Assembly: GCA_035561315.1 (NCBI GenBank) | Contig: DATMXR010000112.1 | Coordinates: forward strand, 1 to 44,367 | Direction of reading: 5' to 3' | DNA: 44,367 nucleotides | Source of the DNA: Feifaniaceae bacterium | Lineage (GTDB): Bacteria; Bacillota; Clostridia; Christensenellales; CAG-138 | Shown: piece after piece, positions 1 to 44,367 of the stretch | Layout of the letters: each line of letters opens with the position of its first letter | Numbering within the stretch: position 1 is the stretch's first letter | Translations under genes and position numbers: made by a program | The notes under the pieces: generated by a model | Database searches by the model: none | Told to the model about the DNA's origin: nothing | What the model saw: only the letters and a program-made list of their open reading frames with translations

Positions 1-31
1 CTTTTTTGTCCGCCTTAACTATCCCAACGGC

Positions 32-1510
32 TCAAAGCTCCATATTTAAAAAGTTTTTCTCGATGATTTCGGAAAACTCCTCTATTTCTTTGATATGGCC
101 CTGCTTGTCCCGTATGACGCCCCTGTTGCAGATGCTCAGCAGCTCTGAAATGTCGGAAGTAATCAGAATGACCGCCAGGCCGTTTTCACGCATCTCGTTC
201 ATATAATCATAAATGGCCTGGGTCTCGATGGGATCATAGTTGAGCGAAGGGTCCTTCACGACAACGATCTTCCAGTTCACCAGCTTGTGCATTTCCATCA
301 TCAGCCTGAACCGCTGCCTGTAGCTGAGCATGGATGCGTTGCATGTCAGGTCGATCCCTTCGAGCTTGCCCTTGTGCTCATTGAGCAGGTACCGCATGAC
401 GCGCCCGCTGATTACTCCCGCATGGCTGCACGCCTTATCATAACATCTGACGGACATGTTGCCCAGGGCGTCCTGATCCAGAAACAGCACGTCATTGCAT
501 TGATCGGGCACCAGGCCGATGCCCGCCTGAAAGACATTCCAGTAATCCCTTGCCGCGACCGGCTTGCGGTTGACATATACGCCGTCCGCCAAGTCCGCGC
601 CATAAAACAGAAGCCTGCAAATCAGATCCCCCAGCACTCCGTCGTCATAAACGCCAAGCACCTCGCCGCAGTGCGCTTTCACATCCAGTGTCTGCTCGTC
701 CGTAATGCGCAGCCCCCGGATGGAAAAGCACTCTTCGCCCACCCTGTCAGGCCTGCACCGGACCGCGTTGCGGCGGAACCGCTCGTTTCCAAACAGGTAA
801 TTGTCAAACTCTTCGCGGTTGAACCCGCCCTGGTAGAGCGTGCGCGCAACCCTGCCCCGGCTGAGCATGATGATGCGGTCCGCAACGGAGAGCGTGCTGT
901 TAAAGCGGTTGCCTATCACCATGAAAGAGATTTTTTCCTGTTTCAATTTCCGGCATAACGCAATCAGCTCCGTATGGCTGTCCTCATGGTCAAACACATA
1001 AAACAGATCGCTGAGTATGATCAGCTTGCCGCCGTTCATACCGGCTTTTACAATCTCAAGCAGATATTTTTCGGTCGGAGTCAGGGATAAAACGCTTTTT
1101 TTGCATAAGCCCCCCAACCCGTACTTTTCCAAGATCTCCGATACGTATTCGCCCTGGGACTTTCGCCTGAAAATGCGGCGTCCCGCAACGGCTCCATTCA
1201 TCAGGCACAAATTTTCAACGACGCTTAAAGAATCGACCATTGTCGAATTGCGCATCACATAATAAATACCGGCCTGGCGCGCCTGGGCAACCGAAGCCGC
1301 GCCATATTCCCTGTTTTCGAGCAGTATCGTCCCGCCGGTGGGCTCCGCCTCCCCCATCAGCAGCTTAACCAGCGCGCTCTTGCCCGTATCGTTCAAGCCG
1401 ATCAGGCCGACGATCTCGCCCGCAAAGACCTGGAAATTCAGCCCGGACAGCAGCCGCCTGTCGTCTTCGACCATGCAGACATTCCGGAATTGCAAAAGCT
1501 CATATTTCAT
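32..1510 (-). CDS. CUT2 (RbsA/MglA-like) tandem-NBD ABC ATPase homologue with degenerate catalytic motifs (probable non-hydrolysing pseudo-ATPase)
   Basis: 492-aa ORF. The NBD1 Walker A (GLNDTGKS) is kept. I compared it by eye with the intact paralogue at 6493-7986. In NBD1 the Q-loop Gln is Arg (IIHQE vs VMRNS), the signature LSVAEKQ becomes LSLTPTEKY, the catalytic Glu after Walker B is Leu (LVLDEP vs ILSDLF) and the H-loop His is Asn (ISHR vs IGNR). NBD2 has no Walker A (GVYDDGVLGD vs GLMGAGRTE) and FDEP becomes VKDP. The start overlaps the kinase gene end by 11 nt. Confidence 0.75.
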   Translation of the reverse strand: MKYELLQFRNVCMVEDDRRLLSGLNFQVFAGEIVGLIGLNDTGKSALVKLLMGEAEPTGGTILLENREYGAASVAQARQAGIYYVMRNSTMVDSLSVVENLCLMNGAVAGRRIFRRKSQGEYVSEILEKYGLGGLCKKSVLSLTPTEKYLLEIVKAGMNGGKLIILSDLFYVFDHEDSHTELIALCRKLKQEKISFMVIGNRFNSTLSVADRIIMLSRGRVARTLYQGGFNREEFDNYLFGNERFRRNAVRCRPDRVGEECFSIRGLRITDEQTLDVKAHCGEVLGVYDDGVLGDLICRLLFYGADLADGVYVNRKPVAARDYWNVFQAGIGLVPDQCNDVLFLDQDALGNMSVRCYDKACSHAGVISGRVMRYLLNEHKGKLEGIDLTCNASMLSYRQRFRLMMEMHKLVNWKIVVVKDPSLNYDPIETQAIYDYMNEMRENGLAVILITSDISELLSICNRGVIRDKQGHIKEIEEFSEIIEKNFLNMEL

Positions 1511-2555
1511 CGTTCAGCTTCGTTTCCAGAGGCAGCATAATATGCACCTCTGTTCCCCCGTCTTTCACGCTGTTCACGCAAATGCAGTTTTTGACGTCGT
1601 AGAGCAGCTCCAGCCTGGCCGCCACATTGAGCAGCGCGATTCCCGTATGGCGTTTGTCCTCGTAATCGAAATTTGCGGCGCCTTGTTCCAGCTGCTCGCA
1701 CACTTTTGCCAAGGTATCCGCATCCATACCGACCCCGTCGTCCTCCACCGTGATATACAAATGATGGTCCGACAGGAATACGCGGATGGTAATGGTGCCG
1801 GGGCCCGCTTTTTTCTCCAGCCCGTGCAGGATGGCGTTTTCAACAATGGGCTGGAACGTCAGCTTGGGGAGCATAAATCCCATGATGCCGTCATCGTTTT
1901 CATCGATCACCTTGACCAGCTTAAAGCGGTTGAAGAAACGGTAATTCATAATGCGGATATAATCTTCCACGTTTTCAAGCTCTTCCTCCAGCGAAATGAT
2001 GGAGCTTTTCGAGCTGATATTATATCGGAACAAATTGGAAAGCGCTTCAAGCATATCCGCCGTTTCATACAGATGCTCGGCCATCACCTGCCCGCGTACG
2101 GAATCGAGCGCATTATACAAAAAGTGCGGATTGATCTGGCTTTGCAAGGAAATATACTCCGCCTGCTTTTTGAGCATGAGCATCTTATGCTCGTTTTCGA
2201 TCGGCTTCAGCTTTTTAGACAGCATGTCTTCGAGTTCGCTTTTGAATGCCAGTTTGCCTTCGGCCGCCTTATGGAGCTCTATCTCCCGGTCTTCGCCGAA
2301 CAATTCTTCCAGCATGGATAAGGGCGCCTTCATATACGCGGCGAACAGCCCCCAGCAGGTCACATACACGAGGAGAAAGCAGACGAAAGCGCCTATCCTG
2401 CCCGTCCACCGGAAGCCCTCCCCCGCCGTAACAAGCCACGCGATCACGCCAAATACCATCAGGCTCTGTATGAGGGCAAACGCAATAAAGTTCTTTTGAA
2501 ACAGAAAGCGATTGCGATCCTTTTTGAAACGGGACGCGGCCAAACGCATTGCCAT
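1500..2555 (-). CDS. Sensor histidine kinase, YesM/LytS-type (His_kinase + HATPase_c), with no extracytoplasmic sensor domain
   Basis: 351 aa. It has the QINPHFLYNALDSVRG phospho-acceptor box and the VEDDGVGMD ATPase motif. Two N-terminal hydrophobic helices are separated by only about 9 residues (GEGFRWTGR). RBS AAAGGAGG lies upstream of the ATG at 2555. Confidence 0.9.
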   Translation of the reverse strand: MAMRLAASRFKKDRNRFLFQKNFIAFALIQSLMVFGVIAWLVTAGEGFRWTGRIGAFVCFLLVYVTCWGLFAAYMKAPLSMLEELFGEDREIELHKAAEGKLAFKSELEDMLSKKLKPIENEHKMLMLKKQAEYISLQSQINPHFLYNALDSVRGQVMAEHLYETADMLEALSNLFRYNISSKSSIISLEEELENVEDYIRIMNYRFFNRFKLVKVIDENDDGIMGFMLPKLTFQPIVENAILHGLEKKAGPGTITIRVFLSDHHLYITVEDDGVGMDADTLAKVCEQLEQGAANFDYEDKRHTGIALLNVAARLELLYDVKNCICVNSVKDGGTEVHIMLPLETKLNDEI

Positions 2556-2564
2556 AGGCCTCCT

Positions 2565-4154
2565 TTACGAATGAATCCTGCGGAATTCCTTTGGCTTGAT
2601 GCCAACCGTCCGGGTGAACTGCTTGCTGAAATATTTCGGGTCCTGATATCCCACGCGGTCCGCAATTTCGGATATGTTCAGCATCGTATCCTTCAGCAGG
2701 CTTTTTGCCGTTTCCATGCGCACGTCCGTAATATACGAGACGATCGTCGTATCCATCTCTTTTTTAAAGAGCAGGCACAGATAATTCTTGCTCAAATTGA
2801 CCGCATCCGCAATATCATCCAGTGTAATTGCCTTTTGCATGTTCTGCTGGATATACTGTTTCGCGGCCCGGATAGGCGCGCTTTCTCTTGACCGTTTGCT
2901 CTCTTCGTATTCGCCGAACAGGCTTTCCAAATGCTCGCACATCGCATTTTGCATTCCCTGGAACGAAGTGCATTCCCCGAACGCATGCTCCAGCGGCTTC
3001 CATTGCCCGTATAAAATCGGCGGGTCCAGCGTTTCGCTTTTCTTTTTGACAATATCCAGCAGTTCATGCATCAGGCTTCGCAGCTGCCACGGCATGGCCC
3101 CATACTGCGGCTCAAAAGCCGCCGCCAGCTCGCGGACGCTTTTGCACAGCCCGGGCCCGTCCAGCGCCTCCACATACTGCTGGATCTGCTTTTCCTGCGC
3201 GCGCTCCAGAAGCTTATACGGCTTGCCGATGCGGATCTTTTCCGCAAAAATTACCTCTTTGTTGCCGATGACGCATTTGCACAGCACGGTTTCCACCGCT
3301 TCATGCATGCTGTATGCGATATCGTGCCCCGGCTCGTACGCGCGGCTTACCGCCATCGCCAGGGCAAGATGCTTGTAGGCTTCCAGCCTCGTCTTGATTT
3401 GCCCGAATCCTTTCTGCGAAAGCCGGTACAATGCGGCGATATCCTTTTGCATAGTGGAAATCACGCACAGGACAGTATCGTTTATCCGTATGGTCTCGAT
3501 CTCGGTGCATTTGGGTTCGTAGATGATGTGGAGCAGGTTTTCTATCTTTTCGAGTATTTTTGTGTCGCTTTCGCTGAACGAATAGGATAAATCCGCTTTC
3601 ACGGCGATGGCCATATGGGTCCCCTGCATGAAATACGTCTGCTTTTCCGATGCGTTTTCCTTGACGGCCCCGTAATAGGAATCGCGCAGAAACTGCTGGC
3701 GTTTGGTCTGTTCGGCGACATCGAGCTTCTGCCTCAGCGTATCGATATACTCCCGCGATACGGTAACGTGGGATTTTTGCTCGCAAATATGGAGCAGCAC
3801 GTTGTTCAGGTCCCGCTTGTTGATGGGTTTGATCAGAAAATCCACAGCGCAGTATTTGAGCGCATGGTACGCATAATCAAACTGTTTGTAGCCGCTTATA
3901 ATGATGACCTGCGTGCCAAGCGACATCTGCTTTGCGTATTTTGCAAGCTCCAGTCCGCTGATGCCGGGCATTCTGATATCCGTAATCAGGATATCCGGCT
4001 TGAGCGTTTCGAGCATTTCTTTTGCGACCAGCCCGTCGTTTGCCTCGCCTATGGCGTACAGGCTCAGCTCGTTCCAATCAATCAGCTGATTGATCAATTG
4101 TATGATTCTCGGTTCATCGTCTGCAATCAGCACAGAAAGGTTGTGATCGGCCAT
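2565..4154 (-). CDS. Response regulator with REC domain and C-terminal AraC-type HTH (YesN-like)
   Basis: REC motifs are LSVLIADDEP and PDILITDIRMPGISGLEL. The C-terminal AraC HTH reads ...ISEIADRVGYQDPKYFSKQFTRTVGIKPKEFR. I trimmed the start to the ATG at 4154 (MADHNLSV...), which is preceded by GGAGGGG. The ORF-track start at 4223 has no RBS. Confidence 0.9.
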   Translation of the reverse strand: MADHNLSVLIADDEPRIIQLINQLIDWNELSLYAIGEANDGLVAKEMLETLKPDILITDIRMPGISGLELAKYAKQMSLGTQVIIISGYKQFDYAYHALKYCAVDFLIKPINKRDLNNVLLHICEQKSHVTVSREYIDTLRQKLDVAEQTKRQQFLRDSYYGAVKENASEKQTYFMQGTHMAIAVKADLSYSFSESDTKILEKIENLLHIIYEPKCTEIETIRINDTVLCVISTMQKDIAALYRLSQKGFGQIKTRLEAYKHLALAMAVSRAYEPGHDIAYSMHEAVETVLCKCVIGNKEVIFAEKIRIGKPYKLLERAQEKQIQQYVEALDGPGLCKSVRELAAAFEPQYGAMPWQLRSLMHELLDIVKKKSETLDPPILYGQWKPLEHAFGECTSFQGMQNAMCEHLESLFGEYEESKRSRESAPIRAAKQYIQQNMQKAITLDDIADAVNLSKNYLCLLFKKEMDTTIVSYITDVRMETAKSLLKDTMLNISEIADRVGYQDPKYFSKQFTRTVGIKPKEFRRIHS

Positions 4155-4344
4155 AATACACCCCTCCGTGTATTCATTATTAGAAGCAATTTTAAGTATA
4201 TTGCCTGCCTTTTGAGAATGCAATCATCGCCCTCGATGCTCTTGATTAGTATATCCGAAAAAAATCCCCGGAACAGCAAAAAGCAAAGGCCATTGTGACG
4301 GCCTTCGGACAGATGGGAGTATGTGACGCGGAACATAACAATCG

Positions 4345-4380
4345 CCCGGCAATAAGGAGGCTTACCTCCTTATTGCCGGG
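4345..4380 (-). terminator. Perfect 16-bp stem / 4-nt loop hairpin downstream of the SBP gene (probable intrinsic terminator or attenuator between transporter and two-component genes)
   Basis: The sequence is cccggcaataaggagg-ctta-cctccttattgccggg, a perfect inverted repeat. On the minus-strand RNA it is followed by a moderately U-rich tract (cgauuguuauguuc). It lies 17 nt after the SBP stop. Confidence 0.6.
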
Positions 4381-4396
4381 TACCGGGCCGGATTAC

Positions 4397-5443
4397 TTAG
4401 TTTTTCCCATATGGATACAGCAGCTTTACCACGTTTTCATCGTTGATGTTGTCCAACGTCACGAATGTTGTCTTCGTTTCAATATTCGCTTCCACCGGCT
4501 CGTTCTTGAGCGCCTTATAGGCCGCCTCAACAGCCTGATAGGCCATCATGAACGGATCCTGGGAAACAAAGCCCTGCATCACGCCGTCGTTCAGATAGGA
4601 GATGTTCTGCTCGCACGCGTCAAACCCGACAAATACCAGCTTGCCCTTCATGTTCTTCTCGATAATGGCGGTGCCCGCGCCTATGGAGGTAATGTCATTG
4701 TTTGCGAAGATGCCGGCCAGGTCCGGGTTGGCCGTCATGGAGTCCGTCGCAATGGCGATGGCCCTGTTCAGATCGCCCTGCGCGTACTGTATGGAAATGA
4801 TCTCCACTTCCGGGTACAGCTCGGCCATTTTATCTGCAAAGCCGTTGCACCGGTTGACGGACCCCTGTGCGGCGTCGCTCGTGCCGATCACAACAATCTT
4901 GCCTTTTCCGCCGAGCAGTTCGCCCATCTTTTCGGCGGCCGCGCCGCCCGCGACGTAATTATCCGTCGCCACATGGGACACCGCGACATCGCTCGCCAGT
5001 ATGGAGTTGTAGGTCACGATCTTAACGCCTTTGGCCGCGGCGCTTTCCACCACCGGCACCATGCCCTCCGTATCCAGGGCCGCGATGCAGATGGCGTCGG
5101 CGCCTTTATTGACGGCGTTTTCAACCAAATTCACCTGCTGGTCGATCGAAGCCTCCGTATCGCACCCTTCATAAGTCAATTTGATTCCCAGATCCTGTCC
5201 GGCCGTTTCGGCGCCAAGCTGCACCGTTTTCCAAAAGTCGCCCGCGTAAGCCTTGGAAATAAAGGCAACATAAAGGTCCTCGTCCGTCTTGGCCGGTTCC
5301 GCCGCCTCTTCGGGCGCTTCCGTCTGCGCAGGCTGCGCGCTCGCTTCCGGCTGGGGCTGGGGCTGGCTTGCCTGTTCCGGCGCGCAGGCAAAGGCGCTCA
5401 GCACCATAGCGATAACCAACAGCATCAATACAGTTTTTTTCAT
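4397..5443 (-). CDS. Sugar ABC transporter substrate-binding lipoprotein (RbsB/periplasmic-binding-protein type I family)
   Basis: The lipoprotein signal is MKKTVLMLLVIAMVLSAFAC, followed by a Pro/Gln/Glu/Ala-rich linker and then a PBP-I fold sequence (VAFISKAYAGDFW..., VTYNS..., FVGFDA...). The start at 5443 is preceded by AGGAGGAAGT. Confidence 0.9.
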   Translation of the reverse strand: MKKTVLMLLVIAMVLSAFACAPEQASQPQPQPEASAQPAQTEAPEEAAEPAKTDEDLYVAFISKAYAGDFWKTVQLGAETAGQDLGIKLTYEGCDTEASIDQQVNLVENAVNKGADAICIAALDTEGMVPVVESAAAKGVKIVTYNSILASDVAVSHVATDNYVAGGAAAEKMGELLGGKGKIVVIGTSDAAQGSVNRCNGFADKMAELYPEVEIISIQYAQGDLNRAIAIATDSMTANPDLAGIFANNDITSIGAGTAIIEKNMKGKLVFVGFDACEQNISYLNDGVMQGFVSQDPFMMAYQAVEAAYKALKNEPVEANIETKTTFVTLDNINDENVVKLLYPYGKN

Positions 5444-5497
5444 ACTTCCTCCTGATAAGTTAATTGACTCCTCTCGCCTGAAGCAGTGCATGATAGG

Positions 5498-6472
5498 CTA
5501 TTTCCTGTTTTTCATGTTCCGTACCCTGTCAAGGTACACCGCAAAAACAAGCACAACGCCCGTCGCGACCTGCTGCCAGTTTTGAGAAACATTTAATAAA
5601 TTCAAACCGTTCATCAGCACGCCCATAACAAATGCGCCCAATACCGTTCCGCTGATGGAACCGTGCCCGCCCGACATGGAGGCGCCGCCAATTACCGCGG
5701 CCGCCACCGCGCTGCCCTCGTAGCCCACGCCGATCGTCGGCTGGCCGGAATTTACCCTGGACGCGAATATGATGCCCGCGATAGACGCCATTGTCGCGCT
5801 TACCATGTAGGCAAAGACCCTGACCTTGACAATATTGACCCCCGAAAGCCGCGCGGACTCCTCGTTGCTGCCCACCGCGTAGATATGCCGCCCGATCACA
5901 AGCTTTCGCAATATGAATGAAGCGACCAGCGCGACCGCTATCATATAGATGATCGGCATGGGCATGAAATCGAACAGATAGGTTTGCGCAATCGCCTTAA
6001 AGGCGGGCGTGTTGTTTACAAATATGGATTTCGCGTCCGTAATGACCATAGCAAGCCCGCGCAAATACATCTGCGCCGCAAGCGTGGTGATAAAAGGCGG
6101 GATTTTGCCGCGCGCAACGATGATCCCGTTGGTGAACCCCACCAGGCAGCCCAGCGCGAGCCCCGCCAGCAGCGCCAGCCACAGCGGGTACCCGGCCTTG
6201 AGTACCAGCGTTACGATACAGCCGGACAGGGCGACCGTTGAGCCCAGCGACAGATCGATGGCGCCCGCTATGATATCGAACGTCATGCCGAAAGCGCATA
6301 TCGTCGTGATCGACGCCTGCATGGCGATGGTCATAATATTGTCCACCGTCAGGAACCAGGGGCTTGCGATCGAAAACAGCGTGCACATTCCCAGAAGCAC
6401 AAAAGCGACCACAATTTTTTGCAGCTGCTCGTTATTCAGGTTGTTTTTGTTGAGTACTTTGATATTCGCCAT
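5498..6472 (-). CDS. Sugar ABC transporter permease (RbsC/BPD_transp_2 family)
   Basis: The protein is polytopic and hydrophobic, with typical RbsC-like segments (IDLSLGSTVAL..., GGASMSGGHGSISGTVLGA). The ATG at 6472 (MANIKV...) has an upstream GAAGGAG. The alternative ATG at 6499 has no RBS. Confidence 0.88.
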   Translation of the reverse strand: MANIKVLNKNNLNNEQLQKIVVAFVLLGMCTLFSIASPWFLTVDNIMTIAMQASITTICAFGMTFDIIAGAIDLSLGSTVALSGCIVTLVLKAGYPLWLALLAGLALGCLVGFTNGIIVARGKIPPFITTLAAQMYLRGLAMVITDAKSIFVNNTPAFKAIAQTYLFDFMPMPIIYMIAVALVASFILRKLVIGRHIYAVGSNEESARLSGVNIVKVRVFAYMVSATMASIAGIIFASRVNSGQPTIGVGYEGSAVAAAVIGGASMSGGHGSISGTVLGAFVMGVLMNGLNLLNVSQNWQQVATGVVLVFAVYLDRVRNMKNRK

Positions 6473-6492
6473 GATGCCTTGCGCTCCTTCAA

Positions 6493-7986
6493 CTAACATG
6501 TAGTGGATGCAAACTGCAGAATTCTTTCCTGCGTTGCTTCCTTGTTATTCAACTCGCCGGTTATTTTCCCTTCGCACATCACCACGATACGGTCGCTCAT
6601 GCCCAGTATTTCAGGCATCTCCGAGGAGATCATGATGATGCCCAGCCCTCGTGCCGCCAGTTTGTTCATCAGGGAATACACCTCGAACTTTGCACCGACG
6701 TCGATGCCGCGCGTAGGCTCGTCGAATATGATCAGCTTCGATTCTTTACAGAGCCACCGGCCGATCAATACCTTTTGCTGGTTGCCCCCGCTCAGGTTGG
6801 AAACGATCTGCGTGGCGGAGGGCGTCTTTATGTGCAGCTCCTCGATCCTGGCCGCAACCTCCTCTGCGCACAGCCTGTCGTTTATGATTCCATATTTGGA
6901 ATATCCGGCGAGATTGGTTACCGTAATGTTGGTATCCACCTGGAGGTCCAGAAACAGCCCGTCATACTTCCTGTCTTCGGTCAGATATGCGATGCCGTGC
7001 TTGATCGCGTCGGCAATGCTGTGTATTTTTACCTCTTGCCCTTCCATATAAAAGCTGCCGGATTCCGCCGGTTCCGCTCCGAATATGGCCCTTGCAAGCT
7101 CCGTGCGGCCCGCGCCCATCAACCCGGCCAATCCCAGTATCTCGCCCGCGCGCACCTGAATCGACGCATCCTTGACCGCATTGCCGCGGCGGACGTGCTT
7201 CGCTTCAAACACCACGTCTCCGATATCGGAGTGGCGCGGCGGAAATTTATCCACCAGCGGGCGGCCGACCATCATGCAGATCAGCTCGTCCATGCTGGTA
7301 TCCTTCCAGAGCTTCGTGGCCACATAGCAGCCGTCGCGCAATACCGTCACGCGGTCGACGATATGTTCAAACTCCTCAAGCCTGTGCGAAATATAAATGA
7401 TGCCCGTGCCGCGCTCGCGCAGCGTGCGGATGATCTCAAACAGCCGGGTCACTTCGCTGTCCGTCAGCGCCGAGGTGGGCTCATCCAGCACCAGAATATC
7501 CGATTCGACGATGAGCGCCTTCGCGATTTCCACCATCTGCTTCTCCGCGACGCTCAGTTCCGCGATCGCCCTGCGGCAGTCGATATTTACCCCCAGCTCA
7601 TCCAGTTTGCTCTGGGCCATGGTTCTCATCGCTTCGTCGTCGATCAGGAGATTGCGGAGCTTTTTTGGCTCGCGGGTAATATAGATGTTTTCCGCCACGC
7701 TCAGGTCGGGCAGAAGATTGAATTCCTGGTGGATAATGCTGATGCCGATATCCTGCGCTTCCCTGGGGTTGGCCGCGTTTAAAGGCTGCCCTTTGTATAT
7801 CATTTCGCCCTCGTCCGCGCGGTGTATGCCGGTCAGTATTTTTACAAGGGTGGATTTTCCGGCGCCGTTTTCCCCGATCAGCGCGTGGACCTCCCCTCTT
7901 CTCAGCTCAAAATCCACACCGTCCAACGCCTTTACGCCCGGAAAATGTTTTTTTATGCCCTTCATTTCCAAAAGAATTTCTGTCAT
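6493..7986 (-). CDS. Sugar ABC transporter ATP-binding protein, tandem NBD (RbsA/MglA-like, CUT2)
   Basis: NBD1 has [35 protein letters not shown] and ISHR. NBD2 has [19 protein letters not shown] and [11 protein letters not shown]. The start at 7986 ([10 protein letters not shown]) is preceded by GGAGAG. Confidence 0.92.
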
Positions 7987-8051
7987 GTTTATCTCTCCAA
8001 CGTGCGGAATAAGGATGCGTATCAATTTGCATGGAAAAGCGTCATACCCAT

Positions 8052-8080
8052 ATTGTCATATGGCGGTTAAATTTGTGCAA
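8052..8080 (-). promoter_or_regulatory. Candidate sigma-A promoter for the ABC importer genes, with an overlapping 6-4-6 palindrome
   Basis: The minus strand reads TTGCAC-17 nt-GACAAT. The palindrome CCATAT-gaca-ATATGG (8048-8063) overlaps the -10 element. This rests on sequence pattern only. Confidence 0.3.
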
Positions 8081-8134
8081 GGTTTGGATATTACCAATAG
8101 GAGGAGAATATGATGATTCGGCGGGATACCGCCC

Positions 8135-9037
8135 CTATTTCACGACCTTAACGCGGGAGCCGGTAGAACACCGCAGCGTTTCGGCCGCGCGTTCCGCCGC
8201 CGCCATATCCGGCGGCTCCGTGCCTGCGTATGCGTAAGCAAGGCCCATATGCCCGTATTTTGCGGCCCCCAGCCGGTGAAACGGCAGCAGCTCGACCCGC
8301 GGTATCCCCAACCGGCAGGCGAGCGCCCCGCAGGCCTCGTAATGCCGCTCGTCCATATTGTATCCGGGTATCAGCGGAAGCCTGAGTACCACGTTTGCGT
8401 GGGCCGCGGCGTATGCGAGATTTTTCCGTATCAGCGTGCCGCTTACACCCGTCCCCGATACGTGCGCATCCGGGTCCAGATGTTTGATATCGAACAGCAC
8501 TTCATCGCACAGCGCAAGGAGTTCCCGGAACGTCTCCTCTTTGCAGTATCCGCAGGTTTCCAGCGCGACGCCGACCCCCTGCTTTTTTAAGAGCGCGGCC
8601 AGCGCATGCAGGAATTCCGGCTGCATGGTGGCTTCGCCGCCGGAAAACGTCGCTCCGCCGCCGGATTCTTCATAATAGCTGCGGTCGCGCAGTATGCTGT
8701 CCGCCACCTGCCCGGCGGTCGCCCGGTACCCGGATAGATGCAGCGCCCCGGAAGGGCACGCGCCTAAGCAACTGCCGCAGCCTTTACAGCGGGATCTGTC
8801 GAGCTTCAGCGCTTCGTCAAACCGGATGGCATTGTGCGGGCAGACGGCAACGCAGCTTTTGCAGCCCAGGCATTTGGAGCCGTCGTACAGAAGCACAGGC
8901 GATGCGGGCTGCGTTTCAGGATTGCTGCACCACCGGCACCGCAGCGGGCAGCCCTGAAAAAAGACCGTCGTCCGTATTCCGCTTCCGTCATGCAGGCAGA
9001 AGCGCTGTATATTGGTGATTATTCCGGTTGGTTCCAT
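8135..9037 (-). CDS. Glycyl-radical enzyme activating protein (radical SAM, with two auxiliary ferredoxin-type clusters)
   Basis: The radical-SAM CX3CX2C motif is CPLRCRWCSNPE. Two further cluster motifs are CLGCKSCVAVCP and CKGCGSCLGACP. The gene starts immediately after the GRE stop (9040). Confidence 0.92.
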   Translation of the reverse strand: MEPTGIITNIQRFCLHDGSGIRTTVFFQGCPLRCRWCSNPETQPASPVLLYDGSKCLGCKSCVAVCPHNAIRFDEALKLDRSRCKGCGSCLGACPSGALHLSGYRATAGQVADSILRDRSYYEESGGGATFSGGEATMQPEFLHALAALLKKQGVGVALETCGYCKEETFRELLALCDEVLFDIKHLDPDAHVSGTGVSGTLIRKNLAYAAAHANVVLRLPLIPGYNMDERHYEACGALACRLGIPRVELLPFHRLGAAKYGHMGLAYAYAGTEPPDMAAAERAAETLRCSTGSRVKVVK

Positions 9038-9039
9038 GC

Positions 9040-11421
9040 TTATCCTCTTGAATCGTGTTCCGTGCGCGCAATGATGTCGTTCTGCAGCAGCGGATCGATG
9101 GTTGTAAACAGCACGCTGAATCCCGCGACCCGCACCGTAAGCATGGGGTAATTTTCAGGATGTTTCTGCGCGTCCCGAAGCGTGGCGGAATCCACCACGT
9201 TAAACTGGATATGCTGGCCTTTGTTCAGAAAATACGTCCGAATCACGGTGGCCGTTTTTGAGAAATTGTCCCCTTCAAACAGATTGGGATTGAGCTTGAC
9301 ATTTAAAAGCGTGCTGCCCCTCGCCTTATACGGGTCCAGCCCGGTCACGGAGTTGAGCAGCGCCGTCAGCCCTTCGCGGTCGCTCCCATGGCTGCAGGAA
9401 ACGCCGCCGTCGGCAAGCAAGGCAAATTTATGCCTGCCGTCCGGTGTGGCGGCTGTTTTCCCGGCGAACAGCACATGCGACGCAATGCTGTACAGCGCGA
9501 AATTGTAACCCCCTCCGCGCGGCGAGCGGTATTTTTGCACCGTTTTTTCAATATGGTCCACTATTCTTTGTCCGATCTCATCCACCCGGGCGTCGTCCAT
9601 GCCATACTTGGGAAGGCGGAGCATCGTCTGCCGGACATCCTCGCGCCCTTCAAAATCCTGCCGAAGGGCAGTCTTCATTTGATCCCATGTCATCGAATGG
9701 TCGTCATACACCAGCGCCTTGATGGACAGCAGAGCGTCCGCCACATTGGCGATGCCCACCATCTGCAGCGATGTATGGTTGTATTTTGCGCCGCCCTGGA
9801 GGGAGGTCCGCCCGTTTTCCATACAGCCCTGTATAAAAATCGACTCAAACGGCGTGGGGTGCATGTGCCCGTGCAGCGCGTCGAGGATATTGTCGCAGGC
9901 CACCATATGATCTAAAAAGTAATCCACCTGCCTGAGATAGGCGGCGAAAAATTCCTCAAAATCTCCCGTCTGCTCCACCGGCCCGACGTCCAGATCATAC
10001 TGCTTTCCGGCGACGGCGTCGTATCCCCCAAACAGCGTCAGCTCGAGTATTTTCAGGATATTCAGGAACCCGCCCGTCAGCCAGGGCTCGTTGTTGCCCT
10101 GCCCCGTGGTTTCGGTGCAGCCTACGATGGCGTAATCCCTCGCCTCGTCTAGGCTGTAGCCCAATTGCAGCATATTGGGTATGAGCACCTCGTCGTTGAA
10201 CATGGCGGGCAGGCCATACCCCTGCGCCGCCACGCGCAGCGCATGCTCGAAAAAATCCGGCGGGCATCCGTAAAACCAGCGGATGGACAGGGACGGCTGC
10301 GGCAGGCCCACTTTATATGTGGTATCCAGAATCAGGTGCGAAAGCTCGTTTACCGCGCTCCTCCCGTGGATATCCTGCCCGCCCACCATCAGGTTCTGGA
10401 ACATGGGATAGCCGCCGAAGGCCACGGACATGACCTTATCGCGCACCTTGTTCAGTTCGAAGAATTTGATCCAGAGCGTTTGCAAAAGCTCTTCCGCGAA
10501 CGCTTTGGAAATGGTTCCGGAGTCGATATCCGCCCGGAAATAGGGATACATGTACTGGTCGAACCGCCCCGGCGATATGCTGTGGCCGTTCGATTCCAGA
10601 TGGATGACCAAATGAATAAACCAGAAGCTTTGAAGCGCCTGGTAAAAGCTTTGCGCGGGATATGCGGGCACCCTCCTGCAGTTTTCAGCGATCTCCCGCA
10701 GTTCCTCCCGGCGCTGCGCGTCCGCTTCCCCGTCCGCCATTTGATCCGCCAATGCGGCGAACCGCTCCGCAAACGCGACGGCGCTTTTTGCGCTAACGCT
10801 GACCGCCTGATAATAATCCAGTTTTTCCATATAGCGCGGGTCGCCGGGGTCCAACGCTTCCTGCAGGGCGTCCGCTTCCCGCATCACGGCATAAAGCCCT
10901 TTTTGCAGACATGACCTGTAATCCACAATGACATGCCCCACGCCGGAACGCAGCGCCGTGAGCGCGTAAACGAGATCCTCCGCGTACGCTCTCTGCTCTT
11001 TGGAAAACAGCCGCAGCGCCGTATCCGTCAGGCTGTTGCCTTTCCAGAATTCATAAATTTCACGGATGACGCGCTTGTTTTCCTCGCTGACATAGAACCG
11101 GTCCGCCGTGCGCTCGGAAAAGGTATCGAGCTCATCCACCACATATTTAAGATCGTATTCGGGATAGAGCTGGCACCCGCGCGGTCTGCCGGCATAACTC
11201 CCGACGACCAGCTCGTCCTCGGCGATACAGATCTGCATATGCAAAAGCACGTTTTCAAGCGCCTTTGCCTTGCGGTAGAGATTGGTCTGGCCCTGCGTAT
11301 GCCGGTAGCTTTCGGTCACCAGCACCGCCCGGTCCGTAAAAATTTCCGGCGTCGTGCCTATGGTGCGTTCGCGCATCCGCGCGACCCGGGGATAAACCCG
11401 GTCGATCGGCTTTTTTTGCAT
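9040..11421 (-). CDS. Glycyl radical enzyme, PFL-fold, 1,2-eliminase/dehydratase class, substrate unknown
   Basis: 793 aa from MQKKPIDRVYPRV.... The start at 11421 has GGGGGA 5 nt upstream, just after the dmpG-like stop. The C-terminal glycyl-radical motif is TVRVAGFSVLF. The Cys loop IVGCTETTG has a Glu two residues after the Cys. The motif ESNGHSISPGRFDQY is also present. Confidence 0.92.
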   Translation of the reverse strand: MQKKPIDRVYPRVARMRERTIGTTPEIFTDRAVLVTESYRHTQGQTNLYRKAKALENVLLHMQICIAEDELVVGSYAGRPRGCQLYPEYDLKYVVDELDTFSERTADRFYVSEENKRVIREIYEFWKGNSLTDTALRLFSKEQRAYAEDLVYALTALRSGVGHVIVDYRSCLQKGLYAVMREADALQEALDPGDPRYMEKLDYYQAVSVSAKSAVAFAERFAALADQMADGEADAQRREELREIAENCRRVPAYPAQSFYQALQSFWFIHLVIHLESNGHSISPGRFDQYMYPYFRADIDSGTISKAFAEELLQTLWIKFFELNKVRDKVMSVAFGGYPMFQNLMVGGQDIHGRSAVNELSHLILDTTYKVGLPQPSLSIRWFYGCPPDFFEHALRVAAQGYGLPAMFNDEVLIPNMLQLGYSLDEARDYAIVGCTETTGQGNNEPWLTGGFLNILKILELTLFGGYDAVAGKQYDLDVGPVEQTGDFEEFFAAYLRQVDYFLDHMVACDNILDALHGHMHPTPFESIFIQGCMENGRTSLQGGAKYNHTSLQMVGIANVADALLSIKALVYDDHSMTWDQMKTALRQDFEGREDVRQTMLRLPKYGMDDARVDEIGQRIVDHIEKTVQKYRSPRGGGYNFALYSIASHVLFAGKTAATPDGRHKFALLADGGVSCSHGSDREGLTALLNSVTGLDPYKARGSTLLNVKLNPNLFEGDNFSKTATVIRTYFLNKGQHIQFNVVDSATLRDAQKHPENYPMLTVRVAGFSVLFTTIDPLLQNDIIARTEHDSRG

Positions 11422-11434
11422 GTCCGTCCCCCGC

Positions 11435-12439
11435 TTACCGTTTTTGCTGCGCAAGCTCGTACGCCACCTCAAGGCAGATATGCTCCTGCCCTTCCGTGCA
11501 GGAACGCCTGCCCACCTCCAGGATGATGTCCCGCGGGTCCACGCCATACTTCTGCCCCGCGCGGCGCGCAAAAAGCAGAAAGCTCGAATAGCAGCCCGCA
11601 TAGCCCAGCATGATCTGGTCGCTGGCAAGCTCCATCGGCGCCGGCATCAGCGGCTTCAAATAGCGGTCGCCGACATCCATGGCCTTATAGAGATCCACGC
11701 CCGTATGGACGCCCCGCTTCTGCAGCGCGGCTGCAAAAGGCTCAACGGGGCAATTGCCCGCGCCCGCGCCAAATCCCTTTAAACAACAATCGATATGCGT
11801 TGCTCCCGCTTCCACGGCGGCTAGGGAATTGGCCACCGCCAGCGACAGATTGTTATGGCCGTGAAAGCCTATTTCCACATCGATCGCCTTGCGCATGGCG
11901 CTGACGCGCTCAAACACCTGCTCGGGCAGCATGGCGCCGCCGCCGTCGAGCAGGTATACCACTTCCGACCCGAACGATTCGGACATCTGCGCATATTTTA
12001 CGGTGGACTCCACATCCAGCGGCGCCGCGTGCGGCAGCAGGGTGCGGGGCTGAAAGCCCATTTCCTTCGCCATTTGGATATGCTGCTTCGCGATATCGCA
12101 CTCCGTGATCTGCGTGGCGAGCCGCGCGATGGACACCCCGTAATCGCGCGCCATCCGCAGCTCGTGCCTTGTGCCGATACCGGGGATGATCACGATGCAC
12201 AGCTCGGTATTATGAACGGCCGCCGATACCTTTTGTATATACTCCAGGTCGCTGGAGGCGGCCATTCCATACTGCAGGGAGGAGCCCGCGAGGCCGTTCC
12301 CGTGGCCGAATTCCATAGAATCCACGCCGATCGTATCGATCTGCGCGGCAAGGTTCCCCATGGTTTCCGCGGTGAACGAATGGCTGACGGCGTGCATGCC
12401 GTCCCGCAGCGTTACATCGAGTATTTTGATCTCTTTCAT
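11435..12439 (-). CDS. dmpG: 4-hydroxy-2-oxovalerate (4-hydroxy-2-oxoacid) aldolase, DmpG/MhpE/BphI family
   Basis: Family motifs are [20 protein letters not shown] and [23 protein letters not shown]. It is 334 aa and overlaps the preceding dmpF-like gene by 4 nt. Confidence 0.9.
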
Positions 12440-13326
12440 ACCGCTTCCCCCGCGCCGCTTGCAAGCAGCCTTTCCGCAATCCGCTCCGCGACCGCGACCG
12501 CCGCGCTGGTCTCGATATCGAGGTTGCCGCTGTACTTGGGCAGATAATCCCCCGCGCCCTCTACCTCCACCATGACCGTGACGCGGTCCCCTTCAAATAT
12601 CGGCGGGATCTTCAGGCGATAACCCGGCACATATTTTTTTACCTTCTCCACGGCCTCCAGCACCGAACGGGTGACTGCGCCCTCGTCCGCATCCTTTACC
12701 GTGCAATAAATCGTATTGTTCATGATCATGGGCGGCTCGGCGGGGTTGAGCAGTATGATGGCCTTGGAGCGCCTCGCCCTCCCCACCTCGCACAGCCCGC
12801 GCGCAGTCGTCTGCGTGAATTCGTCTATGCTTTCCCGCGTGCCGATGCCCGCGCTTTTGCTCGCGATGGTCGCCACGATTTCGGCGTACGTGATCTCCGC
12901 CGCCCTGCTGATCGCGTAGACAATGGGGATTGTGGCCTGGCCGCCGCAGGTAATGAGATTGATATTGTCCGCGTCCAGATTCTGCTCCATATTCACGGTC
13001 GGGACGACATATTTCCCGACTGCGGCGGGCGTCAGGTCGATCGCCTTCTTGCCCGCGGCTTTAAGCAGCGGCGCGTGCGCCTGGTGCGCCGAAGCGAGCG
13101 TCGCGTCAAAAACGATTTTGATATCCGGCCGGGCAAGCACCGCCTGTATTCCCTCCGTGGATACGTCGAAGCCCTCTTCCCTGGCAAGCGCAATTCCCTT
13201 GGATTCCATGATGCCCGTCACCAGATCGAGCTGCATGAACCTGCTTCTCGTCCTGATCTTGTACATCAGATCCATGCCGATATTTCCCGGGCCGATGATC
13301 GCGGCCTTTATTTTCCCGTGACTCAA
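12436..13326 (-). CDS. dmpF: Acetaldehyde/aldehyde dehydrogenase (CoA-acylating), DmpF/MhpF family
   Basis: The Rossmann motif is [17 protein letters not shown]. The catalytic-Cys context is [11 protein letters not shown]. It is 296 aa. Confidence 0.9.
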
Positions 13327-13357
13327 GGCTATCGTCCTCCTTCCGCTTTTTGGCCCC

Positions 13358-13738
13358 CTAAAGCAGCAGCGCGGGCTTCATGCCGGGCTCATCGTACCAG
13401 TACCACAGCCTGCCGATGATCTCGTCCGGCCGCTCGTCCGTATCCGTTTCCTGAATCCAGGTCCGGTCGTCCTCATGCTTTTTTTCCGCATAATGCACAT
13501 GGTGGGATTCTTTTCCGTCCGTTTCGATATAGAAGGACTCCCACGGCTGCCGGAGCAGATTTTCTTTCGCGGGGACGGAATACAGCACCCACTTCACCCG
13601 CCAGAACGGGATCAGGTACCAGGTATACCCCGCGTAGTTTTTTTCATATTCTCCCGGCCCCCCAAAGTCCAGGGGCGCCAGCCCCATTTTACGGCATGCG
13701 CCGTGAATCTCTGCGACGGTTGTAAGAGGGGTTTTCAT
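13358..13738 (-). CDS. Hypothetical protein (126 aa, Trp/Tyr-rich, acidic C-terminal half), no family recognised
   Basis: The ORF was trimmed to the ATG at 13738 ([13 protein letters not shown]...), which has AGGAG 7 nt upstream, overlapping the end of the transaldolase-like gene. It is embedded co-directionally in the GRE operon. I could not recognise any motif. Confidence 0.5.
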
Positions 13739-13748
13739 AATGGCTCTC

Positions 13749-14447
13749 CTATTCCGCGATGCCTTCGAGCTTGATCTTATCCCGCATGTATTCCACATCC
13801 TCGCCCTTCACGTTGGCCCAATTCTTGGCGAACAGCGCCTCGGCCCGATGGGTGAGCACATGGCCCATCATCTTTTGCAGCAGCGGATAGCGGAGGGCGA
13901 CGGCATCCGTTCCGGCCAGGAACGCGCCGTCCACGTCCGCAATCCCCTTCATGCTCACGGCAAATATCTCGGGCGCATGTTCCATTTCCCGATAGCATTT
14001 TTTGATGCCGCTGATAATGCCGAACATATCGATGCCTTCCTCCCGCGCGCGGGAAACGAACGGGCAAATGCCATAGGCCCCGACCATTGCCGCAACCGCC
14101 GCCTGGGACACCGAAAACAGGCAGGTGGCGATGCAGTCGATTCCCTTTTTCTGCAGGCACGCGATCGCCTCAAATCCCTTTTCATCGGCGATGATCTTCG
14201 CGCATACGCGGTCGGACAGTTTCCTGAGCTCCACCGCCCTGTCCACGATGGCGTCGGCATTGGGGCCGTGTACCTGTATAAACACGGGGGTGTCGCTTAC
14301 GTCCAAAATAGCCTTGGTGATCTCCGTCAATGTCAGTTCGCCCTTATAATACTGCTCAAAGCCCTGCGGGTTTGTCAGTATGCCCGCAACGCCGAGCTCC
14401 GTGCATTTTTTGATATCCTCAATAGATCCCGCGCCGTAAATTTTCAT
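13749..14447 (-). CDS. Transaldolase / fructose-6-phosphate aldolase family protein (TalC/Fsa-like, short class)
   Basis: 232 aa. GVAGILTNPQGF resembles LAGVTTNPS. The Schiff-base Lys context VCAKIIADEKGFEAI...GIDCIATCLFS resembles VVKVPVTAEGLAAI...GIPTLGTAVYG of E. coli FsaA, recalled from memory. The N-terminal motif reads IYGAGS where Fsa/Tal have (L/V)DT(S/A). Confidence 0.82.
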   Translation of the reverse strand: MKIYGAGSIEDIKKCTELGVAGILTNPQGFEQYYKGELTLTEITKAILDVSDTPVFIQVHGPNADAIVDRAVELRKLSDRVCAKIIADEKGFEAIACLQKKGIDCIATCLFSVSQAAVAAMVGAYGICPFVSRAREEGIDMFGIISGIKKCYREMEHAPEIFAVSMKGIADVDGAFLAGTDAVALRYPLLQKMMGHVLTHRAEALFAKNWANVKGEDVEYMRDKIKLEGIAE

Positions 14448-14467
14448 AACCCATCCTCCTGTGTTTT

Positions 14468-15688
14468 TTATAGATTGCCGTCCAGTATGCCGTTTATCAT
14501 GTTGTTGGTAAGAGCCAGCGCTCCGGCCTTATCCATCCGCCTCGGGTTCTTGGGCCTAAAATACTCTTCCATAAGTTTCTGCGCGAACCCCGCCGCGTCA
14601 TCCGGGGTATACCCGAGTTCCCGCAGTGTGACCGGAAGCCCCGACAGCTTCACCAGCTCCGAAAAACAGGCGATCGTCTGCTCCGCATTCTCCGTATGGA
14701 AGCGGCCGGACCGGTTGATCGCCGGAGCAAGCGCGTCCAGCACGGGCGCGATCTGCTTTTTGTTATAGGCGAGCGTATAGGGCAGCGCCAGCGCGCAGCC
14801 GAGGCCGTGCGGCGCACCTTTTTCCGTCGTCAATATGTAGGATACGCTGTGCGCGTAGAGCCCGCCGCCCTGCGTATAGGCAAGCATGCCCATCACGGAG
14901 GCGAACGACATATAATACCTGGCTGCAAGATTATCGCCGTTTTCTATCGCGAGGGGCAAATACGTAAACACCAGCTCCACGCATTGCGCCGCCATGGCCA
15001 GGGTGAACGGATTGGTCTGCCCGCAGACGCCCTCTACGCCGTGCGTCAGGGCGTCGAGCCCTGTGGCCGCCGTGACCCTGGGGGGCATCGTAGCCGTCAG
15101 CAGCGGGTCCACCAGCGCCGCGTCGGCATACAGATGGGGGCTTGCGATATACAGCTTCTTGCCGTTGTCGCTGGCCACGATATACGGGCTGACCTCGCTC
15201 CCCGTTCCCGACGTGGTAGGCATCAATATCGTGGGCAGCGAGCCCGTGATAAGCCCGCCGTCCCGCATAAGCGCATCCGCGTCGTGCTCCGATTTAGCAA
15301 CCACGCCCGCCAGCTTGCCTACATCCATGCTGCTGCCGCCGCCCAGGCCGATTACGATGTCTATGCCCTTTTCTTTTACCAGGCGCTCCACATCCCTGAG
15401 ATTGTCCATATGCGGTTCGGGCGCAACGTCGCTGTATACAAACGCCCCGATGCCGCTTGCCGCAAGAGACTCCATAACCGTTTGATGCATGCCCAGCGAT
15501 ACGATGGTTTTGTCCGTAACGATCAGGGCGGTTGTTCCGCCCAATGCCTGCGCCGTTTTGCCCGCTTTCTGCGCCGCGCCGAAACCGAACAGCAGCCTGC
15601 CGTTCGGCTTCGTCCCCGGGAACTGTATGGTAATTTCCTGCCGCAGCGCTTCGGGCAGCGCCTCCAATGCCTGCCGTATGTTACTCAT
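14468..15688 (-). CDS. Iron-containing (group III) alcohol dehydrogenase
   Basis: 406 aa with the GLGGGSSMDVGK motif and His-containing metal-site regions (LDALTHGVEG, LYAHSVSY). It overlaps the kinase gene by 4 nt. Confidence 0.9.
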   Translation of the reverse strand: MSNIRQALEALPEALRQEITIQFPGTKPNGRLLFGFGAAQKAGKTAQALGGTTALIVTDKTIVSLGMHQTVMESLAASGIGAFVYSDVAPEPHMDNLRDVERLVKEKGIDIVIGLGGGSSMDVGKLAGVVAKSEHDADALMRDGGLITGSLPTILMPTTSGTGSEVSPYIVASDNGKKLYIASPHLYADAALVDPLLTATMPPRVTAATGLDALTHGVEGVCGQTNPFTLAMAAQCVELVFTYLPLAIENGDNLAARYYMSFASVMGMLAYTQGGGLYAHSVSYILTTEKGAPHGLGCALALPYTLAYNKKQIAPVLDALAPAINRSGRFHTENAEQTIACFSELVKLSGLPVTLRELGYTPDDAAGFAQKLMEEYFRPKNPRRMDKAGALALTNNMINGILDGNL

Positions 15689-16635
15689 GCGCCCACTTCC
15701 TTCCTGAATGCTTCAAGTTCTTCCCATGTCGGCATGCCGCCCCTGGTGCCGAATACGCGGCAGTTGTGCGCCCCGCACAGGTTGCCCACCGTAACCGCCT
15801 CCTCCATATCCGCCCCGCGGGAGAGCGCATACGCCACGCCGCCGTGGAACGCGTCCCCGGCGCCGACCGTATCCGCGACCTCCACCCGATAGGCGGGTTT
15901 ATGGCGAAGCGCCCCCGCGTCGTCGATATAATAGGCCCCGTTGCCGCCGGCCGACATGATCACAGGCTTTTTGAATTCTTCATGCATGTTCACGGCGATT
16001 TCGATATCGGTGCGCTCCGGATACAGCGTCGTCATCGCGGCGGCGTTTGGCATCAATATGTCCGCCAGGGAGCAGATCCGCTCAAACTCCTCTTTTGTGC
16101 CCACGCATTGCCTGGCGGGGTCCAGATCCAGATCGACCACGATTTTTGCATGGTTTCGTTTGGCAAGCGCGCAAAAATCGGCCACAAGCTTCAGGGGAAT
16201 CTCCCCCACTTCCACCATGGCAATGCTCCCCCGGGTCAGCGCGCCCGCAAGAAAAGCGAGCTCCCCGCCCGTCAGTGTCACAAGGCTGTTGGGAATTAAA
16301 AACCCGCAGCTTCTGCGCATTTCCTCCCCCGCATACGCCGCAAGGTTGAACGGGGAGCAATGCTCATTGCTGCGTATGATTTTGCCGCAGTCAATCCCCT
16401 CCGTTTCCAGTGAGGCGATGATCCGCTCCCCGAGTATGTCGTTCCCGAGTTTCCCGAGGTAAATAGATTTACAGCCCAGACGCGCTACCTGTGTGAGCGC
16501 GTTGGCCGCCGATCCTCCCCCCATGCATATCGTTTTTCGCGCGAGCAGTTTTTCTTTATAGCCGGGCCCGAAATCGGCGGTCTGAATTCTGAAATCCAAC
16601 GTTGCGGTGCCAAAACCAAATACACAGTTCTCCAT
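15685..16635 (-). CDS. PfkB-family carbohydrate kinase
   Basis: It has GGGSAANA near the N-terminus and the C-terminal DTVGAGDAFHGG anion-hole motif. It is the first gene of the minus-strand operon. RBS GAGGG lies upstream. Confidence 0.9.
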   Translation of the reverse strand: MENCVFGFGTATLDFRIQTADFGPGYKEKLLARKTICMGGGSAANALTQVARLGCKSIYLGKLGNDILGERIIASLETEGIDCGKIIRSNEHCSPFNLAAYAGEEMRRSCGFLIPNSLVTLTGGELAFLAGALTRGSIAMVEVGEIPLKLVADFCALAKRNHAKIVVDLDLDPARQCVGTKEEFERICSLADILMPNAAAMTTLYPERTDIEIAVNMHEEFKKPVIMSAGGNGAYYIDDAGALRHKPAYRVEVADTVGAGDAFHGGVAYALSRGADMEEAVTVGNLCGAHNCRVFGTRGGMPTWEELEAFRKEVGA

Positions 16636-16719
16636 ACATCCCTCTTGTCAGCGCCCCTAGCGCAAAAACTGGGCATCCTTGTGTTTTGTAGTTAAGCATA
16701 AATGAAATATCTTGTCATC

Positions 16720-16784
16720 ATATCTCAAAGAACACAGTACCTTTCTCCTCCTATTCGAAATTTTCTCCACTTGTGTTCCCCGCG
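16720..16784 (+). repeat. 65-bp direct repeat, copy 1 (64/65 identical to 22521-22585)
   Basis: The sequence is atatctcaaagaacAcagtacctttctcctcctattcgaaattttctccacttgtgttccccgcg. It lies 85 bp upstream of the pfkB-like ATG on the minus strand and 127 bp downstream of the DapA-family gene stop. It contains an internal inverted repeat GAACACA...TGTGTTC around a pyrimidine-rich core, which reads AGGAGGAGAAAGG on the minus strand. Confidence 0.95.
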
Positions 16785-16910
16785 GCGGCAACACGAACTC
16801 TGCCTGGAACGGATATTGCTCCGGCATAAATCGCCTGTTTATTTGTTTTACCTGAACGCCTCCGCCGCCGCATGAAGAGCGAATTCACGCTCTATTCCGT
16901 ATCCGTGGCT

Positions 16911-17843
16911 TTACGCAGGCACAATTCCCAATCGTCTGCGAAGCTTTGTTTCTTCTGCATGCAACGCCCGAATCTCGGCTTTGAGGTCCTCTGTAAGAAC
17001 GGAAGGATCTTTTGCGCGGGTGCGCAGGCTGCAGGGGATGCCCTCCAAATTCAGATGATATTTGGCCGAAACGGGATAAGATCCCTTGTGCACGTTACCC
17101 GCCCAGCATATCCACTCCTGCACCTCAGCGGCCAGTTCGGGATGCTGCCTGTAATTTTCATAATACCAGCGGTATATATCGATGTGGTAATTCCCCATGA
17201 TGCCATTGTAGCCCACGTATCCATGCGGAAAGGAGTTAAACAGCGTTTCTGCGTTCGCATTGTAAAGTCCAAGGCTTGTGCCGCGGACAGCCGCGGCACG
17301 TTCCTGCTGGATGGCTGCGTTGCAGCTGACGTCCTTTAAAAACAGGATGCGCCCCGTGTCCGCAATCAGCTTGAGTTCTTCTAGTGAAAGCAGCCGCAGG
17401 AACGGATAGGGACATTCGTATAAGCCAAAATTCACGTCCGGCAGAGCTGACAAAATATGCTCCATATTTTCAAGGAAGGCGTCCTTATCCTCCTCCTTGC
17501 GTGCAAGGCGATTGGTCACCATTACCACGGCGTCAACGCCGGTTTCCGAAATTCTTCCAAGCTCTTCGATCTGATCGCCTATTTTAATGGAAGTATGGCC
17601 TGAAGCGATCACGGGGACGCGCCCTTGCGCCGCTTCCAGCACGCACCTTGCCAGGTCCGTTTTTTCCTGCTGAGACAAAAAGAACATCTCGCTTGATTGG
17701 CAAACGGCGAATATGCCGTGGGCGCCTTTTCGAATGAGCCAGTCCGTCAATGCAGCGTTCGCCTTAAAATCCAGTTTATTGTTATTATCGAATAAAGTAA
17801 TCATTGTGGGCCAAACGCCCGGTGCTAAAGTTTTCTTGTTCAT
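16911..17843 (-). CDS. Dihydrodipicolinate synthase / N-acetylneuraminate lyase family (class I pyruvate aldolase/dehydratase) protein
   Basis: 310 aa. The family layout includes a Tyr motif (LYECPYP) and a Schiff-base Lys context (ILFLKDVSCN). The usual G(S/T)TGE motif reads CQSSE. Confidence 0.82.
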   Translation of the reverse strand: MNKKTLAPGVWPTMITLFDNNNKLDFKANAALTDWLIRKGAHGIFAVCQSSEMFFLSQQEKTDLARCVLEAAQGRVPVIASGHTSIKIGDQIEELGRISETGVDAVVMVTNRLARKEEDKDAFLENMEHILSALPDVNFGLYECPYPFLRLLSLEELKLIADTGRILFLKDVSCNAAIQQERAAAVRGTSLGLYNANAETLFNSFPHGYVGYNGIMGNYHIDIYRWYYENYRQHPELAAEVQEWICWAGNVHKGSYPVSAKYHLNLEGIPCSLRTRAKDPSVLTEDLKAEIRALHAEETKLRRRLGIVPA

Positions 17844-17914
17844 AGCTGCCTCTCTGCTGCTTAAAATTGTGTATGAATGACGTCCCTTTTACGCTTGCCA
17901 AGCGGCTTGCTTCC

Positions 17915-18379
17915 CTATTGGAATTGTACCGGTACCTTTACCACTGCCTTACGCAGCTTTCGCCCTTGCGCAGCAGCCTGACAAGGGCGATGTGCGTCTT
18001 GCGGAAAAAATATGGCAAAACTTCTCCTGTCCATTATCAGCGGTGTCCCTACCCTATCGTTTTCTGCAAATATGATGTCTTTTCCGGGGATTTCAGCCTG
18101 CCAGCCGTCCAGCTTTGCGCGCGGAGCATATCCAATGATTTCACCGTCTTCCAGCGCGATCTGTATGTCGGCATATTGATGATGCGCTTCCCACTTGGTT
18201 TCCGAAAAAGGCTTCGTCGTTGTTTCCTGCACCGTGTAGTAGACCGGGGAACCGTCCACGGAATATCTGCCCGGCTCCATCGCCCCAAAATCCGTTGACA
18301 GGATCAGTTTTGCCGCCTCGGCAAAATGCTCCCCTAAGGTTGCATATCGAGAGATATTTTCAATGGTATCAAAAATCAT
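17915..18379 (-). CDS. YhcH/YjgK/YiaL (DUF386, EbgC-like cupin) family protein
   Basis: 154 aa. The segments PGRYSVDG..., EAHHQYADIQIAL, FAIFFPQDAHRP and KAVVKVPV parallel E. coli YhcH, recalled from memory. Confidence 0.8.
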   Translation of the reverse strand: MIFDTIENISRYATLGEHFAEAAKLILSTDFGAMEPGRYSVDGSPVYYTVQETTTKPFSETKWEAHHQYADIQIALEDGEIIGYAPRAKLDGWQAEIPGKDIIFAENDRVGTPLIMDRRSFAIFFPQDAHRPCQAAAQGRKLRKAVVKVPVQFQ

Positions 18380-18392
18380 AATGTACCTCGCG

Positions 18393-19682
18393 TCAGCCCA
18401 TATAGCCCATGGTCTGGGGAAGCCATGTAACCAGGGCGGGAATATATGTGATTAGGAACAAGATCGCCATCATTACCGCGCACATGGGCAGAATTTCTCT
18501 GGATATATCCTTCAGCTTACAGCCGCTGATGCTCGCCGTTATGAACAGGCACATCCCGAAGGGCGGCGTACTGAGCCCAATCATCATAACCAGAACGATG
18601 CAGACGCCGAAGTGGACCAGATCTATTCCCAGCGCCGAAACGACGGGGATCACGATCGGCAGAAAGATATACTGTATGACGCCTACGTCCAGAATCATGC
18701 CGAGAAGGGTGAACACCAGAATGATCAAAAACAGAATGAAGTATCTGTCGTTCGTCAGGGACAATATAAAATTGGCGGCCGCTACCGAGACGCCTTCCTT
18801 TGCCACCATGTAACTCATTACGCAGGATGCCGCAGTCATAATGGTAACGCGGCCGGTTTGCAGCGCGGTATCCTTCAGGCAGCCGATGATTTGCTTCCAG
18901 CTCATGCTACGGTAAACAAACACCGAAATGAGCAGGGAATACAGAGCGGCGATAGCGCCCGCTTCCGTAGGGGTCATCACGCCGGAATAAATGCCCACAA
19001 GCAATATGACCGGGGCCATCAGCGCGGGAATCGCCTTGAAGGTATGCATGCAAAACTGCTTAAAGGTATATTTCTGGCCGCGCGGATAGTTCCGCTTGAT
19101 GGACACGACCGCGGAGTAGATGCTCAGCGCACCTCCGATCAGCAGGCCCGGCACAACGCCTCCCATGAACAGCGCGCCCACAGACGCGCCCGAAAGCATG
19201 GCATATATCACCATTGGAATGCTTGGCGGTATGATGGGGCCCACCGTAGACGTTGCCGAAGTAAGCGCGCAGCTGAACGGCAAATCATATCCGTCCTCTT
19301 TCATGGCCTCAATTTCTATCATTCCGACGCCGGAAGCATCGGCAACCGCCGAACCGGACATCCCGGCGAATATGACTGAAGTCAGCACGTTTACCTGCGC
19401 CAGCGCGCCGCGCTTTCTTCCGATCAGCGCTTTGCAGAAGTCGAACAGGCGTTGGGTCACTTTCCCGGAATTCATAAAATTCGCCATCAGTACGAACATC
19501 GGCACCGCTAGAATGGTATAGTTCCCATACATGCCGTTCACAATCTTGTCGGCCACAATGCCCAAGTCCGCTCCGGTTATTGCCAAATAGACCACACCGG
19601 AAGAAATGAGGCCGAGAGAGATCGGAATATTGAATATAAACGTAAACACCAATACTGCGACGGGTATCCAGAAATTAATCAT
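18393..19682 (-). CDS. TRAP transporter large permease subunit (DctM family)
   Basis: 429 aa and polytopic, with a typical DctM sequence. It overlaps the dctQ-like gene by 8 nt. Confidence 0.92.
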   Translation of the reverse strand: MINFWIPVAVLVFTFIFNIPISLGLISSGVVYLAITGADLGIVADKIVNGMYGNYTILAVPMFVLMANFMNSGKVTQRLFDFCKALIGRKRGALAQVNVLTSVIFAGMSGSAVADASGVGMIEIEAMKEDGYDLPFSCALTSATSTVGPIIPPSIPMVIYAMLSGASVGALFMGGVVPGLLIGGALSIYSAVVSIKRNYPRGQKYTFKQFCMHTFKAIPALMAPVILLVGIYSGVMTPTEAGAIAALYSLLISVFVYRSMSWKQIIGCLKDTALQTGRVTIMTAASCVMSYMVAKEGVSVAAANFILSLTNDRYFILFLIILVFTLLGMILDVGVIQYIFLPIVIPVVSALGIDLVHFGVCIVLVMMIGLSTPPFGMCLFITASISGCKLKDISREILPMCAVMMAILFLITYIPALVTWLPQTMGYMG

Positions 19683-20214
19683 GATCGGCTCTTTCTCCTT
19701 CCTCTAGCTCCGAGGTTCCTCTTTTATGCAGGTATGTGCAAAGCAAACGAATGTCCTTGATCAGATCCCGCAACAAGTGGAGCAGGGTAAGCGCCACAAA
19801 CACCACGAAAGGCGCATACACATAGTTCAGCGGGATACGCAGCGTGGAGGACTTCTTTATGCCCGAAAACTGCACCCAGTCATACCCGGGATACAGCAGT
19901 ATGCCGAAGCATATAACCAGGAAGACCGTGCCTATCAGCCGAAATGCCAGCTGGCCTCTTTCCCCTAATTTGTCGTAAAACAGCGTGAAGCTGACATGGG
20001 AGTGTTCCCTTTGCGCGTATGGAGCCGCCAGCAGCAAGCACCACAAAAAGCCGGTAAGGCACATCTCGTATGTCCATCTCACCTGGCTCCCAAAGCAGTA
20101 CCTGGACACTACCTGTATAACGAAAGATACGAAAGTAACAATAAGGCAAAAGGTGGGGATATATACCTCTATCAAATCGAGAAAACGTTGGCCAATTTTT
20201 ATGAATATTTTCAT
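19675..20214 (-). CDS. TRAP transporter small permease subunit (DctQ family)
   Basis: 179 aa with four predicted hydrophobic helices, positioned between the DctP and DctM genes. Confidence 0.85.
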   Translation of the reverse strand: MKIFIKIGQRFLDLIEVYIPTFCLIVTFVSFVIQVVSRYCFGSQVRWTYEMCLTGFLWCLLLAAPYAQREHSHVSFTLFYDKLGERGQLAFRLIGTVFLVICFGILLYPGYDWVQFSGIKKSSTLRIPLNYVYAPFVVFVALTLLHLLRDLIKDIRLLCTYLHKRGTSELEEGERADHD

Positions 20215-20244
20215 GACACTCTCCTATCGGGCTTTTGCAGAAGC

Positions 20245-20273
20245 CGCTGCCGCATGAGCGGCTCATACGGCAG
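20245..20273 (-). other. Near-perfect 29-bp palindrome (14-bp arms, one mismatch) between the dctP-like and dctQ-like genes; a possible intercistronic mRNA stabiliser or partial terminator
   Basis: The sequence is gctgccgcatgagc-g-gctcatacggcagc. No U-tract follows it on the minus strand, so it is not a canonical terminator. Confidence 0.4.
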
Positions 20274-20296
20274 CAGTTCTATTGTTTCGGGTGGGT

Positions 20297-21382
20297 CTAG
20301 GATGCAAGTTCCTGTATTTTATTGAAAAGGTCTGCGTCCCACTCGCCGCTCTGCTCCGTATCAGCCCATTGATAGTCCATGACCTCCTGGCGGAAGGCGG
20401 ATACGTCGGGCCGGTACACGGTGACGCCCATAGCCTCAAATTCGGGGATCAGGGTCTCGATTTTTTCCAGGTTGGACGTATCGCAGAATTCACGCGCAGC
20501 CTGGGCCGCAGCGGAAACGACCTCCCGGCTCTGGTCATCCATTTTGGCCCAGACTTCTTCGCTGATAGCCAGCCAGACCTGGTCGACAATATGGTTGGTC
20601 ATGGTGATGCTCTTGGTAACCTCGCCAAAACCGTTGGACATCGTGGCAGGCAGCGGATTATCCTGGCCGTCCACAGCGCCGGTCTGCAGACCGAGGTAGG
20701 TTTCGGAAAGCGCCATGGGAATCGGGTCGGCTCCCAGCGCGGTGCACATATAGATCCAGGAGGCCGAATTGGGGACGCGCAGTTGGACGCCTTTCAAGTC
20801 GGCGCGCCCGGTAACCTCCTTATCCTCCGTGAGGTTGATCGTACGGGAGCCGATGTAGAACACGCCGATGACGCGCACCCCTATTTCATTGGCTACGGAT
20901 TCAAACAGCTCCTTGCCAATTTCGCCGTTGAGCACCGCGCTCATATGTTCGTAATCCTTGAACAGATAGGGGGCCGCAAACATGTTCAGAGAGGGAACAT
21001 ACTCTGCCAGCCAGGAAGAACTGGTCAAGCACATTTCAAGATTTCCGCGCATCATTGCATCGATGTTCGCATCCTGCGCAAAAAGCGTGGCGGAAGGATA
21101 TACTTCAACGGTGATCCAATCCGCATTTTCTTCGACCTGTTTCTTAAACTGGTACAGCGCCTGAACATGGGTTTCGGAATCGGCCGCGGCAGTGGATATC
21201 TTCAGAGTGATGGGCGTACGGCCCGCTTCCTCCGCGGGCTTATCCGCCGGCGTTGCCGTTTTAGAACCGCCCGGCGCCGCCGCAGCGGCCGTTTCCGCGG
21301 GAACGTTCGTGCTCCCTGCGCTGCAGGCAACCAGTACAAACGCCATGAACAGCGCCACTAAAGTTGATACCGCCTTTTTCAA
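20297..21382 (-). CDS. TRAP transporter substrate-binding lipoprotein (DctP family)
   Basis: The signal and lipobox are MKKAVSTLVALFMAFVLVACSAGS, followed by a low-complexity linker and a DctP-like body. Confidence 0.9.
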   Translation of the reverse strand: MKKAVSTLVALFMAFVLVACSAGSTNVPAETAAAAAPGGSKTATPADKPAEEAGRTPITLKISTAAADSETHVQALYQFKKQVEENADWITVEVYPSATLFAQDANIDAMMRGNLEMCLTSSSWLAEYVPSLNMFAAPYLFKDYEHMSAVLNGEIGKELFESVANEIGVRVIGVFYIGSRTINLTEDKEVTGRADLKGVQLRVPNSASWIYMCTALGADPIPMALSETYLGLQTGAVDGQDNPLPATMSNGFGEVTKSITMTNHIVDQVWLAISEEVWAKMDDQSREVVSAAAQAAREFCDTSNLEKIETLIPEFEAMGVTVYRPDVSAFRQEVMDYQWADTEQSGEWDADLFNKIQELAS

Positions 21383-21427
21383 TTGCTTTTCCTCCTGTAT
21401 GTTTTTATGGAACTTTCGCCATTTGCT

Positions 21428-22342
21428 TTAGAGTTTCTTTCTGTATTTGCTGGGGCTTATGCCCTCCATCTTTTTGAAAAACCTTGTAAATACATACGGA
21501 TTGGCAAAGCCCAAATCCGCGCTGATATTCTGTATGGCGTCATCGGTTGAGCGCAGCCTGTTTTTTGCGGCGGTATGCTTGCAAAAATTGATATATTCTT
21601 TGACGGTCATGCTGCACTCGGCAAGAAAGATCCGATCAAGCTGCCGGACGCTCAAATGCGATATCGTGGCAACCTTGGCACACGAAAGAGGAATATGGAC
21701 ATTATCCTGAATAAACTGTTTTGCTATCGAAAAGCGCATATCATGTTTGGGAATCATTTCGCCCATGATGTCAGGCGCCGCCACGTCTGAACTTTTCGCT
21801 ATTTCTAATATGAGCATGCCGGCAAGCATGCGTATCCCGAGCATGTTTCCCCAAGTGGAGTGCTGGCTTTCCTGCAGCGCAAATTGGAAAAGCGTCTTCA
21901 TGCGCCCGGAAAACGTCCCCAGGATGTACTCCTCTTTTAACAGGGCGTTTACCAAATGATGTTCTTCACGGCAGGAACCGCCTGTCGTTTGTATAATAAA
22001 GCAGAAGCCGAACTTCTCCGTACCCTCCTTGCGGCTGACCAGGTAATGCATCGTGTTGGGCCGGATCAGAAGGAACTGATCGGTTTTTACCGTGACGGAT
22101 TTTTTGCCGAATGCGTATACATTCTCCCCCGATTCAACCGCATGCATCTCGAAATAGATGTGGTTATGCGCATCCTCAAAAAATTTGCCTTTTCCCCTGA
22201 CATAGGATGAATCGTTGATGCTGTTAATACTGAATACGTCGACCGACAGCTGGTCGCCCATTAAGGGAACGGATGCCACGCTATATCGGGAAGGGCCAGA
22301 ATGATTGGTTGTCATATTGCGTTTCTCCTGATTCATTCTCAT
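21428..22342 (-). CDS. AraC-family transcriptional regulator (N-terminal cupin-like sensor + C-terminal HTH)
   Basis: The C-terminal HTH reads ...ISADLGFANPYVFTRFFKKMEGISPSKYRKK. It lies only 45 nt upstream of the dctP-like start and is divergent from the FAD oxidoreductase operon. Confidence 0.88.
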   Translation of the reverse strand: MRMNQEKRNMTTNHSGPSRYSVASVPLMGDQLSVDVFSINSINDSSYVRGKGKFFEDAHNHIYFEMHAVESGENVYAFGKKSVTVKTDQFLLIRPNTMHYLVSRKEGTEKFGFCFIIQTTGGSCREEHHLVNALLKEEYILGTFSGRMKTLFQFALQESQHSTWGNMLGIRMLAGMLILEIAKSSDVAAPDIMGEMIPKHDMRFSIAKQFIQDNVHIPLSCAKVATISHLSVRQLDRIFLAECSMTVKEYINFCKHTAAKNRLRSTDDAIQNISADLGFANPYVFTRFFKKMEGISPSKYRKKL

Positions 22343-22520
22343 TCGGCTTCACAATACAAACGAATAACGCCAACGCCCGACTTCCCGTTACTTAAATCCT
22401 AACGAGTTCCGCCTGTCTTGTGAATTCCTCTTTGCGACAATATCATATCATTTTTAGACATTCTTTCTTTGCAAGGCCGCTCATGTCTCCAGTGTCCATA
22501 CGGAATTCCCGATAAGCAAT

Positions 22521-22585
22521 ATATCTCAAAGAACGCAGTACCTTTCTCCTCCTATTCGAAATTTTCTCCACTTGTGTTCCCCGCG
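22521..22585 (+). repeat. 65-bp direct repeat, copy 2 (64/65 identical to 16720-16784)
   Basis: This is the same 65-mer with a single A->G difference at 22535. It sits in the divergent intergenic region, 179 bp upstream of the araC-family ATG (minus strand) and 62 bp upstream of the FAD oxidoreductase ATG (plus strand). Confidence 0.95.
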
Positions 22586-22646
22586 CGGAAATAAGATAAT
22601 AGACTTGCACTTTTGTAGCCGCAATCTATGCATTGGAGATCGTTTC

Positions 22647-23864
22647 ATGTCCGCAGGCAATACGCTCAAACTCAAAGAAGACATCCCCGTTCGGAAAGAA
22701 TATGACGTGATCGTGATAGGCGGCGGCGTTGCCGGGGTTGCCGCGGCTGTCACCGCGGCCCGGTCCGGCGCGCTTACGCTGCTGGTAGAAAAGACCGTGT
22801 CGTTGGGCGGCCTTGCAACCATCGGGTACATTACGCTGTACCTGCCGCTGTGCGACGGCCTGGGTACGAAGCTCATAGGCGGGGTGGCGGAAGAACTGCT
22901 TCATTTATCCATCAAAGACAGCTACCATACCCTGCCGCCCGAATGGATGGGCCCGAACGCCGGAGGCCGCGGGACAGCGCGCTACCAGACGGAATTCAAC
23001 GGCCCGGCTTTTTTATTGCAGCTCGATCAGTTTGTGCTGGACAACGGCGTGGATCTGATGCTGGATACCCAGTTTACGTCCGCGGTATCGGAAAACGGTT
23101 ACTGCACGCATATTATTGTGGAAAACCAGGACGGAAGAAGCGCATACCGCTGCGGCTCCGTCGTCGACGCCACGGGCGACGCGAAAGTATTCGCCTCCCT
23201 GGGCGCGCCGCTCAAGCAAGGCGTCAATTACCTTTCCCCCTGGTGTTACGCCATAGACCTGCAGGCGGCGGAGGAAGCGGCCCGCTGCAAAGACGTTTCC
23301 AAAGCCGTAAAGCTGGCCATGCCGGGTTCGGATTCCCTGGGCAACGGAAACCCGGCCGGGCAGCGCCCCCTGACAGGCGCCACGGCAAACGATGTAAACG
23401 AATACCTGATCAACGGCCGCGCGCTGCTGCGCGATATGCTGACGCGGTCCGACCCGAAGCAATTTGCCTTTACGGGCCTGCCCTCCATGCCCCAATTCCG
23501 CACCGTGCGCATGATAGAGGGGATTTCCGCCGTCTCGTTCGGCCGTCAGGGCGGCTATACGGAGGATTCCATAGGAAGCTGCGGGGATTGGCGCACGCCC
23601 GGAGTCGTATTTGAAGTGCCCTACGGCGCGCTGATTACCCATACCGTGAAAAATGTCATCGCCGCCGGGCGCATCATCTCATGCGCGGACCCGCAGGCAT
23701 GGGAGGTCACGCGCGTGATACCCGTCGCCGCGATGACGGGCGAGGCCGCGGGCAAGGCCGCCGCTCTCTGCGAGGGAAAGGAATTTCAATCCCTCGACGT
23801 CGGCCTCCTGCAGCGGCATATGGCAAGCGCGGGAACGCTGGTGCATTTGCCGCACAACGCATAA
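22647..23864 (+). CDS. FAD-dependent oxidoreductase (FAD_oxidored/GIDA-like dinucleotide-binding N-terminus)
   Basis: Trimmed to the ATG at 22647 (MSAGNTLKLKEDIP...), with GGAG 7 nt upstream. The dinucleotide-binding motif is YDVIVIGGGVAGVAAAVTAARSG...LLVEK. It is 405 aa. Confidence 0.82.
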   Translation: MSAGNTLKLKEDIPVRKEYDVIVIGGGVAGVAAAVTAARSGALTLLVEKTVSLGGLATIGYITLYLPLCDGLGTKLIGGVAEELLHLSIKDSYHTLPPEWMGPNAGGRGTARYQTEFNGPAFLLQLDQFVLDNGVDLMLDTQFTSAVSENGYCTHIIVENQDGRSAYRCGSVVDATGDAKVFASLGAPLKQGVNYLSPWCYAIDLQAAEEAARCKDVSKAVKLAMPGSDSLGNGNPAGQRPLTGATANDVNEYLINGRALLRDMLTRSDPKQFAFTGLPSMPQFRTVRMIEGISAVSFGRQGGYTEDSIGSCGDWRTPGVVFEVPYGALITHTVKNVIAAGRIISCADPQAWEVTRVIPVAAMTGEAAGKAAALCEGKEFQSLDVGLLQRHMASAGTLVHLPHNA

Positions 23865-23877
23865 AGGGGGGGATTCT

Positions 23878-25149
23878 ATGCTGATCCATTTGCCATACGG
23901 AAACGGGCATATCCCGTACGATTGCGGCGGCGCCCGCATATTGACTTCCCGGGTGGGCGGCATGGGCGGCGGAAGGCCCGGCCTTGAGATCGTACGCGAG
24001 GCGATGGAGCGGCCAATAGGCGCCCCGCCCCTGAGCGAACTCGGGGAAGGCGCCGCACGGGCGACCGTCATCATCAGCGATCACACGCGCCCCGTGCCCA
24101 GCCGCGAGATATTGCCCCCTATGCTCGAAGCGATGCGGCTTTATAACCCCGGCATCCAAATCACGCTGCTGGTCGCGACGGGCTTTCACCGGGGGACCAC
24201 AAGGGCGGAGCTTCTTCAAAAGCTGGGGCCGGATATCCTTGAGCGGGAGCATGTCGTGGTACACGACTGTGAAGACGCGGCGCAGAACGTGCAGATCGGC
24301 ATACTGCCGTCCGGCGCGCCGCTTTTAATTGACCGCGCGGCGGCGGAAACGGATTTATTGGTTGCCGAAGGCTTTATAGAGCCCCACTTTTTTGCGGGCT
24401 TCTCGGGCGGGCGCAAGTCCGTTCTGCCCGGCGTATGCGACCGCGTAACGGTATTGGGGAACCATTGCAGCGCTTTTATAGACAGCCCGTTTGCCCGTAC
24501 GGGCGTGCTGGAGGGAAATCCCCTGCATATCGATATGCTCGCCGCGGCGCGGCTCGCAAAGCTCAGGTATATCGTCAATGTGGTGCTGGACGGCGGGAAG
24601 AACATCGTGCGCGCATTTGCGGGGGACCCGGCGGAGGCGCACAATGCGGGCTGCGAATTCCTGCGGCAATACTGCGTGGTGCGGGCCGCGCCCGCCGACG
24701 TGGTGATTACCACCAACGGCGGCGCGCCGCTGGACCAAAACATCTACCAGTGCGTAAAAGGGCTTACGGCGGCGGAGGCGAGCGCCAACCCCGGCGCAAC
24801 GCTGATTGTCTGCGCGGAGTGCGCCGACGGCGCGGGCGGCGAAGCGTTCTACCGGTCGCTGCGGGATTGCAAAAGCCCCGCCGCCCTCTATGATGAGATC
24901 ATGGCTACGCCGCAGAAAAAAACCGTGCAGGACCAATGGGAATCGCAGATACTTTCGCGTATACTGAAGAAGCACCGCGTCATTTTCGTTTCCCGGCCGG
25001 AACTGGAAAGCACCGTGCGGGATATGAAGATGGAATACGCCGCCACGCTTGCGCAGGCGCTTTTGATGGCCAAAGCGCAGAAGGACGGCTCGAATGTTAC
25101 GGTAATCCCCGACGGCGTTTCCGTTATTGTGGAGCCGCGGCAATTCTAA
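23878..25149 (+). CDS. larA: LarA-family nickel-pincer (NPN) dependent 2-hydroxyacid racemase/epimerase
   Basis: Motifs are VIISDHTRPVP, LVATGFHRG, and EPHFFAGFSGGRK followed 16 residues later by His (LGNHCSAF). This matches the catalytic His/His, NPN-tethering Lys and Ni-ligand His spacing of L. plantarum LarA, recalled from memory. Confidence 0.88.
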   Translation: MLIHLPYGNGHIPYDCGGARILTSRVGGMGGGRPGLEIVREAMERPIGAPPLSELGEGAARATVIISDHTRPVPSREILPPMLEAMRLYNPGIQITLLVATGFHRGTTRAELLQKLGPDILEREHVVVHDCEDAAQNVQIGILPSGAPLLIDRAAAETDLLVAEGFIEPHFFAGFSGGRKSVLPGVCDRVTVLGNHCSAFIDSPFARTGVLEGNPLHIDMLAAARLAKLRYIVNVVLDGGKNIVRAFAGDPAEAHNAGCEFLRQYCVVRAAPADVVITTNGGAPLDQNIYQCVKGLTAAEASANPGATLIVCAECADGAGGEAFYRSLRDCKSPAALYDEIMATPQKKTVQDQWESQILSRILKKHRVIFVSRPELESTVRDMKMEYAATLAQALLMAKAQKDGSNVTVIPDGVSVIVEPRQF

Positions 25150-25185
25150 AGCGCCGGTCAAATTCAGCTGAATCATGGAGAGAGT

Positions 25186-26001
25186 ATGGAAATCATCGTA
25201 TGTGTCAAGCAGGTGCCGGGAACCAACGAGGTGGAGGTCGACCCCGTGACCGGCGTATTAAAACGGGACGGCGTGGACAGCAAGCTCAACCCATACGACC
25301 TGTTCGCGCTGGAGCTTGCGTATTCGCTTTGCGAAAAATACGGCGGCCGCGTGCGGACGCTGACCATGGGCCCGCCGCAGGCGAAGGCGGCTTTGCTCGA
25401 GACGCTGTATATGGGCGCGGAAAGCGCGACTTTACTTTCGGACAGGAAATTTGCCGGTTCGGATGTGGCCGCAACGAGCTACGCGCTCAAATGCGGCGTC
25501 GAGCAGATGGGCGGTTACGACCTTATTCTCTGCGGCAAACAGACGACGGACGGCGATACCGCGCAGGTAGGGCCTGAAATGGCGGAGCTGCTCGGCATTG
25601 AGCATGCGACGAACGTATGCGAAATTATGGATGCGACGCGGGAAGACGTTACCGTCCGCATCAGCCTGGACGACAGGCTGCAGACGCAAAAAATGAAGCT
25701 GCCCTGCCTGCTGTCCATCGAGAAAGACGTCAACACGCCCCGGCTTCCTTCGTACAGGCGCATGCGCCGCATCGATGCCGGGGCCGGTCAGGTGACCGTA
25801 TGGTCCGTGCAGGAGCTTGAAACTATCGATATTGCGCGCTGCGGCCTGAAAGGCTCGCCCACGCAGGTCGAGCGGATATTCCCCCCGGAAAAGAACGCGG
25901 ATAAGCACATGCTCCATGGCAGCGGCGCGGAACTGAGCGACGCATTGGGCGCGCTGCTCAAAGAAAAGAAGCTGATATCGAGGAAATTCACATGGCGCTG
26001 A
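25186..26001 (+). CDS. etfB: Electron transfer flavoprotein beta subunit (bifurcating-type signature)
   Basis: It starts MEIIVCVKQVPG. CGKQTTDGDTAQVGP is the second-FAD-binding motif of bifurcating Etfs, where non-bifurcating Etfs have the AMP-site variant. Confidence 0.9.
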   Translation: MEIIVCVKQVPGTNEVEVDPVTGVLKRDGVDSKLNPYDLFALELAYSLCEKYGGRVRTLTMGPPQAKAALLETLYMGAESATLLSDRKFAGSDVAATSYALKCGVEQMGGYDLILCGKQTTDGDTAQVGPEMAELLGIEHATNVCEIMDATREDVTVRISLDDRLQTQKMKLPCLLSIEKDVNTPRLPSYRRMRRIDAGAGQVTVWSVQELETIDIARCGLKGSPTQVERIFPPEKNADKHMLHGSGAELSDALGALLKEKKLISRKFTWR

Positions 26002-27185
26002 ACATACATCAAGCCCTTCTCAATGAAGAGAATATCGCGCAATTGATCGCGCTCTGCCCGTTTGCCGCCATAGACGCACGGGACGGCAGACTGAACATAG
26101 GCGCAGGCTGCAGGCTTTGCAGGCTTTGCGTGACCAGAGGCCCAAAGGGCGTCATCACCTGGGAGGAAGAAGATACACAAAAGCTGGATAAAAGCGAGTG
26201 GACAGGCGTCGCGGTATTTGCCGAGCGCAGGGGCGAGAGCATTCATCCCGTTACGCTGGAACTGCTAGGAAAAGCCAGGGCGCTTGTAAAAGTCACGGGG
26301 CATCCCGTATACGCGCTGGCGATCGGCAGCGGAATGACGGATATCGCAAACGAATTGCTGCATTACGGGGCGGACAAGGTATTCGTATACGACGACGCGG
26401 CCTTGGACCGGTTCTCCATATCCCCCTATGCCAACGCGTTTTATGATTTTATAGAGCGCGCCAGGCCGTCGTCCGTACTGGTCGGCGCGACCAATATCGG
26501 CCGTTCGCTCGCGCCCAAGGTGGCGGCGCGCTGCGGCGCGGGGCTTACCGCGGACTGCACGGCGCTGCAGATGCGGGAAAACACCGATCTTGTGCAGATC
26601 CGCCCCGCGTTCGGCGGCAACATCATGGCGCAGATCATAACGCCTAATGCCCGCCCGCAATTCTGTACGGTGCGGTATCGGGTATTCGCGACGCCCCGGC
26701 GTACGGAGCGCGCAGAAGGCGAGATCGTGCGTGTGCCGGTGGACGCGCGGATGCTTGCAAGCGGCACTGCGGTGCTCGGCGTCGTCAAAAAGCCCGCGGA
26801 GATCGACCTTTCCGAGGCGGAGGTGATCGTGGCGGCGGGCAGGGGCCTCAAAAGCGCGAACGACATGCGGATGATAGAAGAGCTTGCGGAGCTTCTTGGC
26901 GCACGCGTCGCGGGCACCCGCCCATTAATAGAGGCCGGGTGGCTGGACGCCAAGCGGCAGATCGGGCTTTCGGGGCGTACCGTCAAGCCGCGGCTGCTGA
27001 TCGCAATCGGCATATCCGGCGCGGTGCAGTTCACAGCGGGCATGAAGGGCGCCGATTGCATCGTGGCCATCAACCGCGACGAACACGCGAATATATTCGA
27101 TGTGGCGCACTACGGCCTGGTAGGCGACCTTTATGAAATTGTGCCGATGCTGATCGCCGGCATCCGGGAGGGCAGGTATGTATAA
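25992..27185 (+). CDS. etfA: Electron transfer flavoprotein alpha subunit with N-terminal ferredoxin-like domain (LctC/CarE-like)
   Basis: The N-terminal Cys set is LCPF...[10 protein letters not shown]. The C-terminal FAD motif is [15 protein letters not shown]...VAINRD. It overlaps etfB by 10 nt. Confidence 0.9.
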
Positions 27186-28569
27186 GAAAATCGACGAAGC
27201 CGACATCGCGTATCTCATACGCATCACGTCGCCCGGGCGCGTCGTCACGGGCAACGCCATCAGCCCCGATTACAGCCACGACGAGCTGGGCGGCGTCGAA
27301 CTCCTGCCCGATGTGCTTGTAAGAGCCGTTTCCACGGAGGAAGTCGCCTCCGTGATGAAATACGCCAACGAACAGCATATTCCCGTGGTGGCGCGGGGGA
27401 GCGGCACGGGCCTTGTGGGCGCCGCGGTCGCGCTGCACGGCGGCATCATGCTCGAAACCGCGCTGATGAACAGCATACTGGAGCTGGACGAAAACAACCT
27501 GACCGTTACCGTGCAGCCCGGGGTGCTGCTTATGGAGCTTGCCGCCTTCGCGGAGGCGCGCAAATTCCTCTATCCCCCCGACCCGGGCGAAAAGACGGCC
27601 ACGATCGGCGGCAACATCAGCACGAACGCGGGCGGCATGCGCGCCGTAAAGTACGGCGTCACCCGCGATTATGTGCGCGGCCTGACGGTGGTGCTGCCGA
27701 CCGGCGAGGTCATCAAAACGGGCGGGAAAGTGGTAAAGAACAGCACGGGCTACAGCATCCAGAACCTCATCGTGGGTTCGGAGGGCACGCTTGGTATCAT
27801 CACCGAAGCGGTCTTAAAAGTGATCCCGCTGCCCGCGGTCACGGTATCGCTTTTAATTCCGTTCTCCTCCATCCGGGAGGCGATCGGGACCGTGCCCCCG
27901 CTCGTCAGGAGCCGCGCCTCGCTCACCGCGGTCGAGTTCATGGAACGGGATACCATACTCTTTGCGGAAGAATATCTGGGCAAGCGGTTCCCCGACACCA
28001 AAGCCCCGGCGTACCTTTTAGTGACCGTGGACGGAAACGACCGCGCGGCCGTCGACAAGGAACTCTCCATGATCGCGGATCTCTGCATCAATGAGGGCGC
28101 GCACGACGCCTATATCGTGGACACCGACGAGCGCAAGCAGTCCGTCTGGAGCGCGCGGGGCGCGTTCCTGGAAGCCATCAAGGCCTCCACCGACGAGCTG
28201 GACGAGTGCGACGTCGTGGTCCCCCGCGATAAAGTGGCGGAATTCATCCTCTACACGCATGAGATCGCGCAGGAACTCCATGTGCGCATCCCCAGCTTCG
28301 GGCATGCGGGGGACGGCAACCTGCACGTATACGTCTGCCGCGACGGGCGGGGCGAGGAGGACTGGAAGCGGGTGCTCAACTTAGCCTTTGACCGGATGTA
28401 TTTGAAGGCGCGGGAAATGAACGGCCTGGTTTCGGGCGAACACGGCATAGGCTATGCGAAAAAACGGTATATGGCGGAAACGTTCGAGAACGGGCAGTTG
28501 GAGCTCATGCGCGGGATCAAGCGGGCGTTCGACCCCAACGGCATTCTGAACCCGGGAAAATTGTTCTAA
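27178..28569 (+). CDS. FAD-linked oxidase (GlcD / D-lactate dehydrogenase LctD-like 2-hydroxyacid dehydrogenase)
   Basis: The FAD_binding_4 motif is [15 protein letters not shown]. The C-terminal region [12 protein letters not shown]...[10 protein letters not shown] is typical of GlcD/Dld. It overlaps etfA by 8 nt. Confidence 0.9.
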
Positions 28570-28591
28570 AAACGCCCCGTATCCTGCGCCG

Positions 28592-29527
28592 CTATTCCCG
28601 CAGGGCGTCGCAGGCGATCTTTATAAAATCGCGCGCGGCGTTGGAAAGATAGCGGCTGCGGTCATAGCAAATGGCCAGCGTCCCGGAGGCGGAAGCGTCC
28701 GTAATGGGGAAATAGTCCACGGTTTCATCCTCCCCGGGGTTCATGCCGTGGATGTGTTTGAGGAACAGCTCGGGGTAGACGGCGATCCCCATCCCGTTCT
28801 GCGCCAGCGCGTAGGCCGTTTCCGTGTTTTCGGTCTCAAAAAGCACATTGAGCTTCACGCCGCGGGAACTGGTGTAGCCGTCGATCAGGCTGCGGATCCG
28901 GTTGCCTTTCTTCAGCAGGATGAACGGCATATCCTCAAAGCAGGAGATATCCGCCGAAATCGAGAATTTGCCGCGCATATATTCAGAGTGCTCGCCAAAG
29001 AGCGTTTTTGACAGCTTCCTGGGCACAAGCAGCAGCAGCCGCTCCACGGCCAAGGGGATGATCTCCACCGATTCGAGCGTGACGGGGGTGAATACGATCA
29101 TCAGGTCGATGCGCCCGTGTTTGAGGTGATCCTCCAGCTCCGCGGAGTTTCCCTCCATCACGGACGTCTCTATGAACGGGTTCTTTTCGTGGAACCCCGG
29201 CAATATCTTGGGCAGTATGGCGCGGCCGCAGGTATGGGACATCCCTATGCGAAGCGCGCCGCGGCGCTGCCCCGCGATATCGTCCATCTCGCTGTACGCC
29301 TGCCGCTCCAGATCCAATATCTTTCGGGCGAACGTCTCCAGCCTGACGCCCGCGTAGGTAAGCGCGAACACCGGCGTCCGGTCGAAAAGCTTTACATTGA
29401 GGTCCTTTTCCAGCGCCGCGATATGCGCGCTCAGGGATTGCTGGCTGATGTAGAGGCGCTTTGCGGCCCTGGTGACGTTCAGCTCCTCCGTGACCACAAG
29501 AAAATACTTCAGGCTCGTAAAATTCAT
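28592..29527 (-). CDS. LysR-family transcriptional regulator
   Basis: Trimmed to the ATG at 29527. The N-terminal HTH is MNFTSLKYFLVVTEELNVTRAAKRLYISQQSLSAHIAALEKDLNVKLFDR. It is 311 aa and divergent from the glutamate mutase operon. Confidence 0.9.
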   Translation of the reverse strand: MNFTSLKYFLVVTEELNVTRAAKRLYISQQSLSAHIAALEKDLNVKLFDRTPVFALTYAGVRLETFARKILDLERQAYSEMDDIAGQRRGALRIGMSHTCGRAILPKILPGFHEKNPFIETSVMEGNSAELEDHLKHGRIDLMIVFTPVTLESVEIIPLAVERLLLLVPRKLSKTLFGEHSEYMRGKFSISADISCFEDMPFILLKKGNRIRSLIDGYTSSRGVKLNVLFETENTETAYALAQNGMGIAVYPELFLKHIHGMNPGEDETVDYFPITDASASGTLAICYDRSRYLSNAARDFIKIACDALRE

Positions 29528-29546
29528 ATCTGTTCCGGTCCGCTCT

Positions 29547-29568
29547 ATCACAATCAAAATGCTGTGAT
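29547..29568. promoter_or_regulatory. Inverted repeat ATCACA-N10-TGTGAT, a candidate LysR-type operator
   Basis: This perfect 6-bp dyad lies 20-40 bp upstream of the lysR-family start codon. The spacing differs from the classical T-N11-A core, so the call is low confidence. Confidence 0.3.
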
Positions 29569-29659
29569 GAAATGTGCGTATTATGTGTTGGATATTGTTA
29601 TAAACCGATGTTACCATCATAGCATAGCATAAGGGAAAAGTCACCGGTAGTCTTGAGGA

Positions 29660-29668
29660 TGGTATATT
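29660..29668 (+). promoter_or_regulatory. Candidate extended -10 promoter element (TGgTATATT) for the glutamate mutase operon leader
   Basis: TG-n-TATATT sits at 29660-29668. The -35 region (gtcacc) is poor. This rests on pattern only. Confidence 0.3.
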
Positions 29669-29788
29669 GCGAGTCATACGGGCGGAGCAAGGTTCCAGAG
29701 ATACGGTCGCCGGAACAGCCCGGCGCGCCCGAACAGGCGCCGCCGGATTTGGCATGCCGCGGCCGTACCGGCGGCCCCTGTGGAAAAC

Positions 29789-29818
29789 GCCCGCGCATAT
29801 TCGTGGGCTTTTTGTTTG
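29789..29818 (+). terminator. Intrinsic-terminator-like hairpin plus U-tract inside the 5' leader of the glutamate mutase operon
   Basis: The sequence is gcccgcg-catatt-cgtgggc (7 bp including one G.U) followed by tttttgtttg. It lies about 150 nt upstream of the glmS-type start and is preceded by a GC-rich region with nested helices (29705-29713 pairs with 29768-29776; 29721-29726 pairs with 29737-29742). Confidence 0.5.
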
Positions 29819-29968
29819 CCGCTCCTTCCGGCTGCGGCCGGATGAGCTTCGGGGGCGCGGGATCACTTGAAACGATTGGTAAGCGCGACAGGGTCCAGGC
29901 TGTGGCGGAATTGATAAACATGCGGCGCTGCGGCGCTATCTTGCCTTGCGGAGGCGAAGACGCGAAAA

Positions 29969-30379
29969 ATGAAGAAAAAGCTGGTCATGGGCGTGATCGG
30001 GGCGGACGTGCACGCGGTGGGCAACAGGATCCTCTACCATGTGTTTACGGAAGCGGGCTTCGAGGTGGTCAACCTGGGGGTCATGGTTTCGCAGGAGGAG
30101 TATATCGACGCCGCCGTGGAAACGGGCGCGGACGCCATCGTGGTATCGTCCCTGTACGGGCACGGGGAACTGGATTGCCGGGGCCTGCGCGAGAAGTGCG
30201 ACGAAGCGGGCCTGAAGGGAATCCTTTTGTACGCGGGCGGCAACCTGGTGGTGGGCAAGCAGCCCTTCGACGAAGTGGAGCGGCGCTTTCTCGCCATGGG
30301 ATTCGACCGGGTATTCCCCCCGGGGGCCGATCCCCAGGCGGCGGTCGCGGCGCTTAAGGAGGCGCTTCAAATTGACTGA
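29969..30379 (+). CDS. glmS: Glutamate (methylaspartate) mutase sigma subunit, B12-binding
   Basis: 136 aa. [22 protein letters not shown] carries the DxHxxG cobalamin-ligand motif. The rest is closely similar to clostridial MutS/GlmS, recalled from memory. Confidence 0.93.
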
Positions 30380-31772
30380 GCCCGTGCTGCTCATCGATTT
30401 CGGCAGCACCTACACCAAGCTCACTGCGGTGGATGTTGGCGAAGAACGGCTGCTGGGCACGGCGCAGAGCCATACCACCGTGCGGACGGATATCGGCGAG
30501 GGGCTTTCCCGCGCCCTATGCGCGCTTGAGAGCCGTACGGGCAAGCTGGAGTTTACGGCGCGCTACGCCTGCTCCAGCGCCGCCGGGGGGCTCAATATGT
30601 GCGCCTGCGGCCTGGTGCCCGCGCTGACGGGCAAGGCGGCAAAGCTCGCGGCTCTGGGCGCGGGCGCGAAGGTGGCAAAAACCTATTCTTACCAGCTGAC
30701 CGGCGCGGACATCCGGGAGCTCGAGCGCATCGGCCCGGATATCCTGCTGCTGACCGGCGGCACCGACGGCGGCGACAGCGCGTGCATCCTGCACAATGCG
30801 CGCTCCCTTGCGCAAAGCGCGCTTATTTGCCCCATCGTGCTGGCGGGGAACCGGAGCTGCGCCGAGGAATGCGCGGCGATCCTCTCCGCCAAACGGGTGT
30901 ATATGACCGCGAACGTGATGCCGCGGTTCAACGAGCTGGATATCAAGCCCGCGCAGGAGTGCATCCGTTCCATATTTATGGAGCGGATCGTCTGCGCCAA
31001 GGGGTTAAGCGGCGCGCAAAGCCTGCTTGACGGCATCGTGATGCCTACGCCTGCGGCGGCGTACCGGGCGCTGGAGCTGCTCTCCAAAGGCTGCGCGGAC
31101 GAACCCGGCCTGGGCGAGCTGATGGCCGTGGACCTGGGCGGCGCCACAACGGACGTGTACTCCATGTCCGGCGGCGAACCGCGCCAGCCCAACACGTTCG
31201 TCAGCGGGCTGACGGAGCCCTACGCCAAGCGCTCCGTGGAAGGCGATATCGGCATGCGGTTTAACGCCCTTGGCATATTGGAAAGCGCGGGGAGAGAGCG
31301 CATCGCGGCTTTATGCGGCCTTGCGCCCGAAGAAGCCGAAGCCCGCGTGCGGGCTTTGGCCGCGGACCCTAAGTACCTGCCCCAAAGCGGGGAGGACGCC
31401 CTTCTCGATCACGCGCTCGCCTCGCTCGCGGTGGAAATCGCGGCCATGCGGCACGCGGGTACGCTCGAGAGCGTATGCACCCCTTTGGGCTGGTCGTACC
31501 TGCAAACAGGCAAGGACCTGCGGGACGTAACAAAGCTGGTGCTGACCGGCGGGGCGCTGATACGCGCCCGGGGCGTCGGGGGGATCGCCGCGCGCGCCCT
31601 GTACAGCGAGGAACAGCCGATGTCGCTCAGGCCCGTCCGGGCCGAGGTGCTGCTGGACGGGCAATACATCCTTTCCGCAATGGGGCTTTTGAGCGTCACC
31701 CATCCCGGCGCGGCGCTGCGGATATTGAAAAAGGAGTTGACGAGTTATGGATCTGTGCAACAGGAAGCTTAG
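30372..31772 (+). CDS. glmL: Glutamate mutase accessory protein MutL/GlmL (ASKHA-fold putative reactivase/chaperone)
   Basis: [16 protein letters not shown] is the N-terminal phosphate-1-like motif. The gene sits between the S and E subunit genes. It starts with TTG at 30372, or possibly GTG at 30384. Confidence 0.85.
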
Positions 31773-33195
31773 CGACGAGGCGTTCCATTCCATCCGGGCC
31801 GATGTGCTCAGGCAGTGGCCCACGGGCGCGGATGCGGATTTTGACCGGGGCGTAGCGTACCACAGGCGGCTTCCCGGCAGCAAGGTATTCTCCGAAAAGC
31901 TCAGGCGCGCCGACGAGGCGGGTGCAACGCTGGTGCAGCCGCGCGCGGGCGTCGCCTGTATCGAGGACCATATCACTTTGCTCAAATACCTGCAGGATAA
32001 CGGCGAGGCCGATCTTCTGCCCACCACGATCGACAGCTACACGCGTTTGAACCGCTACGAGGAGGCGGAAAAGGGCATCCGCGAAACCGAACTGAGCGGC
32101 AAATCCATGCTCAACGGCTTCCCGGCGGTCAACCACGGCGTACCCGGCTGCCGCAGGATCATAGAGGCGCTCGATACGCCCGTACAGGTGCGGCACGGCA
32201 CGCCGGACGCGCGCCTGCTGGCGGAAATCAGCTACGCGGGCGGCTTTACAAGCTTTGAGGGCGGCGGTATTTCCTATAATATCCCTTATGCAAAAAACGC
32301 GACTCTTACGCGCACCATACGGGACTGGCAGTACGTAGACAGGCTCACCGGGATGTACGAGGAGGCGGGCGCGCCCATCAACCGCGAGCCCTTCGGCCCG
32401 CTGACGGGCACGCTGGTGCCGCCCTGCGTTTCCCACGCCGTGGCCATCATAGAAAGCCTGCTGGCGGCCGAGCAGGGCTGCCGCAACATCACCGTAGGGT
32501 ACGGCCAGTGCGGGAACCTGGTGCAGGACGTCGCGGCGATCGAGACGCTGCGCAGCCTGACCGGGGAATATCTTACACGGTACGGCTACGGCGACGTCGC
32601 GCTCACCACGGTGATGCACCAGTGGATGGGCGGCTTCCCGCAGGACGAAGCAAAGGCGTTCGGCGTGATCGCGCTGGGCAGCGTGGCGGCCGTACTCGGG
32701 AAGGCCACCAAGATCATCGTCAAAACGCCGCACGAGGCGTTCGGGGTGCCCACCATGGAGTCAAACGCCCAGGGTTTAAGATGCACGCGGCAGGTGATCT
32801 CCATGCTCAGCGACCAGAAGCCGGATGAAAACAGCCTGGCGCTGGAGCGGAGCGTCATAGAGGCCGAGACCCGCTGCATACTCGATAAATGCTTCGAGCT
32901 GGGCGGGGGCGATATCGCCGCGGGCGCGGTGAACGCGTTCGAGGCGGGCGTGCTGGATATCCCCTTCGCGCCCAGCAAGTACAACAAAGGCCTGATGCTT
33001 CCCGCGCGCGACAACGAGGGCGCGGTGCGCATGCTAAAGCCCGGCGCGATCCCGCTCTCCCCCGACCTGATGGAATTCCACCGGGAAAAGATCGAGCGGC
33101 GCGCCCAAACGGAAAGACGCAGCGTCAGCTTCCAGATGGTGATCGACGATATCTACGCCGTGGGCAAGGGCCGCCTGGTCGGCCGCCCGCGCTGA
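31747..33195 (+). CDS. glmE: Glutamate (methylaspartate) mutase epsilon subunit
   Basis: 482 aa. The N-terminus [27 protein letters not shown] parallels clostridial MutE/GlmE (MELKNKKWTDEEFH...QQWPTG, recalled from memory). Confidence 0.93.
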
Positions 33196-33222
33196 ATAAA
33201 TTCCGGAATTCGGAGGGAACAG

Positions 33223-34482
33223 ATGCGCATCAAAAAGGTTTTGTATGCGGGCGGACGCACCGGCTTCTTTTTCGACGACCAGAAGGCTATCAAGGCCGGG
33301 GCCGCGGCGGACGGGGAGGCGTACCTTGGCAAGGCGTGTACGCAGGGCTTCTCCGCCGTGCGCCAGGCGGGCGAATGTGTGTCCGTGCTGCTGCTGCTCG
33401 AGGACGGACAGCTGGCCTGGGGGGACTGCGCCGCCGTGCAGTATTCCGGCGCGGGCGGCAGGGACCCGCTGTTTTTGGCGCGGGACTTTATACCGGTCAT
33501 GGAGGCGTACGTCACCCCCGCGCTGGAGGGAGCGGAACTGACCACATTCCGCGGTATGGCGGAGAAGATCGAGGGGATCGTCACGGCGGAAGGCGCGCGG
33601 CTGCATACCGCCGTCCGCTACGGCGTGACCCAGGCGCTGCTGGACGCGGTGGCAAAATCAACGCATAGGCTCATGTGCCGGGTCATCGCAGACGAATACG
33701 GCTGTACAATGTCCAGGCGGCCCATCCCCATATTCGCGCAGTCCGGCGACAACCGGTACGCCAACGCCGATAAAATGATATTAAAAGGCGCGCAGGTGCT
33801 CCCCCACGCGCTCATCAACAATGTGGACGCCAAACTGGGCAGGCACGGCGAGCTGCTTTTGGAATACGTCGGCTGGCTCCGGGAGCGGATACTCAAACTG
33901 CGCCCGGAGGAAAGCTACGCCCCCGTGCTGCACATCGACGTGTACGGCACCATCGGGCAGGCGTTCGGGAACGACAATTATGAAGCCATGGCGGAGTACC
34001 TGGGCCGCCTATGCGAGGCCGCAAAGCCTTTCCGCCTGCGCATCGAGGGGCCCATGGACGCGGGCGGCAGGCAAGAGCAGATGGAGGCGCTCCGCGACCT
34101 TCGCCGGGCGGTGGACGAACGCTGTATCCCCGTGGAGCTTGTGGCCGACGAATGGTGCAACACGCTGGAGGATATCGTATATTTCGCGGACAACCGGGCG
34201 GGCCATATGATACAGATCAAGACGCCGGACCTGGGCGGCGTCAACAACGTGGCGGAGGCGGTGCTTTATTGCAAACAAAAGGGCATCGGCGCCTATCAGG
34301 GCGGCACGTGCAACGAGACGGAGCGCTCGGCCCAGGTTTGCGTCCATATCGCGATGGCGGCGCAGCCCGACCAGATACTCGCCAAGCCCGGCATGGGCGT
34401 GGACGAGGGGTACATGATCGTCTACAACGAAATGCGCCGCATTTTAACGCTCAACGAATACTTGGAAGGAGGCAGGCAATGA
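33223..34482 (+). CDS. mal: 3-methylaspartate ammonia-lyase
   Basis: 419 aa. MRIKKVLYAGGRTGFFFDDQKAIKAGA parallels clostridial MAL (MKIVDVLCTPGLTGFYFDDQRAIKKGA, recalled from memory). The body is enolase-superfamily. RBS GGAGGG lies upstream. Confidence 0.93.
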   Translation: MRIKKVLYAGGRTGFFFDDQKAIKAGAAADGEAYLGKACTQGFSAVRQAGECVSVLLLLEDGQLAWGDCAAVQYSGAGGRDPLFLARDFIPVMEAYVTPALEGAELTTFRGMAEKIEGIVTAEGARLHTAVRYGVTQALLDAVAKSTHRLMCRVIADEYGCTMSRRPIPIFAQSGDNRYANADKMILKGAQVLPHALINNVDAKLGRHGELLLEYVGWLRERILKLRPEESYAPVLHIDVYGTIGQAFGNDNYEAMAEYLGRLCEAAKPFRLRIEGPMDAGGRQEQMEALRDLRRAVDERCIPVELVADEWCNTLEDIVYFADNRAGHMIQIKTPDLGGVNNVAEAVLYCKQKGIGAYQGGTCNETERSAQVCVHIAMAAQPDQILAKPGMGVDEGYMIVYNEMRRILTLNEYLEGGRQ

Positions 34483-35840
34483 AAGAGGAGTTCCGCATAC
34501 TCTCCGCAACCGCCATACTGGGCTACGGGTTTCCCAAAGCGTCCTTTGAGGAGGGCATGAAACGCCGCCCCCACCTGATCGCCGCGGACGCGGGTTCCAC
34601 CGACCCGGGCCCCTATTACCTGGGCGCGGGCGTCTCCTTCACGGACAGGAACGCGGTCATGCGCGACCTTGAGATCATGCTGCTTTCCGGCATCCCGAAC
34701 GGCATCCCCGTCGTCATAGGCACGGCGGGCGGCAGCGGGGCGGAGCCCCACCTTAGCTGGTGCCGGGAAATCATCGAGGAGATCGCCCGCAGGCACGATC
34801 TCCATTTTAAAATGGCGCTCCTCCACGCCGAATTTGATAAGGGCATGCTTTTACAGGAGCTTGCCGCCGGGCGCATCGCCCCGCTCCCTCCCGCGCCCGC
34901 GCTGACGGCAGGCGATATCGAAGCGTCCAGCCACATCGTGGGGCAGATGGGACTTGAACCCATCATGCGCGCGCTCCATAGCGGCGCGCAGGTGGTGCTG
35001 GCCGGGCGGGCGTACGACCCGGCCGTGTTCGCGGCGCCCGCGGTCTTAAAAGGATACGACAAGGGCCTTGCCGTGCATCTTGGCAAGATACTCGAATGCG
35101 CCGCCATCTGCGCCGCGCCGGGCAGCGGCTCGGACTGCATGTTCGGCTGCATCGGTGAGGACTACTTTACCGTGGAGCCATTGAATCCCGCGCGCAAATG
35201 CACCACGCTTTCCGTGGCTGCCCACACGCTGTACGAAAAGACGAACCCCTACATACTGCCCGGGCCGGGCGGACACCTGGACCTGACGGACTGCCGCTTC
35301 GAGCAGCTGACGGACAGCGCCGTCCGGGTGACGGGCAGCCGGTTTGTCCCCGCAGCAAGCTATACCGTGAAGCTGGAGGGAGCGAAAAAGATCGGGTTTC
35401 GCACCGTTTCCATCGCGGGCACGCGGGACCCCGTCATGATCGCCGGGATCGACGAGATCACCGCGGGCGTGCGCGAGCGCGTGGCGGACAATTTCCGCGA
35501 GAACGGCTGGGATTACCGGCTGCATTTTATACTCTACGGGCGCGACGGCGTGATGGGGCCTCTGGAGCCCGCCCCCGGCACCGAGGGCGTCCACGAGCTG
35601 GGCGTCGTGATCGAGGCGGTGGCGGACACTCAGGAAAAAGCCGACACCATCTGCGCCTTCGCCCGCTCCACCATGCTGCATTACGGATACGCGGGCCGCA
35701 GGGCCACGGCGGGCAACCTGGCGTTCCCGTACTCCCCCAGCGATTTTCACGCGGGGGAGGTCTACGTATTCAGCGTATACCACCTGCTGCAAACGGAGGA
35801 CCCCGCCGCCCTGTTCCCCGCCGAACTGATCGCGCTGTAA
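34479..35840 (+). CDS. AtuA-like (DUF1446 family) protein of unknown function
   Basis: Trimmed to the ATG at 34479 (MKEEFRILSATAILGYGFP...), which forms an ATGA overlap with the mal stop. It is 453 aa. The family call comes from remembered resemblance to 'acyclic terpene utilization AtuA family' proteins and from the adjacent DUF4387-like gene. It needs an HMM check. Confidence 0.65.
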   Translation: MKEEFRILSATAILGYGFPKASFEEGMKRRPHLIAADAGSTDPGPYYLGAGVSFTDRNAVMRDLEIMLLSGIPNGIPVVIGTAGGSGAEPHLSWCREIIEEIARRHDLHFKMALLHAEFDKGMLLQELAAGRIAPLPPAPALTAGDIEASSHIVGQMGLEPIMRALHSGAQVVLAGRAYDPAVFAAPAVLKGYDKGLAVHLGKILECAAICAAPGSGSDCMFGCIGEDYFTVEPLNPARKCTTLSVAAHTLYEKTNPYILPGPGGHLDLTDCRFEQLTDSAVRVTGSRFVPAASYTVKLEGAKKIGFRTVSIAGTRDPVMIAGIDEITAGVRERVADNFRENGWDYRLHFILYGRDGVMGPLEPAPGTEGVHELGVVIEAVADTQEKADTICAFARSTMLHYGYAGRRATAGNLAFPYSPSDFHAGEVYVFSVYHLLQTEDPAALFPAELIAL

Positions 35841-35850
35841 GGAGCATGCC

Positions 35851-36168
35851 ATGAAGACGAAGCTTACCGAAATCGCGGACATCATCCGCAGCAAGAACTC
35901 GGGTCCCTACGAGCTGACGATGGATATCCTGTTCAAGGACTTCGAAAGCTTTGAGCGGGTATGCAGGGCCAAAGCCATCGACGAAGAGACCGTCTGCCGG
36001 CTCTATGGCGTAAAGCCCGAGGACATCATCAACATCGTGGAATTCAAGCCCGCCAAGGCGATCAAGATCACCATACGGCGCCCCCTGTGCTCGGGCGACC
36101 CGGGCGAGACGGACGTCTACGGCGCGCAGCAGCACGCCCCGCTGCTGTACCTCGAACTCGATATTTAA
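35851..36168 (+). CDS. DUF4387-like small protein (corresponds to the C-terminal part of full-length AtuA)
   Basis: 105 aa, starting MKTKLTEIADIIRSKNSGPYELTMDILF.... RBS GGAG lies upstream. The family was recalled from memory, not searched. Confidence 0.6.
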   Translation: MKTKLTEIADIIRSKNSGPYELTMDILFKDFESFERVCRAKAIDEETVCRLYGVKPEDIINIVEFKPAKAIKITIRRPLCSGDPGETDVYGAQQHAPLLYLELDI

Positions 36169-36181
36169 AGAGGAGGGCAAT

Positions 36182-37105
36182 ATGTCGTATTCCGCCCGGA
36201 TGCAGAAGAACCATCTGTACAGCGTCTTTCTGGCCCCGCGCGGATATGTGCGCATGGCCGACCTGGGCATGCAGATTGCCCAGCAATATTTGAGTCCCTT
36301 CGACAAGCTTATAGGGCTGGTGGGCGACGCGGGCTCGGGCAAGAGCATGCTCGTCAAGGGCATGTTCCCGGGGCTGGAGCTGACCAACGACGACGAAGGG
36401 GTGAACGTGCGGCCCCTGCCGCTAATGGACCTCGGCGACGACAGCGGCTTCTATTCGCCGCACACCTACCATGTGGATATCCGTTTCGAGACGGCCTTCC
36501 ACCAGCCGCACGTACTAATCGAGGCCATACTGGAGGCGATCGACCGCGGCAAGCGGGTGGTCGTGGAGCATTTCGACCTCATCTACCCCGCGCTCGGGCG
36601 CAACGCGCATCTTTTGATCGGCATCGGGGAGGAGGTCATCATCACCCGCCCAAGCCTGTTCGGCCCGGAGCCCGAGGAGCTGCGCGAGCGCGTGTTCCCA
36701 TCCCTTCCCTACCGGCTCAGGGCGCATACCGCCGAGGACCTGTGCGAATACGTCATGAACGGAAATTGCCCGCGCTACGAGCACGCAGACGTGCGCCACG
36801 GGTTCATACTGAGTTTTGAAAGCAAGCCCGCCTTTTCGCCGCCGGAGCTGATGGAAAAGGTGCAAAAGCTCATAGACGCGGACCTCCCCATTTCGTTTCT
36901 GGACGACAACCACATCCGGATCGGGGACACGCCCCACCGCTGCACGGGGCCAAGGATGCATGTAAAAAGGACAAAAGAAATCGGCCGGTTTCTGCTGCTG
37001 GAGGATTTTTACCCGGAGCCGATCACCGAACGCTGCCTGATGGTGGGGCTTGTCGGCGAGGGCTGCGATTACAAGTCCAGCGATATCAACCGGCTGATTT
37101 TTTAA
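36182..37105 (+). CDS. Hypothetical P-loop (Walker A) protein, family not recognised
   Basis: 307 aa. It has a strong RBS (AGAGGAGGG). The Walker A is LIGLVGDAGSGKSML and a possible Walker B is RVVVEHFD. It is the last gene of the glutamate mutase operon. Confidence 0.6.
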   Translation: MSYSARMQKNHLYSVFLAPRGYVRMADLGMQIAQQYLSPFDKLIGLVGDAGSGKSMLVKGMFPGLELTNDDEGVNVRPLPLMDLGDDSGFYSPHTYHVDIRFETAFHQPHVLIEAILEAIDRGKRVVVEHFDLIYPALGRNAHLLIGIGEEVIITRPSLFGPEPEELRERVFPSLPYRLRAHTAEDLCEYVMNGNCPRYEHADVRHGFILSFESKPAFSPPELMEKVQKLIDADLPISFLDDNHIRIGDTPHRCTGPRMHVKRTKEIGRFLLLEDFYPEPITERCLMVGLVGEGCDYKSSDINRLIF

Positions 37106-37122
37106 GGCCTTTGAAAAAACAT

Positions 37123-37172
37123 ACGCCGCTTTTTTGAATAGCGGCGTTTCAAATGCGGCGAACCCGCTTTTT
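37123..37172. terminator. Convergent terminator region between the P-loop gene (+) and the Ldh_2-family gene (-)
   Basis: The hairpin acgccgct-N9-agcggcgt (37123-37147) has a U-tract on the minus-strand side (auguuuuuuc). A second small GC hairpin, gcgg-cgaac-ccgc, is followed by ttttt (37155-37172) on the plus strand. Confidence 0.55.
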
Positions 37173-37193
37173 GACCTGTCCCAACCGACCTTC

Positions 37194-38321
37194 TCAATAG
37201 TTCTCCGCAAATCCGGTCTTTGTATCGGAAGGCAGGCAGTCCCCAAAATAAGCGTTGAAATCCAGGCCCAGATAACGGCACATGTCCAGCACTTCCGCCA
37301 TGGTGTTCCCGTGGACGGGGACCCCGTTTTTCAGCCGTTCCTCCATTGCGAGGATCTCCTTTTCGCCATGCGTATAGATGCGCTCGGCGTTCTCGGCTTT
37401 GGGCGACGCGCGAAGCTCGCGCAGGAATGCCGACATATGGGACCTGATTGCCTGCGGATCGCCAAATATCGAGGGATCTATCGCGGCGAACCCATGGCAA
37501 ATGCCTCCTTTTTTGCCCTGCATGCAGTAATTGGACGTCATGCCCAGGGAAAGGATGGAGGTAAATATCTCGCATAAAACGCCATATCCGTAGCCCTTAT
37601 GGGAGCCGAGCGTCTCTCCGTCGCCCCCAAGCGGCATAATGCCGCCTCCGTTCTTGGCGACAATGTTCCTGAGCACGTCCGGCGCGTCAATGCTGGGCCG
37701 CCCAAACTTGTTGAGCGCCCAGCCCTCCGGCAGGGGCTCGTTCTTTTTGTTATACAGTTCCAATTTGCCGCGGGTGACCACGGTGGTGGAGGCGTCAAAC
37801 AGGAAATCATACGGCTCCGCAGGCATGGCACAGGCAATCGGGTTGCTGCCCAGCATCGCCATACGCCCATAGGTCGGGACCATGATCGCTTCGCTATTGG
37901 TAAAGCTGAACCCGATGAACCCGGCGTCGCTGGCCAGCTTGGCATAATAGCCCGCTATGCCGTAGTGGTTGGAATTGCGGGCGGTCACAATGGATATGCC
38001 CGTTGTTTTCGCTTTCCTGATGGAGAGATCCATGCAGAATCTTCCGATCAGCTGCCCCATGCCGTCGTGCCCGTCCACCACCGCGGAGACAGGCGTCTCA
38101 AACACGATCTCCGGCTTCGCATGAACATCGATCATTCCTTTCTCGATGCCCTTGTGATAACGCACCATGCGCTGCATGCCATGGCTTTCTATGCCATATA
38201 AATCCGACCGCAGCAAGACGTCGGAGATAACGCGCGCCTGTTCCGCGTCAAAGCCGAAAGCCGTAAACGCATCCATGCAGAATGTATTGAGCGTGTCGAT
38301 TGAAACATACCAGTATCCCAT
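37194..38321 (-). CDS. Ldh_2 family (malate/L-lactate/ureidoglycolate/2,3-diketo-L-gulonate type) NAD(P)H-dependent oxidoreductase
   Basis: The family motif is LYGIESHGMQRMVRY. It is about 375 aa from the ATG at 38321 (MGYWYVSID...). The ORF-track start at 38342 is a TTG. Confidence 0.86.
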   Translation of the reverse strand: MGYWYVSIDTLNTFCMDAFTAFGFDAEQARVISDVLLRSDLYGIESHGMQRMVRYHKGIEKGMIDVHAKPEIVFETPVSAVVDGHDGMGQLIGRFCMDLSIRKAKTTGISIVTARNSNHYGIAGYYAKLASDAGFIGFSFTNSEAIMVPTYGRMAMLGSNPIACAMPAEPYDFLFDASTTVVTRGKLELYNKKNEPLPEGWALNKFGRPSIDAPDVLRNIVAKNGGGIMPLGGDGETLGSHKGYGYGVLCEIFTSILSLGMTSNYCMQGKKGGICHGFAAIDPSIFGDPQAIRSHMSAFLRELRASPKAENAERIYTHGEKEILAMEERLKNGVPVHGNTMAEVLDMCRYLGLDFNAYFGDCLPSDTKTGFAENY

Positions 38322-38371
38322 CTCCGCCTTGCCTCCCCCCAAAAACTGCCGTACGATTTTTGTCCGGACAT

Positions 38372-39631
38372 TCAGCGCTTCGCCAGGACATCCTTTTCAT
38401 ACCGTTTCATTTCCGCTATCCAGTCCTCGCCCGCGTACTTGCCCTGCCGCAGGCAGTAATAGTCCCAGACCGCGCCGAACGGCAGGGACTTCCGCTCCTC
38501 CTGCAGCGCCAGGCGCAGGGTATAGTCCCCCTCCCGCTCCGCCCGGCGTATCCTGCCGGAAGGCGCAAGCGCGGCGTTCAAGATGGCCTTGCGCGCGTTG
38601 CGCAGGCCGATCGTCCACGCGGCGATGCGGTTGATGGAAGCGTCAAAGAAATCCAGGCCGATCAATACGCGGTTTTCAAACCCGTTAAAAAGCACCTCGT
38701 CCATGATGCGCTGCAACTCGTCATTTAGCGCAATGACATGGTCGCTGTCCCAGCGCACGCCGCGGCTGACATGCAGCAGAATTTTATCCAGGAACCCCAG
38801 TATGGGGCTTATTTTTTCGCTGATGCTTTCCGCAGGATGGAAGTGGCCCGCGTCCAATGTATACAGCAGGTCATTCTTTAAAGCGTAAGCGAGCGAATAT
38901 TCATGGCTCGCCACCGTGTAGCTTTCCACTCCTATGCCGAAAAGCTTGCTTTCCAGCGCGCACAGCACCATGTCGCGTTCAAAATGCCCGGCAAATATTT
39001 CATCCAGAGAACGGGTCATGATCGCCCGGTAATACGCCGTATCCGCGCAGGTGTCCTTCATCCCGTCCGGCATCCAGTAGTTGACGGAGCAGGGCTGCCC
39101 AAGCTGCTTTGCGAACGAGTGCGCTATTTCCCGGCAGCGTTTTCCGTGCTCCACCCAGAACTTCCGTTTTTCCCCATTGGGGCTGGCGAGTGAAAAATTG
39201 CCGTCCATCATGGGATGGGAATAAAATGTGGGATTAAAATCCAGCCCCAGGCCGCGCTCTTTCGCCCAATCCACCCAGGTCTGGAACAGTTCAATCGTGT
39301 ACGCGTCCCTGTCCACCGTTTTCCCGTTTTTTTCCGCGTAGCTTGCATGCAGATTCAGCTTGAAGCGGCCGGGCACCATTTTGAGCGCTTCCTCCATGTC
39401 CGCGCGCAGTTCCTGCGGCGTGGACGCGCGCCCGGGATAATTCCCGGTTGTGGCAATCCCCCCGGTCAGCTCCCCTATGCTGTCAAACCCTATGACGTCG
39501 TCCCCCTGCCAGCAATGCATGGATACCGGGATGCCGTCCGCTCTCCTGATTGCCGCGTCCACATCCACGCCTTTTGCCGCGTATATCTCCTTCGCGTATT
39601 CGTACCCCCGTAAGATGCTCCCCTCGCCCAT
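38372..39631 (-). CDS. rhaA: L-rhamnose isomerase
   Basis: 419 aa from the ATG at 39631. It shows long colinear similarity to E. coli RhaA, recalled from memory: PVSMHCWQGDDV, TGNYPG, LNLHA, FNPTFYSHP, ESKLFGIG.ESYTV, LDAGHFHP, HVSRGVRWDSDHV, GLDFFDASINRIAAW. Confidence 0.93.
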   Translation of the reverse strand: MGEGSILRGYEYAKEIYAAKGVDVDAAIRRADGIPVSMHCWQGDDVIGFDSIGELTGGIATTGNYPGRASTPQELRADMEEALKMVPGRFKLNLHASYAEKNGKTVDRDAYTIELFQTWVDWAKERGLGLDFNPTFYSHPMMDGNFSLASPNGEKRKFWVEHGKRCREIAHSFAKQLGQPCSVNYWMPDGMKDTCADTAYYRAIMTRSLDEIFAGHFERDMVLCALESKLFGIGVESYTVASHEYSLAYALKNDLLYTLDAGHFHPAESISEKISPILGFLDKILLHVSRGVRWDSDHVIALNDELQRIMDEVLFNGFENRVLIGLDFFDASINRIAAWTIGLRNARKAILNAALAPSGRIRRAEREGDYTLRLALQEERKSLPFGAVWDYYCLRQGKYAGEDWIAEMKRYEKDVLAKR

Positions 39632-39681
39632 ATCGATATCCTCCTCAAAACGAATCCTATCGCAAGTTTTTTCGGGCCGAC

Positions 39682-39720
39682 GCAATCGGCAGGCATGCGT
39701 TTTCCGGCGCAGCCGATTGC
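39682..39720. other. 9-bp inverted repeat (gcaatcggc-N21-gccgattgc) in the intergenic region upstream of rhaA
   Basis: The arms are perfect and there is no flanking U-tract in the transcribed orientation. The function is unknown (RNA stem or operator). Confidence 0.3.
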
Positions 39721-39725
39721 AGGCC

Positions 39726-40766
39726 CTATTCGTTGGGATGCACGACCACGCGCAGCCCCGCATGGTCTTCCGCCGCCGCGAACGCTTCGCCGATGCGCTC
39801 CAACGGAAACCTGTGCGTGATGTATTTTTCCATGTCCACCATGCCGGAGGCTATCATATCCACCGCCTGCCGGTGATGCCTGGGCAAGGAGCCATGCGCG
39901 CCGTGGACGAACAGCTCCTTATAATGGATGATATTCGTATCCAGCGTGACCGTGCTCCCTTTGGGCAAGCCGCCGAACAGGTTGACCCTTGCCCGGTTTT
40001 TCGCCATATGCAGGGCGTCGCTGTGCGACTGCGGGCTGGGGTTGGCCGTAATCACTACGTCCGCCCCCAGCCCGCCCGTTTCCTCCAGGACCCGGGCAAT
40101 GGCGTCCTCCTCGCCGGAGCAGATATACGCGTCCGCGCCGAATTTCTTTGCCATCTCCAGCCTGGGACGCGAGCGCTGCACCACAATGATCTTGCGGGCG
40201 CCCATTTTGCGCGCCACCTCTATGATCATCATGCCGATAGGGCCCGCGCCGATAATCACGACGTCGTCGCCCAGCCGAATGCCGGACAGCTCCAGCGCGT
40301 TCAGTACGCACGCAAGCGGCTCGGCAAGCGCGGCTTCGTCATACCCCACGGAATCGGGGATTTTATGGACGGGCCCAAAGTTTACGACCATGCCGTTGAG
40401 CGGAAGATATTGCGCAAACCCGCCCTGGAACTGATAGCCCAGCGCATAATTCGTCTGGCAGTTGTTCCCTATTCCCGCCTCGCAGAAGGAGCATTCCCCG
40501 CAGGGGACGTCCGCCCCCACCGCCACGCGGTCCCCCACCGAAAAGCGGGACACATTGCGCCCTGCGGCCACAACCTCGCCCGCGATCTCATGTCCGATGA
40601 TGGCGGGCATTTTTACCCTGCTGTTGCCGTGATGGAATATGCGTATGTCGCTTCCGCATACGGCGCAGGCGTGCACCTTTAACAGGATTCCGTCGTCCCC
40701 GCATGCCGGGTCGGGTACCTGCCTTACTTCAATTTTATTCAGAGCCTCCAAGACTGCCGCTTTCAT
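39726..40766 (-). CDS. Zinc-dependent medium-chain dehydrogenase (sorbitol/threonine dehydrogenase-like)
   Basis: The catalytic-Zn motif is GHEIAGEVV, the structural-Zn motif is CGECSFCEAGIGNNC, and the NAD motif is IIGAGPIGMM. Confidence 0.9.
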   Translation of the reverse strand: MKAAVLEALNKIEVRQVPDPACGDDGILLKVHACAVCGSDIRIFHHGNSRVKMPAIIGHEIAGEVVAAGRNVSRFSVGDRVAVGADVPCGECSFCEAGIGNNCQTNYALGYQFQGGFAQYLPLNGMVVNFGPVHKIPDSVGYDEAALAEPLACVLNALELSGIRLGDDVVIIGAGPIGMMIIEVARKMGARKIIVVQRSRPRLEMAKKFGADAYICSGEEDAIARVLEETGGLGADVVITANPSPQSHSDALHMAKNRARVNLFGGLPKGSTVTLDTNIIHYKELFVHGAHGSLPRHHRQAVDMIASGMVDMEKYITHRFPLERIGEAFAAAEDHAGLRVVVHPNE

Positions 40767-41815
40767 GACCGATCCTCCTGTATGATGAACATGACCTTAT
40801 TGTAAAATACCGCGCGCTCCCGCATCATCTCAAACGGCGCGATCCCGTCCGAGAGGCCGCATCGGTGCGTAATAAACCGGCGGACGTTCAGCCGCCCGCT
40901 TCCCATCGCTTCGAGCGCCAGGCGCCAGTCGCTCCCGTGCTGCGCGTAGCTGGAATTCCAGGTTCCTGTCAGGGAGATCTGCTTTCTGAGTATCTCCCAG
41001 TAGGTATGCTGCTCCAAAGTCATTTTCCCCGCCGGATTGCCCATGGTTACAACCCGCCCGCCGATGGCGGCCGCCAATATGCATTGGCCGAGTGTCTGCG
41101 GCACGCCGGCGCCCTCGACGCAAATGTCCATGCCCCTGCCGCCGGTGATGCGCCCGATATAATCCGCAGGGTCTTCCTTCAGGGAGGATATGGCCTCGAA
41201 CCCCATTTCCCGCGCAAAGGATATTTTCCGCTCGTCAATATCCCAAAGCAGTATGCGGGACGCGCCCGCCAGGCCGGCCCAGCTCGCGAGCATCAGCCCT
41301 ATCGGCCCGGCCCCCGCGATTCCCACGGTATCCCCTATCCCTATATTCGCCCGCCGCAGCGCATGGACCGCCACCGCGGCGGGTTCCATCATGGCGCCTT
41401 CCTCATAAGAAATGCCGTCGTCCAGAAATACCAGGTTCCATGTCTTCACGGCGCAATACTCCGCAAACCCGCCGTCGCGGCGGGAGCCATAATAGCTGTA
41501 GGCTTTGCAGGTTTCGTATTCGCCCCTAGCGCAGGAGGCGCACCTCATGCAGGGCAGCATGGGAAATACCGCCGCACGGCGGCCAACAAGCCCGCTGTCC
41601 ACGCCGGGGCCCACTTCCTCTATTCGTCCCGCAAACTCATGCCCGGGGATCATGGGCATCGAATATGTGCCTTTTTCAAAAACACGCGCCAAATCGCTTC
41701 CGCAAATCCCGCTGGCGCATACGCGGAGCAGCACTTCGTCCTTTTGCAAAACGGGACGGGCCGCCTGCGTATCGTATACCAGAGTTCCGACCTCTTTTAG
41801 AACCAAAGCCCGCAT
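40763..41815 (-). CDS. Zinc-dependent medium-chain dehydrogenase (polyol / polyol-phosphate dehydrogenase-like)
   Basis: Motifs are GHEFAGRIEEVG, CMRCASCARGEYETC and IAGAGPIGLM. It overlaps the downstream dehydrogenase gene by 4 nt. Confidence 0.9.
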   Translation of the reverse strand: MRALVLKEVGTLVYDTQAARPVLQKDEVLLRVCASGICGSDLARVFEKGTYSMPMIPGHEFAGRIEEVGPGVDSGLVGRRAAVFPMLPCMRCASCARGEYETCKAYSYYGSRRDGGFAEYCAVKTWNLVFLDDGISYEEGAMMEPAAVAVHALRRANIGIGDTVGIAGAGPIGLMLASWAGLAGASRILLWDIDERKISFAREMGFEAISSLKEDPADYIGRITGGRGMDICVEGAGVPQTLGQCILAAAIGGRVVTMGNPAGKMTLEQHTYWEILRKQISLTGTWNSSYAQHGSDWRLALEAMGSGRLNVRRFITHRCGLSDGIAPFEMMRERAVFYNKVMFIIQEDRS

Positions 41816-41818
41816 ATG

Positions 41819-42712
41819 CTATTCCTTCACAAACTGCCGCCAGTATTTTACGGACGCTTCATGATCCTCCACCACCCGAAAGTCCGTGTCCCAATGCTCC
41901 CGGTGAGAAAGCTCCAGTACCAGCGTCGCCTTTTCGCATCCCGCCTGTTCCAGGCAATCCAGCACGCGCTTGCCCTCTATGTACCCTTTTTGGTTATATT
42001 CTTCGGTAAAAGGCCAATGATTGGACGTCCCCAGGCTCGTTTGCTGGAGATGTATGATGGGCGACCGCGCTCCCAGCGCCAAAAGCCACTTATAACAATC
42101 GCGTTCGTCCGGATGCGGCGCATGTCCCACGTCCAGGCAGGCATAGAAAGGAAGCGCGCTCCCCGCATTCAATCCTTCCAGCAAATACTCCGTTTCCGCC
42201 ACGGTGTTCGCGAATTCCCTCGGTATACTCATAGGCTCGATAAACAAAAAGGAATATCCCAGGCTGGCCGCCCGCGCCGCGAGCCGCTGCCAGGCTGAAA
42301 TGCCAAGCTCCGTCATGCGCTTGCGCTTCTCCTCGTTTAAATAATCCCGGAAGCTGAGGATGCCAAAATGGGAGCCTCCGGCGGCCGCCCCCAGCTCGGC
42401 GCCGATTTCAAACAGCCGCTCAAACCACCGCTCCCACAGCTCGCGTGCCTGCGCGTCGGGATGGAGCAGATGGTTTACCCGCGTATAGGCGTCGGTAAAT
42501 ATGGACTCTACCCGGAACCCATACCGGAGGGAGGCCTCCCGGATACGCCGGACCAGGTCCCGTATATACTGCTCCTCCCAAAACGGGTCGATCAGGCTGG
42601 CGGTCAGCTGCACGCTTTTTACGCCCAGCTCCCCCACGATGCGTCCCCACACCTCGGGTTGCGGGTACCGGTTCAGCGCAAAGCCCGTGTTGATTCCCAA
42701 TGTAAGCTGCAT
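41819..42712 (-). CDS. Sugar phosphate isomerase/epimerase (xylose-isomerase-like TIM barrel family)
   Basis: Trimmed to the ATG at 42712 (MQLTLGINTGFAL...), preceded by GGAGGG. It is 297 aa. The call rests on overall family resemblance only. Confidence 0.7.
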   Translation of the reverse strand: MQLTLGINTGFALNRYPQPEVWGRIVGELGVKSVQLTASLIDPFWEEQYIRDLVRRIREASLRYGFRVESIFTDAYTRVNHLLHPDAQARELWERWFERLFEIGAELGAAAGGSHFGILSFRDYLNEEKRKRMTELGISAWQRLAARAASLGYSFLFIEPMSIPREFANTVAETEYLLEGLNAGSALPFYACLDVGHAPHPDERDCYKWLLALGARSPIIHLQQTSLGTSNHWPFTEEYNQKGYIEGKRVLDCLEQAGCEKATLVLELSHREHWDTDFRVVEDHEASVKYWRQFVKE

Positions 42713-42741
42713 GGATATTCCCTCCAGTTCATGGCACGTCC

Positions 42742-42770
42742 AAAAACAACGCCTGTACCGGCGGCGTCTT
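42742..42770 (-). terminator. Small intrinsic-terminator-like hairpin (minus strand) between the FucI/AraA-family gene and the TIM-barrel gene
   Basis: The minus-strand RNA reads gacgcc-gccgguaca-ggcguu followed by guuuuu. Its 5' arm overlaps the 3' arm of the long hairpin at 42764-42829. Confidence 0.4.
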
Positions 42771-42829
42771 TGCCCCGCATCCTCCGGCGCATGTAAGCAT
42801 GCATACCGGAGGATGGGGCGCAAAGACGC
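42764..42829. repeat. Long imperfect inverted repeat (24-nt arms, 22/24 complementary, 18-nt loop)
   Basis: The arms are gcgtctttgccccgcatcctccgg (42764-42787) and ccggaggatggggcgcaaagacgc (42806-42829). The loop cgcatgtaagcatgcata contains a GCATGC palindrome. Confidence 0.7.
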
Positions 42830-42875
42830 GCTCTGATGCAAACGCGGACGCCTTTTTTTGCCGAATAGTACCGGC

Positions 42876-44324
42876 TTACGCCGTTACGATCTCATACTCG
42901 ATTCCCAGCGCCTCGGCGATTTTGGCGATGGTCTGCGCATGATGGCCCACGCCCAGCGCATAATGGTGCGTGGGGCCCGCCAATGTCCACTTTTTGATAA
43001 ACGTCCTGGTATCCGGCGCAAAGAACCCCCTTGTGTTGGTATTCCCGGTAGGGGGGATCGGCCCTTTCTTGGACAGGCCTTCGCCGATGATGAATTTGAA
43101 TTTGCCGTCGTACGTCTGCGTAATGCCAAGCATTGTAATGGGCCCTTCCTTGATCTTGAACTCCACCGATGCGCCGCTGCCCGGCTTGCCATGGTACTTG
43201 TTCAGGCTCCTGAGCACGGGCTTTCCGTCCGCTATGGCGATGTGGTGCGGGCCGTCATGCCCGACCAGTATAAAATCCTCCACAAAATCGAAGGGATGGA
43301 ATTCCGCAAAGCTGCCTCCGATGTCCAGGCGGTCCATAATGAACATGGCCAGGCAGGTCTTGATATCGAATTCCCCGCACATGGGCACCCCCTGGGCGTT
43401 TAGAAGCGAATTGCCTACGATGAAGGAGCTGACGATCTGCCGGTGCATCGACCCGTCGCGCCCGGCGTAATAATACGCAAGGCCCGTAAGCTTGTATTTT
43501 TCTATAAATTTCTGCAGCGTCGCGGACGTCCTTGCCGCATGATACAGGTCGGTATCCGTCAATTTGGTGGTAATGGGGTCGCTTACGGGGTCCGGCGTAT
43601 CGAAGCATTCCAGAATGCGCTTCTTTTCCGCCTCAACTTCCTGATCCGTAACGGTGTCGTACAGTTCAAGTACGTCGTCCACCTCCAAAAGCGGCACATG
43701 CACGCCGAACGCGGCCGAGATCGCGGCGGGGTCCGCATGCATATCGTACATGGATTCAAGCACATGCCCCATCAGCCCAAAGCGCGCGCCGCGCAGGTCA
43801 TGCAGCACCTTCGCGATATCGCACCACTCCGCAACCGCCTTTTCCACTTCCGGGTCGTTATGCAGCGTCCCTATAATAACGTCATTCACCCTTTTCCCCA
43901 TACGGATGGCCACGCCCGTGAATTCCGCCGCCGAGCAGACGTTGTCGTTCTCAAGCTGCATGCGCGTGCTCGCCCTGCTGTAGTCCATGCGGCTGAGCGG
44001 CTGAAGGGCCGTCATGATAATGGGTATGTTCATCTCGCGCACAATGGGCGCGAAAACGGATGACGTGGCGTATGTAAGCATGTTTACAAACAAAAGATCC
44101 AGCTTCTCGCCCTTCATTTTTTCGAGCGCCTCATATCCGCGCTCGCTGCAGTCCACCATGCCGAAATCTATGATTTCCACATCGTTTTTTTCAACGATCT
44201 TTTTGAAATCTTCATGGAACCCCATCAGGGTACCCAGCAGGCCCTCAAACTGCTCCCAGTAAATCGTATGACCCACGCCAAAAACACCTATGCGAGCCGT
44301 TCTTTTTTTAAGCCGTTCGACCAT
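42876..44324 (-). CDS. L-fucose / L-arabinose isomerase family protein (specificity unknown)
   Basis: Trimmed to the ATG at 44324 (MVERLKKRTARIGVFGVGHTIYWEQF...), preceded by GGAGG. It is 482 aa. The N-terminal Rossmann-like swivel domain and the length are consistent with AraA/FucI-family sugar isomerases. The call rests on family resemblance only. Confidence 0.72.
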   Translation of the reverse strand: MVERLKKRTARIGVFGVGHTIYWEQFEGLLGTLMGFHEDFKKIVEKNDVEIIDFGMVDCSERGYEALEKMKGEKLDLLFVNMLTYATSSVFAPIVREMNIPIIMTALQPLSRMDYSRASTRMQLENDNVCSAAEFTGVAIRMGKRVNDVIIGTLHNDPEVEKAVAEWCDIAKVLHDLRGARFGLMGHVLESMYDMHADPAAISAAFGVHVPLLEVDDVLELYDTVTDQEVEAEKKRILECFDTPDPVSDPITTKLTDTDLYHAARTSATLQKFIEKYKLTGLAYYYAGRDGSMHRQIVSSFIVGNSLLNAQGVPMCGEFDIKTCLAMFIMDRLDIGGSFAEFHPFDFVEDFILVGHDGPHHIAIADGKPVLRSLNKYHGKPGSGASVEFKIKEGPITMLGITQTYDGKFKFIIGEGLSKKGPIPPTGNTNTRGFFAPDTRTFIKKWTLAGPTHHYALGVGHHAQTIAKIAEALGIEYEIVTA

Positions 44325-44367
44325 CGTTAACCTCCAGTTGTGATAATTACATACAAGCATTATTTAA

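Follow-up and report, generated by a model that had tools for sequence, protein, structure and literature searches.

The glycyl-radical enzyme (GRE) operon analysed here joins two gene modules, each conserved by itself, and its GRE belongs to a widespread, so far uncharacterized clade. We propose that DmpF, DmpG, the GRE and its activase (module B) form the functional core of the locus, and that the Fe-ADH, transaldolase-like (TAL-like), PfkB and DHDPS-like genes (module A) constitute a separate sugar-processing module. Because a pyruvate aldolase and an aldehyde dehydrogenase are always encoded next to the GRE, the operon probably opens a new anaerobic route for the breakdown of a hydroxy-acid or sugar acid. 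We tentatively favour a route in which an imported hydroxy-carboxylate undergoes radical 1,2-elimination to a 4-hydroxy-2-oxoacid, from which DmpG and DmpF would form pyruvate and acyl-CoA.

Organization of the locus

The eight genes occupy positions 8135–16635 of the window (the whole 44,367-nucleotide stretch analysed), all on the minus strand, and Pfam and NCBIfam scans bear out the functions named in the preliminary description. The 4-nt overlaps reported there at 15685–15688 and 12436–12439 are present, but where abutment was reported, at 9037/9040, the genes are separated by 2 nt; the remaining gaps measure 20, 10, 31 and 13 nt. No terminator-like sites were found on the minus strand between the eight genes, and co-transcription is plausible. 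The arrangement is more than chance, since these sets of genes are found together in distant phyla as well. The unit probably takes in, at the least, a DHDPS-like gene farther upstream (16911–17843), because the same gene belongs to the conserved module in other genomes.

Further upstream on the minus strand, genes for a YhcH-family protein (17915–18379), a TRAP transporter (DctM, 18393–19682; DctQ, 19675–20214; DctP, 20297–21382) and an AraC regulator (21428–22342), identified from translations and NCBIfam, are possible members; a TRAP system sits inside the operon in loci L081 and L082. Their membership is uncertain: GC3 is lower for YhcH, DctQ and AraC, and also for the DHDPS-like gene (0.52–0.61), than in the operon (0.70–0.77), whereas DctM and DctP have values of 0.68–0.69. 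Downstream on the same strand, as previously described, lie a CUT2-type ABC monosaccharide importer (ATPase, 6493–8025; permease, 5498–6499; binding protein, 4397–5491) and a two-component system consisting of a response regulator with an AraC HTH (2565–4223; Pfam) and a histidine kinase (1500–2555; Pfam His_kinase and HATPase_c). The best PDB matches of the binding protein are 4rxt and 4wut (about 156 bits); the ligand in structure 4WUT is D-fucose.

The DmpF–DmpG–GRE–activase core

Module B is colinear in about 16 loci, wherever the flank is readable, from four or more phyla (Bacillota, Desulfobacterota, Nitrospirota and Victivallales among them). Its usual company is only a TRAP or MFS transporter and a regulator of the GntR-FCD (L083, L101 and L107), IclR, DcuS-like or sigma-54 type. 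Module B occurs without module A but with such a transporter in five loci (L083, L084, L085, L086 and L149); in a sixth, L101, the regulator alone is visible. Such transporters and regulators typically accompany genes for the use of organic acids and sugar acids. In L085 a three-subunit GMC flavoprotein–cytochrome c dehydrogenase of the gluconate-2-dehydrogenase type is encoded directly upstream of the MFS gene, and one gene call (P0082) unites HMGL-like and PFL-like domains in a single predicted protein. Of the two routes put forward earlier, comparative genomics favours the one that has the GRE supplying DmpG with a 4-hydroxy-2-oxoacid, since the invariant core is often accompanied by nothing but a carboxylate-type transporter and a regulator.

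DmpG (11435–12439, minus strand; TIGR03217, 413 bits, cut-off 286), a class II, metal-dependent 4-hydroxy-2-oxoacid aldolase syntenic with the GRE in the same 16 or so loci, keeps all the catalytic and metal-binding residues when aligned to 1nvm chain A (Arg17, Asp18, His21, His200, His202 and Tyr291). Its pocket is hydrophobic, with V-I-I in place of L-L-L, which suggests a small aliphatic aldehyde. DmpF (12436–13326, minus strand; TIGR03215, 422 bits, cut-off 282) is a CoA-acylating aldehyde dehydrogenase (PDB matches 7z3s, 353 bits, and 1nvm chain B, 280 bits) and keeps the ten-residue segment that contains the catalytic Cys. The activase (8135–9037, minus strand; 300 aa; TIGR02494, 308 bits, above cut-off; Radical_SAM and Fer4 domains) carries CPLRCRWC and two ferredoxin-like cluster motifs, and its gene adjoins the GRE gene in all related loci.

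The GRE active site and the nature of the substrate

The GRE (9040–11421, minus strand; 793 aa from MQKKP; PF02901 and PF01228) is no close relative of any characterized enzyme. It is 41 % identical to both B12-independent glycerol dehydratase (GD) of C. butyricum (1r8w, 686 bits) and propanediol dehydratase (PD) of R. inulinivorans (5i2a, 657 bits), its best PDB matches, which share 58 % identity between themselves; among the NCBIfam models only TIGR01774, a subfamily model, scores above its cut-off, and none of the equivalog cut-offs is reached. It has in common with GD and PD the fold, the glycine-radical motif (RVAGFS), the Cys-x-Glu motif (Cys435-Thr-Glu437), His163 and Ser281 (His164 and Ser282 in GD numbering), and Tyr640; like them, it is also served by an activase of its own with two additional Fe-S motifs. 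Roles in dehydration chemistry have been assigned to the Cys, Glu and His (GRE review, June 2026). In contrast, the W-H-D common to GD, PD and 9rco is W-L-T here and is absent from all 82 members of the clade (‘clade A’, signature EPWLTGGF); the Cys-loop (C-V-E-P-Q to C-T-E-T-T) and a beta-strand (YP[SV]S to Y[ST]I[AS]) carry further clade-invariant changes. Unlike in GD and PD, positions 158 and 699 are basic (Arg or Lys in 72, and Lys in 75, of the 82 members, respectively), position 158 co-varying with 438, 439, 447, 646 and 649 in one subclade of the clade alignment, and alignment would place Arg158 and Lys699 within the active site. Phe341 and Ile646, which we take to be propanediol-methyl positions, match PD and not GD. 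A sister group of GREs, 43–48 % identical, lacks the clade motifs, and the one sister-group locus read (P0111) lacks DmpFG.

These features bear on the other earlier route, in which the GRE, in that scheme or in a hybrid of it, dehydrates a small neutral diol (ethylene glycol, 1,2-propanediol or glycerol). The TAL-like protein, the DHDPS-like protein or DmpG would free glycolaldehyde or lactaldehyde, the Fe-ADH would reduce this to the diol, the GRE would dehydrate the diol, and DmpF would yield acyl-CoA, the sequence being redox-balanced. No solved relative is closer to the GRE than GD and PD, the Cys, Glu, His and Ser are kept, and Phe341 and Ile646 are PD-like; an Fe-ADH and an acylating aldehyde dehydrogenase, which classically act together in diol and ethanolamine pathways, are both present; ribokinase is the best model for the kinase; and two DUF4185 genes, of a family that presumably includes the GH183 D-arabinanases, adjoin the L087 cluster. 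Additionally, FSA-type enzymes interconvert arabinose-5-phosphate with glycolaldehyde and G3P (PMC9947464). We nevertheless consider a diol substrate unlikely, given the modest identity to GD and PD, the loss of W-H-D throughout the clade, and the occurrence of the core with TRAP or MFS importers and acid-type regulators but without the Fe-ADH, kinase and TAL-like genes; a freely diffusing diol would need no such importer. Moreover DmpG, catalytically intact and always present, would stand idle unless it were the upstream aldolase, in which case its aldehyde would be expected to reach DmpF directly, as DmpFG complexes are well known to channel their substrates. A further point against a diol is that, in agreement with the preliminary description, no microcompartment shell genes were found by tblastn with approximate PduA and EutN query sequences (best E=0.38).

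For the hydroxy-acid route that we prefer, we envisage that the activase puts the glycyl radical on the GRE, which would then act like known 1,2-eliminases: the Cys435 thiyl radical would take a hydrogen from the carbinol carbon, Glu437 would deprotonate the hydroxyl of that carbon, and His163 would protonate the neighbouring hydroxyl, which leaves. The substrate would be no simple diol but an anionic hydroxy-carboxylate, imported or made internally, the simplest being a 2,3,4-trihydroxy (aldonate-type) acid, and the product a 4-hydroxy-2-oxoacid (2-keto-3-deoxy acid). This DmpG would split into pyruvate and an aldehyde, and DmpF, taking over the aldehyde, would form acyl-CoA and NADH. Several points count against this route. 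Dehydration of 2,3-dihydroxy acids is possible without radicals, and also without oxygen, by enolase-superfamily and IlvD/Edd-type enzymes, so that there is no obvious rationale for a GRE at this step. The PD-like look of Phe341 and Ile646 and the aliphatic aldehyde suggested by the DmpG pocket also speak against it; the aldonates corresponding to such an aldehyde, 5-deoxypentonates, are not known to be abundant substrates. Finally, the extended operon encodes two pyruvate-type aldolases, the DHDPS-like protein and DmpG, a duplication for which the model does not account.

Module A and its relation to module B

The PfkB kinase (15685–16635, minus strand; PF00294, E=1e-41) has ribokinase (111 bits) and IolC (101 bits) as best models, both far under their cut-offs, and its gene adjoins the TAL-like gene in nearly all loci. 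The Fe-ADH (14468–15688, minus strand; PF00465 and PF25137), of group III, scores about 200 bits against its best NCBIfam models (sulfoacetaldehyde reductase, choline dehydrogenase and lactaldehyde reductase), all under their cut-offs, and is probably a reductase of a small aldehyde. The TAL-like protein (13749–14447, minus strand; 232 aa; TAL_FSA, PF00923, E=5e-23; TIGR00875, 110 bits, cut-off 246), aligned to 1vpx and TacTal, retains the Schiff-base Lys as well as the Arg, Ser and Lys of the phosphate site; the catalytic Asp is replaced by Gly/Ala, the Tal Glu by Gln and the FSA Tyr by Phe. Its orthologues, in a tight, unnamed family of 175 proteins, carry identical substitutions. The transaldolase activity proposed earlier cannot be taken for granted, since without the Asp and the Glu or Tyr neither Tal nor FSA activity can be assumed; any link from module A to module B is consequently tentative. 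The DHDPS/NAL-family protein (16911–17843, minus strand), of the pyruvate-dependent class I aldolase or dehydratase type, has weak dapA, KdgD and NanA matches and is 56–62 % identical to the product of the same-position gene in L081 and L082. Its gene lies outside 8135–16635 but is part of the conserved kinase/ADH/TAL module, inside which a DHDPS-family gene is found in L112, L119, L120, L133, L139 and L148.

The eight genes had been read as one pathway, but they fall into two separable modules: the core is invariant, whereas module A is mostly found without any GRE, in polysaccharide-utilization loci of Bacteroidota, Planctomycetota, Verrucomicrobiota and spirochaetes. The two stand side by side in no fewer than four lineages (the window, Ca. 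Limiplasma L081/L082, rumen Clostridia L087/L109+L121 and Victivallales L112). We suggest that module A phosphorylates and cleaves a sugar imported by the ABC or TRAP systems, the small aldehyde fragment being reduced, and that in genomes with both modules A most likely feeds the substrate of B or shares an aldehyde intermediate with it; in the latter case Fe-ADH and DmpF would be the usual reduce/oxidize pair. That the modules are instead unrelated neighbours, B degrading an organic acid and A a sugar with only their location and perhaps a regulator in common, seems to us improbable: each is common by itself, the window holds two different importers, and in L087 the modules lie on opposite strands with restriction-modification genes between them, yet their adjacency recurs across those lineages and in the window and L112 they form one unbroken co-directional string with short gaps or overlaps.

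About as improbable, in our view, is a pathway modelled on the E. coli YbiW/PflD system (‘anhydroglycolysis’), in which the kinase would phosphorylate an imported cyclic or anhydro sugar, the GRE would open the ring as an isomerase (C–O cleavage), and the FSA-like enzyme would split the resulting deoxy-ketose phosphate into G3P and a small carbonyl compound for reduction by the Fe-ADH. In the window the neighbours of the GRE do include a kinase, an ADH and an FSA-like protein whose phosphate site is intact, the importer downstream is of the neutral-sugar CUT2 type, and the conserved basic GRE residues could hold a phosphate rather than a carboxylate; against this, the GRE is less similar to PflD/YbiW (about 510 bits) than to GD and PD, each module mostly occurs without the other, and DmpFG would have no explanation. 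The model chemistry is that of YbiW and PflD, which turn AG6P and AM6P into 1-deoxy-F6P for subsequent aldolases (GRE review, June 2026).

The orphan gene (13358–13738, minus strand; 126 aa from MKTPL) encodes an accessory protein seen only in the closest clade, with orthologues in L081 and L082 (47–48 % identity). It has no Pfam, NCBIfam or PDB sequence match and homologues in only 39 clusters among 1.84 billion representative proteins; its AlphaFold2 model (pLDDT 97) has a fold without a match in the PDB.

Comparison with known systems

The claim that the gene mix is unmatched stands in so far as no GRE listed in the June 2026 review has a DmpFG link or this gene context; YbiW/PflD with FsaA/B and GldA, omitted from the earlier comparison, is nevertheless a partial precedent. 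That system likewise brings together a CXE GRE, the phosphorylation of a sugar, an aldolase of the FSA family and an ADH for a small product, GldA catalysing the reduction step, but phosphorylation there is by a PTS rather than a PfkB kinase, the ADH is of the GldA rather than the FucO/EutG type, the window FSA-like protein lacks the catalytic Asp and Tyr, and DmpFG has no counterpart. GD and PD are accompanied by microcompartment or 1,3-propanediol genes, in contrast to the DmpFG and acid-type transporters of the present clade.

As in the meta-cleavage systems for aromatics and steroids (DmpFG, BphIJ and HsaFG), DmpF and DmpG of the window keep the catalytic residues, the communication domain and the order dmpF–dmpG with its 4-nt overlap. 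Their context, however, is strictly anaerobic and without ring-cleavage or hydratase genes, and the 4-hydroxy-2-oxoacid would come from a radical enzyme instead of from 2-oxopent-4-enoate hydration. Sugar-acid clusters such as E. coli yfaXWVU (rhamnonate) and dgo (galactonate) comprise a regulator, a transporter, a dehydratase and an aldolase, and loci with module B only resemble them in having a GntR/IclR regulator, an MFS/TRAP importer, a presumptive dehydratase and a pyruvate aldolase. The dehydratase would here be a GRE in place of an enolase-superfamily or IlvD-type enzyme, and the aldolase is a class II DmpG coupled to an acylating dehydrogenase.

Finally, the sulfo-transaldolase pathway with the DHPS GREs HpfG and HpsG offers a parallel in transaldolase-type cleavage followed by aldehyde reduction and a GRE acting on an anionic alcohol. 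The window GRE scores only 565 and 547 bits against HpfG and HpsG (cut-off 1000), their sulfonate triad Arg/Gln/Arg was not seen in it, and the kinase and DmpFG are absent from that pathway. In the sulfo-transaldolase system primary degraders excrete DHPS, which sulfate reducers such as Desulfovibrio import via TRAP transporters; the division of genomes into those with module A only, module B only and both would fit a cross-feeding of this kind.

Operon organization and flanking genes

The eight co-directional genes that the preliminary description placed at 8135–16635 were borne out on the minus strand by an ORF map and by Pfam and NCBIfam scans. In transcription order they encode a PfkB kinase (16635–15685), an Fe-ADH (15688–14468), a TAL_FSA-family protein (14447–13749; PF00923; TAL-like below), a 126-aa orphan without a family match (13738–13358), DmpF (13326–12436; TIGR03215, 422 bits against a cut-off of 282), DmpG (12439–11435; TIGR03217, 413 bits against 286; PF07836), a glycyl-radical enzyme (GRE) of 793 aa (11421–9040; PF02901, E = 6.5e-215; PF01228, E = 7.5e-29) and its radical SAM activase (9037–8135; TIGR02494, 308 bits against 174). 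Both 4-nt gene overlaps were described correctly, whereas the reported abutment of the GRE and activase genes is in fact a spacer, the activase gene lying 2 nt downstream; the remaining gaps measure 10–31 nt. From this spacing alone we infer that the operon is co-transcribed. A promoter/terminator scan, whose counts did not exceed shuffle expectation and which is informative on this point only, gave no evident terminator-like site between the operon genes on the coding strand.

A CUT2-type ABC importer and a histidine kinase/AraC-type response regulator pair do lie downstream on the same strand. Following the histidine kinase gene is an ORF for a 492-aa ABC-ATPase-like protein (32–1510, minus strand) with only one recognizable ABC_tran domain, which may be a degenerate or a sensor-associated ATPase. 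The absence of microcompartment shell genes likewise held: tblastn with PduA and EutN queries gave a best E of 0.38, and no BMC Pfam families occur in the tables of related loci. On the other side, 275 nt upstream of the PfkB gene, are a DHDPS-family gene, a YhcH-family gene, a TRAP transporter and an AraC regulator. Within this block (16911–22342, minus strand) GC3 is 0.52–0.61 for the DHDPS, YhcH, DctQ and AraC genes and 0.68–0.69 for DctM and DctP, against 0.70–0.77 from the ABC transporter through PfkB, and this upstream stretch may differ from the operon in history or in level of expression. The best PDB matches of the transport binding proteins score only 104–171 bits and have varied or unknown ligands, so that no ligand is assignable; PDB 4WUT contains D-fucose and 4RXT, we believe, D-arabinose.

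The GRE and its active site

The GRE falls outside the characterized families. It reaches no NCBIfam equivalog cut-off, the sole model above its cut-off being that of the broad subfamily TIGR01774, and the scores for HypD (583 bits against 1100), HpfG and HpsG (565 and 547 against 1000), CutC (504 against 1050), IAD (417 against 1100), HPAD (319 against 1150) and PFL (168 against 994) are all about half of the cut-off or below. Its best solved relative is the glycerol dehydratase (GD; 1r8w) of C. butyricum (686 bits), followed by the propanediol dehydratase (PD; 5i2a) of R. inulinivorans (657 bits) and 9rco, an unnamed ‘glycyl radical protein’ (590 bits); the PflD/YbiW structures 8id0, 8yjo and 8id7 score about 510 bits, below GD and PD. 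Identity is 41.2% to GD, 41.4% to PD and 38.9% to 9rco, while GD and PD share 58% with each other, and the Trp-His-Asp motif of these dehydratases is gone.

The PFL-like and C-terminal glycine-radical domains are both present, and RVAGFS of the window GRE aligns with RVAGYS of GD. In the alignment with the solved relatives, the radical glycine motif, Cys435-x-Glu437, His163, Ser281 and Tyr644 are kept. Cys435-Thr-Glu437 corresponds to Cys433-Val-Glu435 of GD, with a single Cys, unlike the Cys-Cys of PFL. His163 and Ser281 (GD His164 and Ser282) are invariant across clade A, an uncharacterized clade with the signature EPWLTGGF. We define it from an alignment of the window GRE with 119 further full-length sequences found as homologues and with the three PDB sequences; it comprises P0002–P0083, at 48% identity or more. 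A Cys-x-Glu on the Cys loop marks GRE 1,2-eliminases and isomerases, and in the dehydration mechanism the thiyl radical takes a hydrogen, Glu deprotonates the carbinol OH and His164 protonates the leaving OH (PMC13450708, June 2026). Taken with the conserved residues, this mechanism makes 1,2-elimination or a related isomerization the expected chemistry.

Clade A departs from GD, PD and 9rco in several motifs: G-W-H-D-[SA]-A-F has become P-W-L-T-G-G-F, C-V-E-P-Q is mostly C-T-E-T-T, Y-P-[SV]-S-x-N is Y-[ST]-I-[AS]-x-[HN], and N-Y-Y-Y-N-G-V-G-H is T-A-L-R-S-G-V-G-H. The Asp447 that ends Trp-His-Asp in GD is, we assume, a substrate-binding residue. In its place W-L-T is found in the window GRE and in 80 of the 82 clade members (W-L-P in the remaining two), Leu448 being invariant and Thr449 present in 80/82. 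Position 158 is Arg or Lys in 72/82 members and Lys699 is kept in 75/82; in a subclade with Gly158, positions 438, 439, 447, 646 and 649 change together, a covariation which suggests that these positions and 158 form one site. Since an Arg four residues before the His164-equivalent position binds the sulfonate in the C–S lyases (PMC13450708), Arg158 could, by analogy, bind an anionic group.

A sister group (P0084–P0119, 43–48% identity) is without the clade A motifs, has G-Y-Y-P-[AG]-G-F and L-Q-S-I-S-A-H-A, and appears to be likewise uncharacterized. In the only locus of this group examined (L088, with P0111), a TRAP transporter stands beside CoA-transferase, MaoC, acyl-CoA dehydrogenase, SDR and GFO genes, with no DmpFG.

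A conserved partnership with DmpFG

DmpG has the communication domain (PF07836) and is identical to 1nvm at Arg17, Asp18, His21, His200, His202 and Tyr291, which we take, in that numbering, to be the catalytic and metal-binding residues, and the ten-residue segment of DmpF that holds the catalytic Cys is conserved relative to 7z3s. DmpFG/BphIJ complexes channel the aldehyde internally from aldolase to dehydrogenase.

Whether the kinase, transaldolase and DmpFG context is conserved had been posed as a check on the operon, and the DmpFG part stood. A locus search with the GRE alone returned only PD-like enzymes of about 40% identity, since a single conserved peptide hit every GRE; we instead scanned species-representative genomes with clade-specific DNA motifs, analysed the matches by tblastn, and examined the genes around homologues of the GRE with 50–68% identity. 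Wherever the flank is readable, DmpF, DmpG, GRE and activase are colinear (module B). Besides the window, the set occurs in Ca. Limiplasma and a relative (L081, L082), a Nitrospiraceae MAG (L083), Desulfitobacteriaceae (L084), Desulfovibrio sp. 3_1_syn3 (L085, with dmpGF on the opposite strand) and another Desulfovibrio (L107), Desulfocapsaceae (L086), Syntrophobacter (L101), Victivallales (L112), rumen and gut Clostridia (L087, L091, L106, L109, L116) and locus L149. In six of these (L083–L086, L149 and L101) the pathway genes beyond this core are limited to a transporter of the TRAP or MFS type and a regulator (in L101 the regulator alone was seen), many related loci being 8-kb blocks in which the absence of a gene is uninformative. 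The regulators are GntR-FCD, DcuS-like or sigma-54 dependent, and such regulators, together with TRAP or MFS transporters, typify organic-acid and sugar-acid clusters.

In L085 a three-subunit GMC flavoprotein/cytochrome c dehydrogenase of the gluconate-2-dehydrogenase type (4315–8103) lies directly upstream of MFS–GRE–activase and may make a sugar acid in the periplasm. In L087, from a goat-rumen Clostridia MAG, two large DUF4185 proteins and an AraC regulator (1926–7094) are encoded directly upstream of DmpF–DmpG–GRE; DUF4185 presumably includes the D-arabinan-degrading GH183 enzymes, a possible hint towards D-arabinose.

Proposed pathway

The layout of the six loci with module B alone favours the second of the two routes that had been sketched for the operon, in which the GRE makes a 4-hydroxy-2-oxoacid for DmpG. 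The GRE is the sole other enzyme in these loci, and this sets the order of steps that we propose: the importer would take up a hydroxy-carboxylate, the GRE would turn it into a 4-hydroxy-2-oxoacid, DmpG would split that into pyruvate and an aldehyde, and DmpF would convert the aldehyde to acyl-CoA. If the chemistry is that of an eliminase and the product a 4-hydroxy-2-oxoacid, the substrate should be a 2,3,4-trihydroxy (aldonate-type) acid, and the six loci match the regulator/transporter/dehydratase/aldolase layout of known sugar-acid clusters. We favour this route tentatively, judging it slightly more apt to be wrong than right, because such dehydrations need no radicals, because the hydrophobic pockets of the GRE (Phe341 and Ile646, which we take to correspond to PD pocket residues) and of DmpG would suit a small aliphatic group, and because the route assigns no roles to the kinase, the TAL-like protein or the DHDPS-like second aldolase.

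Other GRE substrates were rejected on paper. From 2-keto-3-deoxy-pentonate or -hexonate the GRE would yield acylpyruvates, dialdehydes or 2,5-dioxoacids, which DmpG would not be expected to cleave; the products from glycerate, 3,4-dihydroxybutyrate and tartrate leave DmpG without a role; and 3,6-anhydrogalactonate, hydroxyproline-type rings and amino-alcohols misfit the ecology or the partner enzymes.

The other route sketched, in which a sugar is cleaved, the resulting diol is dehydrated by the GRE and DmpF takes the aldehyde, would make the GRE a small-diol dehydratase. The Fe-ADH has its best model scores with reductases of small substituted aldehydes and may be either the maker of the alcohol that the GRE attacks or a partner of DmpF in aldehyde disposal. 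Against a diol substrate, whether by this route or a hybrid of the two, stand the loss of Trp-His-Asp throughout clade A, the acid-type transporters and the constant presence of an intact DmpG, and we consider it unlikely.

A second gene module and its meeting with the first

The kinase and transaldolase part of that context is not tied to the GRE, these genes and Fe-ADH occurring mostly without one. Neighbourhoods of the TAL-like protein and a motif scan show that the PfkB, Fe-ADH, TAL-like and DHDPS-family genes form a module of their own (module A), in which the TAL-like gene adjoins PfkB almost everywhere and often Fe-ADH and the DHDPS-family gene as well. It is found in Prolixibacteraceae, Draconibacterium, Sedimentisphaeraceae, Thermoguttaceae, Ruficoccus, spirochaetes and Clostridia, with GRE-less examples in L119 (8860–12788), L120 (8897–12526), L133, L135, L139 and L148. 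In L119 and L120, the two loci fully read, it sits amid SusC/D, GH2, GH130, GH127, sulfatase and alpha-L-fucosidase genes, and it has the look of a sugar catabolic pathway that is not yet annotated. A URO-D-family gene (uroporphyrinogen decarboxylase/methyltransferase-like) turned up in 4 of the 58 flanking ORFs scanned from about 14 TAL loci, in spirochaetes and Clostridia; at the P0201 locus it lies between the TAL-like and PfkB genes.

Modules A and B are adjacent in four lineages, the window included. Limiplasma-type genomes have the same gene set as the window, with the TRAP transporter inside the operon and an IclR regulator; the rumen Clostridia have the two side by side in L087 and in L109 plus L121; and Victivallales carries FeADH–TAL–DHDPS–PfkB–DmpF–DmpG–GRE in one gene string. 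We argue from this repeated independent juxtaposition for a functional link, though not for a single indivisible pathway. That the modules are merely unrelated neighbours, as their many separate occurrences might suggest, is improbable given that the juxtaposition recurs. A ring-opening pathway like that of YbiW/PflD would account for the kinase, the FSA-like enzyme and the ADH but leaves DmpFG and the separability of the modules unaccounted for, and we think it about as improbable.

The TAL-like and orphan proteins

In a comparison with the T. maritima and T. acidophilum transaldolases, the Schiff-base Lys of the TAL-like protein is conserved, and so are the Arg, Ser and Lys of its phosphate site. 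The Lys of its CAKII segment aligns with that of VVKIP in TacTal, which we take to be Lys86. Gly5/Ala6 stand at the position of the catalytic Asp, a Gln (FIQVHG) at that of the transaldolase Glu and a Phe (CPFVSR) at that of the FSA Tyr, which presumably are Asp6 of TacTal and FSA, Glu60 of Tal and Tyr131 of FSA. All orthologues, including those of L081, L082, L087 and L112, share the three substitutions; the catalytic sets of Tal and of FSA are thus both incomplete in this protein, and the name ‘transaldolase’ is unwarranted without an assay. TIGR00875 scores 110 bits against a cut-off of 246. The family numbers about 175 proteins of about 232 aa, at least 58% identical among the matches listed, with a conserved C-terminal extension and no informative name. 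The intact phosphate site and the adjacent kinase gene suggest a phosphorylated or otherwise anionic substrate; given the lost acidic residues, a uronate or 2-ketogluconate-6-phosphate would be an attractive candidate, one that we have not adopted.

When 1.84 billion representative proteins were searched exhaustively with HMMER, only 39 clusters related to the orphan came up, some of them tandem duplications or domains of large proteins. Y35, W66, H79, P104 and W112 are invariant and E67 nearly so. The AlphaFold2 model built from the 39-cluster alignment has a pLDDT of 97.3 and a pTM of 0.90, and in the PDB the orphan has no sequence match and no Foldseek fold match (best E = 1.1). A 129-aa ORF following the activase gene in L087 was considered as a homologue and is not homologous. 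Since it occurs in the window and the Limiplasma-type loci alone, we regard the orphan as accessory.

Novelty and possible ecological role

The claim that the gene mix matches no known GRE pathway held, in that neither the searchable literature nor PMC13450708 contains a DmpFG-linked GRE; nor does either assign a function to clade A, and the searchable literature had nothing relevant on a GRE combined with a transaldolase or acting on a sugar acid, or on module A as a four-gene set. The chemical class of the GRE (CXE-type) is known, while its substrate class and pathway partners appear to be new. GREs carry out reactions otherwise closed to anaerobes, several of which matter in gut chemistry (TMA, H2S, hydroxyproline). 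Whole GRE clades are still without function (PMC13450708). Clade A is widespread, with members in Clostridia of the gut and rumen, in a Desulfovibrio isolated from the human gut, and in Syntrophobacter, Nitrospirota and Victivallales; the minimal module is carried by Desulfovibrio sp. 3_1_syn3, apparently an isolate in culture. The DmpFG partnership provides a built-in coupled assay for substrate screening, with pyruvate and acyl-CoA/NADH as read-out, and further leads are offered by module A in polysaccharide-utilisation loci, the rewired TAL/FSA subfamily and an orphan fold without a solved relative.

The distribution of genomes with A only, B only or both would fit, speculatively, a cross-feeding modelled on that of DHPS, a released compound that other bacteria import: polysaccharide degraders with module A would release a small hydroxy-acid, and sulfate reducers, syntrophs and Nitrospirota with module B alone would import it. 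In its fullest form, which we offer as a doubtful possibility, the proposal is that clade A holds the first GRE acting on a sugar acid or hydroxy-carboxylate and the first coupled to DmpG/DmpF, that the acid passes by a new anaerobic route through a 2-keto-3-deoxy acid to pyruvate and acyl-CoA, that the pathway is shared through cross-feeding, and that the TAL-like and orphan proteins are new enzymes belonging to it.

Other genes in the window

A cluster of the lactate/2-hydroxyacid utilisation type at 22572–28569 (plus strand) comprises genes for an FAD oxidoreductase, a LarA-type racemase, EtfB, EtfA and an FAD-linked oxidase and is followed on the opposite strand by a LysR regulator. Genes for glutamate mutase components (MutL, MutE) and methylaspartate ammonia-lyase (30372–34482, plus strand), which belong to methylaspartate-route glutamate fermentation, indicate a strictly anaerobic fermenter. 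Some 20 kb away from the GRE operon, a distinct cluster for a deoxy-sugar or a polyol (37194–44360, minus strand) encodes an Ldh_2-family dehydrogenase, a RhaA-family isomerase, two Zn-dependent ADHs, an unknown 340-aa protein and a FucI/AraA-like isomerase.

Follow-up and report, generated by a model that had tools for sequence, protein, structure and literature searches.

The closest described systems are the classical clostridial gene cluster for glutamate fermentation and the methylaspartate cluster of E. coli. In the former (C. tetanomorphum/C. tetani type) the gene order, as reviewed in PMC4682846, is glmS-glmL-glmE-mal-mesAB-citDEF-citCXG; the same paper describes the housekeeping class I fumarases of E. 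coli as promiscuous mesaconases. The presence of a DUF1446 gene downstream of mal was noted by Kronen & Berg in 2015, when the fate of citramalate in E. coli was still a gap in the literature. A two-subunit citramalate lyase, CmlAB, is represented in the PDB by entries 9ERQ and 9EVF. In a preprint (bioRxiv 10.64898/2026.01.16.699985), cmlAB of Raoultella planticola is used by itself in E. coli to cleave citramalate to pyruvate and acetate; the source of the enzyme is the Berg laboratory. The reference activity of CmlAB is taken here from the PDB molecule names and from this one preprint's use of the enzyme.

The window, which is the whole stretch of 44,367 nucleotides that was analysed, carries seven adjacent genes between positions 29969 and 37105 (Table 1), all of them where the sequence-only reading had placed them. 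GlmS, GlmL, GlmE and Mal (4/4) scored above the curated NCBIfam equivalog cutoffs, and their genes, which belong to a single operon, overlap or lie no more than 27 nt apart. Judged by these profile matches, the operon encodes the upper methylaspartate pathway, that is glutamate mutase and methylaspartase. The family matches proposed for the other genes were also confirmed, the exception being the P-loop gene, PL, for which no Pfam or NCBIfam family was found above cutoff. The junctions proved to be as described: ATGA at 34479-34482 holds both the stop codon of mal and the start codon of the AtuA-like cmlA, the cmlA-cmlB gap is 10 nt and the cmlB-PL gap 13 nt, with an AGGAGG-like ribosome-binding site in each. 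The claim that the AtuA-like, DUF4387 and P-loop genes form part of the methylaspartate operon likewise holds. Since the gene order of the window is found again in dozens of genomes, the arrangement is not due to chance.

Table 1. Features of the methylaspartate operon and its borders in the window.
Feature	Position	Strand	Assignment	Evidence
LysR-family regulator	28592..29866	-	Divergent from operon	Pfam HTH_1 + LysR_substrate
glmS	29969-30379	+	B12-binding small subunit, glutamate (methylaspartate) mutase	NF002612 219 bits (cutoff 110); TIGR01501 205 (cutoff 136)
glmL	30372-31772	+	Glutamate mutase accessory protein (MutL family)	NF040745 586 bits (cutoff 475); Pfam MutL 536 bits
glmE	31747-33195	+	Glutamate mutase catalytic subunit	TIGR01503 744 bits (cutoff 390)
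mal	33223-34482	+	3-Methylaspartate ammonia-lyase	TIGR01502 593 bits (cutoff 286); Pfam MAAL_N + MAAL_C
cmlA	34479-35840	+	Predicted large subunit, CmlAB-type citramalate lyase (AtuA/DUF1446 superfamily)	PDB 9erq_A/9evf_A E 7e-164
cmlB	35851-36168	+	Predicted small subunit, citramalate lyase (DUF4387)	PDB 9erq_B E 1e-30; Pfam DUF4387 136 bits (cutoff 27)
PL (307-aa Walker-A protein)	36182-37105	+	Uncharacterised, pathway-associated	AF2 pLDDT 83.5; Foldseek; synteny in 89 loci
Hairpin	37123-37147		Perfect 8-bp G+C-rich stem	Between convergent PL and Ldh_2-family genes

Residues 3-442 of window CmlA were aligned to residues 3-439 of the solved CmlA with a score of 549 bits (9erq_A/9evf_A, deposited as 'Citramalate lyase, subunit A (cmlA)'), and window CmlB matched 9erq_B ('Citramalate lyase, subunit B (cmlB)') over its full length. 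The AF2 model of window CmlA superimposed on 9evf_A with a TM of 0.90, and no other structure was close. The 9EVF entry, titled 'Citramalate lyase - ADP - pyruvate complex', contains both ADP and pyruvate; the bound ADP may be a substrate, a cofactor or an effector. The window pair is 55-62% identical to the solved enzyme, which is not near-identity; identity to the E. coli orthologues is 58% for CmlA and 50% for CmlB. These comparisons of sequence and model point to a two-subunit citramalate lyase of the CmlAB, non-CitDEF type, and this is the predicted activity of the pair in the window. The DUF4387 call made from the letters alone was clear, and the accompanying DUF1446 call exceeded its cutoff of 22.8 bits (Pfam AtuA, 70.6 bits), although the match was partial and covered residues 95-211 only. 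This AtuA match, together with the public annotation of relatives as 'acyclic terpene utilization AtuA family protein', might suggest that the gene serves in acyclic terpene (citronellol/geraniol) utilisation and stands beside mal by accident. The match is, however, weak next to that with CmlA, no further atu genes are present in the 44-kb window, and genomes of different phyla keep the gene in the slot that follows mal. A role in terpene utilisation is effectively refuted by the synteny and by the structural match to citramalate lyase, and we consider it to have next to no chance of being correct.

The window was searched with tblastn, the queries for CitDEF and its activation genes being representatives from related loci, and the remaining genes were annotated with Pfam. 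No homologs of class I fumarase, CitD/E/F, CitXG, CitC or CobO were found in the 44 kb; the window holds neither an ACP-dependent CitDEF-type lyase with CitC/CitX/CitG nor a MesAB/FumD-type mesaconase. That both mesaconase and citramalate lyase are missing had been claimed earlier, and this stands for canonical mesaconase and for CitDEF, but a citramalate lyase appears to be present as CmlAB, lying directly downstream of mal in place of CitDEF, a layout shared with the E. coli locus.

The distribution of the two lyase types was surveyed in 89 PL-containing loci, approximately 10 kb being sampled on each side and CitDEF/CitXG/CitC being scored as Cit genes. Cml alone was present in 44 loci, Cit alone in 29, neither in 16 and both in none (Fisher p 4e-12, for loci which are not phylogenetically independent). 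MesAB, in contrast, shares its locus with Cml in 17/44 cases. In one locus (L083) the complete operon reads GntR-glmS-glmL-glmE-mal-cmlA-cmlB-PL-fumarase, and the E. coli cluster, glmS-glmL-glmE-mal-AtuA-DUF4387, is accompanied by the class I fumarase FumD and has neither CitDEF nor PL. Since CmlAB excludes CitDEF but coexists with mesaconase, it substitutes for the lyase only and not for the hydratase; of the anticorrelation with both canonical enzymes that had been envisaged, the half concerning CitDEF was found and the half concerning mesaconase was not. Relatives carry mesAB within the operon, and in L005, the PL of which is 81% identical to that of the window, mesAB is situated directly upstream of glmS. 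The mesaconase of this organism would be encoded elsewhere in its genome.

Taken together, the operon very probably specifies glutamate breakdown by way of methylaspartate, CmlAB being a non-canonical last enzyme and the mesaconase being supplied in trans. The adenosylcobalamin-dependent mutase GlmS/GlmE, with its accessory protein GlmL, would convert L-glutamate to (2S,3S)-3-methylaspartate, which Mal would deaminate to mesaconate. A class I fumarase-type mesaconase, encoded outside the window, would then give (S)-citramalate, from which CmlAB, as citramalate lyase, would produce pyruvate and acetate. The sequence-only reading had instead taken the AtuA-like, DUF4387 and P-loop proteins for an undescribed mesaconate or methylaspartate route, an alternative hydratase or an ATP-dependent activation, which replaces both mesaconase and citramalate lyase. 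The window does lack both canonical enzymes, translation of the three genes is coupled to that of mal, and ADP in the solved Cml structure makes nucleotide chemistry conceivable. Yet the homology of the pair extends along the whole of an enzyme that was deposited, with bound pyruvate, as citramalate lyase, which argues against mesaconate or methylaspartate as the compound processed, and some loci of the pair also hold mesAB or, in E. coli, FumD. The P-loop gene, moreover, is just as much a part of CitDEF-type clusters that lack the pair, while the E. coli pair is without the P-loop gene. Such a route is in our estimation highly improbable; nor is it undescribed, the pair matching the solved CmlAB and the linkage of DUF1446 with mal being on record from 2015. 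One step would indeed be carried out by a non-canonical enzyme, albeit one already known, and a nucleotide is present in 9EVF, although the P-loop protein is not specific to Cml. Glutamate fermentation is encoded here in an already known variant, the last gene, PL, being the only one without an assigned role.

Both borders of the operon were inspected. Since the NCBIfam alignments to the LysR-family open reading frame begin at residue 114, the true start of this gene is probably near nucleotide 29527, the mechanically defined frame having an N-terminal extension of approximately 113 aa. LysR homologs occupy the same position in loci L001, L003 and L005, and a LysR gene is also present in the E. 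coli clusters. The hairpin downstream of PL folds with -19.9 kcal/mol (z -2.8) and was overlooked by a consensus terminator scan because its loop is 9 nt. The operon probably ends here, and the hairpin may function as a bidirectional terminator. The earlier assignment of a terminator to this position needs a small correction, the U-tract being weak on the operon (+) strand and better on the - strand.

The AF2 model of PL contains an N-terminal TsaE-like P-loop NTPase domain (residues ~1-160), a long helix, and a C-terminal domain resembling AlaX and the editing domain of AlaRS (residues ~195-300); we know of no characterised counterpart of this fusion. Foldseek matches were to TsaE/YjeE (1htw, 6n9a, 6nak) and to AlaX (9iuw, 2e1b, 3kew, 1v7o) with E-values of ~1e-5 to 1e-3. 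PL fell below both TsaE cutoffs, scoring 16.3 bits against PF02367 (cutoff 26.6) and 19.9 against TIGR00150 (60.1), and the likeness to TsaE is thus structural only. Against tRNA_SAD (PF07973) the score was again sub-threshold at 12.6 bits (cutoff 24; best family member E 1.9e-4). Sub-threshold Pfam matches recur among the members, to TsaE in 46/55 and to tRNA_SAD in 40/55. The Walker A residues K54/S55 are invariant and an EHFD motif resembles the TsaE signature. In the C-terminal part, at least 124 of 134 family members have H201, H244, C254 and H260, and 94 have H206, the tRNA_SAD motif aligning at C254-x5-H260. The zinc motifs of the AlaX / tRNA_SAD editing domain are HxxxH and CxxxH. The protein is acidic, with a pI of 5.6 and a net charge of -11.

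PL proteins of Clostridia, Spirochaetes and Chloroflexi share 60-70% identity; PL constitutes a compact, highly conserved family and is a conserved accessory gene of the pathway in anaerobes. Because it occurs in CitDEF-type as well as in CmlAB-type clusters, and the CmlAB cluster of E. coli does not contain it, it is not a Cml-specific partner, nor is it a Cml subunit. Within the regions sampled it was also missing from Tissierellaceae-type clusters. The gene has no fixed neighbour, and its translation is often coupled to that of mal, cmlB, mesA, citC or citXG; in L105, L131 and L132 it lies inside a citC-PL-citXG operon, and in L082 it overlaps the gene for the mesaconase alpha subunit.

As to function, our low-confidence guess is that PL may have an ATP-dependent quality-control or maintenance role tied to the intermediates of the pathway. 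It might be an unrecognised pathway-dedicated quality-control factor, either an ATP-dependent 3-methylaspartyl-tRNA deacylase or an ATP-driven factor maintaining glutamate mutase, mesaconase or the lyase, to which we give a small probability. Were PL a trans-editing factor dedicated to the pathway, its AlaX-like domain would act on mischarged tRNA and remove 3-methylaspartate, which is closely analogous to aspartate and threonine and would accumulate when the pathway runs. The structural match to AlaX/AlaRS editing domains, the aligned motif with its conserved histidines and cysteine, and the association of PL with the pathway irrespective of lyase type are consistent with this, and a precedent exists in CtdA, a standalone editing protein of canavanine degraders, bacteria that catabolise a non-protein amino acid (PMC10018355). 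An acidic protein is, however, unusual as a tRNA binder, the ATPase domain is without a known role in editing, the scores are under every family threshold, the E. coli and Tissierellaceae-type clusters sampled are without PL, and no literature on methylaspartate misactivation was found; trans-editing seems unlikely.

It is doubtful, too, that PL uses ATP to assist or maintain one of the pathway enzymes, for instance with GlmL in the reactivation of glutamate mutase, or else mesaconase or the lyase. The analogy would be with TsaE, which binds the actin-fold pair TsaB-TsaD, GlmL being an ATPase to which we presume the actin fold can be assigned. The TsaE-like fold with its Walker A and EHFD motifs, and the coupling to pathway genes, including the citC-PL-citXG operons and the mesaconase overlap, would suit such a function. 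Against it, the changing neighbours indicate no single partner, E. coli has GlmL, Mal, Cml and a class I fumarase without PL, and cmlAB alone functions in that host (bioRxiv 10.64898/2026.01.16.699985).

Thousands of proteins of this clade are labelled in databases as "AtuA family", as "hypothetical" or, wrongly, as "3-methylaspartate ammonia-lyase", and the data support relabelling them as citramalate lyase CmlA or CmlB. CmlAB and CitDEF are clean alternatives at one step, and genomes without CitDEF can still have the full pathway from glutamate to pyruvate and acetate, which bears on predicting whether anaerobes of the gut and of digesters ferment glutamate. PL, an uncharacterised but very strongly conserved pathway gene, is a well-defined target for biochemistry; if the quality-control reading (deacylase or maintenance) were true, it would represent a new functional class in a textbook fermentation pathway.

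In comparison with known systems, PL resembles the canavanyl-tRNA(Arg) deacylase CtdA in concept only, CtdA having a B3/B4-type fold unrelated to that of PL. With AlaX and the AlaRS/ThrRS editing domain (tRNA_SAD) its C-terminal domain shares the fold, an aligned Cys...His motif and further conserved histidines, but the spacing is Cx5H rather than CxxxH, the Pfam score is sub-threshold, and the protein is acidic and fused to an ATPase. With TsaE/YjeE, an ATPase that serves in the t6A modification of tRNA, the N-terminal domain has in common a small P-loop fold (Foldseek E ~1e-5), Walker A and an HFD-type motif; PL is sub-cutoff, carries a second domain and lies in a catabolic operon, whereas TsaE is a housekeeping protein. 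AtuA of the Pseudomonas acyclic terpene cluster (PF07287) belongs to the same Pfam superfamily as window CmlA, though with a weak, partial match and in another genomic context, and the DUF4387 partner in the window is a separate small protein. The classical clostridial cluster has the same first four genes and the same overall conversion of glutamate to pyruvate, acetate and ammonia, but in the window CmlAB stands in for CitDEF, the ACP-dependent lyase, and for the genes that activate it, and no mesaconase genes lie in the cluster. With the CmlAB systems (9ERQ, 9EVF and the E. coli orthologues) the window shares AtuA-family (~455 aa) and DUF4387 (105 aa) subunits situated directly after mal, without CitDEF. 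The host is anaerobic and Bacillota-like with ~60% G+C, whereas the reference hosts are enterobacterial, and relative to the E. coli cluster that of the window is without the class I fumarase, the glutamate transporter and cobO and possesses PL as an additional gene after cmlB.

The AtuA-like (DUF1446) and DUF4387 proteins encoded behind mal were compared with proteins of known structure. A PDB sequence search aligned the 453-aa protein (residues 3–442 to 3–439; E-value=7e-164) with chain A of 9ERQ/9EVF, 'Citramalate lyase, subunit A (cmlA)', and the 105-aa protein over its full length (E-value=1e-30) with chain B, 'Citramalate lyase, subunit B (cmlB)'. The AlphaFold model of the larger protein (pLDDT 81.5) fits 9evf_A, a 'Citramalate lyase - ADP - pyruvate complex' (release date 2025-10-08), with a TM-score of 0.90; no other PDB fold lies near this model, the next match having an E-value of 0.06. 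The ADP of 9EVF shows that the solved Cml enzyme binds nucleotide. Judged by sequence, the pair is the citramalate lyase CmlAB, an identification settled by the PDB search. The sequence-only reading had suggested that these proteins take part in an undescribed route of mesaconate or methylaspartate processing; that proposal falls, most of the puzzle having already been solved by others. Public CmlA orthologues (database protein P0383 and others) are named 'acyclic terpene utilization AtuA family protein', 'hypothetical protein' or '3-methylaspartate ammonia-lyase', the last wrongly (see also the note in PMC4682846), and among the matches listed none bears the name 'citramalate lyase'.

The seven reading frames of the operon are present as that reading had described them, judging by NCBIfam, Pfam and the junction sequences. 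Its DUF4387 call was borne out by a strong profile match, while the AtuA match is weak and partial. The mal/cmlA junction is ATGA, and the next two gaps, of 10 and 13 nt, each carry a ribosome-binding site. An 8-bp G+C-rich hairpin separates the last gene, that of the 307-aa Walker-A protein (PL), from a convergent Ldh_2-family gene, the U-tract being better on the minus strand. Upstream of the glm cluster a LysR regulator gene is divergently transcribed; its 424-aa ORF has a GTG start, and roughly the first 113 residues fall outside every family model. Translation probably begins near 29527, leaving some 440 nt between the LysR gene and glmS. As the sequence-only reading had it, neither mesaconase nor canonical citramalate lyase is encoded here: class I fumarase, CitDEF/CitCXG and cobO genes are all absent from the 44-kb window (tblastn and Pfam annotation of the remaining genes).

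Features of the window, with the evidence for their assignment
Feature	Position	Strand	Evidence
Sugar ABC transporter and two-component system, adjoining glycyl radical cluster	32-8025		
Glycyl radical enzyme cluster	8135-16635	-	PFL2/glycerol dehydratase subfamily
AraC gene beside LarA/Etf region	21428-22342	-	
LarA/Etf/GlcD-like region	23878-28569, with 22572-23864	+	NF033504 for LarA
LysR regulator gene	28592-29866	-	
glmS	29969-30379	+	NCBIfam equivalog model, above curated cutoff
glmL	30372-31772	+	NCBIfam equivalog model, above curated cutoff
glmE	31747-33195	+	NCBIfam equivalog model, above curated cutoff
mal	33223-34482	+	NCBIfam equivalog model, above curated cutoff
AtuA-like gene (cmlA), 453 aa	34479-35840	+	Pfam AtuA weak/partial, 70.6 bits, residues 95-211
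DUF4387 gene (cmlB), 105 aa	35851-36168	+	Pfam DUF4387 strong, 136 bits
PL, 307-aa Walker-A protein	36182-37105	+	No Pfam family match
Hairpin	37123-37147		
Downstream convergent cluster (Ldh_2-family dehydrogenase, L-rhamnose isomerase, others)	37194-44360	-	
Gene in downstream cluster	41819-42841	-	No family match

Directly upstream of the LysR/glm cluster stand genes for LarA (nickel-dependent lactate racemase; 563 bits vs cutoff 460), EtfB, EtfA and a GlcD-like FAD-linked oxidase, which look like an operon for lactate utilisation coupled to an electron-transfer flavoprotein. The glycyl radical enzyme exceeds its subfamily cutoff (733 vs 678 bits) and falls under every substrate-specific equivalog cutoff (HypD, HpfG/HpsG, CutC). 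Its neighbours are an activase, a DmpG/DmpF-like aldolase and acetaldehyde dehydrogenase, a transaldolase/FSA-like protein, an Fe-alcohol dehydrogenase and a PfkB kinase. In the downstream cluster the L-rhamnose isomerase scores 601 bits (cutoff 572) and the best match of the Ldh_2-family gene, to L-sulfolactate dehydrogenase, 223 bits (under the cutoff of 500); two Zn-dependent alcohol dehydrogenases and an arabinose/fucose/sulfoquinovose-isomerase-like gene are also found. Together with the glycyl radical cluster, these genes hint at deoxy-sugar or sulfo-sugar catabolism.

The gene neighbourhoods were sampled with PL as anchor in 80 genome loci (L-numbers), to which further loci were added later; loci from a contig scan with MesA, using the L005 protein as query, form an independent sample for synteny. 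Neighbouring ORFs were clustered and the families named by reading representative sequences, the Fumerase domains being confirmed by Pfam in L082 and L083. This recovered mesAB (the two-subunit class I fumarase-type mesaconase), CitD/E/F, a CitX-CitG fusion, CitC, a GntR regulator and CobO. In most loci glmS-glmL-glmE-mal stands before the PL gene. Among 89 PL-bearing loci, which are phylogenetically non-independent and were sampled for about 10 kb per side, 44 hold Cml only, 29 hold Cit (CitDEF-type lyase with CitC/CitXG) only, 16 neither and none both (Fisher p=4e-12), while mesAB shares the locus with Cml in 17 of 44 cases. CmlAB is therefore an alternative to CitDEF and not to mesaconase, a pattern which is unambiguous despite the kinship among loci and the limited flanks. 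The anticorrelation that the sequence-only reading proposed to look for thus holds, within these loci, for canonical citramalate lyase and fails for mesaconase. The operon of L083 is complete (GntR-glmS-glmL-glmE-mal-cmlA-cmlB-PL-fumarase). In L005, whose PL is 81% identical to that of the window, mesAB immediately precedes glmS, a place taken by the LysR gene in the window and in L001 and L003, the two nearest relatives (PL 92–93% identical).

In the proposed pathway GlmSE, assisted by the accessory protein GlmL, would turn glutamate into 3-methylaspartate, from which Mal would form mesaconate. A class I fumarase encoded elsewhere would presumably then form (S)-citramalate from mesaconate, and CmlAB would split this into pyruvate and acetate; PMC4682846 describes the housekeeping class I fumarases of E. 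coli as promiscuous mesaconases.

PL belongs to a compact and strongly conserved family with 3844 word-sharing relatives, the best 120 of which (Clostridia, Spirochaetes and others) are 61–92% identical to the window protein; clustering at 50% left 278 representatives, mostly fragments. Some relatives are named 'alanine-tRNA synthetase second additional domain-containing protein' by NCBI. Sequence and profile searches of PDB sequences returned Walker-A noise only, and fold comparison alone was informative. The AlphaFold model (pLDDT 83.5) has two domains, the N-terminal one resembling TsaE/YjeE (1htw, 6n9a, 6nak) and the C-terminal one AlaX-M, AlaX-S and the AlaRS editing domain (9iuw, 2e1b, 3kew, 1v7o, 2zzg) in Foldseek comparisons of the predicted model. 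Sub-threshold Pfam matches to TsaE (46/55 members) and tRNA_SAD (40/55; residues 254–273 of the window protein) agree with these folds. Of 134 members, at least 113 keep each of the Walker A residues K54/S55 and the residues of the E129-H130-F131-D132 motif, and at least 124 keep each of H201, H244, C254 and H260. The putative metal site is not universal, since the divergent member P0147 (293 aa, 36–38% identical to PL) has neither H201 nor H206 and only part of the Cys-His motif. P0261 (577 aa, from an ENA metagenome contig of 3651 nt) carries a PL-type AlaX-like domain at residues 469–566; about 460 unrelated residues precede it and the P-loop domain is missing, either through genuine domain shuffling or as an artefact of assembly or gene calling.

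The gene upstream of PL is cmlB in 42 loci, mal in 14 and citC in 4, and that downstream is mesA in 18, citXG in 15, cobO in 8 and citD in 6, often with gaps of <20 nt; a few PL genes stand in housekeeping contexts. CitDEF-type clusters (L105, L131, L132; L009–L014, L031, L034, L035) have PL embedded among the lyase activation genes as citC-PL-citXG (the operon of L105, L131 and L132), PL-citXG or PL-citDEF, and L035 keeps the PL-citXG pair together though glm genes are absent within 10 kb. No PL was found in the 17-kb E. coli region or within the 12.8 kb sampled in the Tissierellaceae-type clusters L154 and L157. The sequence-only reading had made the P-loop protein a partner of the AtuA-like/DUF4387 pair, but its presence in CitDEF-type clusters and absence from the E. 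coli Cml region speak against this; a third Cml subunit or Cml-specific activator was rejected. Replacement of CitC was likewise rejected, both genes occurring together in L009, L011, L013, L014, L105, L131 and L132 and PL also in clusters without any Cit gene, as was a CobO-like adenosyltransferase, cobO itself following PL in 8 loci. Given its varied neighbours and its absence from the E. coli, L154 and L157 regions, PL is neither a Cml subunit nor a Cit-specific factor but an accessory protein at the level of the pathway, confined to one group of anaerobes.

Two roles for this accessory protein were ranked. Placed first, by analogy with TsaE and TsaBD, PL may be an ATP-dependent factor that maintains one of the pathway enzymes, with GlmL as one conceivable partner. 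Placed second, it might be a trans-editing factor against 3-methylaspartate mischarging, for which CtdA of canavanine degraders is a precedent (PMC10018355); the acidic pI of PL (5.6) is mildly against tRNA binding, and the literature searched for 3-methylaspartate together with aspartyl-tRNA synthetase yielded no relevant paper. Being widespread and uncharacterised, this TsaE-AlaX fusion gene is worth experimental attention.

Among the nearest described systems is that of E. coli, ordered glmS-glmL-glmE-mal-AtuA-DUF4387-transporter-class I fumarase-cobO, with whose pair the window CmlA and CmlB share 58% and 50% identity. Immediately before glmS, the E. coli cluster of NZ_CP151009.1 has two hypothetical genes (314 and 140 aa; positions 2890–4337 of the sampled locus L081), and the 314-aa protein, compared as a possible PL homologue, is unrelated. 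A 2015 note (PMC4682846) recorded a DUF1446 gene downstream of mal in Enterobacteriaceae and Dictyoglomus, when it was unclear what becomes of citramalate in E. coli O157:H7, and a 2026 preprint from the same laboratory (bioRxiv 10.64898/2026.01.16.699985) reports E. coli growth that depends on mesaconate and runs through FumA and Cml. The window is a further example of a known cluster type, without an in-cluster mesaconase and with a widespread TsaE-AlaX fusion gene.
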